Shown here: positions 1-64,000 of the stretch, in pieces
Numbering within the stretch: the first letter of the stretch is position 1
How the letters are laid out: every line of letters begins with the position of its first letter
NCBI GenBank assembly: GCA_009996675.1
Contig: JAACZQ010000005.1
Span: 7,948-71,947, forward strand
Length of the DNA stretch: 64,000 bases
Reading direction: 5' to 3'
From: Chitinophagaceae bacterium
Lineage (GTDB): Bacteria > Bacteroidota > Bacteroidia > Chitinophagales > Chitinophagaceae
Notes under the pieces: generated by a model
The model's database searches: none
The model's input: the letters and a program-made list of their open reading frames with translations, nothing else
What the model was told of the DNA's origin: nothing
Translations under genes and position numbers: made by a program

Positions 1-6
1 CTGAAT

Positions 7-726
7 ATGAAACCTGTCCTAAGCCTGGCAACTGCCCTGTTTGTACTGTGTATTACTGCCGTTGCGCAGAACAACACCCTCGAAGTAAGCGTATCGGACA
101 CGGCACTGGTGAAAGCGGATTATTTTGTATTCCGGATACAGGCTTCGCCAGACATGGGTAGTGTTGGTACGGTAGATACTACCGGAATGCGAAGCGATCC
201 CACTGCTTACTATCGCAGACAGCAGGAAAAGCAACGTCAAATGATCATTGAAATGGCTCAGCAGATGGAAAACAAGATCAAAAATCTTGGCTTTACCATT
301 GAGCCCACGTCTCTAGGAGAAATCGGCTACCGCAGTTCAGTTAACAGTTGGTTTAATGCCACTACCAATAGTATTAAATCGGTTCACGATCTGCTCGAGC
401 TAATCAAGACAGAAAGATCTGTAAACATCAATATCCTTCAACTGGCCAGTAAAGAGGAAGATGCAGTGAACGCCTCTTTATTAAAAAAGCTAATGGCCAA
501 AGCCCGTGAGCGTGCCCAGATCATTGCAGCCACCATGGGGAAAAAAGTGCTTGCCGTGGTATCCATGTCCGATCGCAAATCGGATCAGTGGAATGGTATG
601 TATACGAATCCCACCATGTTGCTCAACGCTATACCCATTCGCAAAGATGGTATCGTGGCCGAGCATGGCATCATTCCTTATTATCCCATCAGCAATAGTA
701 TTACTGTTAAGTTTACAGTGCAATAA
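7..726 (+). CDS. SIMPL (DUF541)-like exported protein
   Basis: Signal peptide; N-terminal EVSVSDTALVKAD strand; AKARERAQIIAATMGKKVLAVVSM helix-strand; C-terminal SITVKFTV, as in SIMPL proteins. Confidence 0.65.
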   Translation: MKPVLSLATALFVLCITAVAQNNTLEVSVSDTALVKADYFVFRIQASPDMGSVGTVDTTGMRSDPTAYYRRQQEKQRQMIIEMAQQMENKIKNLGFTIEPTSLGEIGYRSSVNSWFNATTNSIKSVHDLLELIKTERSVNINILQLASKEEDAVNASLLKKLMAKARERAQIIAATMGKKVLAVVSMSDRKSDQWNGMYTNPTMLLNAIPIRKDGIVAEHGIIPYYPISNSITVKFTVQ

Positions 727-748
727 AACAGGTTCCGGTAAAACCGGA

Positions 749-2962
749 TCAGCTCCAGCTGTATCCGTCTTTCTGCAAAGGCAGCCGACGTGGCCTGTTT
801 CCGGCTGCGGCCAATGCATTACACAATGCCGGTGCCAGTGTGGGTAACCCTACTTCCCCGGCTCCACCCGGACTGGCTTCACTGGGAACAACATGTACTT
901 CAATGGCAGGCATTTCATTGTAACGCAAAACACCATAGTTGAAGAATCCATCTTCCACTACTTTGCCATCCTGTATATGGATTTCGCTTTTCAAGGCCTG
1001 ACTCAACGCAAAAACAGTACCCCCTTCCATTTGATTTTTCAATCCATCCGGATCAATAACCAATCCGCAATCAATGGTGGCTACTATTTTTTTAATGATA
1101 AACTGTTTGGGGCCTTTGATCTCTATTTCTACCGCATGTGCCGCATAGGCTTTGGCTGTGGTATAACAATGACAGGCGATTCCGCGGTAAATGTTTTTCG
1201 CAGCGGGTTTATGCCAGCCAATTTTATCAGCAGCCAGCTTTAATACCCCGGCCATTCTTTCCGGATCAATGGTCTCTTTCCAGTTATCATTGAATTTGGC
1301 TTCAAAAGGTTTTCTTCCCTCCAGCATAGATAGCCGGTATTGCAACGGATCTTTTTTGAGCTTACGTGCTACTTCATCAACAAAAGATTCCAGTGGAAAT
1401 ACATTCACCACAAACTCTACTCCACGTACCCAGCCACGGTTAATACTAAAATCAACATTGGAATAACCCGCATATACATTGGGTATATCATACCAAAAAT
1501 CCTGCGAAGCACCGCCCAGGTTTTCACTGAGTTGTTTAGCATCCGGTCTTTGCACCCGGGTGATGGATGTAGTAAGCACATGATGCTGCCAATGCGTAAT
1601 ACGTCCCTGCGCATCCCATTTAGCAGCCAGCCGGTGATGGTTGGCAGGACGAAAAACATCAAAACGAATATCGTCTGTCCGGTCCCAGATAACTTTAACC
1701 GGATGATCCAGCTGTTTGGCCAGCTTCACCGCTTCCAATGCAAAATCGGAGTGCAGGCGTCTGCCAAAACCACCGCCGGATAATGTCAGGTTCACTTTTA
1801 TATCCGATGACTTGATCTGTAATTCCTGTGCTACCAGGCCAACGGTCCAGTCGGGCAGCTGAAGTCCGCCCCACAATTCACACTTGCCGTCTTTTACCTG
1901 TGCCGTAAAGTTCACCGGTTCCAGGGTGGCATGTGCCACAAAAGGTGCACTGTATTCGGCAACCATACTATTGGGGCCCGCGATAATAGTATCTGCCGCA
2001 TTGCCTTTTACCGGTATTGCTTCCGCTGGTTTTTGCTTGGCCCTTGCAGCCATATCTTTTTCCAGCTGTGCTGTATTAACACCTTTTCCCTTCGACTCAT
2101 CCCATACAATTTTCAAGGCCTTACGGGCACGCAGGGCAGCCCAGCTGTTGGTGGCAACCACAGCCACGCCGGCCCGCACATGCATTGGGGCGCCGGTTCC
2201 TTCATACCGGAGCACTTTCACTACACCCGGAATCTTCAGTGCCTCACTGTCATCAACCGATACCAGCTTTCCACCCATCACCGGGCATCGCGCAACGGCG
2301 GCATAAACCATACCCGGCACTTTCACATCTATTCCATACTGCACTTTACCGGTGAGAATATCTTTGAGGTTATTTTTCTTCTGGCCCTTGCCAATAACTT
2401 TAAAATCTTTTACATTTTTCAGCAGCACTTCTTTGGGTACTTCTTCCTTTGCGGCATCACAAACCAGTTCTCCAAAGCTCAGTGATGCTCCTGTTTTATT
2501 GTTCACCACTTTACCCTTCTCTGCGGTACAAACTTCCACACCCGTATTCCAGCGTTTGGCCGCAGCCGCAATCAGCATGGTGCGGGCAGTAGCGCCCGCT
2601 TTACGCATGGGATCAAACAAACCCATTACACTCTGACTGCCACCAGTATCATGCGCACCCTGTCCCAATGAACCATAAGGAGCAATCTCAACTTTAATGG
2701 ATTTCAGATCACATTCCAGCTCTTCCGCTACCAGCATAGGTAATGAAGTATTCACCCCCTGGCCAATCTCCTGTTTGGCTACATATACAATAACTGTATT
2801 GTCTTTATTGATACACAGGTAGGCACTGGGCTTAAAGCTTTCACAATCGGCAGCAGAGCCCGTGGCTTTGGCCCATTCGGGTAATACCAAACCCAGCATC
2901 AATCCACCTCCGGTAAAAGAGCTGAGTTTCAGAAAATGTCGGCGGTTAACGGAGTGCTTCAT
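749..2962 (-). CDS. iorB: Molybdopterin-binding aldehyde/isoquinoline oxidoreductase beta subunit (xanthine dehydrogenase family), Tat-exported
   Basis: Twin-arginine RRHFLK signal; EIGQG, GGGFGRR and GAGEVG Moco-contacting motifs; adjacent to a 2Fe-2S subunit. Confidence 0.88.
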   Translation of the reverse strand: MKHSVNRRHFLKLSSFTGGGLMLGLVLPEWAKATGSAADCESFKPSAYLCINKDNTVIVYVAKQEIGQGVNTSLPMLVAEELECDLKSIKVEIAPYGSLGQGAHDTGGSQSVMGLFDPMRKAGATARTMLIAAAAKRWNTGVEVCTAEKGKVVNNKTGASLSFGELVCDAAKEEVPKEVLLKNVKDFKVIGKGQKKNNLKDILTGKVQYGIDVKVPGMVYAAVARCPVMGGKLVSVDDSEALKIPGVVKVLRYEGTGAPMHVRAGVAVVATNSWAALRARKALKIVWDESKGKGVNTAQLEKDMAARAKQKPAEAIPVKGNAADTIIAGPNSMVAEYSAPFVAHATLEPVNFTAQVKDGKCELWGGLQLPDWTVGLVAQELQIKSSDIKVNLTLSGGGFGRRLHSDFALEAVKLAKQLDHPVKVIWDRTDDIRFDVFRPANHHRLAAKWDAQGRITHWQHHVLTTSITRVQRPDAKQLSENLGGASQDFWYDIPNVYAGYSNVDFSINRGWVRGVEFVVNVFPLESFVDEVARKLKKDPLQYRLSMLEGRKPFEAKFNDNWKETIDPERMAGVLKLAADKIGWHKPAAKNIYRGIACHCYTTAKAYAAHAVEIEIKGPKQFIIKKIVATIDCGLVIDPDGLKNQMEGGTVFALSQALKSEIHIQDGKVVEDGFFNYGVLRYNEMPAIEVHVVPSEASPGGAGEVGLPTLAPALCNALAAAGNRPRRLPLQKDGYSWS

Positions 2963-3041
2963 GAAATGCAGTTTGACTGTTTAATGATGGGAACCGGTGG
3001 AAAATCTTCAAGGGTTTAAAAACGAAATGAGCGCTTGCTGG

Positions 3042-3509
3042 TCAAGGGTTATTTACTTTGGCGACGGCAATATCAATCGCCCTCCTGATACGGTCATAGG
3101 TTCCGCAACGACAGATCACCTGGCTCATCACCGCTTCAATGGTTTCTTTCGATGGTTGTTTATTCCTTTTCAGCATACCGGCAACCGACATGACCTGTCC
3201 GGCCTGGCAATAACCACACTGTGGCACATTCACTTCCTCCCAGGCTTGCTGTACCGGATGCAATAAGGCATCGGAAAGCCCTTCAATAGTGGTAATTTTT
3301 GCACCGGCACAACTCTTAATGGTGGTGGCGCAACTGCGCACGGCTGTTTCATTCAGCAGTACCGTACAGGCGCCGCAACTGGCCACACCACAGCCATACT
3401 TGGTGCCCGTCATATTCAATACATCGCGCAGCACCCATAAAAGCGGCATATCGTCTTCCGCTTCTACGGTAAAAACTTGCTCATTAATGTTGAGTTGGTG
3501 CTTAGGCAT
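3042..3509 (-). CDS. iorA: (2Fe-2S)-binding subunit of aldehyde/isoquinoline oxidoreductase
   Basis: GTKYGCGVASCGACTV and QCGYCQ...CRCG cysteine motifs. Confidence 0.92.
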   Translation of the reverse strand: MPKHQLNINEQVFTVEAEDDMPLLWVLRDVLNMTGTKYGCGVASCGACTVLLNETAVRSCATTIKSCAGAKITTIEGLSDALLHPVQQAWEEVNVPQCGYCQAGQVMSVAGMLKRNKQPSKETIEAVMSQVICRCGTYDRIRRAIDIAVAKVNNP

Positions 3510-3804
3510 ACAATGGTTTTATGGTAAAATACAAATTCTGAGGGAGAATACCGCCTCATTCAGGATGATAATATAAGGTCGTGTATATATAAGTCCAGCC
3601 AAAAAAATGGGAGCAGGCAAGACTACCCGCTCCGTTTACCTTAAAAAGTGAAACCAGAGAAATTGGTCTCGCCGGCAAAATAGATAATAAAATTCATATA
3701 TAAATTACGATTAATGTTAAAGTTTAAAAATATGTGCGGGTATGCGGCCATGCCATGACTAAACACATATAAATAAGAATGGCCTTTAACCCTTGTGCTA
3801 CTGC

Positions 3805-3822
3805 ATACCGTATGGAGGGTAT
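3805..3822. promoter_or_regulatory. Putative LuxR/NarL-type operator ATACC-N8-GGTAT (copy 1)
   Basis: ATACC GTATGGAG GGTAT in the divergent iorA / kinase intergenic region; same motif and spacing at 6326 and 9589. Confidence 0.5.
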
Positions 3823-3919
3823 TTTCGGGCAGATTCCATATTTCAACGCCTGTGAAGGATTTTCAAATTGGTTTTTTTAATAGTTTGCCTGTTACACCAG
3901 CAGGTCAACCAAAATTATT

Positions 3920-5650
3920 TTGATGCAACGCTTCCGGGAATGGGTTCTGATATGGCTATTGATACCTGTATCTATCTATGCACAAACATCAGATCCTGTT
4001 TTACAACGGATAGAAAGTTTGAGTGCCATTAAAGCTGATGCCATAGCTATTGATTCCCTCCAAAAAATGTTTCACCAAAAATCACTTACGGCGGAACAAC
4101 GTCTCATCACGGCCAACAAGCTTGCATTCCGACTGGCAGCAGCCAGCAGGTTTGATGAGGGCTTGCGTTTTTGCCACGAACAAATTACCCTCGCCCGAAT
4201 CAGTAAAGCGGATAGTGCAGAATGTGTGTTTACCAAATTACTCGGCGTCACCTATTATTATATGCAGCAAAGACAGGATGCTCTTTTTTATTTTGAAAAG
4301 GGACTAAAACTGGCTGAACAAAAGGGGTATTATAAAATAGCCTATAGCTGCAGCAGTAATATGGGCGGTCTTCAACTGGATCTGAAGGAATATGCAAAGG
4401 CAGAAAAATCGCTGCAACATGCACTTACACTAATGGAGCGCTATGGCGCCAAACCGGAAGAGCTTTTTATTACAAAAAGATTAATGGCCACGCTTTACGA
4501 TTACCAGGGAAGACGAAAAGAGGCCGCTGCCATTTATGAATCTACCATCCAATCGAGTCTGCAGAACCGCGACAGCTTATCTGCTGCCCATGCCATGACT
4601 TTTTATGCCGATCTGCTTTGGAAACAGCAACAATACCAGAAAGCCATTGCTGTTGGCTGGGGTGCCATTGCATTGGAAAGAAAGGGAAGCAATAAAAATG
4701 CTTTATTGGCCAGCCTTACGATGCAGCGAAAATACCTGATTGGTCAACAAAATTTTCGTGAGCTGGGATCGCTGGATTCAGAAATTATTGATTTGCAGAA
4801 AGCCGTTTTCTCCACTGACCTTAATAAAGAAATCAGTGAAACAGAGGTTAAATACAAAATGGCCGAACTGCTATATCAACAACAGTTGACGGCTTTAACC
4901 GCCAAAAAAAAGCAGCAATTGTTATTGGTAACGCTAATTGGAGCTGCCGCTGTTACTGTGTTAGTGTTTATGGTTGTTAGTCAGCGCAACAGGTCTAAGC
5001 TTCGTGAAAAACTGGAGGCAGAAAAAGCTGCTGCTATTATCCTTGGTGAAGAACAGGAGCGAATGCGAATGGCAGCAGAATTACACGATGGCGTAGGGCA
5101 GATGATGAGTGTAGCCAAAATGAAGTTGTCGGCACTGGAGCAGGAGCTAGCCGGTCAGGATAAAGAAATACTGGAGCGATACCAGGGCGCAATTGGACTG
5201 GTAGATACTAGTTGCGCTGAAATCAGACAGATAGCCCATAACCTTTCTCCCTATTGGGTGATGAAGCTTGGCTTTGACGAAGCACTTAAAAGGTTAACAC
5301 AAAAAGCTGAAGGCACGAATACGCGAATTAATCTGTATGCCGATCCGCTGCCGCCAGCGGCTGACAAAGTAACAACCAGCACCCTGTTTCGCGTTATACA
5401 GGAATGCATCAATAATGCCCTCAAGCATGCAAAAGCCACATCCATTGATGTAGCTGTGAACATAGACGAAAATGGAATCGCCATAACCGTTGAAGATGAC
5501 GGAGTTGGTTTTAACCAGGCTAGTCTTGGCAACCATATAGGTATTGGTATAGAAAATATCAGAAAGCGTATACATTATTTGAATGGGACCGTTGAGTGGG
5601 ACAGTACTCCAGGCAAAGGCACGCTTGTTGCTATTAATGTGCCACTTTAA
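3920..5650 (+). CDS. TPR-containing sensor histidine kinase (HisKA_3/NarX-like)
   Basis: Signal/TM segment, TPR-like helical repeats, one TM, then ERMRMAAELHDGVGQ H-box and QECINNALKHA / DDGVGF / GIGIENI ATPase motifs. Confidence 0.9.
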   Translation: MMQRFREWVLIWLLIPVSIYAQTSDPVLQRIESLSAIKADAIAIDSLQKMFHQKSLTAEQRLITANKLAFRLAAASRFDEGLRFCHEQITLARISKADSAECVFTKLLGVTYYYMQQRQDALFYFEKGLKLAEQKGYYKIAYSCSSNMGGLQLDLKEYAKAEKSLQHALTLMERYGAKPEELFITKRLMATLYDYQGRRKEAAAIYESTIQSSLQNRDSLSAAHAMTFYADLLWKQQQYQKAIAVGWGAIALERKGSNKNALLASLTMQRKYLIGQQNFRELGSLDSEIIDLQKAVFSTDLNKEISETEVKYKMAELLYQQQLTALTAKKKQQLLLVTLIGAAAVTVLVFMVVSQRNRSKLREKLEAEKAAAIILGEEQERMRMAAELHDGVGQMMSVAKMKLSALEQELAGQDKEILERYQGAIGLVDTSCAEIRQIAHNLSPYWVMKLGFDEALKRLTQKAEGTNTRINLYADPLPPAADKVTTSTLFRVIQECINNALKHAKATSIDVAVNIDENGIAITVEDDGVGFNQASLGNHIGIGIENIRKRIHYLNGTVEWDSTPGKGTLVAINVPL

Positions 5651-5662
5651 TAAAGCAAGATC

Positions 5663-6310
5663 ATGTTAGTGAAAAGAAAAATGAAAGTTGCCATTGTAGA
5701 TGATCACCAGATTGTAATTGATGGTATTGTAGCGCTGCTGGAAAACCATCCTGAAATAGAAGTATCCCTGGCCAGCACCTCAGCGTTTTATTTACTGGAC
5801 TGTATGAATCGTATAAAACCAGACATTCTACTGACCGATATTTTTATGCCCGAAATGGATGGGCGATCGCTTTCCAAAAAAATAAGTGAGGAATATCCCC
5901 AAACAAAAATCATTGTATTAAGCATGCAAGGCTCACCGGAATGGGTGAATCAGTTAATCGACGAATCGAATATTGCCGGATATGTGATTAAAAATATAAG
6001 CCGACAGGAATTGATCAAGGCCATTGAAATTGTTTATAACGGTGGAATTTATTTCAGTCATGATATTAGCGAGGCCCTAAAACAGTGGAAACAAAGTTAT
6101 CGCCAGCAGGGAGAAGACCACTTAACGCGTCGCGAAACAGAGATAATCAGACTGATTGAAAAAGAAATGAGCACCAAAGAAATTGCTGCCGCTTTACATA
6201 TCAGTGAAAGAACTGTTGAAACACACAGAAAAAACATTTTCCGAAAAACTCAAACGCATAGCGTTCTGGGGTTGATCAAATATGCATACCAGCATCAGCT
6301 AATTTCCTGA
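5663..6310 (+). CDS. NarL/LuxR-family response regulator (likely start ATG 5681)
   Basis: REC domain (IVDDH, TDIFMPEMDG) plus C-terminal LTRRETEI...STKEIAAALHISERTVETHRKNI LuxR HTH. Confidence 0.93.
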   Translation: MLVKRKMKVAIVDDHQIVIDGIVALLENHPEIEVSLASTSAFYLLDCMNRIKPDILLTDIFMPEMDGRSLSKKISEEYPQTKIIVLSMQGSPEWVNQLIDESNIAGYVIKNISRQELIKAIEIVYNGGIYFSHDISEALKQWKQSYRQQGEDHLTRRETEIIRLIEKEMSTKEIAAALHISERTVETHRKNIFRKTQTHSVLGLIKYAYQHQLIS

Positions 6311-6325
6311 TCAACACTACTAATA

Positions 6326-6343
6326 ATACCCTTATCAGGGTAT
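6326..6343. promoter_or_regulatory. Putative LuxR/NarL-type operator ATACC-N8-GGTAT (copy 2)
   Basis: AATACCCT-TATC-AGGGTATT is a perfect 8-bp inverted repeat just after the regulator and upstream of the 6494 gene. Confidence 0.55.
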
Positions 6344-6493
6344 TGTCTCCATAGTATTTGCAAGGCAGTTTTGCAAGAACAGCTTTCCCACGCATTTGTC
6401 AAGTCGGGGCATGTCTATTATTCCCATATCCCAGGACCAGGCACTTCTACGAGAGCCCTGTAGTTATCCATTAAATTTTAATTCAACCATACC

Positions 6494-7207
6494 ATGACAA
6501 AAAAAGCCTTTCATTTTCCAGCCTTGTTCCTGTTCTTTTCTTTCCTGTATCTGGCCAATCCAATCCAGGCTCAGCGTGCCGGGGTTTCGGTAAAACTGAA
6601 TATGGGGACTTCTTTTTCCAAATCGGGAGATGACCTTGCCAAAGTAACGGTTAATGGGAACAGCCGTACTTTTATTACTACAGAACTGGGTTATGCTTTT
6701 AATTACAATAAGAAAACAGGCTTCGGAATGAAAATTGCCGCAGTTGGGTCTTATGAAAAAGCGCATGTACTTGCGTCCAACCGTCTCTCACAATTGAAGA
6801 TAACCATCCCCGGTATCAGGGCCCGCATCTATCCGCTGCATTATGATGGTAAAATTTTTGATGGCCTGGAAAAAATAATGCCCAAAAAAGTGCCATTCCT
6901 CTTAGACCTTCCCGTGATCGTTGCCGGATACGCTGTGCTTAACAGTTTTCACCTGGATTACGGCGTAGGATTCGGCAGTATCCTTGAAACAGAATATGCT
7001 TATTCTGGTTTTGCAGACCAAACAACTAAGCGAACCATGCGTTATTTTGGTTGGGGCTTTCATCCACCCATGTTCCAGGCGGCTTCAGGTAAATGGAGTG
7101 GAAATGCTGTGTTAGACTTTGGAAAATATTCCTGGACCAACGGTGCCGGTGGAACTTCCTCTGTAAAAGTGAATACACTGGGATTTGGTATCCAATATCA
7201 TTTTTAG
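6494..7207 (+). CDS. Hypothetical outer-membrane beta-barrel protein
   Basis: Signal peptide, alternating beta-strands, C-terminal GFGIQYHF ending in Phe (BAM signal). Confidence 0.6.
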   Translation: MTKKAFHFPALFLFFSFLYLANPIQAQRAGVSVKLNMGTSFSKSGDDLAKVTVNGNSRTFITTELGYAFNYNKKTGFGMKIAAVGSYEKAHVLASNRLSQLKITIPGIRARIYPLHYDGKIFDGLEKIMPKKVPFLLDLPVIVAGYAVLNSFHLDYGVGFGSILETEYAYSGFADQTTKRTMRYFGWGFHPPMFQAASGKWSGNAVLDFGKYSWTNGAGGTSSVKVNTLGFGIQYHF

Positions 7208-7209
7208 TG

Positions 7210-7255
7210 ATAAAGTTTACGGGATACACAAACTAATGCATCCCGTAAACTTTAT
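7210..7255. terminator. Bidirectional terminator between convergent genes
   Basis: Perfect 16-bp inverted repeat ATAAAGTTTACGGGAT / ATCCCGTAAACTTTAT with a 14-nt loop. Confidence 0.75.
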
Positions 7256-7260
7256 TTCAA

Positions 7261-7920
7261 TTACTGTTGTCCCACACGAATGGAAACATAATATTTAACC
7301 GAAACCGGTTTTTGTTGATTGCCGATATCGAAACGTACATCCTGTCGTAGTTGAATATCAATCTGAATCTCTCCCATTTTCTCACTCAGTCCGGGATCCA
7401 TTCCCAATGCCTTGTAAGAAGCTTGTTTTAATACGTCAGACGGCAATAGCGCTTCTTCATCTTCCACCAGATCCAGATTACCGAAATCTAAAACATCAAA
7501 TTTCTTTTTGATTTGTTCAAAGAGTTGCAGATTGGGTTCCCTGGTATCTGTAAAAGCCGAATTGGATACGAATGTTTTATTCTTTTTAATATCTATCAAT
7601 TCCAGATAGCTATTGGTACATCCGGGTATACGTATATCTGTAAAATAACGAACGCCCTTATATGAAGCAGCCTCCTTTTTCTCCATTGCTCCAAGGTTAA
7701 TGGATTTAAAGTCTGTTTCAAAGGCTTTTATAACTTCTTTAAATGCAGCATCGAACGCAAGATTTCTATATGCAATATCTGCAAACAATGGATTAGCTGC
7801 TTTTCGTTTAAGTACAGAAGTAACCAACTCTTTTTTAGTGCCGACTGCGTGAGCTGTTTCTATGCCCGACAAAATGATTCCTGTTGTAGCAAGTGCAAAT
7901 ACAAACGTATTTTTTTTCAT
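7261..7920 (-). CDS. Hypothetical exported protein
   Basis: 219-aa ORF with signal peptide (MKKNTFVFALA...AHA); no family recognised. Confidence 0.65.
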   Translation of the reverse strand: MKKNTFVFALATTGIILSGIETAHAVGTKKELVTSVLKRKAANPLFADIAYRNLAFDAAFKEVIKAFETDFKSINLGAMEKKEAASYKGVRYFTDIRIPGCTNSYLELIDIKKNKTFVSNSAFTDTREPNLQLFEQIKKKFDVLDFGNLDLVEDEEALLPSDVLKQASYKALGMDPGLSEKMGEIQIDIQLRQDVRFDIGNQQKPVSVKYYVSIRVGQQ

Positions 7921-7931
7921 GAGCTGTAGAT

Positions 7932-9542
7932 TTATTTATTATCAAACAATGTAAAGAACACATAAAAACGACCCTTCGCTGTCTCATCTTCCCGAATGGA
8001 CACGCGTATTCGCAAAGAATAGGTATACTTATACGCCAGCTCCTCATCATACTCATAATTATTGTCATATTGAGTAGTTCCGGCTATCTGATATTCGGTC
8101 ATAAAATATCCGATTTTAGTAGCGAGTTCTCCTGTATTTTCACTCTCATAGCCATATGTCACTTTGGGACTTCGCAAGGAGCTAAACCCCTCCATACCCC
8201 AGAAGAAATTGTTTTTGGTGAGTAAATAATACATATCATCGGAATACTGTTTGCACTGGTCATATGTCCAGGCCTTTTCGCCCTGTGGAGTCAGGTAGGA
8301 AGCATAAACAACTTTTTTGCTGGCATGAAGATTTGTTACAACATCGCGATCAAAATCACTTAGCTGATTAGCCCAATATACTTTGCGTACTGTTGCGGTA
8401 CCCGTTTCAACAGGCTGGTTTCCTTTACCGATATTGGCAAATCCATTTAGGTAATCGCGAAGGAGTTCTGCAATTTTACCTTCACGCGAAGATGGCAGCA
8501 GGTATTCAGTATACTTGTTTTTGAATTTTTTAAACTTTGTGCTATCAAACAAATCCCCTTTAAGCATCGGGTGCGATGGTGGCAAATGCACTGTGAATTT
8601 AAAAAACGCATCCCGATTGGGTGCCCAGCTAACTTTTTCTATCAAGTGCCTGTTTTCTGCCTCGGGAATTCGTATATAATAGGTTTTCATAACCTTAAAC
8701 TCATCGGAGTCTAATGTATAAGTATATCCTTTGATCTCACTGTTTATGATATAGGCATTTATTGTTTTCGTTTCTTCCTGAGACAGATAAGCCAATCCTT
8801 CCGGAAGACTCATAGCATATGATGCTGCCATAATCCATTCTACATTCGCGCTGGTATTTTTTGAAATCATCGCAGCGTCGATATACGTCAACCTGCTCGA
8901 AAACAGATCATATCCATCAGATGTTTTATTATATCCACCGTAAGAGTACATGGGATTCTGCTTGGCGTCTAGTACAATTGGCCTGCCTTTTTTAGTATTG
9001 TTAAACTCCCTTACCCAGCGAGCAACATTGGCAGATGATACAGTTGTACTATCGGTATGTCCTGGAATAAAAACATCATAATAATACTTGCTGGGTGCTA
9101 ATACATAAAAAGGCTCTTTAAGTCGATAGGGTTCCGGCATATTTTCATTCAGCTCTGGTACATAAGCTATCAGGGTTTCATTGGATGTGTATACTTTGGG
9201 TACGACAACACCTACTAACTGCGTAAAATATTTTTCATCCTCGGGCTTCACTCCATTTTTGATCCATGCCGGCCATCCATCACGCTTGGATATGTTTCGG
9301 GCTATTTCTTTGGCGAGCCGCTCAGATGCCTGATGGTTCAAGGTAATTTTATCGAGAAACTTTTCATTTTTAACAAGATTATACTCATGGTATTTCGCCA
9401 GGAAAGAAGATGTATTAATATGACACATGGTTAGGGTACTAAACCTGTTTAGGATATCCTGAATGGTTTTGTGCTGGGCGAAAGCAGCAGTATAACAGGC
9501 CAGTGCCAGTAAGAACAGGGAAATACGGAACATCTTTTTCAT
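7932..9542 (-). CDS. Hypothetical exported protein
   Basis: 536-aa ORF with signal peptide (..TAAFAQ); 11 nt from the next gene; no family recognised. Confidence 0.7.
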   Translation of the reverse strand: MKKMFRISLFLLALACYTAAFAQHKTIQDILNRFSTLTMCHINTSSFLAKYHEYNLVKNEKFLDKITLNHQASERLAKEIARNISKRDGWPAWIKNGVKPEDEKYFTQLVGVVVPKVYTSNETLIAYVPELNENMPEPYRLKEPFYVLAPSKYYYDVFIPGHTDSTTVSSANVARWVREFNNTKKGRPIVLDAKQNPMYSYGGYNKTSDGYDLFSSRLTYIDAAMISKNTSANVEWIMAASYAMSLPEGLAYLSQEETKTINAYIINSEIKGYTYTLDSDEFKVMKTYYIRIPEAENRHLIEKVSWAPNRDAFFKFTVHLPPSHPMLKGDLFDSTKFKKFKNKYTEYLLPSSREGKIAELLRDYLNGFANIGKGNQPVETGTATVRKVYWANQLSDFDRDVVTNLHASKKVVYASYLTPQGEKAWTYDQCKQYSDDMYYLLTKNNFFWGMEGFSSLRSPKVTYGYESENTGELATKIGYFMTEYQIAGTTQYDNNYEYDEELAYKYTYSLRIRVSIREDETAKGRFYVFFTLFDNK

Positions 9543-9588
9543 AACATGGGGTAAGCCTGCAATAAAAGCTTTAGCCCCGGCACAGAAA

Positions 9589-9606
9589 ATACCGTGAAGC
9601 GGGTAT
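9589..9606. promoter_or_regulatory. Putative LuxR/NarL-type operator ATACC-N8-GGTAT (copy 3)
   Basis: ATACC GTGAAGCG GGTAT, ~47 nt upstream of the 9542 start on the minus strand. Confidence 0.5.
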
Positions 9607-9871
9607 ATTACTGAGTAATGGCAAGCCCTGCTGGTAAGCAGTTCGGTGAAACTCCCAGCCAGCTGCTTTGCTACACCAATAATTAGGCTAGAAGACCCAC
9701 AGAAAATCCAGATGGCATCTATAAATCAGTCATTTCGGGGGAACCGGGCTGGCAACCCCCTCCGTACTAGAGCATTATCTACAAAAACAGCTAATCATTT
9801 GAAAAGCATTACATGATCCAGTGATTAATTTGCCGCAAATCACTATTTTTGCCGCCCAACCTTAGGGTTGC

Positions 9872-9945
9872 GGGCCTATAGCTCAGTTGGTTAGAGCACC
9901 TGACTCATAATCAGGGGGTCCCAGGATCATGCCCTGGTGGGCCCA
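9872..9945 (+). tRNA. tRNA with CAT anticodon, most likely tRNA-Ile2 (lysidine)
   Basis: Cloverleaf: acceptor GGGCCTA/TGGGCCC, anticodon arm CCTGA-CTCATAA-TCAGG, T-arm CCAGG-ATCATGC-CCTGG. G1-C72 excludes fMet; C4-G69/C5-G68 match TilS determinants. TATTTTTG -7 promoter at 9844; CCA not encoded. Confidence 0.88.
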
Positions 9946-9946
9946 C
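9904..9946 (+). repeat. attL core (43-bp direct repeat)
   Basis: CTCATAATCAGGGGGTCCCAGGATCATGCCCTGGTGGGCCCAC, identical to 27380-27422. Confidence 0.95.
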
Positions 9947-9957
9947 CCTTTACCAGT

Positions 9958-9990
9958 AAGGCTTTCATCGATTTTGATGAAAGCCTTTTT
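9958..9990 (+). terminator. Element-supplied terminator after the tRNA
   Basis: AAGGCTTTCATC-gatttt-GATGAAAGCCTT followed by a T run. Confidence 0.75.
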
Positions 9991-9997
9991 TGTTGCC

Positions 9998-10021
9998 TGT
10001 GCAAACAATTTGCAAACAAAA
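9998..10021 (+). repeat. Putative integrase arm-type sites (left)
   Basis: TGTGCAAACAATTTGCAAACAAAA (two TGCAAACAA units), identical to 27230-27253. Confidence 0.65.
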
Positions 10022-10160
10022 CCGCTATAAGGGCTTTTCAATACTATATGAGGCTGTGATGGTAACATTGATGTATCTAAGTTAAGATTAGTCAGCGATA
10101 ACCTGAAATCCCAACAAAAAAGCCCATCATTCTGATGGGCTGCGGTAAAACTGTAAATTT

Positions 10161-10487
10161 CTAATTTCGTGGTGCATAGTAAATAATGCAAACACCCAAT
10201 AGTGCTATCAGCGCCCCGATTATGTCATATTTGTCGGGAGTGTACTTGTCAAATTTCATTGCCCACAACAACGACATCACGATAAAGATTCCGCCATAGG
10301 TAGCATATACTCTTGCAAAACTGGACGTTTGCAAAGTCGCTACAACGCCGTAGAGTGCAAGTATAACAGCTCCTGCAATTCCATACCAAAACGGCTTAGC
10401 TTCTTTGAGCCAAAGCCACATTAGGTAACCACCACCGATCTCACAGAGGCCGGCAAGGATAAATATTGGCAGGCTCTTTAAAAACAT
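10161..10487 (-). CDS. ynfA: YnfA (UPF0060) small multidrug-resistance-like membrane protein
   Basis: [13 protein letters not shown] and [11 protein letters not shown] motifs; four TMs; 108 aa. Confidence 0.9.
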
Positions 10488-11104
10488 TACTTGACGGCTT
10501 TTCTTCTAACCGTGCAGCCTATAGCTTTGGTTGAATTAACTAATGGCTTGCTATTACTGCGAAGTGCGTTGATAGCATTTTCAACATAGAGCGTTCGTTC
10601 CGGGTTGTTATTTTGTTGATCATTGTCGATAGATCCGGTGTATTCAATCACGTTACCTGTTGCTGTTTTTGAAACAATAAAAATATGAGGCGTATTCTTT
10701 GCGCCGTATTTGTTAGTGATAACCTGGCCAGCATCATACAGGTAAGGAAAGGAATATTTTTTAGCTTTCGCAAGTTCTTTCATAGCATCAAAGTTGTCGC
10801 CTTGTGATACTTCGGGATCATTTGGGTTGATGGCAATTACCGGATAACCAAGTGGTGCAAATTTTTTATCCAGTTCCATGATTCTTGTCTCGTAGGCTTT
10901 TGCAACCGGGCAGGTGTTGCAGGTAAATACAACGATAAAGCCTTTTGCGTTTGGATAGTTTGCAAAAGACACCTCTTTTCCGTCTACATTTTTGAGCTTA
11001 AAGTCCGGTGCGGAAGTACCAGGAGTAAGCGTATTAATCTGTGCGTTGGCTGAAAATCCTACAAAGGCCAGTAAAATGAAGATGTATTTTTTCATATTGG
11101 TCAT
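10487..11104 (-). CDS. Exported AhpC/TSA thioredoxin-family protein
   Basis: Signal peptide, APDFKL, FTCNTCP Cxx[10 protein letters not shown]-terminal AIGC. Confidence 0.88.
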
Positions 11105-11571
11105 TTAAAATTTTGTAATTCTTTTTCGAGTGCAAGGTAGGAAAACTCCGATTCGACAAATTTTCGCTTCTTTCCTTTAACAAACAGGGTGGCGGGTATG
11201 GTGCCTGACCAATTTTTATCGATCCTGTCTATGTATTTTTGCTGATCCGGTTCGTTCAACACGAATACTTCACTTTTGAGTTGCTTTTTTTTGACAAACG
11301 GTATGACTTTGATTTTTCTGTCAGAGATAAAGTCAACACTTACGAGCAATACCTTGACTTTTTCAGATAGCCCATGTTCTTTATTAAATTTCTCAAAGCT
11401 GGGTATTTCTTTTACGCATGGAGCACACCAAGTTGCCCAAAAGTTGATAATGTATACAGTATCCCTGCCAGACTGTAATCGCTTTTCAAGTTGATCCAAT
11501 GACAGCAGCGATTGGCTTTTGGCAAAAGAAGCAGTAAATGTGAGTATGATTAAAATACTAAGTTGCCTCAT
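11101..11571 (-). CDS. TlpA-like thiol-disulfide oxidoreductase
   Basis: INFWATWCAPCVKEIP motif; cis-Pro loop GTIPATL. Confidence 0.9.
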   Translation of the reverse strand: MRQLSILIILTFTASFAKSQSLLSLDQLEKRLQSGRDTVYIINFWATWCAPCVKEIPSFEKFNKEHGLSEKVKVLLVSVDFISDRKIKVIPFVKKKQLKSEVFVLNEPDQQKYIDRIDKNWSGTIPATLFVKGKKRKFVESEFSYLALEKELQNFK

Positions 11572-11573
11572 AG

Positions 11574-12005
11574 TTACATTTCTAATTCTGTTTTGATAAA
11601 CTCTTTTACGCCCTTCGCACCGGTGATATCCAGCGATATCTTATCATCGTTGGTTACAGCCATCGTAAAATTAAAGAAGCCGCAACAGGTTCGTTCAGAT
11701 TTTATAAAAGCGGCAACAGTTTCCAGGATTTCATCGGTTCCATCAAAAGAATAGCGGTAACCGTTAGGTAGTTCCATCTTGCCTTTTACTTGTTTTTTGA
11801 TAACGGCAATAACTTCTGCTTTTCTTTTCTGTAATTCAGGGGTGGTCAGCTTACAGCTAAATGATTGCGTATTTAGAGTATCGTTTGTTTCGTGGTTGGT
11901 TGAGTCATTCATTGCAATTGTTTTTGAATCGGGTTGCTTTGATGTTGAACCACAGCATCCGGTAAGGCAGTAGCCAACGATAAGTAAATAAAGGAATTTC
12001 ATCAT
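11574..12005 (-). CDS. Cys-containing hypothetical lipoprotein of the type often found beside MerR regulators
   Basis: Lipobox-like LTGC; FSCKLTTPELQKRK...NGYRYSF...ERTCCGFFNF motif. Confidence 0.7.
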   Translation of the reverse strand: MMKFLYLLIVGYCLTGCCGSTSKQPDSKTIAMNDSTNHETNDTLNTQSFSCKLTTPELQKRKAEVIAVIKKQVKGKMELPNGYRYSFDGTDEILETVAAFIKSERTCCGFFNFTMAVTNDDKISLDITGAKGVKEFIKTELEM

Positions 12006-12023
12006 TTCAATGTTTTTGTAAAA

Positions 12024-12053
12024 GTAAACCGTGGAGTATAGTCAATGGTTTAC
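12024..12053. promoter_or_regulatory. Putative MerR-type operator / divergent promoter
   Basis: GTAAACCGT-GGAGTATAGTCA-ATGGTTTAC (8/9 dyad); the core resembles the ZntR operator GGAGTCGACTCC; TACCTTTG -7 box at 12051. Confidence 0.6.
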
Positions 12054-12074
12054 CTTTGAGGCCAAATTTTTCTT

Positions 12075-12476
12075 ATGCTGATCGGGGAATTGTCAAACAG
12101 AAGCGGATTGAGCCGAGATACCATTCGCTTTTATGAAAAAGAAGGTTACATCAAAGTTGGCCGACGGGAACGAAGGGTTAATAATTACAAAGAGTATTCT
12201 GAAGCGACTTTAAAACGTTTGCTCCTTTTCAATAAAATCAAATCGTATGGTTTTACTTTAAATGAATCTGCCGAGATCATTTCACTTCTCGAGTCAAACC
12301 TTGGCACCTGTAATCAGATCAGCAAAGCTGCAGATAGAAAAATCGAAGTTATTGATAAAAAAATACAGGAATTACTGACGCTTAAAACGCTATTACGTAC
12401 AACCATAAATAATTGCAAGAGCGGTTGTTGCTCGCCGAGTTATGATGAAAATTGTCCTTTATTTGTTTTGGATTAG
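12075..12476 (+). CDS. MerR-family metal-responsive regulator
   Basis: MLIGELSNRSGLSRDTIRFYEKEG HTH; a Cys at the start of the dimer helix (GTC) and C-terminal CKSGCC...CP cluster, as in MerR/ZntR. Confidence 0.92.
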   Translation: MLIGELSNRSGLSRDTIRFYEKEGYIKVGRRERRVNNYKEYSEATLKRLLLFNKIKSYGFTLNESAEIISLLESNLGTCNQISKAADRKIEVIDKKIQELLTLKTLLRTTINNCKSGCCSPSYDENCPLFVLD

Positions 12477-12523
12477 TATGCAAACTTACAATCCAGTTAA
12501 ACGAGTCTCGCTAATGTCCTTCT

Positions 12524-13228
12524 TCACAGCCCTAAACGCCTGCCTCGTGATCGCTTAACTGTGTTTGCTTTTGCTTTCTTAATGATGAGCTTGTTCTCCG
12601 GTTTAAATATTTTCTGAGGATTTATCGTTGCTTCTCTTAACCTTTTCACAATTGATGACCAGTCAATACTCTTGTTTAGCAAACCCAGTTGTTGAGTGAG
12701 CCTAACATCGTTATGATAGATCAACGCTTTACCCGCAGTTACCATACTAACACCTGGATACTTCTGCTCGTAACTGGCTAATAATTCTGATAATGATCTG
12801 TGTTCAAGAAGCACATAGATGTCAACGAAATCTTTAAACCGGGAACCGTCCTGAACGATCGCGTTAAATTTCATGGCAGCGATATCCTCCATTGATGCCA
12901 TTCTTATTCCTTCTATTTCTACTGTGTTGCCTATCCACGGATAACGGTGCGCTATGCAGTCGACTTTAATGTCCTCGATAAAACAATTAATAGTGTTATT
13001 GTCGATTTCTAAGTTGTCTACTTTATACTTTTTTGAAAGCTCTTCCCCGGTCTTTTCAGCGTCAAATGAAAACTCTGTAAAAAGATCTATATCAACCGAT
13101 ATTCTATGACCGATCATTAACGCCAATGCAGTTCCACCGACCAATTTAAAATCTTTCAAATATTCATCTGCCATTAACCTATGAATCAAATCCAGAGTTG
13201 ACTCCTCGACTGTTTCCTTATGTAGCAC
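12524..13228 (-). CDS. AbiEii/AbiGii nucleotidyltransferase toxin
   Basis: LVGGTALALMIGHRISVDIDLF and KDFVDIY motifs; GTG start overlapping the antitoxin; basic C-terminal extension. Confidence 0.88.
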   Translation of the reverse strand: MLHKETVEESTLDLIHRLMADEYLKDFKLVGGTALALMIGHRISVDIDLFTEFSFDAEKTGEELSKKYKVDNLEIDNNTINCFIEDIKVDCIAHRYPWIGNTVEIEGIRMASMEDIAAMKFNAIVQDGSRFKDFVDIYVLLEHRSLSELLASYEQKYPGVSMVTAGKALIYHNDVRLTQQLGLLNKSIDWSSIVKRLREATINPQKIFKPENKLIIKKAKANTVKRSRGRRLGL

Positions 13229-13704
13229 TTTAATTCTTCTGGTTTAAGTTTAAAAAAATCGCATACTTTTTTTATAGCCCGGTCGGTTAAATAAGTGGTT
13301 CTGTTTTTAAGTGTGTTGATCACTTTCTTCTCACCGTAAAACCTTATCATTTCTTTCCATTCCTCCGGTGAACCTCGTTCAACAACCCGTTCAATTACCG
13401 TTTCCGAATCCTTCTGCCAATCCATCTCATCGTACTTAAATTCCCAGAATAATCGCTTTGGCAAATCAGGCTTACCTGGTCTTTCCGGTTTAGTAATAAC
13501 CTGCTTGCGTTCTACACGGATATCATCGGTTTCAAAAGGCATTTTTTTCTTCGAGAGATAATTATTTAGTGTGTCATACGAATACATCGGGTTTGCAAGG
13601 CTGAAATTCTTCAGGTTGGAATACACCTCAACAGACTTGTTTGCATTGTTTTTCCAGTGAACTAATACAACCCTTCTAGAATCAAAATTTGCGCCCTGTT
13701 TCAT
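13186..13704 (-). CDS. DUF6922-type putative antitoxin with extra N-terminal domain
   Basis: LFWEFKYDEMDWQKDSETVIERVVERGSPEEW motif; directly upstream of and overlapping AbiEii; likely start MKQGAN at 13704. Confidence 0.75.
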   Translation of the reverse strand: MKQGANFDSRRVVLVHWKNNANKSVEVYSNLKNFSLANPMYSYDTLNNYLSKKKMPFETDDIRVERKQVITKPERPGKPDLPKRLFWEFKYDEMDWQKDSETVIERVVERGSPEEWKEMIRFYGEKKVINTLKNRTTYLTDRAIKKVCDFFKLKPEELKCYIRKQSRSQLWI

Positions 13705-13796
13705 TACATAAATATACGAAAATGTGACCAATATTGTCGCATATTAGTCTGTAATTTGCACCCTTTTTTCAGAAAATATCGGTCAAGTCAGGAAAA

Positions 13797-14342
13797 TCAA
13801 GGGCTACGAACTGCTGAGCCTGACCGGTCTTTCGTACGCCTTATTCCATTTTCTTTTTCACCCGCGAAATGGATAACGGCGGAATCGAATAAGGCCGGAT
13901 TCACGAGGTAAATACTATCCACCTGCCTGCAAAAGCGGGATAGCGACGGACTGGAATTCCTCTTCAAATACCGATACTTTACAGAGTCAGTTTCGTATTC
14001 GGTTGAAATCCGGAATGTATATCCCCATCCCCAAGCCATCGCCATAAAAACGAAGAATAATAAAACGAAAATCCAGGTGCTTTTTCTGCGCAAATAATGT
14101 GTCTTCGATTGCGGTATTTGCGCCGGAGGAATTGATGATTTTAGCTCTGTAAACAGTTGCCTGATTTGAACCCAATCTGCATCCGACAACCGGTTTGTAA
14201 CCGGTTGAGGATTGCCCGGCTTATTCGCCAGCAGCTTCATCAATTCCAGATGACGTTTATTGTCATCATTTGAAGTCGTTTGCTGCAGCAAGCCCATCTC
14301 ATCGAGCTTTTCAACTATAATTTGTAATAACAACTCAGACAT
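13797..14342 (-). CDS. Single-TM mobilization-region hypothetical protein
   Basis: Follows the relaxase; one TM (WIFVLLFFVFMAMAWGWGY) followed by VKYRYLK, as seen downstream of Bacteroidota mob genes. Confidence 0.6.
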   Translation of the reverse strand: MSELLLQIIVEKLDEMGLLQQTTSNDDNKRHLELMKLLANKPGNPQPVTNRLSDADWVQIRQLFTELKSSIPPAQIPQSKTHYLRRKSTWIFVLLFFVFMAMAWGWGYTFRISTEYETDSVKYRYLKRNSSPSLSRFCRQVDSIYLVNPALFDSAVIHFAGEKENGIRRTKDRSGSAVRSP

Positions 14343-14357
14343 GGTTCAATATTTAAT

Positions 14358-15266
14358 TTAAAGACCTAAAGATTTTCTACGTTTCTTTTTGATTAACTCA
14401 TTGGGAACAAAATCCTGTGTGAATTCCGGCTTCATCAGCTCGTACAAGAGCTTAGTTGCTTGACCCAGCTGTTTGTCATGATCCGGTTGTGAAATACCGG
14501 GTTTATGCTGCCGGGTTTTATGCAATGATTGCTGCTGTTTCCGTGCAAACATTTTCTGAAGATTGTTGTACGAAAAGGACCGGTCAATTTCGCTTCCTTT
14601 AAACTTTAATTCATCCTTGCAAAAGCTGATTCCTTGCACCTCGTCTGAGTGTCCTTTATATTTATAAAGTATCGAGATTTGTCGATGGGTAAGTTGTTGC
14701 TTTAGATCCTCCAAATTCTTGCACGCTGGCAGTAAATCATGGATAGCGGCGAAGATTTCATATCGAGCTGCATCTTTACCATGTAAACGTGTCAGATCGG
14801 TTTGACCAAGATGCTTTTCGTTGGCTATTTTCAATCCATACTTTTTGGTCAACTGCTGTGCAATTTTCTTACCGCGCAAACCGATATAATTGTCCCTGAT
14901 TGTTTTTCCATTATTGCTCACCCGGTTGACAACTAAATGCACATGCTGATGTTTCCTGTCATTGTGCTTAACAACAGCAAATTGTGTGTCCGATAGATGA
15001 AGACTTTCGAGATATTCATTGACGGTTATTTTCATAAGGTCAGCAGCTATGTTTTCATCCGGCGGCCAGGATATGATAATATGCAGAACCGGGGACTTTA
15101 AACGCGGATTTTGAGCAGCCTGTGTAGCAAAATCTGCAGCCATTTTTTTGGGGTCATAATCGCGAACGCCAGCACATAGAATTACCTCTGCCTTCTCTTT
15201 ATTTTGAAAAAGGTATTGACATAATCCGGCAAAGGATTTTCCAGGTGGGATAACCTTACTTATCAT
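14358..15266 (-). CDS. Relaxase/mobilization nuclease (MOBP-like)
   Basis: FAGLCQYL catalytic Tyr region, VLHIIISW, and HUH motif KHNDRKHQHVHLVVNRV. Confidence 0.92.
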   Translation of the reverse strand: MISKVIPPGKSFAGLCQYLFQNKEKAEVILCAGVRDYDPKKMAADFATQAAQNPRLKSPVLHIIISWPPDENIAADLMKITVNEYLESLHLSDTQFAVVKHNDRKHQHVHLVVNRVSNNGKTIRDNYIGLRGKKIAQQLTKKYGLKIANEKHLGQTDLTRLHGKDAARYEIFAAIHDLLPACKNLEDLKQQLTHRQISILYKYKGHSDEVQGISFCKDELKFKGSEIDRSFSYNNLQKMFARKQQQSLHKTRQHKPGISQPDHDKQLGQATKLLYELMKPEFTQDFVPNELIKKKRRKSLGL

Positions 15267-15613
15267 CTTCTAAAATGTTCCAAAAGTTTATCGAGATCAA
15301 TTCTGATTTTATCGACTTCAAACACCGCTGAGAGAAGCCGCTCCTTATGAGCCAAACGGGCAATTTGGTTAAGGTTATTTGCCATGCCTACAAGCTTCCG
15401 CATGTTCTCTTTTTCTTCCATAGTAAACCTTGCAATAACAGTTCCGTTTACAGCCATGTTTCTGATATATTCTGTCAGCTTCTGATTGGCCTTGGCGGCT
15501 TTTGCTTTCACAATAAAGTATTCAGCCTTAGTAAATCGGACGCCGGTTGCTGCAGACCGTTTGACAGCTTGTTTAGGCCGTCCTCCTTTACGCACGTTTG
15601 CATCTTTTGCCAT
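15263..15613 (-). CDS. mobC: MobC relaxosome accessory protein
   Basis: KGGRPK...GVRFT ribbon-helix-helix and GMANNLNQIAR motif; overlaps the relaxase start; likely start MAKDAN at 15613. Confidence 0.88.
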   Translation of the reverse strand: MAKDANVRKGGRPKQAVKRSAATGVRFTKAEYFIVKAKAAKANQKLTEYIRNMAVNGTVIARFTMEEKENMRKLVGMANNLNQIARLAHKERLLSAVFEVDKIRIDLDKLLEHFRR

Positions 15614-15644
15614 CACATTTTCTTTTGCGACCAACGGGAGAAAA

Positions 15645-15686
15645 AGCAAGCGGTAGCGTTTTTGTGCTACAAAAACACCGCTTGCT
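15645..15686. other. Putative oriT hairpin
   Basis: AGCAAGCGGT-agc-GTTTTTG-tgcta-CAAAAAC-ACCGCTTGCT directly upstream of mobC. Confidence 0.65.
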
Positions 15687-15697
15687 AAAACAAACTT

Positions 15698-16594
15698 CTA
15701 CATTCCCAACTTCCTTGATTGACTTATTCGATGGGTGTTCTGCTGGCTTACATGCCACTCGTTAAGATCCTTATAATGCTTATATATCCCGCTTTCATCA
15801 ATCACTTTTGCAGGGCTTCTTTTCAGGATTTCTTGAACACATTGCCGACCAGGATTGTCGTTGTCTAAATACAAATGAATCCGATCGTGCTTCTCCTGGA
15901 GTAGCAAACTGCGGGTGAAAAAAGAAAGGGAGTTCAGTACCAGAATGTTTGTTGACTTCGCTTGTTGCAAAGAGTTAAGGCTTCGCCACGTTAGGAAATC
16001 GAAAAACCCTTCAAAAACGGTGATGGTATTTGCGTAGTTATTAAACCAGGTTACATATTTGGGAGCGCTGGCAGCTTTGAAGTGTTTTGAGCGCAGTTCG
16101 TAACCGCCACAATTGTTTTTAAATCCGATTGCCAAAAACCGCTTTCCGGCATTTTCATACAGGATTTGTTTACAGTGATTTTGTGCTACGGATTTTTCAA
16201 TATGCCGGGACGATAAATACTGCAAAAGAAGATTATCCATAATCATTGGATCAATCCGGACAATTTCAATATGGTTGTCATGTTCAGTTGATAGCTGTCC
16301 CGACTCTCGAATAACCGCATTTGGCAGCTCGATCTTTCCTGCTCCAATCTTGTCTAAAGCTTCGGTCAACTCACAACTGAAATATCGCATTGCAAAATCA
16401 ACCAGGTTTCCTCCTTCTCCGGTTCCGTGATCAAACCAGATATTTTTAGCTCGGTTTACTTTGAAGGACGCGGTATTTTCATCACGGGTTGGTGATAGGT
16501 ACCAATAATCGTTTTGGCGGATTTTTTCCGGTCGAAATCCTAATGATGCCAGATAATCCACAAGATCGATTTGATTCGCTTGTTGGCAATTCAT
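15698..16594 (-). CDS. DnaG-like primase (degenerate CHC2 zinc finger + TOPRIM)
   Basis: YLSPTRDENTASFKV...WFDHGTGEGG N-domain; VFEGFFDFL and YLDNDNPG TOPRIM acidic motifs. Confidence 0.88.
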   Translation of the reverse strand: MNCQQANQIDLVDYLASLGFRPEKIRQNDYWYLSPTRDENTASFKVNRAKNIWFDHGTGEGGNLVDFAMRYFSCELTEALDKIGAGKIELPNAVIRESGQLSTEHDNHIEIVRIDPMIMDNLLLQYLSSRHIEKSVAQNHCKQILYENAGKRFLAIGFKNNCGGYELRSKHFKAASAPKYVTWFNNYANTITVFEGFFDFLTWRSLNSLQQAKSTNILVLNSLSFFTRSLLLQEKHDRIHLYLDNDNPGRQCVQEILKRSPAKVIDESGIYKHYKDLNEWHVSQQNTHRISQSRKLGM

Positions 16595-16920
16595 ACGGCA
16601 TCATTTAAAGAATTAACAGGTAATTGCGTTTGCCGGATCACAAGCTCAATGTCGGCGCGGGAAAAATACCGGCGCGACCGGATTTTAAAACTGCGTAGTT
16701 TGTTTTGCCTGATCCAAGCATAAAGAGTAGGCTTGGATACACGGAAAATTTCGCAAACTTCACTTGCTTTTAAAAGTGTCTTTTCCGGCAAGTCATGTAA
16801 GGAATGGGATTCGGTTTGTAAGGTGGCGAGTTTCGCATCTACAACTTCGGATACTACGACCTTAATTTGTTTCCAGAACTCCGAAGGAGCAACGGGGAAT
16901 AGCATTGGGGTTTCCTGCAT
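16591..16920 (-). CDS. HTH_17 excisionase-like protein
   Basis: LLKASEVCEIFRVSKPTLYAWIRQNKL winged HTH; 4-nt overlap with the primase. Confidence 0.82.
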   Translation of the reverse strand: MQETPMLFPVAPSEFWKQIKVVVSEVVDAKLATLQTESHSLHDLPEKTLLKASEVCEIFRVSKPTLYAWIRQNKLRSFKIRSRRYFSRADIELVIRQTQLPVNSLNDAV

Positions 16921-17342
16921 ACATCACGATTTATCATTTTCACAAAAGGGTTAGCCTGGTATATGTAAGTTAAAGTAGGAAGCAGGAGTGATTTCCAAGT
17001 GGATTCCCAAGTATGGGGTATTCGTGATAAACTATACGGATAGAAAATGAGATTTGTGCCAGGTACGGCAAGAGGAGTAAACCAGTTTAGTTTTGTCGTT
17101 TCCATTCTACACTTCATTTCCAATCAATAAATCAAATCGACCTGTAAAGATAAGTTGCTTAAAGAAACAAAAAATGACATGATCAAATTTTGATCATGTG
17201 GTTATTGATTCTATTAACAATTACAGTGAAAATTATTGATAAGTCAACTGGATTAACGGCAATTAAAGTAAAGAGACGGTAAAATAGGGAAAGTATGAAC
17301 CAGTCGAAAAAAGAAAAGGAAACTTAAGATTTAACAAATAAA

Positions 17343-17370
17343 ACCTGCCAGTCAAAGTTAACTGGCAGGT
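17343..17370. terminator. Terminator of the czc/P-type ATPase operon
   Basis: ACCTGCCAGT-caaagtta-ACTGGCAGGT, 15 nt past the ATPase stop. Confidence 0.7.
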
Positions 17371-17385
17371 ATAAATTATTTCTCG

Positions 17386-19878
17386 CTATATCTTCTTATT
17401 CATTTGATACACCAACAAACGTAATGCATTAAAGACAACTACTAACGTCGATCCTTCGTGCGCAATTACAGCTGGGCCAATACTCGCAATACCAAGAATT
17501 GTAAGTGGTATCAATATGGCCACCATTCCAAGACTGATAAACAGATTTTGCCTGATAATCGACTTCGCCTTTCGACTTAGGCCGATTGCGAATGGTAGTA
17601 ACAGGAGCTTGTCGCCCATGAGCGCGATATCAGCAGTTTCTAATGCCACATCGCTACCCGCAGCACCCATAGCAATACCTACCGTACTTTTCGCCATAGC
17701 CGGTGCGTCATTTACGCCATCGCCAACCATCGCAACTTTGCCTTCTTGTCCGGCCAGCTGTTCTATCGCTTCCACTTTTTGTTCGGGCAGTAATCCGCCT
17801 CTTGCTTCCGTTAATCCGATTTCTTTTGCAATTGCATCGCCTACTTTCTGATTGTCGCCGGTAAGCATGATCATTTTTTTGATGCCCGCTTGCTGCAATT
17901 CCTGCAATGCCTGTTTAGCTTCCGGCCTCGGCGTATCCATTATTGCAATGATCCCTACGTAGTCCTTGTTACGCCTGATCACCATAGTTGTGTTTCCAGC
18001 CGCCTCCAACTCACGGACTTTAGCGATCAATTCTTCGGTTGGTTTAGCATCATCGAGGCTTTCAAATAAGGCAAGGTTTCCGGCGAATACTTGATCGTTC
18101 CCTAAAGTCGCCTTAACTCCCTTCCCAAGCACAGCTTGCAGATCCTTTGCTTGGGGAACATTTTGGTCCTTTAATTTTTCCTTACCATCCCGAACTATCG
18201 CTTTCGCGATCGGGTGATCGCTGAGTGATTCTATACCCACAACCATTTTTAAGAGGTCTTCTTCCGAAAGATTATTAAGCGGAACAACCTGCGTAAGCTT
18301 AGGCTTTCCTTCTGTAAGTGTACCGGTCTTATCGAACGCGATCGCTGTGAGTGTACCAAGATCTTCCAGGGGTCTGCCTCCTTTAATAAGAACGCCGCTT
18401 CTTGCCGCACGTGCAACCCCACTTAAAACAGCGCTCGGTGTAGAAATTGCCAGTGCGCAAGGACTTGCTGCTACCAGGACCGCCATAGCCCGGTAAAAAC
18501 TGGCGCTGAATGGCTCATCAATCACCAAATAGGCGAAGCAAAGCAATACAACAAGTATAAGTACAGAAGGAACAAAATATTTCTCCAATTTGTCCGTAAA
18601 CTGCTGCGTTGGTGATTTCTGTGTCTGTGCTTCATTGACAAGTTTTACAAGGCGTGACAAAGTGGAATCTTTTGCTTCCTTGGTTACGCTTATTTCCAAT
18701 AAATCGTTCCCATTAATTGTTCCGGCAAATACGCGATGCTTCGCATCAACTTTATCTGCATTTTCAGATTTGAAATTTCCTGCATCTGGAACTGCTTCTT
18801 TATCTACCGGAATACTTTCGCCGGTAATAGGAGCCTGGTTGACACTGCTTTTACCTGTAACAATAACTCCATCAGCAGAAACTTTGGTATTCGGTTTTAT
18901 TACAATCACATCACCCAATTTCAATTCCTCAATTTTCACTTCTGTTGTTTGTCCATCCTTTTTAAGCAGTGCTGTTTTAGGTGCCAGTTCTGTTAAAGCC
19001 GCAATAGACTTGCGCGCTTTTTCCATTGCATAGTGTTCAAGGGAATGTCCCAGGCTGAACAGGAATAGTAATAACGCACCTTCCATCCAGTTATCTAAAA
19101 CAGCTGCGCCTATTGCCGCAACGAGCATCAAAAAATCGATCTCGAAGCCTCCCTTCATGATTGTTTGAATTGCTTCTTTGGCAGTAAAAAAGCCACCAAA
19201 GAAATAAGCGATCATGTACAGGATTTCAACTGTTATTTCTGAAACATTTGTCAGTTTAGATAATGCAAATCCTAATCCTAAAAACAGACCGCACAGTATG
19301 CTGAAAATTAGCTCAGTGTTTTTACCGAATATTCCACCATGCGAATGCCCTTCTTCTCCTTCTTCCTCACCATGATCATGCTCATGCTTTCCTTCCGGAT
19401 GTGAATGATCATCATGTTTTGGTTTTGCCTGTTTAGTAGGCAGACTTACGCCGGTTTTTTCAATCAACTCTTTTACTTTCTTTTCCGATATCTCTTTAGA
19501 GTCGAATTCTATCAGTACCATTCCGCTTGCTGAAGCAGAAACAGATAGAATTCCTTTGTTATGCTTTAATCCTGCCTCTATCAGTCTGGTTTGCCGTTGA
19601 TGACGAATGCCGTTTACTTCTACCAATAAGTGTTTGTAACGATCGGTAATTTTAGCGCCTGCTTCACGCGCAATCTGCTGTACACGATCCAGGGTGATTA
19701 CGTTTGGATCATAGTGAAAGCACAGTTGCGCTTTTGTGGTGTCTGTTTCAGGAACGATATGTACTTTATCTATTCCCTGTCGTCCTTCCAGTTCTGAGAT
19801 AATGCGGTTCACACAGGCATCTTTTTCATCGGGAACATTGGGAAGTAGTATATCGAGGTCTATTTTAAGTTTTTCCAT
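17386..19878 (-). CDS. P1B-4-type heavy-metal (Zn/Cd/Co) translocating P-type ATPase
   Basis: TGES, SPC, DKTGTLT, SDHP, GDGVNDAP and HEGST motifs; N-terminal ferredoxin-like repeats and a His-rich linker. Confidence 0.93.
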   Translation of the reverse strand: MEKLKIDLDILLPNVPDEKDACVNRIISELEGRQGIDKVHIVPETDTTKAQLCFHYDPNVITLDRVQQIAREAGAKITDRYKHLLVEVNGIRHQRQTRLIEAGLKHNKGILSVSASASGMVLIEFDSKEISEKKVKELIEKTGVSLPTKQAKPKHDDHSHPEGKHEHDHGEEEGEEGHSHGGIFGKNTELIFSILCGLFLGLGFALSKLTNVSEITVEILYMIAYFFGGFFTAKEAIQTIMKGGFEIDFLMLVAAIGAAVLDNWMEGALLLFLFSLGHSLEHYAMEKARKSIAALTELAPKTALLKKDGQTTEVKIEELKLGDVIVIKPNTKVSADGVIVTGKSSVNQAPITGESIPVDKEAVPDAGNFKSENADKVDAKHRVFAGTINGNDLLEISVTKEAKDSTLSRLVKLVNEAQTQKSPTQQFTDKLEKYFVPSVLILVVLLCFAYLVIDEPFSASFYRAMAVLVAASPCALAISTPSAVLSGVARAARSGVLIKGGRPLEDLGTLTAIAFDKTGTLTEGKPKLTQVVPLNNLSEEDLLKMVVGIESLSDHPIAKAIVRDGKEKLKDQNVPQAKDLQAVLGKGVKATLGNDQVFAGNLALFESLDDAKPTEELIAKVRELEAAGNTTMVIRRNKDYVGIIAIMDTPRPEAKQALQELQQAGIKKMIMLTGDNQKVGDAIAKEIGLTEARGGLLPEQKVEAIEQLAGQEGKVAMVGDGVNDAPAMAKSTVGIAMGAAGSDVALETADIALMGDKLLLLPFAIGLSRKAKSIIRQNLFISLGMVAILIPLTILGIASIGPAVIAHEGSTLVVVFNALRLLVYQMNKKI

Positions 19879-19901
19879 GATATATTTTTTAATGGGTTAA
19901 T

Positions 19902-21083
19902 TTATTCTTCTTCTACACTATTAGTCATTTTGGCGAGGATAAAAAACGCGCCTTTAACGACAATCTTGCTCGTAGCTGGCACCGCTTTAAGCGGCGTGAT
20001 CTCGCTATAACCAATATCAGTTGTGCCTTTTGCCACGGGAATCCTTTCAAATTGAACCGTTGCCGCAGAGTCATTGCCTGATCTGCTGCTTTCAATAAAA
20101 ATGTAGTCCCTGCCTTGAAAGCTCACAATCGCATCCACCGGGACAGCATCCATTGTTGCTTTGCCTAAACTTACGCTGGCTGTGATATTCATTCCGTCAA
20201 TCAGCCCGGTTTTGTTGCCTTGTACCATTGCATGAACAGGTATGGTTTTGCTACCTGCTTCAAAGGCGGAACCAATGGAGAAAATACGTGCGTCATATTC
20301 CCGTCCCGGATCGTTGGTGATCGTAAAATGGATCAGCTGGTTTTCCTTCAGTCTTTTCCAATCCTTTTCATATACGAAAAGATCGAGGTGCAACTGACTG
20401 TTATCGACAATCTCCGCTATTGCGTTATTTGCATCCACAAAACTTCCGATTTTAGCAATCACGTTACTGACAACACCACCAATCGGCGCTTTGATCTCTA
20501 AAGTAGTGATCATATTGCCGTTGGTTAAACCCGCAGCATCTACATTCATCAGTTGCAGTTGTTTTTGCAAAGAAGCATGTCTGGTACGCAAGCCTTTTAA
20601 ATCTGCTTCCGCCTGCTGCAGGTTTTTAAGCGCTCCCGCATTGCCGGTATTCAGTTCACGTTGCCGTGCAAATTCAAGTTCTGCCATTTTGATTTTACTA
20701 TCGAGTGTCAGGTATTCTTCCTGCATCTGGATATACTGCGGATTGGCAATGGTCGCAATCGTTTGCCCCTTTCGTACATAGCTACCTGTTTGAACCAGTA
20801 AAGTTTTGACAACACCGGAATACAGTGAATTGACAATAGCCTTATTCTGATTGGGAACATTTAAGACCCCATTGGACCTAAGCGATGCTGTCAGTTGCTT
20901 TTGCTCGATCGTGCCAAACGATACACCGATGGTTTTTAATTGCTTTTCTGTAAGCGTTGTAAATGCCGATGAATCTGCAGATTTATTTTCTTTCTTTTCC
21001 GCTTCTTTTTCAGTCTTTCCCTTGCAGGAAACAAGACTGATAAGGAAGCCCGAAATAATAATTCCTATGGTTATTTTCTTCAT
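19902..21083 (-). CDS. czcB: CzcB-like RND periplasmic adaptor (lipoprotein)
   Basis: Lipobox LVSC, barrel-sandwich hybrid and coiled hairpin; 2 nt downstream of czcA. Confidence 0.88.
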   Translation of the reverse strand: MKKITIGIIISGFLISLVSCKGKTEKEAEKKENKSADSSAFTTLTEKQLKTIGVSFGTIEQKQLTASLRSNGVLNVPNQNKAIVNSLYSGVVKTLLVQTGSYVRKGQTIATIANPQYIQMQEEYLTLDSKIKMAELEFARQRELNTGNAGALKNLQQAEADLKGLRTRHASLQKQLQLMNVDAAGLTNGNMITTLEIKAPIGGVVSNVIAKIGSFVDANNAIAEIVDNSQLHLDLFVYEKDWKRLKENQLIHFTITNDPGREYDARIFSIGSAFEAGSKTIPVHAMVQGNKTGLIDGMNITASVSLGKATMDAVPVDAIVSFQGRDYIFIESSRSGNDSAATVQFERIPVAKGTTDIGYSEITPLKAVPATSKIVVKGAFFILAKMTNSVEEE

Positions 21084-21085
21084 GA

Positions 21086-24000
21086 TTATTGATTTAGATA
21101 GTAGAGGTATTGGATAGCTGAATGGTTATACTGATCGAGATTTTCAAGATAACTTTTGCGGATATCTATCGCTTGTGCAAGGTACTGGCTCAGCGCCGCA
21201 AAACTTATTTCTCCGCTTCGGTAGCTTAACGTGGCTGCTTTAATGATCTCATCTGCCTGTGAAAGACCGGTCGATTGATAGTAATTCAGCATCGTGTTAT
21301 TCTTTGCGATGTCTGCGATTGCTTTTTGTTTCGCGCCTGCGAATTGTTGCGTCTGGTAGGCAAGCGTTTTTTCCTGCACCTGGAATTCGGCCTGTGCAGA
21401 GCGCACTTTACTACGCGATGCTCCCGTGCCGAATAATGGGAAAGCTGCCGTAACAGAAAAACCGGTATAAGGATCACTTATGCCATACAACCTTTGCGAA
21501 AAGAATCTTCCTGAAAACTCCGGTTTGTTTTGATTCTGCTGCACCGAAATATTTGCATCAGCAATATTTACTTTCTGTTGCTGAAGTAATAATTCGGGGT
21601 GCAGGGAAGAATCACTTAATGAAAGTGCTATTCTCGTGAGTGAAGTTTGCAACGGGAGCGAAGGGAAAGGCCGACCGAGTAACATCATCAATTGCTGTTG
21701 CTCCATCACGATCTCGTTTGCCTGTTGGTCAATCAGTGCGCGTGTTTCTTTCATCTTAGCCTCCGCAGCGATCCTGTCAATACCTGCCGTTTCTCCGGTG
21801 CGCTGCTTTACAGCAGACGCATCACTGATTGCCGTGTAGATACTATCGAGCCGTTGAAACAGAGTTCGTCTTTCTACTAGGTACCATAGCTTATAATACG
21901 AATCCCTTACATCTCTTCGGATGATGGCGCTCAGTGTATTTGTATTTAACTCGTAATACTTCGCTTGCTCTGTAAAGTATTTTTTTCTTGCTGCATACAA
22001 ACCCGGCCATGCAATGGATTGTGATACGCCCATTTTCAGGATGCCTTTGTTATCACTTGGACGCAGATCCTCGTTTTCTGCAAATACACCTGTTTTGGGG
22101 ATATCCGCAGCGGTCTTGATGTCAAGTCTTGCGCGGGTGATTTCCGCCTGGTTGACCGCGAACTGCAAATTGTTTTTCATCGCAGTATCGATAGCGGCCT
22201 GCAGGCTGATACGTTCCTGCGATTTTCCGGCCAGCGGCGAAAGGAAAGCCAACGCAACAATCATTGCTATTGGTAAATTCTTCATGGTTTTTCTTTTTAA
22301 CGTGAATAGCAGATACAAACACGGCAGCACGACCAGCGTTAAAAATGTGGCCGACACCAATCCACCAATGACAACGGTCGCAAGCGGCTTTTGCACTTCC
22401 GCACCAGCGCCGGTGGAAAGTGCCATAGGTAAAAATCCGAGCGATGCCACTGTCGCCGTCATAAGTACCGGGCGTAATCTAATGCGCGTCCCCTCCAGAA
22501 CACGGGCAAGTGGATCGTGCATGCCTTCTTTTTGTAACTGGTTGAATGTGCTGATGAGTACAATACCATTCAATACTGCAACGCCGAACAGCGCGATAAA
22601 GCCAACGCCAGCTGAAATACTAAATGGCATTCCACGGAGCATCAATGCGAATACGCCGCCGATAGCACTCATCGGTATTGCGGTGAAGATGAGTGTCGCT
22701 TCCTTGAATGAACGGAAGGTTAGGTACAGCATAAAATAAATGAGCAGTAGCGCCAATGGTACAACGATCATCAGGCGCGATGACGCCTGTTGTAAATTTT
22801 CAAATGTTCCACCGTAGGTATAATAGTATCCTGCAGGCAGGACAGATGCTTTTGAAAGTTTTGCTTCAATATCTTTCACCACACTTTGTACATCGCGGCC
22901 TTTCACGTTAAAACCAATAACTACCCGTCTTTTACCGGCTTCGCGGCTGATCTGCGCCGGACCTACTTTGAAGGCAACGGTTGCAATTTGAGATAGCGGT
23001 ATTTGGTTTCCTTTATTCGTTGCAATAAACAGGCTGCTTACATCATCAATTGATGTTCGGCTTGTGCTATCAAGTCTCACCACTAAATCAAATTTCCGCT
23101 CGTTCTCAAACACAACACCTGCGGCTTCTCCGGCAAAGGCTGTGCTGATCGTCCGGTTTACATCTTCCACGCTGATGCTATAATTAGCCAGACGCGCACG
23201 GTCGTACTGAACGGTGATCTGTGGCAAGCCTGTTGTCTTTTCTACCTGCGGTTCAGAAACACCATTTACATCACTGATAATGGATGCCGTTTTTTGCGCA
23301 AGGCTTGCCAGCGTATCGATATTCTCGCCGAAAATTTTGATCGCTACATCCTGGCGAACACCTGTCATCAACTCGTTAAAACGCATCTGTATCGGTTGAT
23401 TGTACTCAAAGAAAACACCCGGAATAACCGATAATTTTTCCAGCATCCGGTTAGCGAGTTCTTTGTAGTCTTTGGTTGTTGTCCAGTCCTTTTTGTCTTT
23501 GAGCGTAATGACCAGATCACTTGCTTCAGGCGGCATGGGGTCAGTTGGAATTTCTGCACTGCCTGTCCTGCCGACAACACTGATCACTTCAGGAAACTCT
23601 TTGATGATACGCGAAGCCTGCATAGATGTTTCAATACTTTGCGCTAAAGAGGTTCCTTGCGGAAGGATACAATGAAACGCATAATCACCTTCTTCGAGTT
23701 GCGGGATAAATTCTCCACCCATACGACTAAATAAGAAAACACAGAGAGCGACCAGCGCAACTGCTATGCCAACCACCCATACACGGACACGTATTGCGCC
23801 ACGTAACAGCGGTGCGTATAAGCGTTGCAAGAAATCCATCAGTTTGTCCGACCAGGTTCTTTTATGAAGCGATTGTTTCGGTAAAAAGAGCGCACTCATC
23901 ATCGGGATATAGGTCAGTGAAAGTATAAGCGCTCCCAAAATGGCGAAGGCCACTGTTTTTGCCATTGGTGTAAACATCTTTCCCTCGATGCCCTGCAACG

Positions 24001-25393
24001 AAAGAATAGGGAGATATACAATCAGAATAATGATTTGTCCGAAAGCTGCTGAACTCATCATGCGGCTTGAGCTTTCACGGACGGCTGAATCCATTTCACG
24101 CTGCGATAATTTCTCATGATTCGTTCGCTCAGCGAGTAAGTGCAATGTGGCTTCAACAATGATCACGGCGCCATCCACGATCAGTCCGAAATCAATAGCA
24201 CCCAAACTCATCAAATTGGCGCTGACGCCAAACAACCGCATCATACTCAGTGCAAACAATAGCGACAAAGGAATTGCGGATGCAACGATCAACCCCGCAC
24301 GAATATTTCCTAAGAAAACAACGAGAACAAAAATGACAATTAGCGCGCCTTCCACAAGATTCTTTTCTACCGTTCCGATAGCGCGATTCACAAGCCCTGT
24401 CCGGTCAATAAATGGCTCAACCTCTATATCTGCCGGAAGCGATTGTTTGATCGTTTCCATTTTTTTCTTCACGGCTTTAATCACCTCTGCACTGTTCGCA
24501 CCTTTCAGCATCATCACTACGCCACCTACAGCCTCTTTTTCTCCGTTGAATGTTAACGCGCCATACCGTACAGCATTTCCAAACTGTACCTCTGCTACAT
24601 CGCGAATCAAAACAGGTACACCGTTTCCATTATTTTTTACAGAGATGGCACGGATATCATCGAGTGAATTTACCAGCCCGATCCCGCGAATGAAATAAGC
24701 ATTTGGGCGTTTATCGATATAAGCGCCGCCGGTGTTTTGATTGTTCTTTTCAAGGGCTGTAAAAATTTCCTGCATCGTCACGTCCATCGCCTTTAAGCGA
24801 TTTGGGTTGAGAGCGACTTCATATTGTTTTAATAAGCCGCCGTAGCTGTTTACTTCAGCGATACCAGGTGTTCCATATAATTGACGAGCAACGATCCAAT
24901 CCTGCATCGTGCGCAGGTCCATCGCCGAATATTTTGATTCAGCGCCCTTCTTAGGGTGAATGACATATTGATAAATATCACCGAGACCTGTACTTACAGG
25001 AGCAAGTTCAGGCTTACCCATGCCTTTGGGTATTTTTTCCGCTGTTTCCTGCAGCTTCTCGTTGATCAGCTGGCGGGCGAAATAAATATTTACATCGTCT
25101 TTGAAAACAACAGTGATCACAGACAGGCCAAAGCGTGAAATAGAACGCATTTCTTCCAGGTCAGGAAGATTGGCAAGACTTTGTTCGATAGGAAAGGTGA
25201 CAAATTGTTCCACTTCCTGCGAAGCGAGTGTAGGCGAAAGCGTAATCACCTGCACTTGATTATTGGTTATATCAGGAACAGCATCAACGGGTAGGCGGCT
25301 GGCACTCCAAACGCCCCAGACAATCAATGCAAGTGTGAAAACTGCAATGATGATCTTGTTCTTGATGCTGAACTGAATGATCTTATTCAGCAT
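21086..25393 (-). CDS. czcA: CzcA/CusA heavy-metal RND pump fused to a C-terminal TolC-like domain
   Basis: DAVPDITNNQVQV, GAIDFGLIVDGAV and RLRPVLMTA motifs; ~400-aa C-terminal outer-membrane efflux-like extension. Confidence 0.93.
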   Translation of the reverse strand: MLNKIIQFSIKNKIIIAVFTLALIVWGVWSASRLPVDAVPDITNNQVQVITLSPTLASQEVEQFVTFPIEQSLANLPDLEEMRSISRFGLSVITVVFKDDVNIYFARQLINEKLQETAEKIPKGMGKPELAPVSTGLGDIYQYVIHPKKGAESKYSAMDLRTMQDWIVARQLYGTPGIAEVNSYGGLLKQYEVALNPNRLKAMDVTMQEIFTALEKNNQNTGGAYIDKRPNAYFIRGIGLVNSLDDIRAISVKNNGNGVPVLIRDVAEVQFGNAVRYGALTFNGEKEAVGGVVMMLKGANSAEVIKAVKKKMETIKQSLPADIEVEPFIDRTGLVNRAIGTVEKNLVEGALIVIFVLVVFLGNIRAGLIVASAIPLSLLFALSMMRLFGVSANLMSLGAIDFGLIVDGAVIIVEATLHLLAERTNHEKLSQREMDSAVRESSSRMMSSAAFGQIIILIVYLPILSLQGIEGKMFTPMAKTVAFAILGALILSLTYIPMMSALFLPKQSLHKRTWSDKLMDFLQRLYAPLLRGAIRVRVWVVGIAVALVALCVFLFSRMGGEFIPQLEEGDYAFHCILPQGTSLAQSIETSMQASRIIKEFPEVISVVGRTGSAEIPTDPMPPEASDLVITLKDKKDWTTTKDYKELANRMLEKLSVIPGVFFEYNQPIQMRFNELMTGVRQDVAIKIFGENIDTLASLAQKTASIISDVNGVSEPQVEKTTGLPQITVQYDRARLANYSISVEDVNRTISTAFAGEAAGVVFENERKFDLVVRLDSTSRTSIDDVSSLFIATNKGNQIPLSQIATVAFKVGPAQISREAGKRRVVIGFNVKGRDVQSVVKDIEAKLSKASVLPAGYYYTYGGTFENLQQASSRLMIVVPLALLLIYFMLYLTFRSFKEATLIFTAIPMSAIGGVFALMLRGMPFSISAGVGFIALFGVAVLNGIVLISTFNQLQKEGMHDPLARVLEGTRIRLRPVLMTATVASLGFLPMALSTGAGAEVQKPLATVVIGGLVSATFLTLVVLPCLYLLFTLKRKTMKNLPIAMIVALAFLSPLAGKSQERISLQAAIDTAMKNNLQFAVNQAEITRARLDIKTAADIPKTGVFAENEDLRPSDNKGILKMGVSQSIAWPGLYAARKKYFTEQAKYYELNTNTLSAIIRRDVRDSYYKLWYLVERRTLFQRLDSIYTAISDASAVKQRTGETAGIDRIAAEAKMKETRALIDQQANEIVMEQQQLMMLLGRPFPSLPLQTSLTRIALSLSDSSLHPELLLQQQKVNIADANISVQQNQNKPEFSGRFFSQRLYGISDPYTGFSVTAAFPLFGTGASRSKVRSAQAEFQVQEKTLAYQTQQFAGAKQKAIADIAKNNTMLNYYQSTGLSQADEIIKAATLSYRSGEISFAALSQYLAQAIDIRKSYLENLDQYNHSAIQYLYYLNQ

Positions 25394-25472
25394 TTATCCA
25401 AGTTTAATGATAATGGTACACGGGTTTACTTGAGCCTGTTATAGACCCAACACATAGTCAGTAAAGAATGGA

Positions 25473-25799
25473 TTAAGCCCGTGGAGGCTGCCAGATAGTA
25501 CCCTGATAGGAAGAAAGATGAAAATTGTCCTCTGCAGCAACAGGTTTTGCGGGAGGTGTTTCTATTGTTTGTGTTTGAAAGGCGACAGTCTTTGCGGAGA
25601 AATTAAAACCGGCGCAATGATGGCAGTTGAAGAAAGGTGAACAGCTACCGCAGCCATCTTTATCGCCCCCTTGATGGGTATTGGTTTGACAGGCAATTTC
25701 AGATTGTTCGCGGTCTTCCGGGCAATTGTCGAACGCACAACACGGCAACACCGTAAGGAGCATTAAATAAAAAGACAATATCGCTGTCGCAACGCGCAT
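25473..25799 (-). CDS. DUF6660-like Cys/His-rich small protein
   Basis: VLPCCAFDNC...CGSCSPFFNCHHC...IWQPPRA pattern typical upstream of Bacteroidota czcA; TAATTTTG -7 box a few nt before the ATG. Confidence 0.75.
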   Translation of the reverse strand: MRVATAILSFYLMLLTVLPCCAFDNCPEDREQSEIACQTNTHQGGDKDGCGSCSPFFNCHHCAGFNFSAKTVAFQTQTIETPPAKPVAAEDNFHLSSYQGTIWQPPRA

Positions 25800-25881
25800 G
25801 GTGCAAAATTACGTCATTCTTCCAGGTTTATCTATCCGTTTTTTGCTCGGTGGTTGCAAACTGTATATTACTATGATACCC

Positions 25882-27123
25882 CTACTTAGCTGCCGAATCA
25901 GCGGAATTTTCTTTCATAAACCCTAAAAGCGATTCGCTATGCTTTTTCTTCATATCATCTTCGAAACTGTCGAGATAGTGGGCAGTAGTTAAAATTGAGC
26001 TATGTCCAAGCGACTCGGAAATAAACTCAATACTTGCACCAGACCGTTTTAATACTGTAGAAAATGAATGTCTGGCAGTATAAGTCGTCAGCGGCTTTTC
26101 TAATTTCAGTTCGTCTGATATACACTTCAATCCTTTATTAATTCGCCAGATCAAATCTTTAACTCTTTCACGCTCCTGTGGTGAAGTCAGGCCAGCTTCC
26201 AGCACCGGGAATATATAGTTCTCTTTTGCTTTATTCCAGTTTCCCCATTTCTTCATGGTCAGACGCATTTCATCGTTAATCGAAATACTGATGACTTTCG
26301 GATTACTGCGCATAGCCCGACTTGTTTTAGCTCTTTCGAAATGTATAAAATCACCAGAGATATGTTTGAATTTTAAACGGGCGATATCTGCCATGTTGAT
26401 ACCATTTGCGAAATAGCTGAAAAACCAATACGCCTTTGCTTTTTCTTCTTGCGGAGTTTTCGGTTCGTAATAGAATATCTTACCGATGTCAGCAAGCGAC
26501 AATGCCTTTTTGACATTCCTACCTGTTGGTACGATGTAGCGCCGTTTTGAAAATGGATAATATTCTTTTGATATAAGATTTCGTTCTATGGCCTCATTGA
26601 AGATCGCCCGCAGTGAGCGTGTATAAATTCCAACAGTTGTTATTGAGTTACCTTGCTCCAGCATCCATTCTTCAAACTTGTACAGAAAGGCGGCATCAAC
26701 GTCTTCAAATCGTAGCCGTGGCTTAAACTTCAGCAGTTTCCGCAAGCTTAACTTGTAGTTTTCAGCAGTGCTAACACGATCCTCACGGTTAAACCGGTCA
26801 ATGACTTCGTTGAAGACCGTTTCTACAAAAGAACCGTCGTAGGATTTTTGAAGGAAGCGACGCTCAAAGACCGGAAAATTGAACGGTTTGATCTCTTTCA
26901 GTAGATGCACTGCTTTCGCCTCAGCCTCCGAAAGCGTGTCTTTTTTCGCCAGCAGTTCCGTTGGCACACGTTTCATAGATATCCGTTTAAACTCTTCTTC
27001 TGTCAGGCTAACGCCGGTTTCGTAGTATTTTGATCGGCGATCGCATGTAATTCGGACTTTAACCGGGTAAGTGCCAGTCACTTTTTTGCGTCTGGTATCG
27101 TGGAATAATTTAACTGTAATCAT
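25882..27123 (-). CDS. Tyrosine recombinase/integrase (arm-binding + SAM-like + catalytic)
   Basis: N-terminal YPVKVRIT arm domain; ADIAR, TYTARHSF and LGHSSILTTAHY catalytic motifs; adjacent to attR. Confidence 0.95.
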   Translation of the reverse strand: MITVKLFHDTRRKKVTGTYPVKVRITCDRRSKYYETGVSLTEEEFKRISMKRVPTELLAKKDTLSEAEAKAVHLLKEIKPFNFPVFERRFLQKSYDGSFVETVFNEVIDRFNREDRVSTAENYKLSLRKLLKFKPRLRFEDVDAAFLYKFEEWMLEQGNSITTVGIYTRSLRAIFNEAIERNLISKEYYPFSKRRYIVPTGRNVKKALSLADIGKIFYYEPKTPQEEKAKAYWFFSYFANGINMADIARLKFKHISGDFIHFERAKTSRAMRSNPKVISISINDEMRLTMKKWGNWNKAKENYIFPVLEAGLTSPQERERVKDLIWRINKGLKCISDELKLEKPLTTYTARHSFSTVLKRSGASIEFISESLGHSSILTTAHYLDSFEDDMKKKHSESLLGFMKENSADSAAK

Positions 27124-27170
27124 GGGACCCCCTGATTTTTGGGCATTGATTTATGAATAGAGATGGCTAA

Positions 27171-27253
27171 AATTTGCAAACAAAAACGGCCTAATCTGGT
27201 GGTCTCCCGAGGGGAAACATGGCGAAAAGTGTGCAAACAATTTGCAAACAAAA
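27171..27253 (+). repeat. Putative integrase arm-type sites (right)
   Basis: AATTTGCAAACAAAAAC at 27171 and TGTGCAAACAATTTGCAAACAAAA at 27230-27253. Confidence 0.65.
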
Positions 27254-27379
27254 GTACATTAAGCCGGTTTTCGGCCGGTAAAGATGTAATGCTAAAAAAT
27301 CGCTAAAACCCTTTGCCAGTAAGTGTTTCAGTGAATTTAGGTAACGTTGGGTAAAGTTGAGAAAAGGGCAAAAATGGCC

Positions 27380-27422
27380 CTCATAATCAGGGGGTCCCAG
27401 GATCATGCCCTGGTGGGCCCAC
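27380..27422 (+). repeat. attR core (duplicated tRNA 3' half)
   Basis: Exact 43-bp copy of 9904-9946, starting in the anticodon loop. Confidence 0.95.
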
Positions 27423-27423
27423 A

Positions 27424-27452
27424 AAGCGAAGATGATTGTCTTCGCTTTTTTT
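27424..27452 (+). terminator. Probable original tRNA terminator displaced by integration
   Basis: AAGCGAAGA-tgattg-TCTTCGCTT plus a T run immediately after attR. Confidence 0.7.
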
Positions 27453-27591
27453 TATACCATAAACCCCGACCCTCTATCGCTACAATATTATTAAGATGGG
27501 CTTTTTGTTGTAGTACAAGTGAGTGACACAACCGCCGTCCGGCTTTATTCACCCGCTCGGCTACACTCCTTTTTTTCTATATTTAACCTCC

Positions 27592-28431
27592 ATGCCCAGC
27601 CAACCCAAAATACCCATTGATGTTGTTCACCTCTTACCGGTGCTGGACAGACATTTGATTGATTTATTGAAATCTATTCCCCCCGATGCATGGCAAACGC
27701 CCACCATCGCCAAACAATGGCGGGTTAAAGACATAGCCGCTCATTTGCTCGATGGAAATATCAGAACCCTTTCTATCCTGCGCGATCAGCATTTTGGCGA
27801 AAGTCCGGATATCCAGTCCTACCAGGACCTGGTTGATTTTCTCAACAGGCTCAATGCCGACTGGGTGAAAGCCATGAAACGGGTAAGCCCGGAAATGATA
27901 TTGCTGCTGCTGGAATTCACCGGCAAACCCTTTTGCGACTACTTTGCTTCTATAGACCCTTTTGAGAAATCGCTCTTCGCGGTGGATTGGGCCGGGGAGA
28001 AAGAAAGCCTGAACTGGATGGAAATCGCAAGAGAGTACACAGAAAAATGGTTACACCAGCAACAGATCAGGGATGCACTGCAGATCCCGGGATTAATGAC
28101 CCGTGAATTATTTCATCCCTTCATCAGCATTTTCATGCTGGCCCTGCCACATACTTTCCGGAATATTGATGCAGCGGAACAAACACTGGTGAAAATCAAT
28201 ATCACCACCGATATTGGCGGTAGCTGGTTTTTGATCCGACAAAACAATAAATGGGCCCCGATTACCGACCCAATACCCCAACCTGCCACCGAGCTATCCA
28301 TTGATCCGGATACAGCCTGGAAATTATTCTCAAAAAGCCTGCGTCCCGAGCAAGTTATGGATCGTGTAATCATTACGGGCAATCGCTTATTGGGTGAAAC
28401 AGCATTGGGAATGGTTTCGGTCATGGCCTGA
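27592..28431 (+). CDS. Maleylpyruvate isomerase N-terminal (DinB-like) domain protein
   Basis: WQTPTIAKQWRVKDIAAHLLD and EKWLHQQQIRDAL motifs; C-terminal SCP2-like segment; start taken at MPSQP. Confidence 0.8.
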   Translation: MPSQPKIPIDVVHLLPVLDRHLIDLLKSIPPDAWQTPTIAKQWRVKDIAAHLLDGNIRTLSILRDQHFGESPDIQSYQDLVDFLNRLNADWVKAMKRVSPEMILLLLEFTGKPFCDYFASIDPFEKSLFAVDWAGEKESLNWMEIAREYTEKWLHQQQIRDALQIPGLMTRELFHPFISIFMLALPHTFRNIDAAEQTLVKINITTDIGGSWFLIRQNNKWAPITDPIPQPATELSIDPDTAWKLFSKSLRPEQVMDRVIITGNRLLGETALGMVSVMA

Positions 28432-28543
28432 TATTCCCGGTATCCCAGAGGTATTATTACTATATGCATCTGCCAATCCGCCATCACTGCTAAAAGCATT
28501 AATTTTATCGGGTCAGTCATTCCTTCACTTAATCTGTTTTATT

Positions 28544-28957
28544 ATGTGGTGGTTATATGCATTACTCTCAGCCTTATTTGCATCGCTTACTGCCATTACA
28601 GCCAAAATGGGCATTGCCGGCGTAAACAGCAATCTTGCAACAGCTATCAGAACCCTGGTTGTTTTACTGGTTGCCTGGATGATTGTTTTAACCCGCGGAG
28701 AAGCAAAGGGCATCAGCACCCTGTCCAAACAAAACCTGGTTTTTCTTGTGGTATCCGGCATCTGCACCGGGCTATCCTGGATTTTTTATTTCAAGGCCCT
28801 GCAAGTAGGCAAAGTATCGCAGGTGGCCCCGGTTGATAAACTCAGCCTGGCGCTAACCATTCTTTTATCCGTAGTAATATTGGGAGAAGCGCTCACCCTG
28901 AAAACAGCACTGGGCGCCCTGCTCATTATTGCCGGAAGTCTCGTGCTCATCCTGTAA
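28544..28957 (+). CDS. EamA/DMT family transporter (single repeat)
   Basis: MWWLYALLSALFASLTAITAK...YFKALQVGKVSQVAPVDKLS. Confidence 0.9.
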   Translation: MWWLYALLSALFASLTAITAKMGIAGVNSNLATAIRTLVVLLVAWMIVLTRGEAKGISTLSKQNLVFLVVSGICTGLSWIFYFKALQVGKVSQVAPVDKLSLALTILLSVVILGEALTLKTALGALLIIAGSLVLIL

Positions 28958-28966
28958 ACAACAGCT

Positions 28967-29593
28967 TTATTCCGCCTTGCCCAGAAAACGCTTCAGCGCA
29001 TGGATCAGTATTTTTTCTTCCTGTGGCACTGCTTCATACGATTCCGGCACAACAACCGATACCCCCTGACCCGCATCCGGTTTTTTTAACTCAGCAACCC
29101 GGGAAAACTGAGCAGCAATATCCCGTACCGGCGTTGGCCGGGTATGCACCAGTACAAACTGACCACCCGGCATTTCGGTAACCGTCATATCCGTACCCGA
29201 GTACCATTTACCGCTGAGGTATTCATCCTCCTTATCTTTTGAATAGCGCAATGAAAAGCGGGAAAGTGAATTACAGGTTTCATATACATAAGATCTGTTG
29301 GGATAATCAATCAGTTTATCCCGGAACAGATCAAACCGGGAACCATCGGCCGATATTTTAGCCGTAGCCGACTCCAGGCATTTATAGCTGTTCATCCTGG
29401 CAGAATCATTGATGGAATAAACACCATAAAGTTTTTTGTTCACTTCTACCAGATCAAGGTAGAAAAAGCGCTGGTAGGCTTTGCCGTTTTCAACAATGGA
29501 GATAAAACCCACCCAGCTGCCGGTGAGTTGCTGCGCCTGCGTTGGAAGAAAGAATGCACCCGTCAGCAGTACTATTAATAAATATCGTTTCAT
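28967..29593 (-). CDS. Hypothetical exported protein
   Basis: Signal peptide (..TQAQ), LTGSWVG beta-rich domain. Confidence 0.6.
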   Translation of the reverse strand: MKRYLLIVLLTGAFFLPTQAQQLTGSWVGFISIVENGKAYQRFFYLDLVEVNKKLYGVYSINDSARMNSYKCLESATAKISADGSRFDLFRDKLIDYPNRSYVYETCNSLSRFSLRYSKDKEDEYLSGKWYSGTDMTVTEMPGGQFVLVHTRPTPVRDIAAQFSRVAELKKPDAGQGVSVVVPESYEAVPQEEKILIHALKRFLGKAE

Positions 29594-29832
29594 GGTTTAG
29601 TTGTTATGCTACAATAAATGTACTGTTTCCCAAAATCTTTACCAACAATACCAGCTTCGCAAGAAAGAGGGATCAGAGAAACTGATCATCCTCAAATCGT
29701 TCTGTGCTAATCTGTGCATTCTGTGGCAATACTATTTGTTTGTCACACCACAAACCCCCAACTACCACTTATCCCAATATCCATTGCCTCGCCCACAACA
29801 ATTAATATTTTTGATGCTTAAACCCTGTGACC

Positions 29833-30285
29833 ATGTTTACAAATATCATTCAAGAAATACTTGTCCGCGACCTGGGCAAGCTGCGTGCAGAAATAGAAGC
29901 ATACCAGGATGAAAAAAATCTGTGGATTGTATCCGGGCAGGTTTCCAATTCAGCCGGTAACCTTTGTCTGCACCTGATGGGCAACCTGAACAATTATATT
30001 GGTAAAGAACTCGGCGGCACCAGCTATGTTCGCAACCGGCCGCTGGAATTTTCACAAAAAGATATTGCCCGAAATGAACTGCTGCAAATGATTGATCAGA
30101 CCATAATAGTAGTTAAAACATCTCTGGAACAGTTGGACCCAGCTGCACTGGAGCAAGATTATCCCGATCCCGTTTTTGGCTATACCGTCAGCACCGGACA
30201 TATGCTGGTACACCTGACCGCCCACCTGGCTTATCACCTCGGGCAAATCAATTACCACAGACGATTGCTGGACAAGACCAATTAA
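29833..30285 (+). CDS. DinB/DUF1572-family protein
   Basis: NSAGNLCLHLMGNL...RNRPLEF...HLAYHLGQINY His motifs. Confidence 0.88.
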   Translation: MFTNIIQEILVRDLGKLRAEIEAYQDEKNLWIVSGQVSNSAGNLCLHLMGNLNNYIGKELGGTSYVRNRPLEFSQKDIARNELLQMIDQTIIVVKTSLEQLDPAALEQDYPDPVFGYTVSTGHMLVHLTAHLAYHLGQINYHRRLLDKTN

Positions 30286-30288
30286 AAC

Positions 30289-30320
30289 AAAAGCCTCATA
30301 CAGTTTTGTATGAGGCTTTT
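30289..30320. terminator. Bidirectional terminator
   Basis: AAAAGCCTCATAC-agtttt-GTATGAGGCTTTT between convergent genes. Confidence 0.75.
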
Positions 30321-30340
30321 TTCTGGAAGCAACCGCGGCA

Positions 30341-31888
30341 TTAATACTTTGCCGGTTCGCCAGCCTTGGGTATGGTTTTGCGGATAAACTTCCGCAGGTT
30401 TTCATTACTACTCTCCAGGTCTTCCTTGCGCAGATACATCATGTGACCGCTGCGATAACCTTCCCAATGCATGCGGTCTTTGAGTTTACCGGCCGGATCC
30501 ATCTGCCACAAATTGTATTTGGCATTGAAATAATCACAGGCCCCATCGTAATAACCGGACTGCACCAATACATGCAGGTATGGATTCTCCGCCATGGCCA
30601 TACGCAGGTTTTCACCGGTACGGTCGTTGCTGCGATCCCAGGGGTTCACCGGACCGAATACATAATAACGCAGATCAGTTTTATATTTCAACTCTTCACG
30701 CAGGTACATATTAATGGCCGGTGTGAAGGAATGTTCCCAGGAAATGAGTTCGGCATTGTAGTCGGGCGATTCTCCGCCATTTTTCTTATCAATCCCCTTG
30801 TAGCGGGAATCCAGACGACCCACCGTAAATCCTTCTTCGCGCAGCAATTCTTTCCAGAACAGGGATGTGGACACATCCATATTCTGCTGCTCAATTACTT
30901 TTTCAGAAATACCGGAATAGCGGGCCATTTTACCCACCACTTCCTTGCGTTTGGCTTCATCAATATTCCAGCCTTTATTGATGGCAGGCAGCAATTCATT
31001 CATCGTAAATGCTTCCACTTCCGGCAGCATAGCAGTCAGGTCTTTTTTCTGCAGATCAGCGGGTAATTTTTTATGGTACCAGGCGGTTGCGGCATAATAG
31101 GGCAGGCGGAGCGCAGCGGCTTCGCGCGGACTTCTGTCAATGCCCAATGTGGTGGGTGATACCAGGATTACTCCGTTTAAAAAAATCCAATGCGTATTCT
31201 GCAGTTCCAGTGCCAGTCCCGATACACGGGTGGTACCATAGCTCTCCCCAATCAGGTATTTGGGAGAAGCCCAGCGGTTATAACGGGAAATAAACGTATT
31301 GATCCATTCCGCCAGGTATTCCACATCGGCCTTCACACCAAAGAAACGGGTCGTGGGAATATCCTTGCTCACCGGACGGGAGAAACCCGTATTCACCGGA
31401 TCTACATAAACGATATCGGCCACATCCAGCAAAGAATGCGGATTGTCTTTCAGTCCATACGGCTGCACGGGATAACCCTCATCATCCACATTCAGAATAC
31501 GCGGACCGGTGTAACCAATTTCCATCCACAAAGAAGCGGTACCCGGACCACCATTGAAAGAAATCACCAGGGGACGGGTAGCGCGGTCCTTAACATCGGT
31601 GCGCTCATAATAGGTGAAAAACACACCGGCTTCCACTTTGCCCTCGCGGTCCCAAACAGGCTGTGTTCCGGTAATGGCTTTGTAAGGCACTTTGGTTCCC
31701 TTAATGGTTACTTCGTGTTCGGTGGTAACCGTATTATCCGGATTAAAGGGAATATTATACACCACAGTTTTAGGATCGGGTGCACTGTTGCCGGTAGCTG
31801 TTGCGGGTGGCGTGTTGGCAGGAGGTCTTTGTGCCAGTAATCCCAGGCTGAAGCCAAGAGCCGCCAGGGAAAGCAAATAGTTTTTCAT
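30341..31888 (-). CDS. Serine carboxypeptidase, S10 family
   Basis: FNGGPG oxyanion motif, GESYG nucleophile, GYYD and SGHMMY; signal peptide. Confidence 0.9.
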   Translation of the reverse strand: MKNYLLSLAALGFSLGLLAQRPPANTPPATATGNSAPDPKTVVYNIPFNPDNTVTTEHEVTIKGTKVPYKAITGTQPVWDREGKVEAGVFFTYYERTDVKDRATRPLVISFNGGPGTASLWMEIGYTGPRILNVDDEGYPVQPYGLKDNPHSLLDVADIVYVDPVNTGFSRPVSKDIPTTRFFGVKADVEYLAEWINTFISRYNRWASPKYLIGESYGTTRVSGLALELQNTHWIFLNGVILVSPTTLGIDRSPREAAALRLPYYAATAWYHKKLPADLQKKDLTAMLPEVEAFTMNELLPAINKGWNIDEAKRKEVVGKMARYSGISEKVIEQQNMDVSTSLFWKELLREEGFTVGRLDSRYKGIDKKNGGESPDYNAELISWEHSFTPAINMYLREELKYKTDLRYYVFGPVNPWDRSNDRTGENLRMAMAENPYLHVLVQSGYYDGACDYFNAKYNLWQMDPAGKLKDRMHWEGYRSGHMMYLRKEDLESSNENLRKFIRKTIPKAGEPAKY

Positions 31889-31966
31889 GATAAGCAATCG
31901 TTGGTTAGAAGGAAACGAATATAGCCATTATGTATGAGGTCGTATGAGAGATTTTTAATGAGACGA

Positions 31967-32323
31967 CTAAGGCTTTTTCATCTCTTTTTTAGCCCATAAC
32001 GCCATGGCATTGATCACAGGAATCAATCCTTTTCCCGCTTTACTGAGTTTATAGGTAACATAGGGTGGCACTACGGGCTTCGATTCGCGAACAATTAATT
32101 CATCGGCTTCCAGTTGTTTGAGGTGTTGTATCAATACCTTTTCGGTAATCGCCGGAATAGCCCGCTTGAGTTCGCTGTAACGCTTATCTCCCGTAGAAAG
32201 ATGATAGAGAATTATAGGTTTCCAATACGCCCCGATTTTGTTCATCACAAAAGTAACCGGGCATAAAGCCATTGCGTACTGTTTGTTTTCCTGGATGGTT
32301 GAAGACGATTTAATAGCTGCCAT
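31967..32323 (-). CDS. HxlR-family winged-helix regulator
   Basis: CPVTFVMNKIGAYWKP...RYSELKRAIPAITEKVLIQHLKQLE...PPYVTYKLS; start taken at MAAIK. Confidence 0.9.
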   Translation of the reverse strand: MAAIKSSSTIQENKQYAMALCPVTFVMNKIGAYWKPIILYHLSTGDKRYSELKRAIPAITEKVLIQHLKQLEADELIVRESKPVVPPYVTYKLSKAGKGLIPVINAMALWAKKEMKKP

Positions 32324-32343
32324 GATACATACTTTGGGGTAAG

Positions 32344-32359
32344 TACTTGTATAAAAGTA
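32344..32359. promoter_or_regulatory. Putative HxlR operator
   Basis: TACTT-N6-AAGTA dyad with flanking GTAAGTAC direct repeats in the divergent hxlR/nmrA gap. Confidence 0.5.
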
Positions 32360-32402
32360 AGTACAAAGATAATTTTGTATTCGAAAAACAAAAAGATTAA
32401 TC

Positions 32403-33284
32403 ATGAAAATTACCATTACAGGCTCCCTGGGCAATATTGGACGCCCACTGACCATTTTATTAACCCAGGCAGGTCACGACGTAAGCGTTATCAGCAGCAA
32501 TGCGGGCCGTAAAGCTGAAATCGAATCGCTGGGCGCCACTGCATGGGTGGGTTCGGTGAGTGATTCGGACTTTCTGACCACCGCTTTCGCGGGTGCAGAC
32601 GCTGTATTTGCCATGACACCTCCCAATTTCGGTGGCAGCAATATTATCAATAATACCATCCTGGCCGGTAAAGCTATTGCCAGCGCCGTTCAGGCTGCCG
32701 GTGTTAAACGCGTGGTGATGTTAAGCAGCATTGGCGCCGATATTCCCGCCGGAACCGGTCCGATTGCAGCTTTGCACCAGATCGAGAAAATATACAACGA
32801 ACTGGAAAATGTATCCGTCAGCTTTTTGCGTGCCGGTTATTTCTATACCAATTTCCTGGGTATGACCGGTATGGTTGAACATGCAGGTATCCTGGGCGGT
32901 AACTACCCGGCATCTGTTGCGTTGCCTTTGGTTTATCCCGCCGATATCGCGTCGGTTGCAGCCGAAGCCCTGCAGCAAAAAATCACCGGCAATAATATTC
33001 TGTATGTAGTCAGCGAAGTACTCACCCCCGAAAAAGCCACAGCCATCCTGGGGAACGCTATTGGTAAACCCAACTTACCCTGGGTAAGCTTTACCGATGA
33101 ACAATCTGTTCAGGGAATGGTGCAGGCCGGTATGACAGAAGAAATGGCAGGTTTGTATACCGAAATGGGCGCTGGTTTCAGCAAGGGATTGATACAGGCC
33201 GATTATGAAAAACAAGGTTCTCCCGTTATTGGCAGCACCCCACTTGATCATTTTGCCAAAGAGGTTTTTGCAAAAGCATTTTAA
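32403..33284 (+). CDS. NmrA-like NAD(P)H-binding atypical SDR
   Basis: ITGSLGNIG Rossmann motif; VVMLSSIGA; LRAGYFYTN. Confidence 0.88.
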   Translation: MKITITGSLGNIGRPLTILLTQAGHDVSVISSNAGRKAEIESLGATAWVGSVSDSDFLTTAFAGADAVFAMTPPNFGGSNIINNTILAGKAIASAVQAAGVKRVVMLSSIGADIPAGTGPIAALHQIEKIYNELENVSVSFLRAGYFYTNFLGMTGMVEHAGILGGNYPASVALPLVYPADIASVAAEALQQKITGNNILYVVSEVLTPEKATAILGNAIGKPNLPWVSFTDEQSVQGMVQAGMTEEMAGLYTEMGAGFSKGLIQADYEKQGSPVIGSTPLDHFAKEVFAKAF

Positions 33285-33414
33285 GACCAGCTATTATCAG
33301 AACAATTGGATTGGCTCAGGTTCCAACAAAAAGCGGGGAGTAGACACTCCCCGCGCGTTCTGATTTTTATACTAACTAACAACTACTGATAACAGCAGTT
33401 ATCGGAAAGACATT

Positions 33415-36036
33415 TTATTGGCTCAACTGAGTAGCCTGCATACTTTCATCACGATTATTCTTTCGTTTGAAAAGCGACATATCCATTTGCCCGAAGCGGA
33501 ATGAGAAATTCAACCGGAACATAGGAGCATCATTCAGGCGCGCACTGTTCTGCAGGAAATAAGGGCTTTCGGAATATTGTTTATACCAACGCGTACGGAA
33601 CACATCGTTCACACTCAATGTAACAGACGCTGTATTGTTCTTCAGGAAACTCTTCTGCAAAGCAATATCCACACCCCAGTTGGCTTTGATATATCCCTGT
33701 GCGGAACTTTGACTGCCACCCATGGGCGGACCACCCGGCGCCATGCCATTACCCTGACTAACCGGCAGATTGGTCTTTGACTGGTAGGTTCCAGACAATT
33801 GCAGCTTGAAATTAGACGGCAGCTTATAACTATTATTCAATTTCGCAAACCAGCTCCACATGGCAGGCTGAGAAGCAGCAGCCAGGTTATGGGTATTGAT
33901 TTTTGAATTATAGAAATTGATATTCCCATTCAGGTCCCACCACTTGGTAACCGTGTTTTGTGTGGTCAGTTCCAATCCCAGTGAACGGCTTGAATTGGCA
34001 TTTACATAGGTTGTAATGGGACGCTTCGCGGTACCCGACAGCGATACGGTATCGAGGTATTGTGTAATGAGATCGGTGGTATATTTATAATATACTGAAG
34101 CCATGAAAGTGTTGTTCCCGTTATAGGTTTTGGTATAAGACGCTTCCAGTGACTGTGTAAACTCCGGCTTCAACCCCGGATTTCCCTTTGTCCAGTTAAG
34201 CTGGTTGGTTGAATCTATAAACGGAATCAACTGCATAAAGAAGGGCCTGTTGATCCGGCGCGTGTAGCTCATTTGTATTTCCTGGCGATTCTTTAGTTTC
34301 TGACTCAGGAACACCGAAGGAAAAAGGCTGATGGGGTATTTATTGGTAAAAGACTGATTGGCATCCGGCAATTCTCCCTTGTAATAAGAACTTTCCATGC
34401 GCAGCCCCAACTGGTAACCAAAGTCTTTAATGCTGTTACTGTAGGTGGTATACGCTGCATATACATTATCATTGTTGCGATAGTTGCTGGCGGCCGAAGC
34501 GCTCTTGATCCAGGTATTGGTGGCATTGTTGAAGAAATAATTCGCCTGGCTGTTTTTCATTGTCCGTAATTGCACACGCACACCTGCTTCCAATTTACCG
34601 GTTTCGCCCAAGGGATTTACATAATCGCTTTGCATCGTCAGGAAGCTATTACTGCCATCACCCATGATCTGCTGCTGTATATTGCCCTTGTAAGTACCTC
34701 CGGGTGTTTGATAGAGATTTGTATTATAAAAAGCACTACCGTTGTTTTTACCGGAGAACCAGTTCACATCGGCCGTGATCTCCTGTCCTTTTTTCGGGAA
34801 ATTATATTTAAATCCGCCCTGAACACCTCCTGCATTGAATGTTCTTTTGTTCTCGGTGTTTCTTTCGCTGTAGCTCAGGTAAGATCCGCCACTATACGCA
34901 CTATCGGTGAGCAGTACATCTTTGGGATTGAAATTGCCATGTACTTTAAATAAGCCCAACGAGAATGTGGTACGGTTTGTAGCAAAATAATCAAGGCCCA
35001 TGCGACCAAACAGGAAGCCGCCATTCATACGGTTATTACTGTGCTGATTGACCAGCAGGTTGGGACTGCTCAATAAATTGGTGATTTCGGTATTCCCGGA
35101 ATTGCGGTTCTTCATCTGGTTGCCAAACGCACTTACGCTGAAATTGATTTTGTCCTGGCGAACACTGAAATTGGCGCCGCCATTCAACCCGCCCCGTTTA
35201 TCAACACCCGCCATAACCATACCATTGTATCCGCTTTTCTTGTTTTTCTTCAGCACAATATTCAGAATACCTGCATTACCACCGGAAGCGTCGTATTTGG
35301 CAGACGGGTTGGTAATCACTTCCACGCTTTCAATGGCATCGGCCGGAATCTGATCCAGCGACAATGTGGTCGGGCGCCCATCAATATAGATCTGAGGGGT
35401 AGCATTACGCAGTTTCACATTACCATCAATATCAACATTTACCGAAGGCACATTCTTCATCACATCAACAGCAGTACCACCGGCAGTAACAATATTCTGA
35501 CCCACGTTAAATACTTTCTTATCAATATCCATTTTCAGCCGGCTGGTGGTGGTGGTAACCACTACGGAATCCAGCATAGTGGCTTCGGGCTTGAGGGTGA
35601 TTTTACCCAGGTCTTTTTCAAAATTGGCGGCCAATGCACTCAGATCGGGCATACCGTTCGCACCAGCCTTGGGCGCACCACCGGCAGGCATTTTCATTTC
35701 AAAAGCAATCGGCTGACTCATGGGTGTATACCCAATGCCGGCAATGGACAACTTAAGGGGACCAAAAATGGGCAGGCCTTCAATATTAAAATCGCCGTTG
35801 GCCTGGCTGTTCACGCCTTTCAGCAACACATCTTTCATTTTCTTGGTTGCGGTATCCCATTTCGATTGCAGTACAATAACGGCAACATCACGGATACCCT
35901 TCCCGTCTTTATCAACCAGCTTACCAAAAACCCGGCCAATACTTGGCGGGGCTCCGGCCGGCGCCTGGGCTTCAATCCCAACAGATAATATCAGCAGGAC
36001 GGTTACAAGACTTACAGTTCTCAACAAATAGCTCAT
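33415..36036 (-). CDS. TonB-dependent outer-membrane receptor
   Basis: Carboxypeptidase-regulatory-like N-domain, plug (IESVEVITNPSAKYDASGGNAGILNIVLKK), beta-barrel, low-complexity linker. Confidence 0.88.
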   Translation of the reverse strand: MSYLLRTVSLVTVLLILSVGIEAQAPAGAPPSIGRVFGKLVDKDGKGIRDVAVIVLQSKWDTATKKMKDVLLKGVNSQANGDFNIEGLPIFGPLKLSIAGIGYTPMSQPIAFEMKMPAGGAPKAGANGMPDLSALAANFEKDLGKITLKPEATMLDSVVVTTTTSRLKMDIDKKVFNVGQNIVTAGGTAVDVMKNVPSVNVDIDGNVKLRNATPQIYIDGRPTTLSLDQIPADAIESVEVITNPSAKYDASGGNAGILNIVLKKNKKSGYNGMVMAGVDKRGGLNGGANFSVRQDKINFSVSAFGNQMKNRNSGNTEITNLLSSPNLLVNQHSNNRMNGGFLFGRMGLDYFATNRTTFSLGLFKVHGNFNPKDVLLTDSAYSGGSYLSYSERNTENKRTFNAGGVQGGFKYNFPKKGQEITADVNWFSGKNNGSAFYNTNLYQTPGGTYKGNIQQQIMGDGSNSFLTMQSDYVNPLGETGKLEAGVRVQLRTMKNSQANYFFNNATNTWIKSASAASNYRNNDNVYAAYTTYSNSIKDFGYQLGLRMESSYYKGELPDANQSFTNKYPISLFPSVFLSQKLKNRQEIQMSYTRRINRPFFMQLIPFIDSTNQLNWTKGNPGLKPEFTQSLEASYTKTYNGNNTFMASVYYKYTTDLITQYLDTVSLSGTAKRPITTYVNANSSRSLGLELTTQNTVTKWWDLNGNINFYNSKINTHNLAAASQPAMWSWFAKLNNSYKLPSNFKLQLSGTYQSKTNLPVSQGNGMAPGGPPMGGSQSSAQGYIKANWGVDIALQKSFLKNNTASVTLSVNDVFRTRWYKQYSESPYFLQNSARLNDAPMFRLNFSFRFGQMDMSLFKRKNNRDESMQATQLSQ

Positions 36037-36216
36037 GGTTTATAATTGTACCTGCAAAATTGAATTGTGCGCGCACAAACAGGAGAAAAATGCGACCATT
36101 ATTCCAAATAATGCGACGAATCGGCATCTGGTTGCCGTATAAACTGTTGGTCGCTGAAATTTGCCTGTTGGTCGCATGGGGGCCAACCGGCAATGCTTAT
36201 GTATTAACTTCATAGC

Positions 36217-37257
36217 ATGAATAAAGCCGGACCGATATCCCGTCAACGTATGGTGCTGCTGCACATCATCGGGTGGGCGCTACTGTTCAGCCTGCCTTTT
36301 CTCCTGAAACCCGATTTTAGTCAGTTCAAAACACAACTGATTGAACAGTACCGTACCGAGCTTACCATTTCCAATATCATAATCCGGATCTTATGGGTGG
36401 GTCTGTTTTACCTGAATACCCTGGTACTCATTCCACGCTATATTTATACCCGAAGTTATACACGGTATATCTTCTTATTGCTCGTCTGCATCATCGGAGT
36501 AGGGCTTGTGGATTTCTCACTGTTTTACTTTATGATGCCCCTCCTGGAATACATCCCCAAGAACTTTATTTTCTTCAACTTTTTCCCGCTGATGATGATG
36601 CTGGTGGCCAGTACCGCTTATCGTTTACTGATCGACCGTATGGAGGCCAAACAAAAGGAACAGGATATCCGGAATGAAAATTTACAGACCGAATTATCGC
36701 TGCTTCGTTCACAGGTGAGTCCGCATTTTATGTTCAATGTGCTGAACAATATGGTGGCCCTGGCCCGTAAGAAATCAGACAAGCTGGAAGGCTCCCTCAT
36801 ACAGCTTTCGCAGTTGCTGCGTTATATGTTGTACGAAACGGCACAAAAAGTAAGCCTGAAGCAGGAAGTAGAATACCTGCACAGTTATATTGAATTGCAG
36901 CAACAGCGTTTTGGCAATCTTGTACAAATAGATACCCGTTTTTCCATACAGCAGGACTCCCTGGGTATTGAGCCCATGTTGTTGATTCCGTTTGTTGAAA
37001 ATGCATTCAAGCATGGTACCGGTTTAATAGAAAATCCGTCTATTCATATAGAAGTCATCAACGAAGACCATCGACTGATCCTGTTGGTTGAAAACCAGTT
37101 TGAGCCCAATAGCCGGGAAGTGAAAGATGCTACCAGTGGTATTGGCCTGGAGAATGTAAAAAGAAGGCTGGCATTGCTGTATCCCGGGCAATACCAGCTG
37201 GAAATTGAGGCAAAAGATCATCTGTTCCGGGTTCGTCTTACCTTGCATTTAGCATGA
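36217..37257 (+). CDS. LytS/YehU-type sensor histidine kinase
   Basis: Four TMs; LRSQVSPHFMFNVLNN H-box; PFVENAFKHG; SGIGLENVKRRL. Confidence 0.92.
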   Translation: MNKAGPISRQRMVLLHIIGWALLFSLPFLLKPDFSQFKTQLIEQYRTELTISNIIIRILWVGLFYLNTLVLIPRYIYTRSYTRYIFLLLVCIIGVGLVDFSLFYFMMPLLEYIPKNFIFFNFFPLMMMLVASTAYRLLIDRMEAKQKEQDIRNENLQTELSLLRSQVSPHFMFNVLNNMVALARKKSDKLEGSLIQLSQLLRYMLYETAQKVSLKQEVEYLHSYIELQQQRFGNLVQIDTRFSIQQDSLGIEPMLLIPFVENAFKHGTGLIENPSIHIEVINEDHRLILLVENQFEPNSREVKDATSGIGLENVKRRLALLYPGQYQLEIEAKDHLFRVRLTLHLA

Positions 37258-37952
37258 AGCTCCGATGTATAGCCATAGATGATGAGCCGCTGGCGCTGGA
37301 ATTGCTGGAAGATAATATCCGGCAGGTTTCCTTTTTACGACTCGAAAAAGGTTTTAACAAACCGCTGGATGCGTTACAATATCTGCAGGAAAACGAAATC
37401 GATCTCGTATTCCTGGATATACAAATGCCAGGATTAACCGGATTGCAATTCATCCGCGCCTTACAACACAAGCCCCTGTTTATTTTCATTACGGCGTATG
37501 AGCAATTTGCCCTGCAGGGATATGAGCTGGATGTGGTAGATTATCTGCTCAAGCCTGTGAGTCCCGATCGTTTTATCCGGGCCTGTAACAAAGCGCGGGA
37601 AGTGCTGGGCAGTAAACAACCCGCCGGTAATAGCACTCGCGACTACCTGTTTGTACAGGCCGATTACCGCATGATCCGGGTAAATTTTAAAGATATCAGT
37701 TGGATTGAAGGGATGAAGGACTATGTGCGGTTTCACCTCGGGAATGGATTAAAGCCGGTGGTGTCGCGCATGAATATGAAAGAACTGGATGAACAGCTTC
37801 CACCCGAAGATTTTCTCCGTATCCATCGTTCTTATATTGTTTCCAAAAAAGCCATCAGCGCTGTGCAGAAACAAACTGTTTTCCTGCAGGAAACCGAACT
37901 GCCCGTTGGCGATAATTACCGTGATGCCGTAGCTGCCTTTGTAAAATCCTAA
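37254..37952 (+). CDS. LytTR response regulator
   Basis: IDDEPLA / FLDIQMPG receiver; FLRIHRSYIV LytTR motif. Confidence 0.94.
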   Translation: MKLRCIAIDDEPLALELLEDNIRQVSFLRLEKGFNKPLDALQYLQENEIDLVFLDIQMPGLTGLQFIRALQHKPLFIFITAYEQFALQGYELDVVDYLLKPVSPDRFIRACNKAREVLGSKQPAGNSTRDYLFVQADYRMIRVNFKDISWIEGMKDYVRFHLGNGLKPVVSRMNMKELDEQLPPEDFLRIHRSYIVSKKAISAVQKQTVFLQETELPVGDNYRDAVAAFVKS

Positions 37953-38222
37953 ACGGTGGGGACTCATTATCAACCACGCCCCCTTCTGAATCTCCGGGAG
38001 CGGCGAATAGTGGTTTACGGCCCTTGCTTACATAGCCCCAACCCCTTCCATGCGTTTTCAGACAGTAAATTTCCGGCTTCAGGCAATTAAACTTTGTGTC
38101 TTTTGTACACTCTAATATTATTGTAGTCAGAATCTTATTTTCTAGATTTCTGGTTTTAAAGCAAACGAGCGGGTAGTCTTGCCCGCTTTTTTTATGCAGA
38201 TGCCTGTCTGTCAATGCTTTAT

Positions 38223-38435
38223 CTATTCTGTGCCCGCCCAGCCATTCACCGCCGTTAAGACTTTACCCGCCTGTATACAAAGGATGTATAAACCCAGCAG
38301 CGACAAGGTTGCTTTCCACTGAACCTGACTTTGGGGCAGTTTCCGGTTCTTTCTGAAATGCGCATACAGGTCTTTCCCCTGCACCCATAACCCCAGTATA
38401 ACGACAACCATAATGAGAAGATTGAATACGATCAT
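38223..38435 (-). CDS. Possible small two-TM membrane protein (70 aa)
   Basis: MIVFNLLIMVVVILGLWV...TLSLLGLYILCI hydrophobic segments; no family recognised. Confidence 0.35.
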   Translation of the reverse strand: MIVFNLLIMVVVILGLWVQGKDLYAHFRKNRKLPQSQVQWKATLSLLGLYILCIQAGKVLTAVNGWAGTE

Positions 38436-38510
38436 GGTCAGATGGTTTATTAATACAATATATGGAATGTTGAGCAGAGATCCGTCGTCCTTTAAAGTCG
38501 TGACAACTAC

Positions 38511-38700
38511 GCCGTCGTTGGTCGCCTGACAATTACCCATCGATCCTGGTATGAAGCGACAGGCTGGATTTCCTTCGTAGAGCAGTTTTAACAGGTTGAT
38601 TTACAGCACACTAATTTTTACTTCTATGCTTTCTTGCAAATTTAAAGTTTGTCTTTAAATATTTTAAAGAGGGTCCTCTCGCCGTTGTTGGTCGCCTGAC
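38511..38700. repeat. Duplicated 20-mer GCCGTYGTTGGTCGCCTGAC
   Basis: Copies at 38511-38530 and 38681-38700 with one mismatch. Confidence 0.7.
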
Positions 38701-38916
38701 CAAGAACCAACAGATCGCCGACGTCCCACTTCGTCCAGCTTTGCCGGTAACAAAACTAATGGCTTCCGACACCTAATAAACATGGTAACCATGGTACAAT
38801 CCTGCCGAAGATATTGATAATCAAACCCATCTCACCAAAAAATAGTTAACGCCCAACGGTGGCATGACAGAAAAACATGGTACTGGTCGGGGCAACTGCG
38901 CATGAAACAGGCATCA

Positions 38917-39016
38917 CCTTCGGGTTGTGTTCGGGTTTTCCTCGGTCTCACCCGATAATCCTTCGGTCTTTCTTCGATCTTTTGACCAGGTTGGTCGAAT
39001 TTGGTGAGGACTTGGT
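38917..39016. repeat. Helically phased 10-11-bp degenerate repeat array
   Basis: YYCGR units with CG at 38921, 38932, 38943, 38953, 38964, 38975, then TTGGT at 38991, 39001, 39012. Confidence 0.6.
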
Positions 39017-39202
39017 GCGTATTACAGTCGAGTATGCTGCGATACCCACAAGGTCCAATACCTGACCACGTTGGATTTTTTATGCGAAGCGCTCCGAATC
39101 GGCCTGTTTGATATGCAAAAACAAACTTGTATCAAGCTGATCACATATTACCTTGGACTGTAGCTTGCACCAATTAAGGTATTAATTATAAAATATCGCT
39201 CT

Positions 39203-40516
39203 TTAAGAAAAGAGGCTATTTAATGTACGAATTCGTTTGAACATAACATTATCAGCGTCTTCATGATTATCAAACCTAATATCTATATTCTTCGCTTCGA
39301 TGATAATATCTTCTGCTAACATTATTGATGGAACTTCAAATACTGCATTTTCAGCATTTATCTTCGATTCAGGATATAGTAGTAAAAGATTATTACAATT
39401 TCGCCTGATAGCATATCCAATCATTTGATATAAATCAGTCTGAGACACACCTTTTTTTAAACCATCGTTGTTTGAGCGAATTTTATACTTGATATCAATT
39501 ATCAACTTATCGGGAATGTAGATGTCATTACGAATTTGAAAAACAGAAGAACCTTTGCTGAGAGCAAGATAATCGGTACTCTGACTTCTGATGTTTAATG
39601 CTGGCCACTTATCAGATACAAAACCAAAAATGAAATCCTCAAAAATGTACTCCATCGGCAGCAAAAAGCAGAAATTGTTGCTGTCCTCATCTTCCAAATC
39701 AATAACCTGATTCGACAGGTACAACCTGCACAGATCCAATATGTGTTTATGTTCGGCAAACAAAGGATTCAGTTTGACTTTATCACAATCATTTGCAGAG
39801 CAAGGAATGTCCGAAACGTCATTCAGGATAAAAAGAATCTCGTTTAAGCGTTCTTGATTCAGATAGTTTTCGCTGACGGCAAGCAAACGCTTTGTAACGT
39901 ACTTTACTATCTGATTGAAAAGATTATCGTAAACAAACGGTTCATGGTTGCAAAAGAAATTCTGCCATTTGCCGGTTGTAAGGTTGTTTTTGGTGTACTC
40001 CTCATATGAAATACGCCCTTTTAAAAACGGGCTTTCTTCACCTACCGTTTGGTATGCCTGAAAAGGCTGATTGGAAATAACGTCTTCGGTAAAATTGGCA
40101 AAAATGTAAATGAGCAGTTCCAGAAAGTCATCGAATTGCAGCTTAGAAACATCGGCAAATGAAAAAGGAAACTTCACCTTCCGGCAATAAGAAAGCCAAT
40201 ACAACATGTTAAGTTGCCACTGCTTTGTATTTTCTGCTTCATCATCTGCAAATATTTTGGGATACACTTCAACACGGATTCCATCATATTGTACTACGCC
40301 CACATAGTTTCTTGCAGAGATTTTGCCATCTACCGTAAAATCAAAAAACCGCTGCCGTTGTATTTTCTCCGCCTGCTGTTCTTCCTCTGTTAGTTCTTCG
40401 GTTGATTCGACATACCGATTCCTGTTTTGCCAAACACCAGATAGGTAATTGACAAATTCCGGTAGCTTTGATTGATGGCCGGCAAAAGAATCGCTATGCC
40501 ACTCGAATAACCTCAC
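39203..40516 (-). CDS. mcrC: McrC-family PD-(D/E)xK nuclease subunit
   Basis: ARNYVGVVQ...EVYPKI, MEYIFEDF, IIDIKYK and DLYQMIGYA motifs; GTG start overlapping the mcrB stop. Confidence 0.9.
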   Translation of the reverse strand: MRLFEWHSDSFAGHQSKLPEFVNYLSGVWQNRNRYVESTEELTEEEQQAEKIQRQRFFDFTVDGKISARNYVGVVQYDGIRVEVYPKIFADDEAENTKQWQLNMLYWLSYCRKVKFPFSFADVSKLQFDDFLELLIYIFANFTEDVISNQPFQAYQTVGEESPFLKGRISYEEYTKNNLTTGKWQNFFCNHEPFVYDNLFNQIVKYVTKRLLAVSENYLNQERLNEILFILNDVSDIPCSANDCDKVKLNPLFAEHKHILDLCRLYLSNQVIDLEDEDSNNFCFLLPMEYIFEDFIFGFVSDKWPALNIRSQSTDYLALSKGSSVFQIRNDIYIPDKLIIDIKYKIRSNNDGLKKGVSQTDLYQMIGYAIRRNCNNLLLLYPESKINAENAVFEVPSIMLAEDIIIEAKNIDIRFDNHEDADNVMFKRIRTLNSLFS

Positions 40517-43353
40517 TCAGCAATAATTTGAAAATTTTCTTTGATGCCTGTTAATTTTAAAGCTACACCAGCCTCACTTAAAATGTTTTTCACTGTAGCC
40601 GCATTACTTTGGCAGTATTCATAAAGCAGGGGGATAATCTTTGTGTTCAATATCTTGGCACGGTCTGCCTCGGGTTTATTTATAAAAAAGGCGTGGCCAA
40701 TAAAAAAATCAGGGTTCTTCTTCCAATTATAAATGGCCTGATTCAAGGCTTCCAGCAGTGATGCCCACCAGTCGGATTCTATGTATTCAGGGTACAGTGA
40801 CTTAAACTCAAACCTTCTTCTCAAAGCAATATCCAATAAAGCAATTGAACGGTCGGCTGTGTTCATTGTGCCAATAACATACAAATTCCCTGGCACACTG
40901 AATTTCTCATTAGAGTATGGTAATTCTAACCACATCTCATTGTCTGCCCCTATACGTTTGTCATCTTCAAGAAGGGTAATGAGTTCACCAAATACTGCTG
41001 AAATATTAGCTCTGTTTATTTCATCAATGAACAAAGCAAACTGCATGGATGGATTTGATTTTGCCTTTTCAAACTTTGCAATCCGGTTTTCAGCTAAATC
41101 CTGATAGCAGGCTTCAAATGAATCATAACCTACTAAACGCAATGCTTCCAGACAGCTATTGTAGAAGATGCCTTTCTTTAACTCAAACTGCAATTCACCT
41201 GACTGTTCCTCTGCATTTTCACTGCTAAGCAACGGCTTAATGCCTTCGATAAAATCTTCATAACTGTATTTCTGGTGGAACGTAATGAAATTATACCGGG
41301 TTTTGAAAGTGGTACTTTGTACTGGTTGCGGTACAGGATTGGCGGCTATGTCTAATAATTCCTGATCAATAATGTCAGCCAAATCCGCTTTCTTATCATC
41401 CCAAATTGACCATTTGCTATCATTACTCTTCTTAAACAACTGTATAGGACCCTTATATTTTACATCCATATCTGTTGAATCGCTATCGGCATAGGATTGA
41501 AGAATACGCCACACAGTATTTCTCGGTGTTTTGGCGTCAGGATTAATCTTTGCTTTGATCAATGGGGATTCTAAAATTTCACTTACAGACATAGAAGTAC
41601 TCCATGATCCTAATACCGCACCCAACACTTTCCAAAAGGGATAAGCATTCACCTTCTCCTTTAGCACATCCTCGGCACTTTTTGTAATACCCCTATCGGT
41701 GAAGTGGGTTTCTTTGTATTGGTTGAGCTTGTAGGTTTTGCCCGTTCCGGGAGGACCATACAGTATTGTATTGATGTACAAGTCTAATTTCTTGCCCATA
41801 TTCTGAGTGTTTGCTTCAATTAATTTCAACAGGGTGTGATACTGCTTTCTGGTTGCCGAAAAGTTAGTTCCCTGATTGCCAACTTTCAATTCCTCTAAAC
41901 CTTTCGTGGATTTAATGTTTTGCCACAGCAAAGGATTATCGACCAGGCTGTGTGTTAATTCAATTCCTGCTTTTAATGATATTTTCGGCTCTGATTTCCA
42001 CAGATGGTTGTCGGGTGATATGCCTGCCTCGGCGGGGTCGCTGGTAATACGTGCCAATGCGTAACAACCTGCTCTTTTGCCGGTAAGCCAAAGAATGACT
42101 TTGTCGTTTGTCTTGATTTTATCTTTATGAGCCGCTACCGTCCAATCGTGCAGCAAATTGTTTTTTACTGCCTTTGCATAATCAAATTCTGCCGGATTGC
42201 ATTGGAATACCCAATAATTGATAAAGCGATCATGCCAAATGTCTAAAGCAATATTCTTGTAAGGTGCATGAACCCTGCAAATGCCTTGCTGTAATGGATA
42301 GGTAAACACTTCATCTTCTGACAATTCATACCATTCAACTTTGGATATATTTACATTGTTATCATAGTCAATTTTGTGGCTGTCGAAATCGGCTTCATAC
42401 TCCGGGAAATTAACAGATGGTGATGGTGCTTCAAGAACTTTGCCGATTGATAAAACCGTTTGCCCCTCTGTGACGATAACCAAATCGCCAATGGAGTACA
42501 TTCTATCATTTACTCCAATAACCATTGAGTGCTTTTTGATAAACTCATAAAAACTCGGAGCACCTTTCCCCCAATTACAGCCCAGCTTCCAAACATTGCC
42601 AGTCAGGTTAACAACAGTATCAAAGGCTTCATCAAACAATTGTTTTCTGTAGGTAGCATCTAAAACGGCCTTTTCAAAGATGGCATTGTTGTGTCGCCTA
42701 AAGCCTGAAACAGAAGTTCTACTCAACTCCCTTTCGGCTGCTCTTACAAGTCCATCAAACTTAGCTGAGATGACATCTACACCGGAACAGCGATAATAAT
42801 AGGCCAAAGGCTCTCCATCGTACTTTGATACTTCAATGTCATCAATTGTTGGAATCTTGGTATCATGTATAAACTGCCATGCATTTTCTTCTGCCGGTAT
42901 GTAGGCGTAACAGTAGCGTTGCCCGATAGTAATTGTTAATCGCTTGTTGGCTCTTGTGCCATAGGTAAGTCTTGCATCATCTAATTGCACCTTCAGCTTA
43001 TCCATTAAATCGGCTGCACATCCAAAAAACTTTGTTGCGTTTGCCTGTCCCATTCGCTGGAGGATTTGAATAAACCCTTCTTTGGTGGCAGGCATTTCAG
43101 GTTCTTCGCCTTTGGGAACAATTTCAAACTCAAACTTCCTGAGATACTTGTTTGTGGGTTCGCCACCGCTGTATGGCCAATCCTTAGTGCCATTGGCAAT
43201 TAAATTGGCATACCGCATCACCTCTTTAGGCGGATACGCTTTGCCATTGATGACTACATCAAAACGGGTTGAAGGTTCTAATACAATACCTTCCCGTTCG
43301 ATTTTATCAACCGCATCTAAAACATGTTGCTTTGTGATTTTATCAATGCTCAT
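40513..43353 (-). CDS. mcrB: Multidomain McrB-family AAA+ GTPase (EVE and other putative reader domains)
   Basis: GPPGTGKT, TFHQKYSYEDFIEG, DEINRAN, GTMNTADRS and ALRRRF motifs; EVE-like YWVFQCNP...DKVILW domain. Confidence 0.92.
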   Translation of the reverse strand: MSIDKITKQHVLDAVDKIEREGIVLEPSTRFDVVINGKAYPPKEVMRYANLIANGTKDWPYSGGEPTNKYLRKFEFEIVPKGEEPEMPATKEGFIQILQRMGQANATKFFGCAADLMDKLKVQLDDARLTYGTRANKRLTITIGQRYCYAYIPAEENAWQFIHDTKIPTIDDIEVSKYDGEPLAYYYRCSGVDVISAKFDGLVRAAERELSRTSVSGFRRHNNAIFEKAVLDATYRKQLFDEAFDTVVNLTGNVWKLGCNWGKGAPSFYEFIKKHSMVIGVNDRMYSIGDLVIVTEGQTVLSIGKVLEAPSPSVNFPEYEADFDSHKIDYDNNVNISKVEWYELSEDEVFTYPLQQGICRVHAPYKNIALDIWHDRFINYWVFQCNPAEFDYAKAVKNNLLHDWTVAAHKDKIKTNDKVILWLTGKRAGCYALARITSDPAEAGISPDNHLWKSEPKISLKAGIELTHSLVDNPLLWQNIKSTKGLEELKVGNQGTNFSATRKQYHTLLKLIEANTQNMGKKLDLYINTILYGPPGTGKTYKLNQYKETHFTDRGITKSAEDVLKEKVNAYPFWKVLGAVLGSWSTSMSVSEILESPLIKAKINPDAKTPRNTVWRILQSYADSDSTDMDVKYKGPIQLFKKSNDSKWSIWDDKKADLADIIDQELLDIAANPVPQPVQSTTFKTRYNFITFHQKYSYEDFIEGIKPLLSSENAEEQSGELQFELKKGIFYNSCLEALRLVGYDSFEACYQDLAENRIAKFEKAKSNPSMQFALFIDEINRANISAVFGELITLLEDDKRIGADNEMWLELPYSNEKFSVPGNLYVIGTMNTADRSIALLDIALRRRFEFKSLYPEYIESDWWASLLEALNQAIYNWKKNPDFFIGHAFFINKPEADRAKILNTKIIPLLYEYCQSNAATVKNILSEAGVALKLTGIKENFQIIAE

Positions 43354-43368
43354 GAAAAACTACTGTGG

Positions 43369-46356
43369 CTATTTATTGGGTTGAATATTGTGATTTTGTT
43401 TCCAGATTCTATCAAATACAAAATCGAGGTATTGCCTCTTGAAATCGGCATCATCTGTAAACTTCTTGTATAAATCGGTATAGGTGAAAATGACATCCTG
43501 CATCAGGTCTTCCACCTTTTTATCGGAGGTAATCTTTGCGTTCTGTTTATCTGAATTAATGACTGCATTAACCGTAGCCAGGTCTCTGGCTAAGTCGGCA
43601 GGCAATTGTTCAAATAGGAACCGCTTTACCTTGTCATCATCCGTCCAGTTGTCAATGCCAAAACGGGTATTGAAATCATTAATGATAGCCTCCAGTTCAT
43701 CAAACTCATTATCGCCTTTCTTGCCTTTCATTATTGCCGGAGTTGGGTCTAATTCTTCACTGCCTTGTAATTTGATGTTGTCGATTGTTGTTTTGCTGAG
43801 TCTGTAACTGTCAAGGTCTATGGCTTCCAGTATACCTTTTGCCAAATCCTCATTTTCCTGCTGCTTAATTTTAGGCATCAGAAATTTCAAAAACCAATAC
43901 AGCCTTTCCCAATACGGATTATTGAAGGATAAAATCTTTGAAAGGAAAGCATAGGTTCGGTTAAAGGATTTTGCCTTTACATAAAAATCTACCTGAGCAT
44001 CGGGGTTGAGTTCTGTTTTAAACAGATGTACACAACCGTCTATAATGGGGTCTAATTCAGTACGGTCTGCATTTTTGAAATACAGGTCGGTAAAGTTGAT
44101 CACATCATCTTTGCTGTACACCTGTGCATTATCCAACGCATCCTGCAAATCGTTCAGCTTGTTGGCATCGGTTTCTTCACTCAATACTGTTGTGGTGTAG
44201 AAAGGCTCAAACGATTCTTTAATGTCATCTACAGAGTTGAAGAAATCAAGCACAAAAGTGTCTTCCTTATCGGGTTTGTACGCCCTGTTTAATCGTGACA
44301 AAGTTTGAACAGCCTGCACATCGGTTAGCTTCTTATCTACATACATGGTATGCAGTAAAGGCTGGTCGAAACCTGTTTGGAATTTATTGGCCACAATAAG
44401 GAACCGATACTCATTCTTTTTGAACATTTTTGGAATATCGCCACTTGGGAAACCGTTGAGTTTGGCTTCATCATATTCCACTCCATCAATGGTTCGTTTA
44501 CCGGAGAAGGCAACGATGGCTTTGTAGGGCGAATGAATTTCTTTGAGATACGTATTGAATGCCCTGTAATACTGAATAGCATTGTTGATGGATTTGGTTA
44601 CCACCATCGCTTTTGCCTTTCCCTTAATCTGCTTTTTTACTTCGCTGTGGAAATGGTCTACCATTACTTTCGACTTTTCCCGAATAGAAACGGCATGATT
44701 CTCCACATAAGCCCTTAGCTTCTTTTGTGCCTGATGGGTTTCAAATTCAGGGTTTTCTTCCACTGCCTTATTGAGCTTGTAATAGCTTTGGTAGGTAGTA
44801 TAGTTTTTCAGCACATCGAGAATAAATTCTTCCTCGATGGCCTGTTTCATGCTGTATAAGTGGAATGGGTAAAACTTACCGGGTTCTCCTGCTGTATCAT
44901 CCGGCAATATGCCTTTGCGGCCAAAGGTTTCCAGGGTTTTGTTTTTGGGTGTTGCCGTAAAAGCAAAGTAGCTGGCATTCTTCAGCATCTTACGTTGCTG
45001 AATCATTTGGTTTATCTGGTCTTCGGTGTCTTCTGGTTCTTCGTCAGGAATTTTATCTTCATCACCGTAAGGTTCGCTGCGGTCGCTGAGTACCCAATTC
45101 ATTTTTGATGCGGTTTCTCCGCTTTGGCTGCTGTGTGCTTCATCAATAATAATGGCGAAACGCTTTCCTGCCAGTTCGCCAATTTCATCCATCACAAAGG
45201 GAAATTTCTGTACGGTGGTAATGATGATTTTCTTGCCATCTTCCAACGCCTGTTTCAATTGCTTGCTGCCTTTATCAATGGCTTCCACCACTTTGGCCAC
45301 TTGTGCAAACTGTTTGATGTTGTCCCGTATCTGCTTATCCAGCACTTTACGGTCGGTTACTACAATCACACTATCAAAAACCGATTGGGTATTGGCTGCA
45401 TCGTGCAGGCTTGCCAACTGATGGGCCAACCAGGTAATGGAATTGGATTTACCTGAACCTGCGGAATGCTGAATTAGGTAACGCTGCCCTACACCGTTTG
45501 CTTTTGAATCGGCCAACAGCTTTTGCACCACTTTGAGCTGGTGGTAACGGGGAAATACCAGTTTGCGTTTTACCTTGCCGGTATCTTCATCTGTTTCCTC
45601 TACAATCTGGGCGTAATTTTCAATGATATTGCTCAGGCTGTGTTTGGTGAGTATCTCCTTCCATAAATAATCACTTTTCAGCCCGTTGGGATTTACCGGA
45701 TTGCCTGCACCGTTGTTTACGCCTTTGTTGAAAGGCAGGAAAAAGGTAGAGAAGCCTGATAGGGCGGTAGCCATGTACACCAAATCGGGGTCAACGGCAA
45801 AGTGAACCATGCAACGGCCAAAGGCAAACAATGGTTCTTTGGGGTCACGGTCGGTTTGGTATTGGCGGATGGCATGTTTTACATTCTGCCCTGTCCAGGG
45901 ATTTTTAAGTTCAAACGTAATGACTGGAAGGCCGTTAATGAACAAGGCCATGTCCAGTGAATTGTTGTTGCTGAGGCTGTAATGCTGTTGACGGGTGATG
46001 GAAAATATATTGGACTGATATAGTTTGGTGGCTTTGGCATTGAGGGTGGAGGCAGGGCTTTTGAAATACAGCCATACATTGAGGTCGAGGTCTTTAATGC
46101 CTTTACGCAATACATCAATAATGCCCCGCTGTTTGATTTGCTCGGCAAGGCGTTTCAGGAATTTTTCTTCGCCCCGCTTTTGGATGGTATCCCATGCATC
46201 GGGCTGAGTGCTTTGCAAAAACTCAAACAATAGTTTTTTATTCAGGCATAGATCCCTGTCGTAATCCGTTGGGTACGAAATACGAAACGCCTGCTCCTCA
46301 ATCAGGCTTTTTTCGATGAGGGTTTCTAACCCTTTTTCTGATGTATCTGTACTCAT
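43369..46356 (-). CDS. hsdR: Type I restriction enzyme R subunit
   Basis: D...FINGLPVITFELKN nuclease; QHSAGSGKS, DEAH, FTATP and QTGFD helicase motifs. Confidence 0.96.
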   Translation of the reverse strand: MSTDTSEKGLETLIEKSLIEEQAFRISYPTDYDRDLCLNKKLLFEFLQSTQPDAWDTIQKRGEEKFLKRLAEQIKQRGIIDVLRKGIKDLDLNVWLYFKSPASTLNAKATKLYQSNIFSITRQQHYSLSNNNSLDMALFINGLPVITFELKNPWTGQNVKHAIRQYQTDRDPKEPLFAFGRCMVHFAVDPDLVYMATALSGFSTFFLPFNKGVNNGAGNPVNPNGLKSDYLWKEILTKHSLSNIIENYAQIVEETDEDTGKVKRKLVFPRYHQLKVVQKLLADSKANGVGQRYLIQHSAGSGKSNSITWLAHQLASLHDAANTQSVFDSVIVVTDRKVLDKQIRDNIKQFAQVAKVVEAIDKGSKQLKQALEDGKKIIITTVQKFPFVMDEIGELAGKRFAIIIDEAHSSQSGETASKMNWVLSDRSEPYGDEDKIPDEEPEDTEDQINQMIQQRKMLKNASYFAFTATPKNKTLETFGRKGILPDDTAGEPGKFYPFHLYSMKQAIEEEFILDVLKNYTTYQSYYKLNKAVEENPEFETHQAQKKLRAYVENHAVSIREKSKVMVDHFHSEVKKQIKGKAKAMVVTKSINNAIQYYRAFNTYLKEIHSPYKAIVAFSGKRTIDGVEYDEAKLNGFPSGDIPKMFKKNEYRFLIVANKFQTGFDQPLLHTMYVDKKLTDVQAVQTLSRLNRAYKPDKEDTFVLDFFNSVDDIKESFEPFYTTTVLSEETDANKLNDLQDALDNAQVYSKDDVINFTDLYFKNADRTELDPIIDGCVHLFKTELNPDAQVDFYVKAKSFNRTYAFLSKILSFNNPYWERLYWFLKFLMPKIKQQENEDLAKGILEAIDLDSYRLSKTTIDNIKLQGSEELDPTPAIMKGKKGDNEFDELEAIINDFNTRFGIDNWTDDDKVKRFLFEQLPADLARDLATVNAVINSDKQNAKITSDKKVEDLMQDVIFTYTDLYKKFTDDADFKRQYLDFVFDRIWKQNHNIQPNK

Positions 46357-46358
46357 AC

Positions 46359-47618
46359 TTATGCTACTTTAATTCTGCCTGTTACCACTTCAGCAATCAG
46401 GCTCTGCTTTAATTCTTTAACCTTTTCGATTTCCTTTTCAATCCGATTTATTGCGTTATCAATCCGATTATACTCAGTACGTATTTTGAAAATAATATTC
46501 TCTTGTTCGTTGATACTTGGCAACGGAACCATGAAATCTGTAAAAGCCGAAATACTTAACCCAACTCTTGTAACTCCATTAGCATGAACTTCAAAATGTT
46601 TGTTATATGCTTTTGATTGTAGCACTCTAAATAGAAACTCACCCAAAAGTTGTGAACCTGTTCTAATTTGAGCTAAATGATAACCACAAACAAGGTTGTC
46701 AATCTGCTCAACAACGAATGCTGGATTAGCAATGTCGTCTGCTGTTTCAGAGTCCTTTGTTACTAAAACATCTCCTTTTTTAACGGCAAACTTTTTTATT
46801 TCTGCAATTGTTGCAGTGGCTTGCATAAAATCAAAGGAACTCCCAATAAATTCATTTTTATAAACATCGGTGTAGTTGCATAGGAGGACAGGAATCTCTT
46901 CCTCTATGCTATGCTTATCCACATTGCTAAAAAATACTTTAGCTAAAAATTTCATCTTTCTCCTTTCCCATTTGCCTTCCTTATCTTCCAGCAGTTCATT
47001 TATCACCGCCTGCTTCTGCTCCTTCAACAATGCAATCAGCTTTTCCTTCTTTGCAATAAATCGGTTGATTTGTTCAGATTTGGCATCGAGGTAGTTGGCA
47101 ATGGCGGTTTGTTCGGGGAGTGGGGGGAGAAATGAATACAGACGGTAAAAGTCATCAGTGTACATACGTAATCTGCTTTCAATTACGCCAGACGACACAC
47201 TTCGGAAGTATAACTTCATAAAGTCCGTCCTAAAAAGATAGTGATAGTATTTAGGGTTGATATTCCTATCAAACCTGTAGACACAGTAGGCTGGGCTTGC
47301 TATTCCATCATAAGCGCTAACACCCAGACTGCCATTCCATGCCAACATGATATTGATAACTAAATCATCTTTTCGAACAACTTTATAACCTTCAAGCGTT
47401 GAAGCAGTTGTTAGTAAGTCACCATCATTTTCTAACCTGTCTTTCTTTAAAGTGACCCCAGTGTATTGAGAAACAGAAAGTAAATCTTCTTCACCACGTA
47501 ATGACCTTTTATTTATTTCTTTCAATAAGTATTTATTCCTTCTCAACTCCCAATGCTCCGGCATTTCAGGCAGCCAGGGAATAGAAGTTGATTTATATGT
47601 AGGGTATGATGCTCTCAT
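46359..47618 (-). CDS. hsdS: Type I restriction enzyme specificity subunit
   Basis: Two TRDs separated by PPLPEQTAIANYLD...LKEQKQAVI conserved helices; C-terminal LIAEVVTG. Confidence 0.95.
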   Translation of the reverse strand: MRASYPTYKSTSIPWLPEMPEHWELRRNKYLLKEINKRSLRGEEDLLSVSQYTGVTLKKDRLENDGDLLTTASTLEGYKVVRKDDLVINIMLAWNGSLGVSAYDGIASPAYCVYRFDRNINPKYYHYLFRTDFMKLYFRSVSSGVIESRLRMYTDDFYRLYSFLPPLPEQTAIANYLDAKSEQINRFIAKKEKLIALLKEQKQAVINELLEDKEGKWERRKMKFLAKVFFSNVDKHSIEEEIPVLLCNYTDVYKNEFIGSSFDFMQATATIAEIKKFAVKKGDVLVTKDSETADDIANPAFVVEQIDNLVCGYHLAQIRTGSQLLGEFLFRVLQSKAYNKHFEVHANGVTRVGLSISAFTDFMVPLPSINEQENIIFKIRTEYNRIDNAINRIEKEIEKVKELKQSLIAEVVTGRIKVA

Positions 47619-47625
47619 TATTCAA

Positions 47626-48348
47626 TTAAATAGGGTCAGCGATATTTGCAGGGTTACGGGGAATGGGCTGGTAACCATTGGCAGGGTCAAAACAATTTGT
47701 TGCCGTACCCATAAATATGTTTATTAGTTCTCGCTTTACATCTTCATGGGCACTAAAAACTGAAAACCAAATAGAAAAGAAGCCCTTTTGGGAAGCAAAT
47801 TCTGCAACCTGAACAGGATTCAATCTCCCACTTTCAAATCTTGTTAAATATTTGTCTGCCCACTCCCAAGCTATCCTCCTGTGATCCCATCTTGTGTCGT
47901 TCTGATTATGATTAGGGTATTTCGGGTTGCCAGGTATCTTATCCAAACCGACCAAATTCAGTATATTTTCAGCATAAGTAAAAGAAGCAGTGCCATTTAA
48001 GTCTGGGTTGACCATGACATAACCACCTTCTTCATACTTGAATGAAAGAAAGGTGTTGTTCCGATGAGGAAAATGCATAATTGATAAGTCAACATTCCTA
48101 TTTGACTTATTGTCTCTGCCATTGCATCTCCCACATGCTACTAAAAAATTATTCCAATCATGTGACAGCGTATGGTCCTGATCTTTGGAAATTACATGCT
48201 CCACCTCAAGGTCTGAACTAAAAACTTCACAATAACTGCAATAGCAACCCAAATGACCTTCAAGGTCTATTTTAGCTTTTGTATGAGAATTATATGATTT
48301 AGGATTACCATCTTCCTGAGGCCATCCAATTTTAGTTACCGGTCTCAT
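47626..48348 (-). CDS. ptuB: PtuB-like HNH endonuclease (Septu / retron type I-A effector family)
   Basis: YCSYCE...EVEHVISK...WNNFLVACGRCN HNH with two CxxC; downstream of an ABC ATPase. Confidence 0.85.
   Translation of the reverse strand: MRPVTKIGWPQEDGNPKSYNSHTKAKIDLEGHLGCYCSYCEVFSSDLEVEHVISKDQDHTLSHDWNNFLVACGRCNGRDNKSNRNVDLSIMHFPHRNNTFLSFKYEEGGYVMVNPDLNGTASFTYAENILNLVGLDKIPGNPKYPNHNQNDTRWDHRRIAWEWADKYLTRFESGRLNPVQVAEFASQKGFFSIWFSVFSAHEDVKRELINIFMGTATNCFDPANGYQPIPRNPANIADPI

Positions 48349-64000: not shown

Follow-up and report, generated by a model that had tools for sequence, protein, structure and literature searches.

A tRNA(CAU) gene with an inverted T-loop pair

The window, by which we mean the whole stretch of 64,000 nucleotides that was analysed, carries at 9872..9945 of the forward strand a tRNA gene with the anticodon CAU, recognized by both ARAGORN and Rfam and predicted by minimum-energy folding to form a cloverleaf. 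The gene is 74 nt long, with the 3′ CCA absent from its sequence, and it matches RF00005 with 65.4 bits, against a gathering score of 29, over model positions 1-71, which is the full length, without a single non-standard stem pair in the Rfam alignment. Its anticodon CAT lies at 9906..9908 (+), where C34 is the presumed site of lysidine formation, as the gene appears to be of the Ile2 type, a lysidine-dependent decoder of AUA. ARAGORN labels it Met. An intrinsic-terminator-like hairpin followed by a T run (9958..9987, +) is found directly 3′ of the gene, and the window contains a further tRNA gene, an unremarkable tRNA-Phe(GAA) (69.5 bits) whose T-loop is normal, at 52138-52211 on the reverse strand.

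The U54-A58 pair is taught as a near-universal pillar of the L-shape of tRNA, and it serves TrmA/TrmFO, TruB, and TrmI as substrate or as recognition site. It has been described as universal save for A54/A58 in eukaryotic initiators and some tRNA-Ala (PMC7912444, PMC7566577). In the window tRNA, the T-stem CCAGG/CCTGG (9921-9925 and 9933-9937, +) encloses the T-loop ATCATGC (9926..9932, +), in which position 54 is A (9926) and position 58 is U (9930), so that the canonical reverse-Hoogsteen pair is absent and its two partners are exchanged, a state that we call flipped. Position 60 is C (9932), and the rest of the loop consists of U55, C56, A57, and G59. The other contacts of the corner are normal, namely, G18, G19, G53-C61, U55, C56, and a purine at 57, and all of the other 28 tRNAs found in the assembly have U54/A58. 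The loop fits the flipped class as we define it in this analysis (A54 and U58, with a base other than U at position 60), a rule drawn from 133 flipped and 658 normal phage tRNAs together with 38 distinct cellular CAU tRNAs.

The same gene is the attachment site of an integrative mobilizable element. A direct repeat of 43 bp running from position 32 of the anticodon loop to one base beyond A73 forms attL (9904..9946, +), and an identical copy, attR (27380..27422, +), represents the displaced 3′ half of the tRNA with the same flipped loop at 27402-27408. The 26-nt segment made up of the T-arm and the 3′ strand of the acceptor is present at two places in the window, 9920 and 27396, and at no other, compared with 0 occurrences expected from 100 shuffles. 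Phage attP copies of the 43-bp repeat were absent from the named phage collection. The element between the repeats (9947..27379, 17.5 kb, annotated from its ORFs and Pfam matches) encodes a relaxase, a primase-like gene, AbiEii, a P-type ATPase and an RND/MFP efflux system for metal efflux, and a tyrosine integrase (25882-27123, −); the terminator-like hairpin lies inside it. An earlier note on this DNA had proposed a reciprocal swap of positions 54 and 58, an identical loop in the attR copy, and, from the latter, that a base-call error was improbable. ARAGORN, Rfam, and the direct reading of the letters agree with the first of these points, and the coordinates above with the second.

Probable identity as tRNA-Ile2

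The assembly (G000) comprises 3.25 Mb in 166 contigs, is 95% complete, and contains 29 tRNAs, four of which have a CAU anticodon: two initiators, one Met-type elongator, and the window tRNA. The last has an elongator body, with a paired G1-C72 and an anticodon stem CCUGA/UCAGG that does not have the three closing G-C pairs. In E. coli, the acceptor recognized by TilS carries C4-G69, C5-G68, and A73, as opposed to G2-C71, C3-G70, U4-A69, and A5-U68 in the Met type. The Met-type elongator of the assembly has an acceptor beginning with GGCG, with G2-C71 and C3-G70, and U32, while the acceptor GGGCCUA of the window tRNA provides C4-G69 and C5-G68, accompanied by C32, A73, and U12-A23. Bacterial Ile determinants include A73, C4-G69, and U12-A23, and Met determinants include G2-C71 and C3-G70 (PMC9976931). 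Both C4-G69 and C5-G68 are also present in the tRNA-Ile(GAU) of the genus.

A complete, one-contig congener (G017) has the same three kinds of CAU tRNA, with normal T-loops in all of its other tRNAs that were recovered. Neither the 29 tRNAs of G000 nor the 39 recovered in G017 include one with a UAU anticodon; both lists may be partial, and in G017, 150 of the 171 candidates were scored. TilS is encoded in G000 (169 bits, above the cut-off), and AUA is used 9.9 times per 1000 codons, making up 15% of Ile codons; thus, an AUA decoder is needed, and the window tRNA is the only candidate found. By BLAST against E. coli, the best match of the window tRNA is tRNA-Met (positions 8-58), so that the assignment to Ile2 rests on the acceptor stem, orthology, and elimination. 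In a relative from the same order with a normal loop (L024), the corresponding tRNA aligns from end to end with E. coli tRNA-Ile(CAU) at 81%. Furthermore, phiKZ-like phages carry a tRNA that combines the acceptor stem of the window tRNA with an anticodon arm like that of E. coli ileX, and some of their records annotate it as tRNA-Ile. An Ile2-type tRNA(CAU) with the acceptor stem of the window tRNA and a normal TTCAAGT loop was observed in the megaphage Lak-A1 of Prevotella (L322, 494830-494904).

Judging from these features of the gene, the window tRNA is very probably tRNA-Ile2 and probably essential. The suggestion of the earlier note that it decodes AUA has most probably proved right, as it is the only such gene in an assembly that is 95% complete and in the complete congener; the copies were counted, and no second, canonical tRNA-Ile2 was seen in either genome.

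Spread of the flipped pair within the genus

The 74 nt of the window gene recur unchanged (100% identity) in 14 further species-level genomes of the genus, which rules out a base-call error, and four more genomes differ only by the compensated change of A51-U63 to U51-A63. A census of all 281 genomes of the genus, with a pattern allowing either base at positions 54 and 58, found an Ile2-type 3′ half in 211 of them; of the 174 good genomes, 146 have it. In the 150 matches listed, ATCATGC stands on the T-stems CCAGG, CCTGG, GTAGG, ACAGG, and CTAGG, one loop reads ATCATTC, and half-flipped loops of either kind are absent. In a second census, covering the 178 genomes of the genus that are at least 90% complete, the normal loop occurs in 13, nine of which have only the normal form, and A54/A58 loops occur in none. 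Given these nine, the flip would be present in about 137 of the 146 informative good genomes.

An alignment of 28 distinct Ile2-type sequences (A1) has 96.6% of its cells paired, with changes on both sides in four of the five T-stem pairs and an invariant G19-C56. Its columns 54 and 58 read A-U in 18 sequences, U-A in 10, and mixed in none, although it should be kept in mind that the flipped members were partly found by a pattern requiring both bases. In one variant of the genus with the T-stem CCUGG (L019), the predicted minimum-energy fold is not a cloverleaf; the 5′ strand of the T-stem pairs instead with the 3′ strand of the anticodon stem, an alternative that the CCAGG stem of the window avoids.

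That the gene is a pseudogene or an assembly artefact is suggested by the unusual loop alone, and we find this hardly credible, since the identical sequence recurs in 14 other species, the T-stem changes are compensated, and the gene is the sole Ile2 candidate in a genome that encodes TilS. With the attR copy added, we rejected sequencing error and pseudogene as explanations. The swap itself is thus real, although it is by no means peculiar to this genome: it is the majority state of a genus of 281 species. The earlier note had itself remarked that a documented clade-wide occurrence would reduce the novelty, and this is what the census found, with other genera and families, Patescibacteria, and phage tRNAs joining the genus; as an oddity of one genome, the flip is accordingly less novel.

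Attachment-site copies and mixed alleles

Bacteroidota are known to harbour integrative mobilizable elements that insert into the 3′ end of tRNA genes (NBU type). Insertions into the Ile2-type tRNA gene are frequent in the genus, and partial copies of its 3′ half are common. For instance, genome G079 has a full gene followed by three half-copies, that is, four copies in a row with three different T-stems. In G015, G048, and G054, the full gene has a normal loop and flipped half-copies are found on other contigs, and G105 has two full genes, one normal and one flipped. Such combinations of normal full genes and flipped copies imply that both alleles circulate on attachment-site copies. The two full-length genes of G105 lie 2.2 kb apart (L183, G105:C25:38300-42800), and the one with the normal TTCGAAC loop has a C51-U63 mismatch, which gives its T-arm the look of a hybrid. 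In another genome (L192, G023:C33), a second, tandem tRNA copy about 150 nt upstream of the intact gene retains its 5′ half, its T-arm and acceptor 3′ strand having been swapped for unrelated sequence; this is likely a dead copy left by a rearrangement at the attachment site.

These observations raise the possibility that mobile elements drive the distribution of the flip, with attachment-site copies acting as unexpressed reservoirs in which the double change could arise and from which the T-arm of the host could be overwritten. The frequency of partial 3′-half copies in the genus and the mixed alleles of G079, G015, G048, G054, and G105 are what such a process would leave behind. Nevertheless, half-flipped A54/A58 copies number 0 in 178 genomes, and in the window attL equals attR. 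In G015, G048, and G054, contig breaks separate attL from attR and the flanks are duplicated, which hides the T-arm that the element brought in and the direction of replacement. We regard a driving role for mobile elements as rather unlikely, and it would in any case be compatible with the explanation that we prefer below.

Distribution outside the genus

A scan across all species, aimed at CAU tRNAs whose loop is flipped and with the pattern set to leave out the genus's own anticodon stem, returned, among the matches listed, mainly Alistipes, Tidjanibacter, and other Rikenellaceae, including Alistipes timonensis DSM 25383, together with a few other Bacteroidales and several Patescibacteria. 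Other genera of the window's family carry the flip with either A57 or G57. In Patescibacteria, the strict pattern matched 0 of 300 other genomes, so that the flip is rare there in this form. Besides the flipped loop, most of the Alistipes and Rikenellaceae tRNA-Ile2 (L031-L150) have a T-stem mismatch, U50-U64 or C50-U64, and G27-A43 as the uppermost pair of the anticodon stem.

A second scan was blind to the anticodon, requiring the common AGCUCAG..GGU D-arm and then G53 with the flipped loop, and thus covered one type of D-arm. In a sample of 401 genomes of the phylum it gave 5 hits, all of which are CAU tRNAs, and in 301 genomes of the order it gave 17, consisting of 15 tRNAs, again all CAU, and 2 chance hits that are not tRNAs; a reversed control pattern gave 0 hits in both of these Bacteroidota samples. 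One genome of the phylum sample, listed as same class but different order, carries an Alistipes-like tRNA.

Which of the CAU tRNAs is flipped varies. It is the Ile2 type in the genus, its family, and Alistipes, and the Met type in genomes from other families (G593, G620, G1196, G1229, and G1110). In G593, the Met type is flipped and the Ile2 type is normal, and in G1145, the flipped CAU tRNA is of a separate type and the Ile2 type is normal. In every genome where both elongator CAU tRNAs are visible, which amounts to a handful, only one of them is flipped. One could thus imagine that the flip marks one of the two elongators, Met and pre-lysidine Ile2, whose anticodons are identical, for some enzyme. 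One flipped tRNA per genome, of the Ile2 type in the genus and A. timonensis and of the Met type in G593, would fit such a mark, as would the fact that every flipped tRNA in both Bacteroidota samples is a CAU tRNA. We nevertheless consider it quite improbable, as the observation comes from a handful of genomes, two normal loops suffice in most Bacteroidota, and the scan pattern spans one D-arm type only. In the published TilS and MetRS complexes, neither enzyme is known to touch the T-loop, which also counts against a mark of this kind.

Another T-loop in the assembly departs from the consensus at the same corner. The tRNA-Arg(ACG) gene at G000:C2:80528-80602, outside the window, and its counterpart in G017 (L172) have the T-loop TTTGAAT, with U56 for C56, and the D-loop ..CUGAAUA.., with A19 instead of G19, so that in both genomes the G19-C56 pair appears from the gene sequences to be replaced by A19-U56.

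Phage tRNAs and position 60

On viral contigs, the same anticodon-blind pattern finds flipped loops in tRNAs of many kinds, with at least 38 for Asn and at least 21 with a CAU anticodon, and others for Lys, His, Thr, Pro, Gly, Phe, Ile, Tyr, and Ala. Among the matches listed, they lie mostly inside tRNA clusters. The presence of the flip in so many phage isoacceptors indicates that it is structurally tolerated in many tRNA bodies.

These tRNAs also reveal a constraint on a third position. We tallied position 60 in the non-redundant tRNAs of viral loci L202-L320, which were chosen for the flipped pattern. Among the 658 normal U54/A58 loops, 538 have U60 (82%), 94 have C60, 22 have A60, and 4 have G60. 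The 133 flipped A54/U58 loops, by contrast, include a single U60, with 67 C60, 55 A60, and 10 G60. The difference in U60 between the loop types has a Fisher p of about 1e-77, a value that ignores kinship. The 38 distinct flipped cellular CAU tRNAs all have C60 or A60, and A54 phage tRNAs on these loci almost never have U at position 60. The other T-loops on L202-L320 are G54/G58 (11), A54/A58 (5), and G54/A58 (4), and A54/U58 is thus the commonest natural alternative among the loops of these phage loci. In the window's order, normal Ile2-type loops often have C60 already, and this may have eased the way to the flip.

The abundance of the flip in phages leads to the idea that it is adaptive and hides the corner from something that reads T-loops, be it a toxin or defence nuclease or a phage or host enzyme, as the earlier note had contemplated when it wrote that the tRNA might evade T-loop-recognising nucleases. 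Such a benefit would explain both the recurrence and the phage abundance, given that Asn, CAU, Lys, His, Thr, Pro, Gly, and other tRNAs are flipped in phages and that flipped tRNAs turn up again in several families of Bacteroidota as well as in Patescibacteria. Yet, species with normal and flipped loops coexist within the genus, a normal loop is present in the Ile2-type tRNA of Lak megaphage, for which Prevotella is the recorded host, and no nuclease or partner was identified in this analysis. Moreover, the viral loci were selected for the pattern, so the counts give no frequency among phage tRNAs. The phage abundance may keep nuclease evasion alive as an idea, short of demonstrating it, and on balance we think an adaptive origin unlikely.

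Modification enzymes and DNA motifs

The earlier note also stated that the tRNA would lack m5U54. This is true and at the same time empty, as TrmA and TrmFO went undetected in the genome, in its congener, and in the normal-loop relatives that were tested. In G000, the search found no TrmFO, the only match being the 630-aa MnmG, and no TrmA, since the sole member of the U5-methyltransferase family is RlmD (334 bits), which scores 70 bits as TrmA, well below the cut-off of 335. Neither enzyme rises above its cut-off in G017, A. timonensis, G593, or G620, and the same holds for TrmFO in four relatives from the order and one member of the genus that have normal loops. As no TrmA or TrmFO was found in the lineage, the point about m5U54 is moot. 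TruB, on the other hand, is encoded in G000.

Two candidate causes were rejected on this basis and on that of genome composition. Loss of the enzymes that make m5U54 does not explain the flip, since they are missing with flipped and with normal loops, and their absence is at most permissive. A role at the DNA level for the GATC that the flip creates was also discarded, given that GATC is found in the genome at an observed/expected ratio of 0.99. CTAG, for its part, is strongly avoided in the G000 genome, with an observed/expected ratio of 0.20.

Proposed explanation

Taken together, a large group of Bacteroidota species has the flip as its normal state, and the flip is not an error but most likely a working alternative corner of the tRNA. 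The explanation that we favour, and that we think probable, is that the flipped tRNA-Ile2 is the single working AUA decoder, that it belongs to an alternative T-loop class, and that the change is compensated and nearly neutral. TilS would convert C34 to lysidine, IleRS would charge the tRNA, and AUA would then be read. At the corner, A54-U58 would close the loop atop G53-C61 in place of U54-A58, with a base other than U at position 60, and the contacts G18-U55 and G19-C56 and the purine at 57 would be retained.

The flip would have arisen as a compensated double substitution, fixed in the ancestor of most of the genus, and would then have been held by purifying selection, because a return needs two changes. 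It was probably within easy reach for two reasons, namely, that Ile2-type loops of the order often have C60 already and that the lineage has no recognisable TrmA or TrmFO needing U54. As the same gene is an attachment site, attachment-site copies would carry and shuffle T-arm variants within the genus.

Some observations sit uneasily with this explanation. The normal pair and its swapped trans Watson-Crick/Hoogsteen counterpart are not strictly isosteric, which counts against it. Furthermore, a purely neutral account leaves unexplained both the restriction of the flip to CAU tRNAs in the order (15/15) and phylum (5/5) samples and its richness in phage tRNAs. The CAU restriction in Bacteroidota and the abundance in phages thus leave a minor, though appreciable, room for a selected function. 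In its boldest form, such a function would mean that A54-U58 with a base other than U at position 60 is a second general architecture of the corner, favoured by selection in phage tRNAs and in certain host tRNAs for its ability to escape or redirect a reader of the T-loop. We offer this as a speculative and rather doubtful extension of the argument. If true, the host tRNAs concerned would be those with a CAU anticodon in Bacteroidota, among them the essential AUA decoder of major gut genera, and the reader escaped or redirected would be a nuclease, a defence system, or a modification enzyme.

The finding matters in several respects. The tRNA with the inverted pair is single-copy and probably essential in a very large genus. 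Alistipes, which is common in the human gut and has type strains in culture, shows the inverted pair as well. The rule for positions 54, 58, and 60 holds in phage tRNAs as well, and the flipped tRNA-Ile2 is one member of a recurrent alternative T-loop class, offering tRNA structural biology a natural and testable alternative corner. Flipped tRNAs are also a class in which gene finders and modification maps may mislead, as illustrated by the Met label that ARAGORN gives to the window gene. If the CAU restriction or the phage enrichment reflects selection, a factor that reads T-loops and is so far unknown would be implied.

Comparison with known systems

The element of the window resembles the NBU type in its tyrosine integrase, relaxase, and primase and in the direct repeat of the 3′ part of the tRNA from the anticodon loop onwards, although the likeness concerns the gene as an attachment site and not its T-loop.

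As for the tRNA itself, the closest known counterparts are the tRNA-Ile2 genes ileX and ileY of E. coli, in which TilS converts C34 of the CAU anticodon to lysidine. The window tRNA shares with them the anticodon, the paired 1-72, A73, C4-G69 and C5-G68, A37, A38, and a TilS gene in the same genome. It differs from them in having A54-U58 where the E. coli gene has U54-A58 and U-A at 29-41, where the E. coli gene has C-G.

Regarding the loop, the E. coli suppressor tRNA variants of Zagryadskaya, Doyon and Steinberg (2003, NAR 31:3946), which were obtained by selection, reportedly showed that the 54-58 pair is the key constraint on the T-loop and that a few other combinations are functional, with A54-U58 said not to be among the functional clones. 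The likeness to our loci is that alternative 54-58 combinations can work; natural G54/G58 and G54/A58 loops are present on the phage loci. In the full-text literature, outside of which older subscription papers fall, we found no published description of A54-U58.

Finally, the eukaryotic initiator tRNA-Met and the tRNA-Ala with the anticodon AGC, both with A54/A58, are likewise natural and conserved departures with A54 (PMC7566577, PMC7912444), and the unusual pairs treated in the first of these papers are stated there to be unseen in bacterial tRNAs. Position 60 is a purine in the eukaryotic tRNAs known to have A54 (PMC7566577), and this absence of a pyrimidine parallels the avoidance of U60 in flipped loops. 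The difference is that the eukaryotic tRNAs keep A58 and thus form a longer purine-purine pair, whereas the flipped bacterial and phage elongators swap both partners.

Follow-up and report, generated by a model that had tools for sequence, protein, structure and literature searches.

A basic C-terminal tail common to an AbiEii-family toxin and two DNA-transfer enzymes suggests toxin export through a borrowed mating machine

Why would a toxin-type nucleotidyltransferase end in the same few residues as a relaxase and a primase? The question is raised by a 64,000-nt stretch of a Chitinophagaceae bacterium (GCA_009996675.1, contig JAACZQ010000005.1, positions 7,948–71,947, forward strand), referred to as the window, in which the three genes lie on one element. 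The element extends over ~17.5 kb between two att repeats (9904 to 27422) and carries the following integration and mobilization features.

9872-9947: tRNA gene, CAT anticodon, holding the left att repeat in its 3′ part
9904..9946, + strand: left att, 43-bp direct repeat, equal to the 3′ part of the tRNA gene and 100% identical to the right copy
14358..15266, − strand: MOBP-type relaxase, 302 aa (Pfam PF03432, E 6e-35), tail ...KKKRRKSLGL (codons 14361-14390)
15263..15649, − strand: NikA/MobC-type relaxosome accessory protein, without the tail (Pfam PF21983, PF05713)
15698..16594, − strand: CHC2 zinc-ribbon and Toprim primase, 298 aa (Pfam PF01807, PF13155), tail ...SQSRKLGM (codons 15701-15721)
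16591..16920, − strand: HTH_17 (excisionase/AlpA-like) protein (Pfam PF12728)
25882..27123, − strand: tyrosine integrase of the element (Pfam Phage_int_SAM_5, Phage_integrase, Arm-DNA-bind_5)
27380..27422, + strand: right att, 43-bp direct repeat

With att at a tRNA gene, an integrase, and a relaxase with its accessory protein but without T4SS genes, this is an integrative mobilizable element. Pfam matched no T4SS-related family among the scanned element ORFs, and the TraG-D_C coupling protein had no match in the host assembly, element included (3.25 Mb, 2910 ORFs, 95% complete). As the element has no transfer channel of its own, it has to borrow one. The NCBIfam matches of its relaxase, TraI/MobA(P) and Bacteroid_MobB, lie under the cut-offs. 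Downstream of the relaxase are a conserved hypothetical gene and the toxin locus.

12524..13228, − strand: AbiEii/AbiGii-family nucleotidyltransferase (toxin-type), 234 aa (Pfam PF08843)
12527..12604, − strand: C-terminal extension of the toxin (residues 209-234), a variable linker and ...KRSRGRRLGL, delimited by pLDDT and homolog lengths
13186..13731, − strand: DUF6922 protein, putative antitoxin, upstream partner of the toxin (Pfam PF21956, E 3.6e-22)
13797..14342, − strand: conserved 181-aa hypothetical protein downstream of the relaxase, without the tail and without a Pfam match

The toxin assignment rests on the PF08843 profile, with 62.5 bits against a curated cut-off of 22.5 (E 7.7e-17), and 13 AbiEii models of PADLOC match the protein. 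The catalytic signature GG...DID plus KDxxD is intact, and G31, G32, D46, D48, K132, D133 and D136 are invariant across 23 homologs. The best PDB fold matches of its AlphaFold2 model (pLDDT 88.5) are Helicobacter pylori JHP933 (E 1e-6) and MenT1, a Pol-beta-type nucleotidyltransferase fold. The DUF6922 gene shares 43 nt with the start of the toxin gene; a DUF6922 partner is found in 79 of 80 toxin loci, whether the toxin is tailed or untailed. An AbiEi-type (winged-helix, COG5340) antitoxin was not found upstream of the toxin; the DUF6922 protein has no AbiEi, PADLOC or NCBIfam match.

The initial annotation had placed the toxin tail beyond the nucleotidyltransferase core, and three lines of evidence agree. 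The PF08843 match stops at residue 199, past which Pfam finds no domain, a BID domain included; untailed homologs terminate directly after a conserved NPxKIF (F208); and pLDDT drops from ~95 over residues 1-210 to <50 over residues 213-234. Among toxin homologs, the length of the extension is bimodal, at 0-10 aa or 14-38 aa (26 aa in the element toxin). The toxin tail is thus modelled as a disordered add-on with a variable linker. Since untailed homologs retain every catalytic residue as well as the partner gene, the enzyme can do without the tail.

At the C-termini, all encoded on the minus strand, the toxin reads KRSRGRRLGL, the relaxase KKKRRKSLGL and the primase SQSRKLGM, as originally described. 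The endings are written in different codons (cgt tta ggg ctg tga, tct tta ggt ctt taa and aag ttg gga atg tag, respectively), so they are not a DNA repeat. The claim that LG[LM] endings are otherwise rare extends from the window to the genome: only 5 of the 2910 ORFs have one, three of them being the toxin, relaxase and primase, and the tails of the other two are non-basic. Finding at least three of the five within one 7-gene set has a hypergeometric P of 8.5e-8, or ~2.5e-4 when corrected for all windows.

Comparison with homologs indicates that LG(L/M) is a local version, or one dialect, of a wider motif rather than the motif itself, the exact ending occurring in a minority of homologs. The wider C-terminal motif comprises a K/R run, Gly at −4, a hydrophobic residue at −3 (or Arg/Pro in toxins), R/H/G/K at −2 and L/R/I/M/P as the last residue. 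It is carried by most homologs of the toxin, relaxase and primase, three unrelated families. Nearly all of 120 relaxase homologs end in a poly-K/R run followed by the motif, and primase homologs end in QSRGLR[RP], QSRRIGR, SRGLHL or KRLGL. In right-aligned tails, information is concentrated in the last seven residues and peaks at Gly −4. Position −3 favours R/P in toxins and L/M/H in relaxases and primases, so that the motifs of the two groups are similar, not identical. Some dialects follow lineage and are common to toxin and relaxase tails, with ...G[LMV][GSR]R in Pedobacter and Mucilaginibacter and ...L/I in Chitinophagaceae.

A seven-residue matrix, trained on relaxase and primase tails only, scored the element toxin tail at 9.6 bits, above all ~2900 background ORFs (maximum 8.6). 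Of 120 toxin homologs, 57 passed the 1% false-positive threshold, a level that 4.7% of the background ORFs with basic tails reached. Toxin tails averaged 2.84 bits, compared with −4.14 after shuffling (maximum −2.28 in 1000 shuffles); as real tails score far above shuffled ones, the order of residues matters, not composition alone. Besides the three element proteins, five of the ~2900 host ORFs reached at least 6 bits, none of them above the relaxase or toxin.

In a set of 79 relaxase loci, hardly any proteins other than relaxases (59 of 81) and primases (35 of 45) carry the tail: it is found in none of 61 MobC proteins, none of 22 integrases and 4 of 1111 other ORFs. A homolog of the 181-aa protein occurs in 60 of these loci and is tail-positive in one. 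The tail also ends MobB (DUF5712) relaxases, a family outside the training set of the matrix, as well as relaxases adjoining coupling proteins, a DUF4099/DUF3945 protein, a HEPN protein and a Fic protein encoded downstream of a relaxase. None of 70 DUF6922 partners has the motif, and neither does the DUF6922 protein of the element.

Mapped onto a tree of the toxin core without its extension, the tail was gained or lost at least 7-8 times. Of 51 tailed toxins, 26 have a mobilization gene within 10 kb, compared with 1 of 28 untailed ones (P 1.2e-5), and a coupling protein is encoded in 35 of 49 genomes with a tailed and 10 of 28 with an untailed toxin (P 0.004), both being raw Fisher tests that ignore kinship, genome size and completeness. 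Counting integrases as well, 34 of 51 tailed and 2 of 28 untailed toxins have a mobilization gene or integrase nearby. Seven phylogenetically independent contrasts, too few for significance (p ~0.25), gave ~3 in the same direction, ~0.2 in the opposite direction and ~3.8 without difference. The neighbours of untailed copies are housekeeping genes, and the tail is absent from toxin homologs in such contexts; it is therefore not equally common in non-mobile AbiEii homologs. The other 25 of the 51 tailed toxins lack a mobilization gene within 10 kb, many of them lying in defence-island-like neighbourhoods. Three genomes have the toxin locus and coupling-protein hits on the same sequence, and there at least 0.6 Mb separates the tailed toxin from the closest coupling protein.

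The tail could instead be a polybasic element that anchors proteins to nucleic acid or membrane, either AT-hook-like or a K-Ras-like patch with a hydrophobic end. It would then have no export role and would concentrate the relaxase, primase and nucleotidyltransferase on DNA or RNA, at oriT or the inner membrane. Nucleic acids are the substrates of all three enzymes (DNA for relaxases and primases, tRNA for AbiEii/MenT enzymes), their tails are strongly basic, and there are tailed toxins a long way from any coupling protein. Several toxin homologs also have RGRP- or GPR-like cores (KRGRRPRL, KGRRPKL, RGPRL), but such cores are limited to some toxin homologs, and a GRP core flanked by Arg/Lys is present in none of the three element tails. 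A nucleic-acid hook has no need of a motif confined to the very C-terminus, with Gly placed exactly at −4 and a set final residue. Shuffling the tails, which leaves their composition unchanged, lowers the scores greatly. DNA-binding proteins of the same loci, MobC/NikA (0/61) and the integrase (0/22), lack the tail, and chromosomal DnaG (contig C56) is absent from the 16 best-scoring tails of the host genome. As the tail is also dispensable for the enzyme, we regard an anchor as unlikely.

Less probable still, and improbable in our view, is a C-terminal tag for a cytoplasmic AAA+ unfoldase or protease, through which the relaxosome would be remodelled or the marked proteins, the toxin among them, kept short-lived. 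MuA transposase ends in a basic ClpX tag (RRKKAI), and the C-terminal anchoring, the basic-then-hydrophobic order and the disordered linker are features that the tails have in common with C-degrons; an element might also have to keep the amounts of the marked proteins in check. Were the tag a general host degron, it should appear on more host proteins than the five other ORFs that reach 6 bits, and the antitoxin is normally the unstable member of a toxin–antitoxin pair, yet its DUF6922 counterpart never has the tail. Nor does such a tag predict the link to mobile contexts or to the presence of a coupling protein, and unfolding before export would be compatible with a T4SS signal rather than a rival to it. 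Coincidence, in the sense of convergent low-complexity ends of no shared function, is very unlikely on present counts. Basic C-termini are not rare in the host (in 120 of 2910 ORFs the last 12 residues include at least four K/R but no D/E), and the exact LG(L/M) ending is not common to most homologs. Against this stand the clustering of the three endings, the conservation of the tail over hundreds of homologs in three families, its specificity within loci and the transfer of the matrix between families.

The motif is conserved, specific and linked to mobile contexts, and the sequences support a shared functional C-terminal signal that would mark DNA-transfer proteins. That the same basic tail ends the toxin and two DNA-transfer enzymes suggests that the mating machine of a helper sends the toxin into recipients. 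More precisely, the three tails may be a single short linear tag for the helper's type IV coupling protein, with the toxin co-delivered; we hold this to be about evenly balanced, with recognition, translocation, toxicity and neutralisation by DUF6922 all inferred. Mobile elements of Bacteroidota would place the tail on proteins meant to leave the donor with DNA. The relaxase and primase would most likely dock through it on the coupling protein of a co-resident conjugative element, and the AbiEii-type enzyme would have acquired the same tail on a flexible linker while its DUF6922 partner did not. With the tail on the toxin and none on DUF6922, the toxin would be exported into the recipient, either with the element DNA or independently of it, and there would arrest cells unless the incoming element expresses DUF6922. 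The purpose, a poisoning of recipients that fail to establish the antitoxin, is conjecture.

Positively charged C-terminal signals are known from VirB/VirD4-type and conjugative T4SSs (Agrobacterium VirE2, VirF and VirD2; RSF1010 MobA), and primases (plasmid Sog, TraC) and relaxases are the classical proteins transferred to recipients. Like VirB/VirD4-type signals, the element tails lie at the extreme C-terminus, are unstructured and Arg/Lys-rich, and are common to a relaxase and unrelated proteins. They differ in phylum (Bacteroidota) and T4SS class and form a shorter, more defined motif (Gly −4, specific last residue); in contrast to the Agrobacterium signals, they are known from sequence and none of the three fits the spacing of the R-x7-R-x-R-x-R consensus. 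What is conserved in them is Gly −4 together with the final two residues. We know of no defined substrate signal for the conjugation systems of Bacteroidota, and a literature search found no experimental evidence for any T4SS signal in this phylum.

Toxin–antitoxin toxins with C-terminal extensions, encoded beside relaxases, are substrates of conjugative T4SSs (Harms et al. 2017, PMC5675462). The BID-domain toxins include VbhT of Bartonella schoenbuchensis (VbhT/VbhA FicTA), FicT of Methylobacterium p1METDI and PezT of Chelativorans (PMC5675462), and pKM101 transfers CcdB and SrnB (PMC11288057). As with VbhT, a toxin near relaxase/Dtr genes has a C-terminal extension that matches the relaxase signal and is missing from non-mobile homologs, and toxin recruitment evolved repeatedly (PMC5675462). 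The VbhT signal is a folded BID domain of ~100 aa plus a charged tail, whereas the AbiEii tail is a predicted disordered segment of 14-38 aa; VbhT-type toxins are Fic or PezT, whereas here the toxin is AbiEii, with Fic- and HEPN-tailed cases in relatives; and VbhT-type elements encode their own T4SS, whereas the 17.5-kb element must borrow one. The enzyme itself resembles the AbiE (AbiEi/AbiEii) type IV toxin–antitoxin and abortive-infection systems and MenAT in its nucleotidyltransferase fold, catalytic motifs and two-gene operon with an overlapping upstream partner, but differs in having DUF6922 in place of the AbiEi/COG5340 winged-helix antitoxin and an extra C-terminal motif on tailed copies. 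The co-translocation of toxin and relaxase proposed in the initial annotation is thus partly sustained: conservation in three families, specificity for relaxases and primases and the VbhT-type precedent (PMC5675462) speak for it, but around half of the tailed toxins lack a mobilization gene within 10 kb, and LG(L/M) is only a dialect.

More broadly, and tentatively, conjugation machines of the Bacteroidota type may read a 5-7-residue C-terminal tag that TA-type toxins (AbiEii, Fic, HEPN) have repeatedly acquired, with channel-less mobilizable elements injecting a toxin through a helper and thereby enforcing establishment or harming cells that reject them; we consider this generalization somewhat doubtful. 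A tagged toxin-type enzyme would carry the Bartonella finding over to another phylum, another toxin family and elements that borrow their transfer machine. Bacteroidota include the main gene exchangers of the gut as well as many soil and water bacteria. If the tails are such a tag, the set of proteins transferred in Bacteroidota conjugation would be predictable from sequence: a short tag that can be scored would point to the proteins that travel with DNA, which could include relaxases, primases, anti-defence proteins and toxins, and would give laboratory matings an easy means of delivering reporter or cargo proteins.

The genes for the AbiEii-family nucleotidyltransferase (toxin-type by family), the relaxase and the primase are enclosed in an integrative mobilizable element (IME) of 17.5 kb, with the following features.

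Features of the IME (window coordinates)
9872–9947: tRNA gene with CAT anticodon, whose 3′ part forms the left 43-bp repeat
9904–9946 and 27380–27422: identical direct repeats of 43 bp, the IME boundaries
12524–13228, minus strand: AbiEii-family nucleotidyltransferase
13186–13731, minus strand: DUF6922 protein
13797–14342, minus strand: conserved hypothetical protein
14358–15266, minus strand: MOBP-type relaxase
15263–15649, minus strand: NikA/MobC
15698–16594, minus strand: CHC2/Toprim primase
16591–16920, minus strand: HTH_17 protein
25882–27123: tyrosine integrase

The cargo comprises a MerR-linked thiol-redox operon, a P-type ATPase and an RND efflux system. No type IV secretion system (T4SS) genes were seen among the IME ORFs, and no coupling protein matching the TraG-D_C profile was found in the whole assembly (95% complete). 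A 24-nt sequence, TGTGCAAACAATTTGCAAACAAAA, occurs in identical copies just inside both IME ends, with a third, 75% copy close to the integrase end (sites 9998–10021, 27162–27185 and 27230–27253); they are possible arm sites for a recombinase or excisionase.

The initial annotation had proposed that the toxin, relaxase and primase share an LG(L/M) ending, and genome-wide counts bear this out. The three proteins end in KRSRGRRLGL, KKKRRKSLGL and SQSRKLGM, respectively, and LG[LM] terminates 5 of the 2910 ORFs in the genome, three of which are these genes (P = 8.5e-8 for one seven-gene set, ~2.5e-4 corrected for all positions). Chance likeness is excluded by the counts of this analysis as a whole. 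Because the codons differ, the likeness lies at the protein level; a DNA repeat or common regulatory sequence as its source was ruled out by the differing codons and downstream sequences.

To define the motif, we sampled the 120 best homologs of each of the three families. Relaxase homologs end in a K/R run followed by, for example, SKRMHL, SRGLHL, RRGLGLH or RKSLGL; primase homologs in QSRGLR[RP], QSRRIGR, SRGLHL or KRLGL; and toxin homologs in QSRGRRMR(P), RKRGRGI, RGPRL, GRGYRM or KGRGFRR. Judging from these endings, LG(L/M) is the local variant of a more general motif. A right-aligned log-odds matrix of seven residues, trained on relaxase and primase tails only, gave the window toxin 9.6 bits, against a background maximum of 8.6 among ~2900 ORFs of the same genome. 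In the genome-wide tail ranking, the relaxase and the toxin have the two best scores and the primase is seventh. The 1% false-positive threshold was exceeded by 57/120 toxin homologs versus 4.7% of basic-tailed background ORFs. The score depends on residue order: 141 tailed toxins average 2.84 bits, and shuffling their last seven residues lowers this to −4.14 (maximum −2.28 in 1000 shuffles). Information content in these toxins is highest over the last seven positions, and 92 of the 141 have their Gly precisely at −4.

The nucleotidyltransferase core finishes at a conserved NPxKIF (F208), and in the AlphaFold model the core has a pLDDT of ~95 and residues 213–234 fall below 50, confirming the earlier claim that the tail extends beyond the core. 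Homologs carry either 0–10 or 14–38 residues beyond F208, the long form being a linker variable in length and composition followed by the terminal motif. A simple regular expression misclassified GMGR-type tails of Pedobacter and was dropped; toxin tails were called instead from the extension length beyond F208. The best fold matches are the putative nucleotidyltransferase JHP933 of Helicobacter pylori (PDB 4o8s/4ok0), the closest solved structure, and the MenT1 toxin; the fold search was more useful than a PDB sequence search, which returned one weak AbiGII match only. The JHP933 gene presumably lies in an H. pylori plasticity zone that also carries a T4SS.

All catalytic positions are invariant in tailed and untailed toxins, and the DUF6922 partner, a putative antitoxin, is present in 79/80 toxin loci irrespective of the tail; the tail is therefore unnecessary for catalysis or partner pairing. 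None of 70 DUF6922 partners carries it, and an ESM Atlas search with the partner gave nothing informative. In the window, the DUF6922 and toxin genes overlap by ~43 nt (13186–13228), the toxin starting with GTG. Most of the 79 loci show such an overlap (42–45 nt), pointing to translational coupling that has been conserved. Just downstream of a Niastella toxin, a 71-aa ORF (locus L007, 10808–11023) copies the last 16 toxin residues including the tail, suggesting that the 3′ end of the gene was partly duplicated in tandem.

Across 79 loci centred on relaxase homologs, 102 ORFs were tail-positive versus 7.9 expected. The tail was found on 59/81 relaxases, 35/45 primases and 1/60 copies of the conserved hypothetical protein, and on none of 61 MobC proteins or 22 integrases. 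The remaining ORFs matched the background rate (4/1111), and two of these four are Fic/DOC-domain proteins directly downstream of the IME relaxase in Sediminibacterium, by sequence a second toxin-type enzyme family bearing the tail. Around 20 coupling-protein genes in genomes of the same family, 16 ORFs were tail-positive versus 4.5 expected, among them adjoining relaxases, a DUF4099/DUF3945/Toprim_Crpt protein, a single HEPN-domain protein and an unannotated family of ~150 aa.

Further tail-bearing proteins (positions within each relative's locus)
L083, 11640–13136: Fic/DOC-domain protein, 498 aa, tail RRSLRM, Pfam E 1e-13
L085, 11609–13099: Fic/DOC-domain protein, 498 aa, tail RRSLRR, Pfam E 1e-13
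L220, 12383–13246: HEPN-domain protein, 287 aa, tail RKIKRLHI, 9.6 bits, ~8–10 kb from a coupling-protein gene
L215, 16231–16713; L211, 18656–19087; L218, 7429–7920: unannotated family of ~145–160 aa near coupling-protein genes
L028, 19785–20435; L042, 14302–15297; L045, 15340–16311; L066, 10559–11530: MobB (DUF5712) relaxases of Pedobacter

The unannotated family ends in PK(S/G)(K/R)GFRH or RRLRM; it had no Pfam match, and the ESM Atlas gave weak, uninformative leads to conjugative-element domains. Among the ORFs of the 80 toxin loci, MobB relaxases, a family absent from the matrix training set, also bear the tail. Those of Pedobacter end in QQSRGLRR, QSQGVRR or QNQGLGR and match the ...GM[GS]R toxin endings of the same loci. 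More generally, toxin and relaxase tails of one locus tend toward a common lineage ending, ...G[LMV][GSR]R on toxin and MobB relaxase alike in Pedobacter/Mucilaginibacter and ...L/I on toxin and relaxase alike in Chitinophagaceae. Strict covariation within elements was rejected, as the last three residues of toxin and relaxase are not always equal; the dialect holds at the lineage level only. In this small sample of related members, the dialects point to one common, co-evolving reader.

On a maximum-likelihood tree of the toxin core alone, tail state changes at least 7–8 times. The survey suggested in the initial annotation showed tailed toxins to be enriched near mobilization genes: 26/51 tailed versus 1/28 untailed toxins have a gene for a relaxase, primase, MobC or MobB no more than 10 kb away (Fisher, 1.2e-5), and adding an integrase within 3 kb gives 34/51 versus 2/28 (2.3e-7). 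The two untailed exceptions, L060 and L048, look like recent tail losses; the Pedobacter toxin of L060 (10001–10750) is near-identical to that of tailed L061, and its 41-aa extension, which lacks the motif, probably results from a frameshift. This loss apparently occurred within a mobile context. Because the relaxase, primase and integrase HMMs built here may miss distant mobility genes, the genes surrounding untailed loci, and those surrounding tailed loci that lacked these markers, were also compared with Pfam. The 63 neighbours of 13 untailed loci (first half of the list) included no relaxase; they were housekeeping genes (Pterin_bind, GH3, RecJ, MetRS, MnmE) with two integrases and one IS110. 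Tailed loci without markers had neighbours of defence-island type (nSTAND3, AAA_15/21, GmrSD), together with MobC_2, IstB and a fragment of an integrase. Seven phylogenetically independent pairs (~3 same, 0.1–0.3 opposite, 3.8 no difference) ran in the expected direction and were too few to reach significance.

Such a pattern would be expected if the tail served as a recognition tag that is read at the free C-terminus: the motif is short, keeps a constant distance to the protein end, sits on a linker that is disordered and variable, and is common to unrelated proteins. Its main carriers are relaxases and primases, classically the proteins that conjugation transfers, and it is missing from integrases, accessory proteins of the relaxosome and chromosomal homologs. 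Several features argue against a polybasic anchor to nucleic acid or membrane: the motif keeps a strict C-terminal register, its scores are sensitive to residue order, MobC and integrase lack it, and chromosomal DnaG is not among the top-scoring tails. An unfoldase or protease tag of the MuA/ClpX kind is a possible but disfavoured alternative, as few other host proteins score comparably high and the tail sits on the toxin, not on its partner.

For a tag guiding transfer, the most economical reader would be a type IV coupling protein supplied by a helper conjugative element. Such proteins were found in 25/61 sampled genomes of the same family, and in 35/49 genomes with a tailed versus 10/28 with an untailed toxin (P = 0.004), a comparison confounded by kinship and genome quality. 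In three genomes with comparable coordinates on one sequence, the tailed toxin lies at least 0.6 Mb from the nearest coupling protein. Enzymes of the AbiEii/MenT type are known to nucleotidylate the acceptor ends of tRNAs and to arrest translation. A toxin delivered without DUF6922 would, we infer, arrest the recipient until the incoming element expressed the partner.

Close published precedents are VbhT (Bartonella), FicT (Methylobacterium) and PezT (Chelativorans), toxin–antitoxin (TA) toxins encoded next to a relaxase, each with a C-terminal extension missing from non-mobile homologs; transfer of VbhT by a conjugative T4SS has been demonstrated (PMC5675462). The pKM101 system is reported to transfer CcdB and SrnB (PMC11288057). 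The tailed Fic- and HEPN-domain proteins, the latter with n = 1, fit this theme of TA toxins as effectors. Neither T4SS signals in the form of positively charged C-termini nor TA toxins turned into effectors that conjugation delivers are new in kind; no description of a Bacteroidota T4SS signal was found in the literature searched. What is new is that a short motif has been defined in Bacteroidota, that an AbiEii-family enzyme paired with DUF6922 carries it, and that it occurs on a mobilizable element obliged to borrow its channel.
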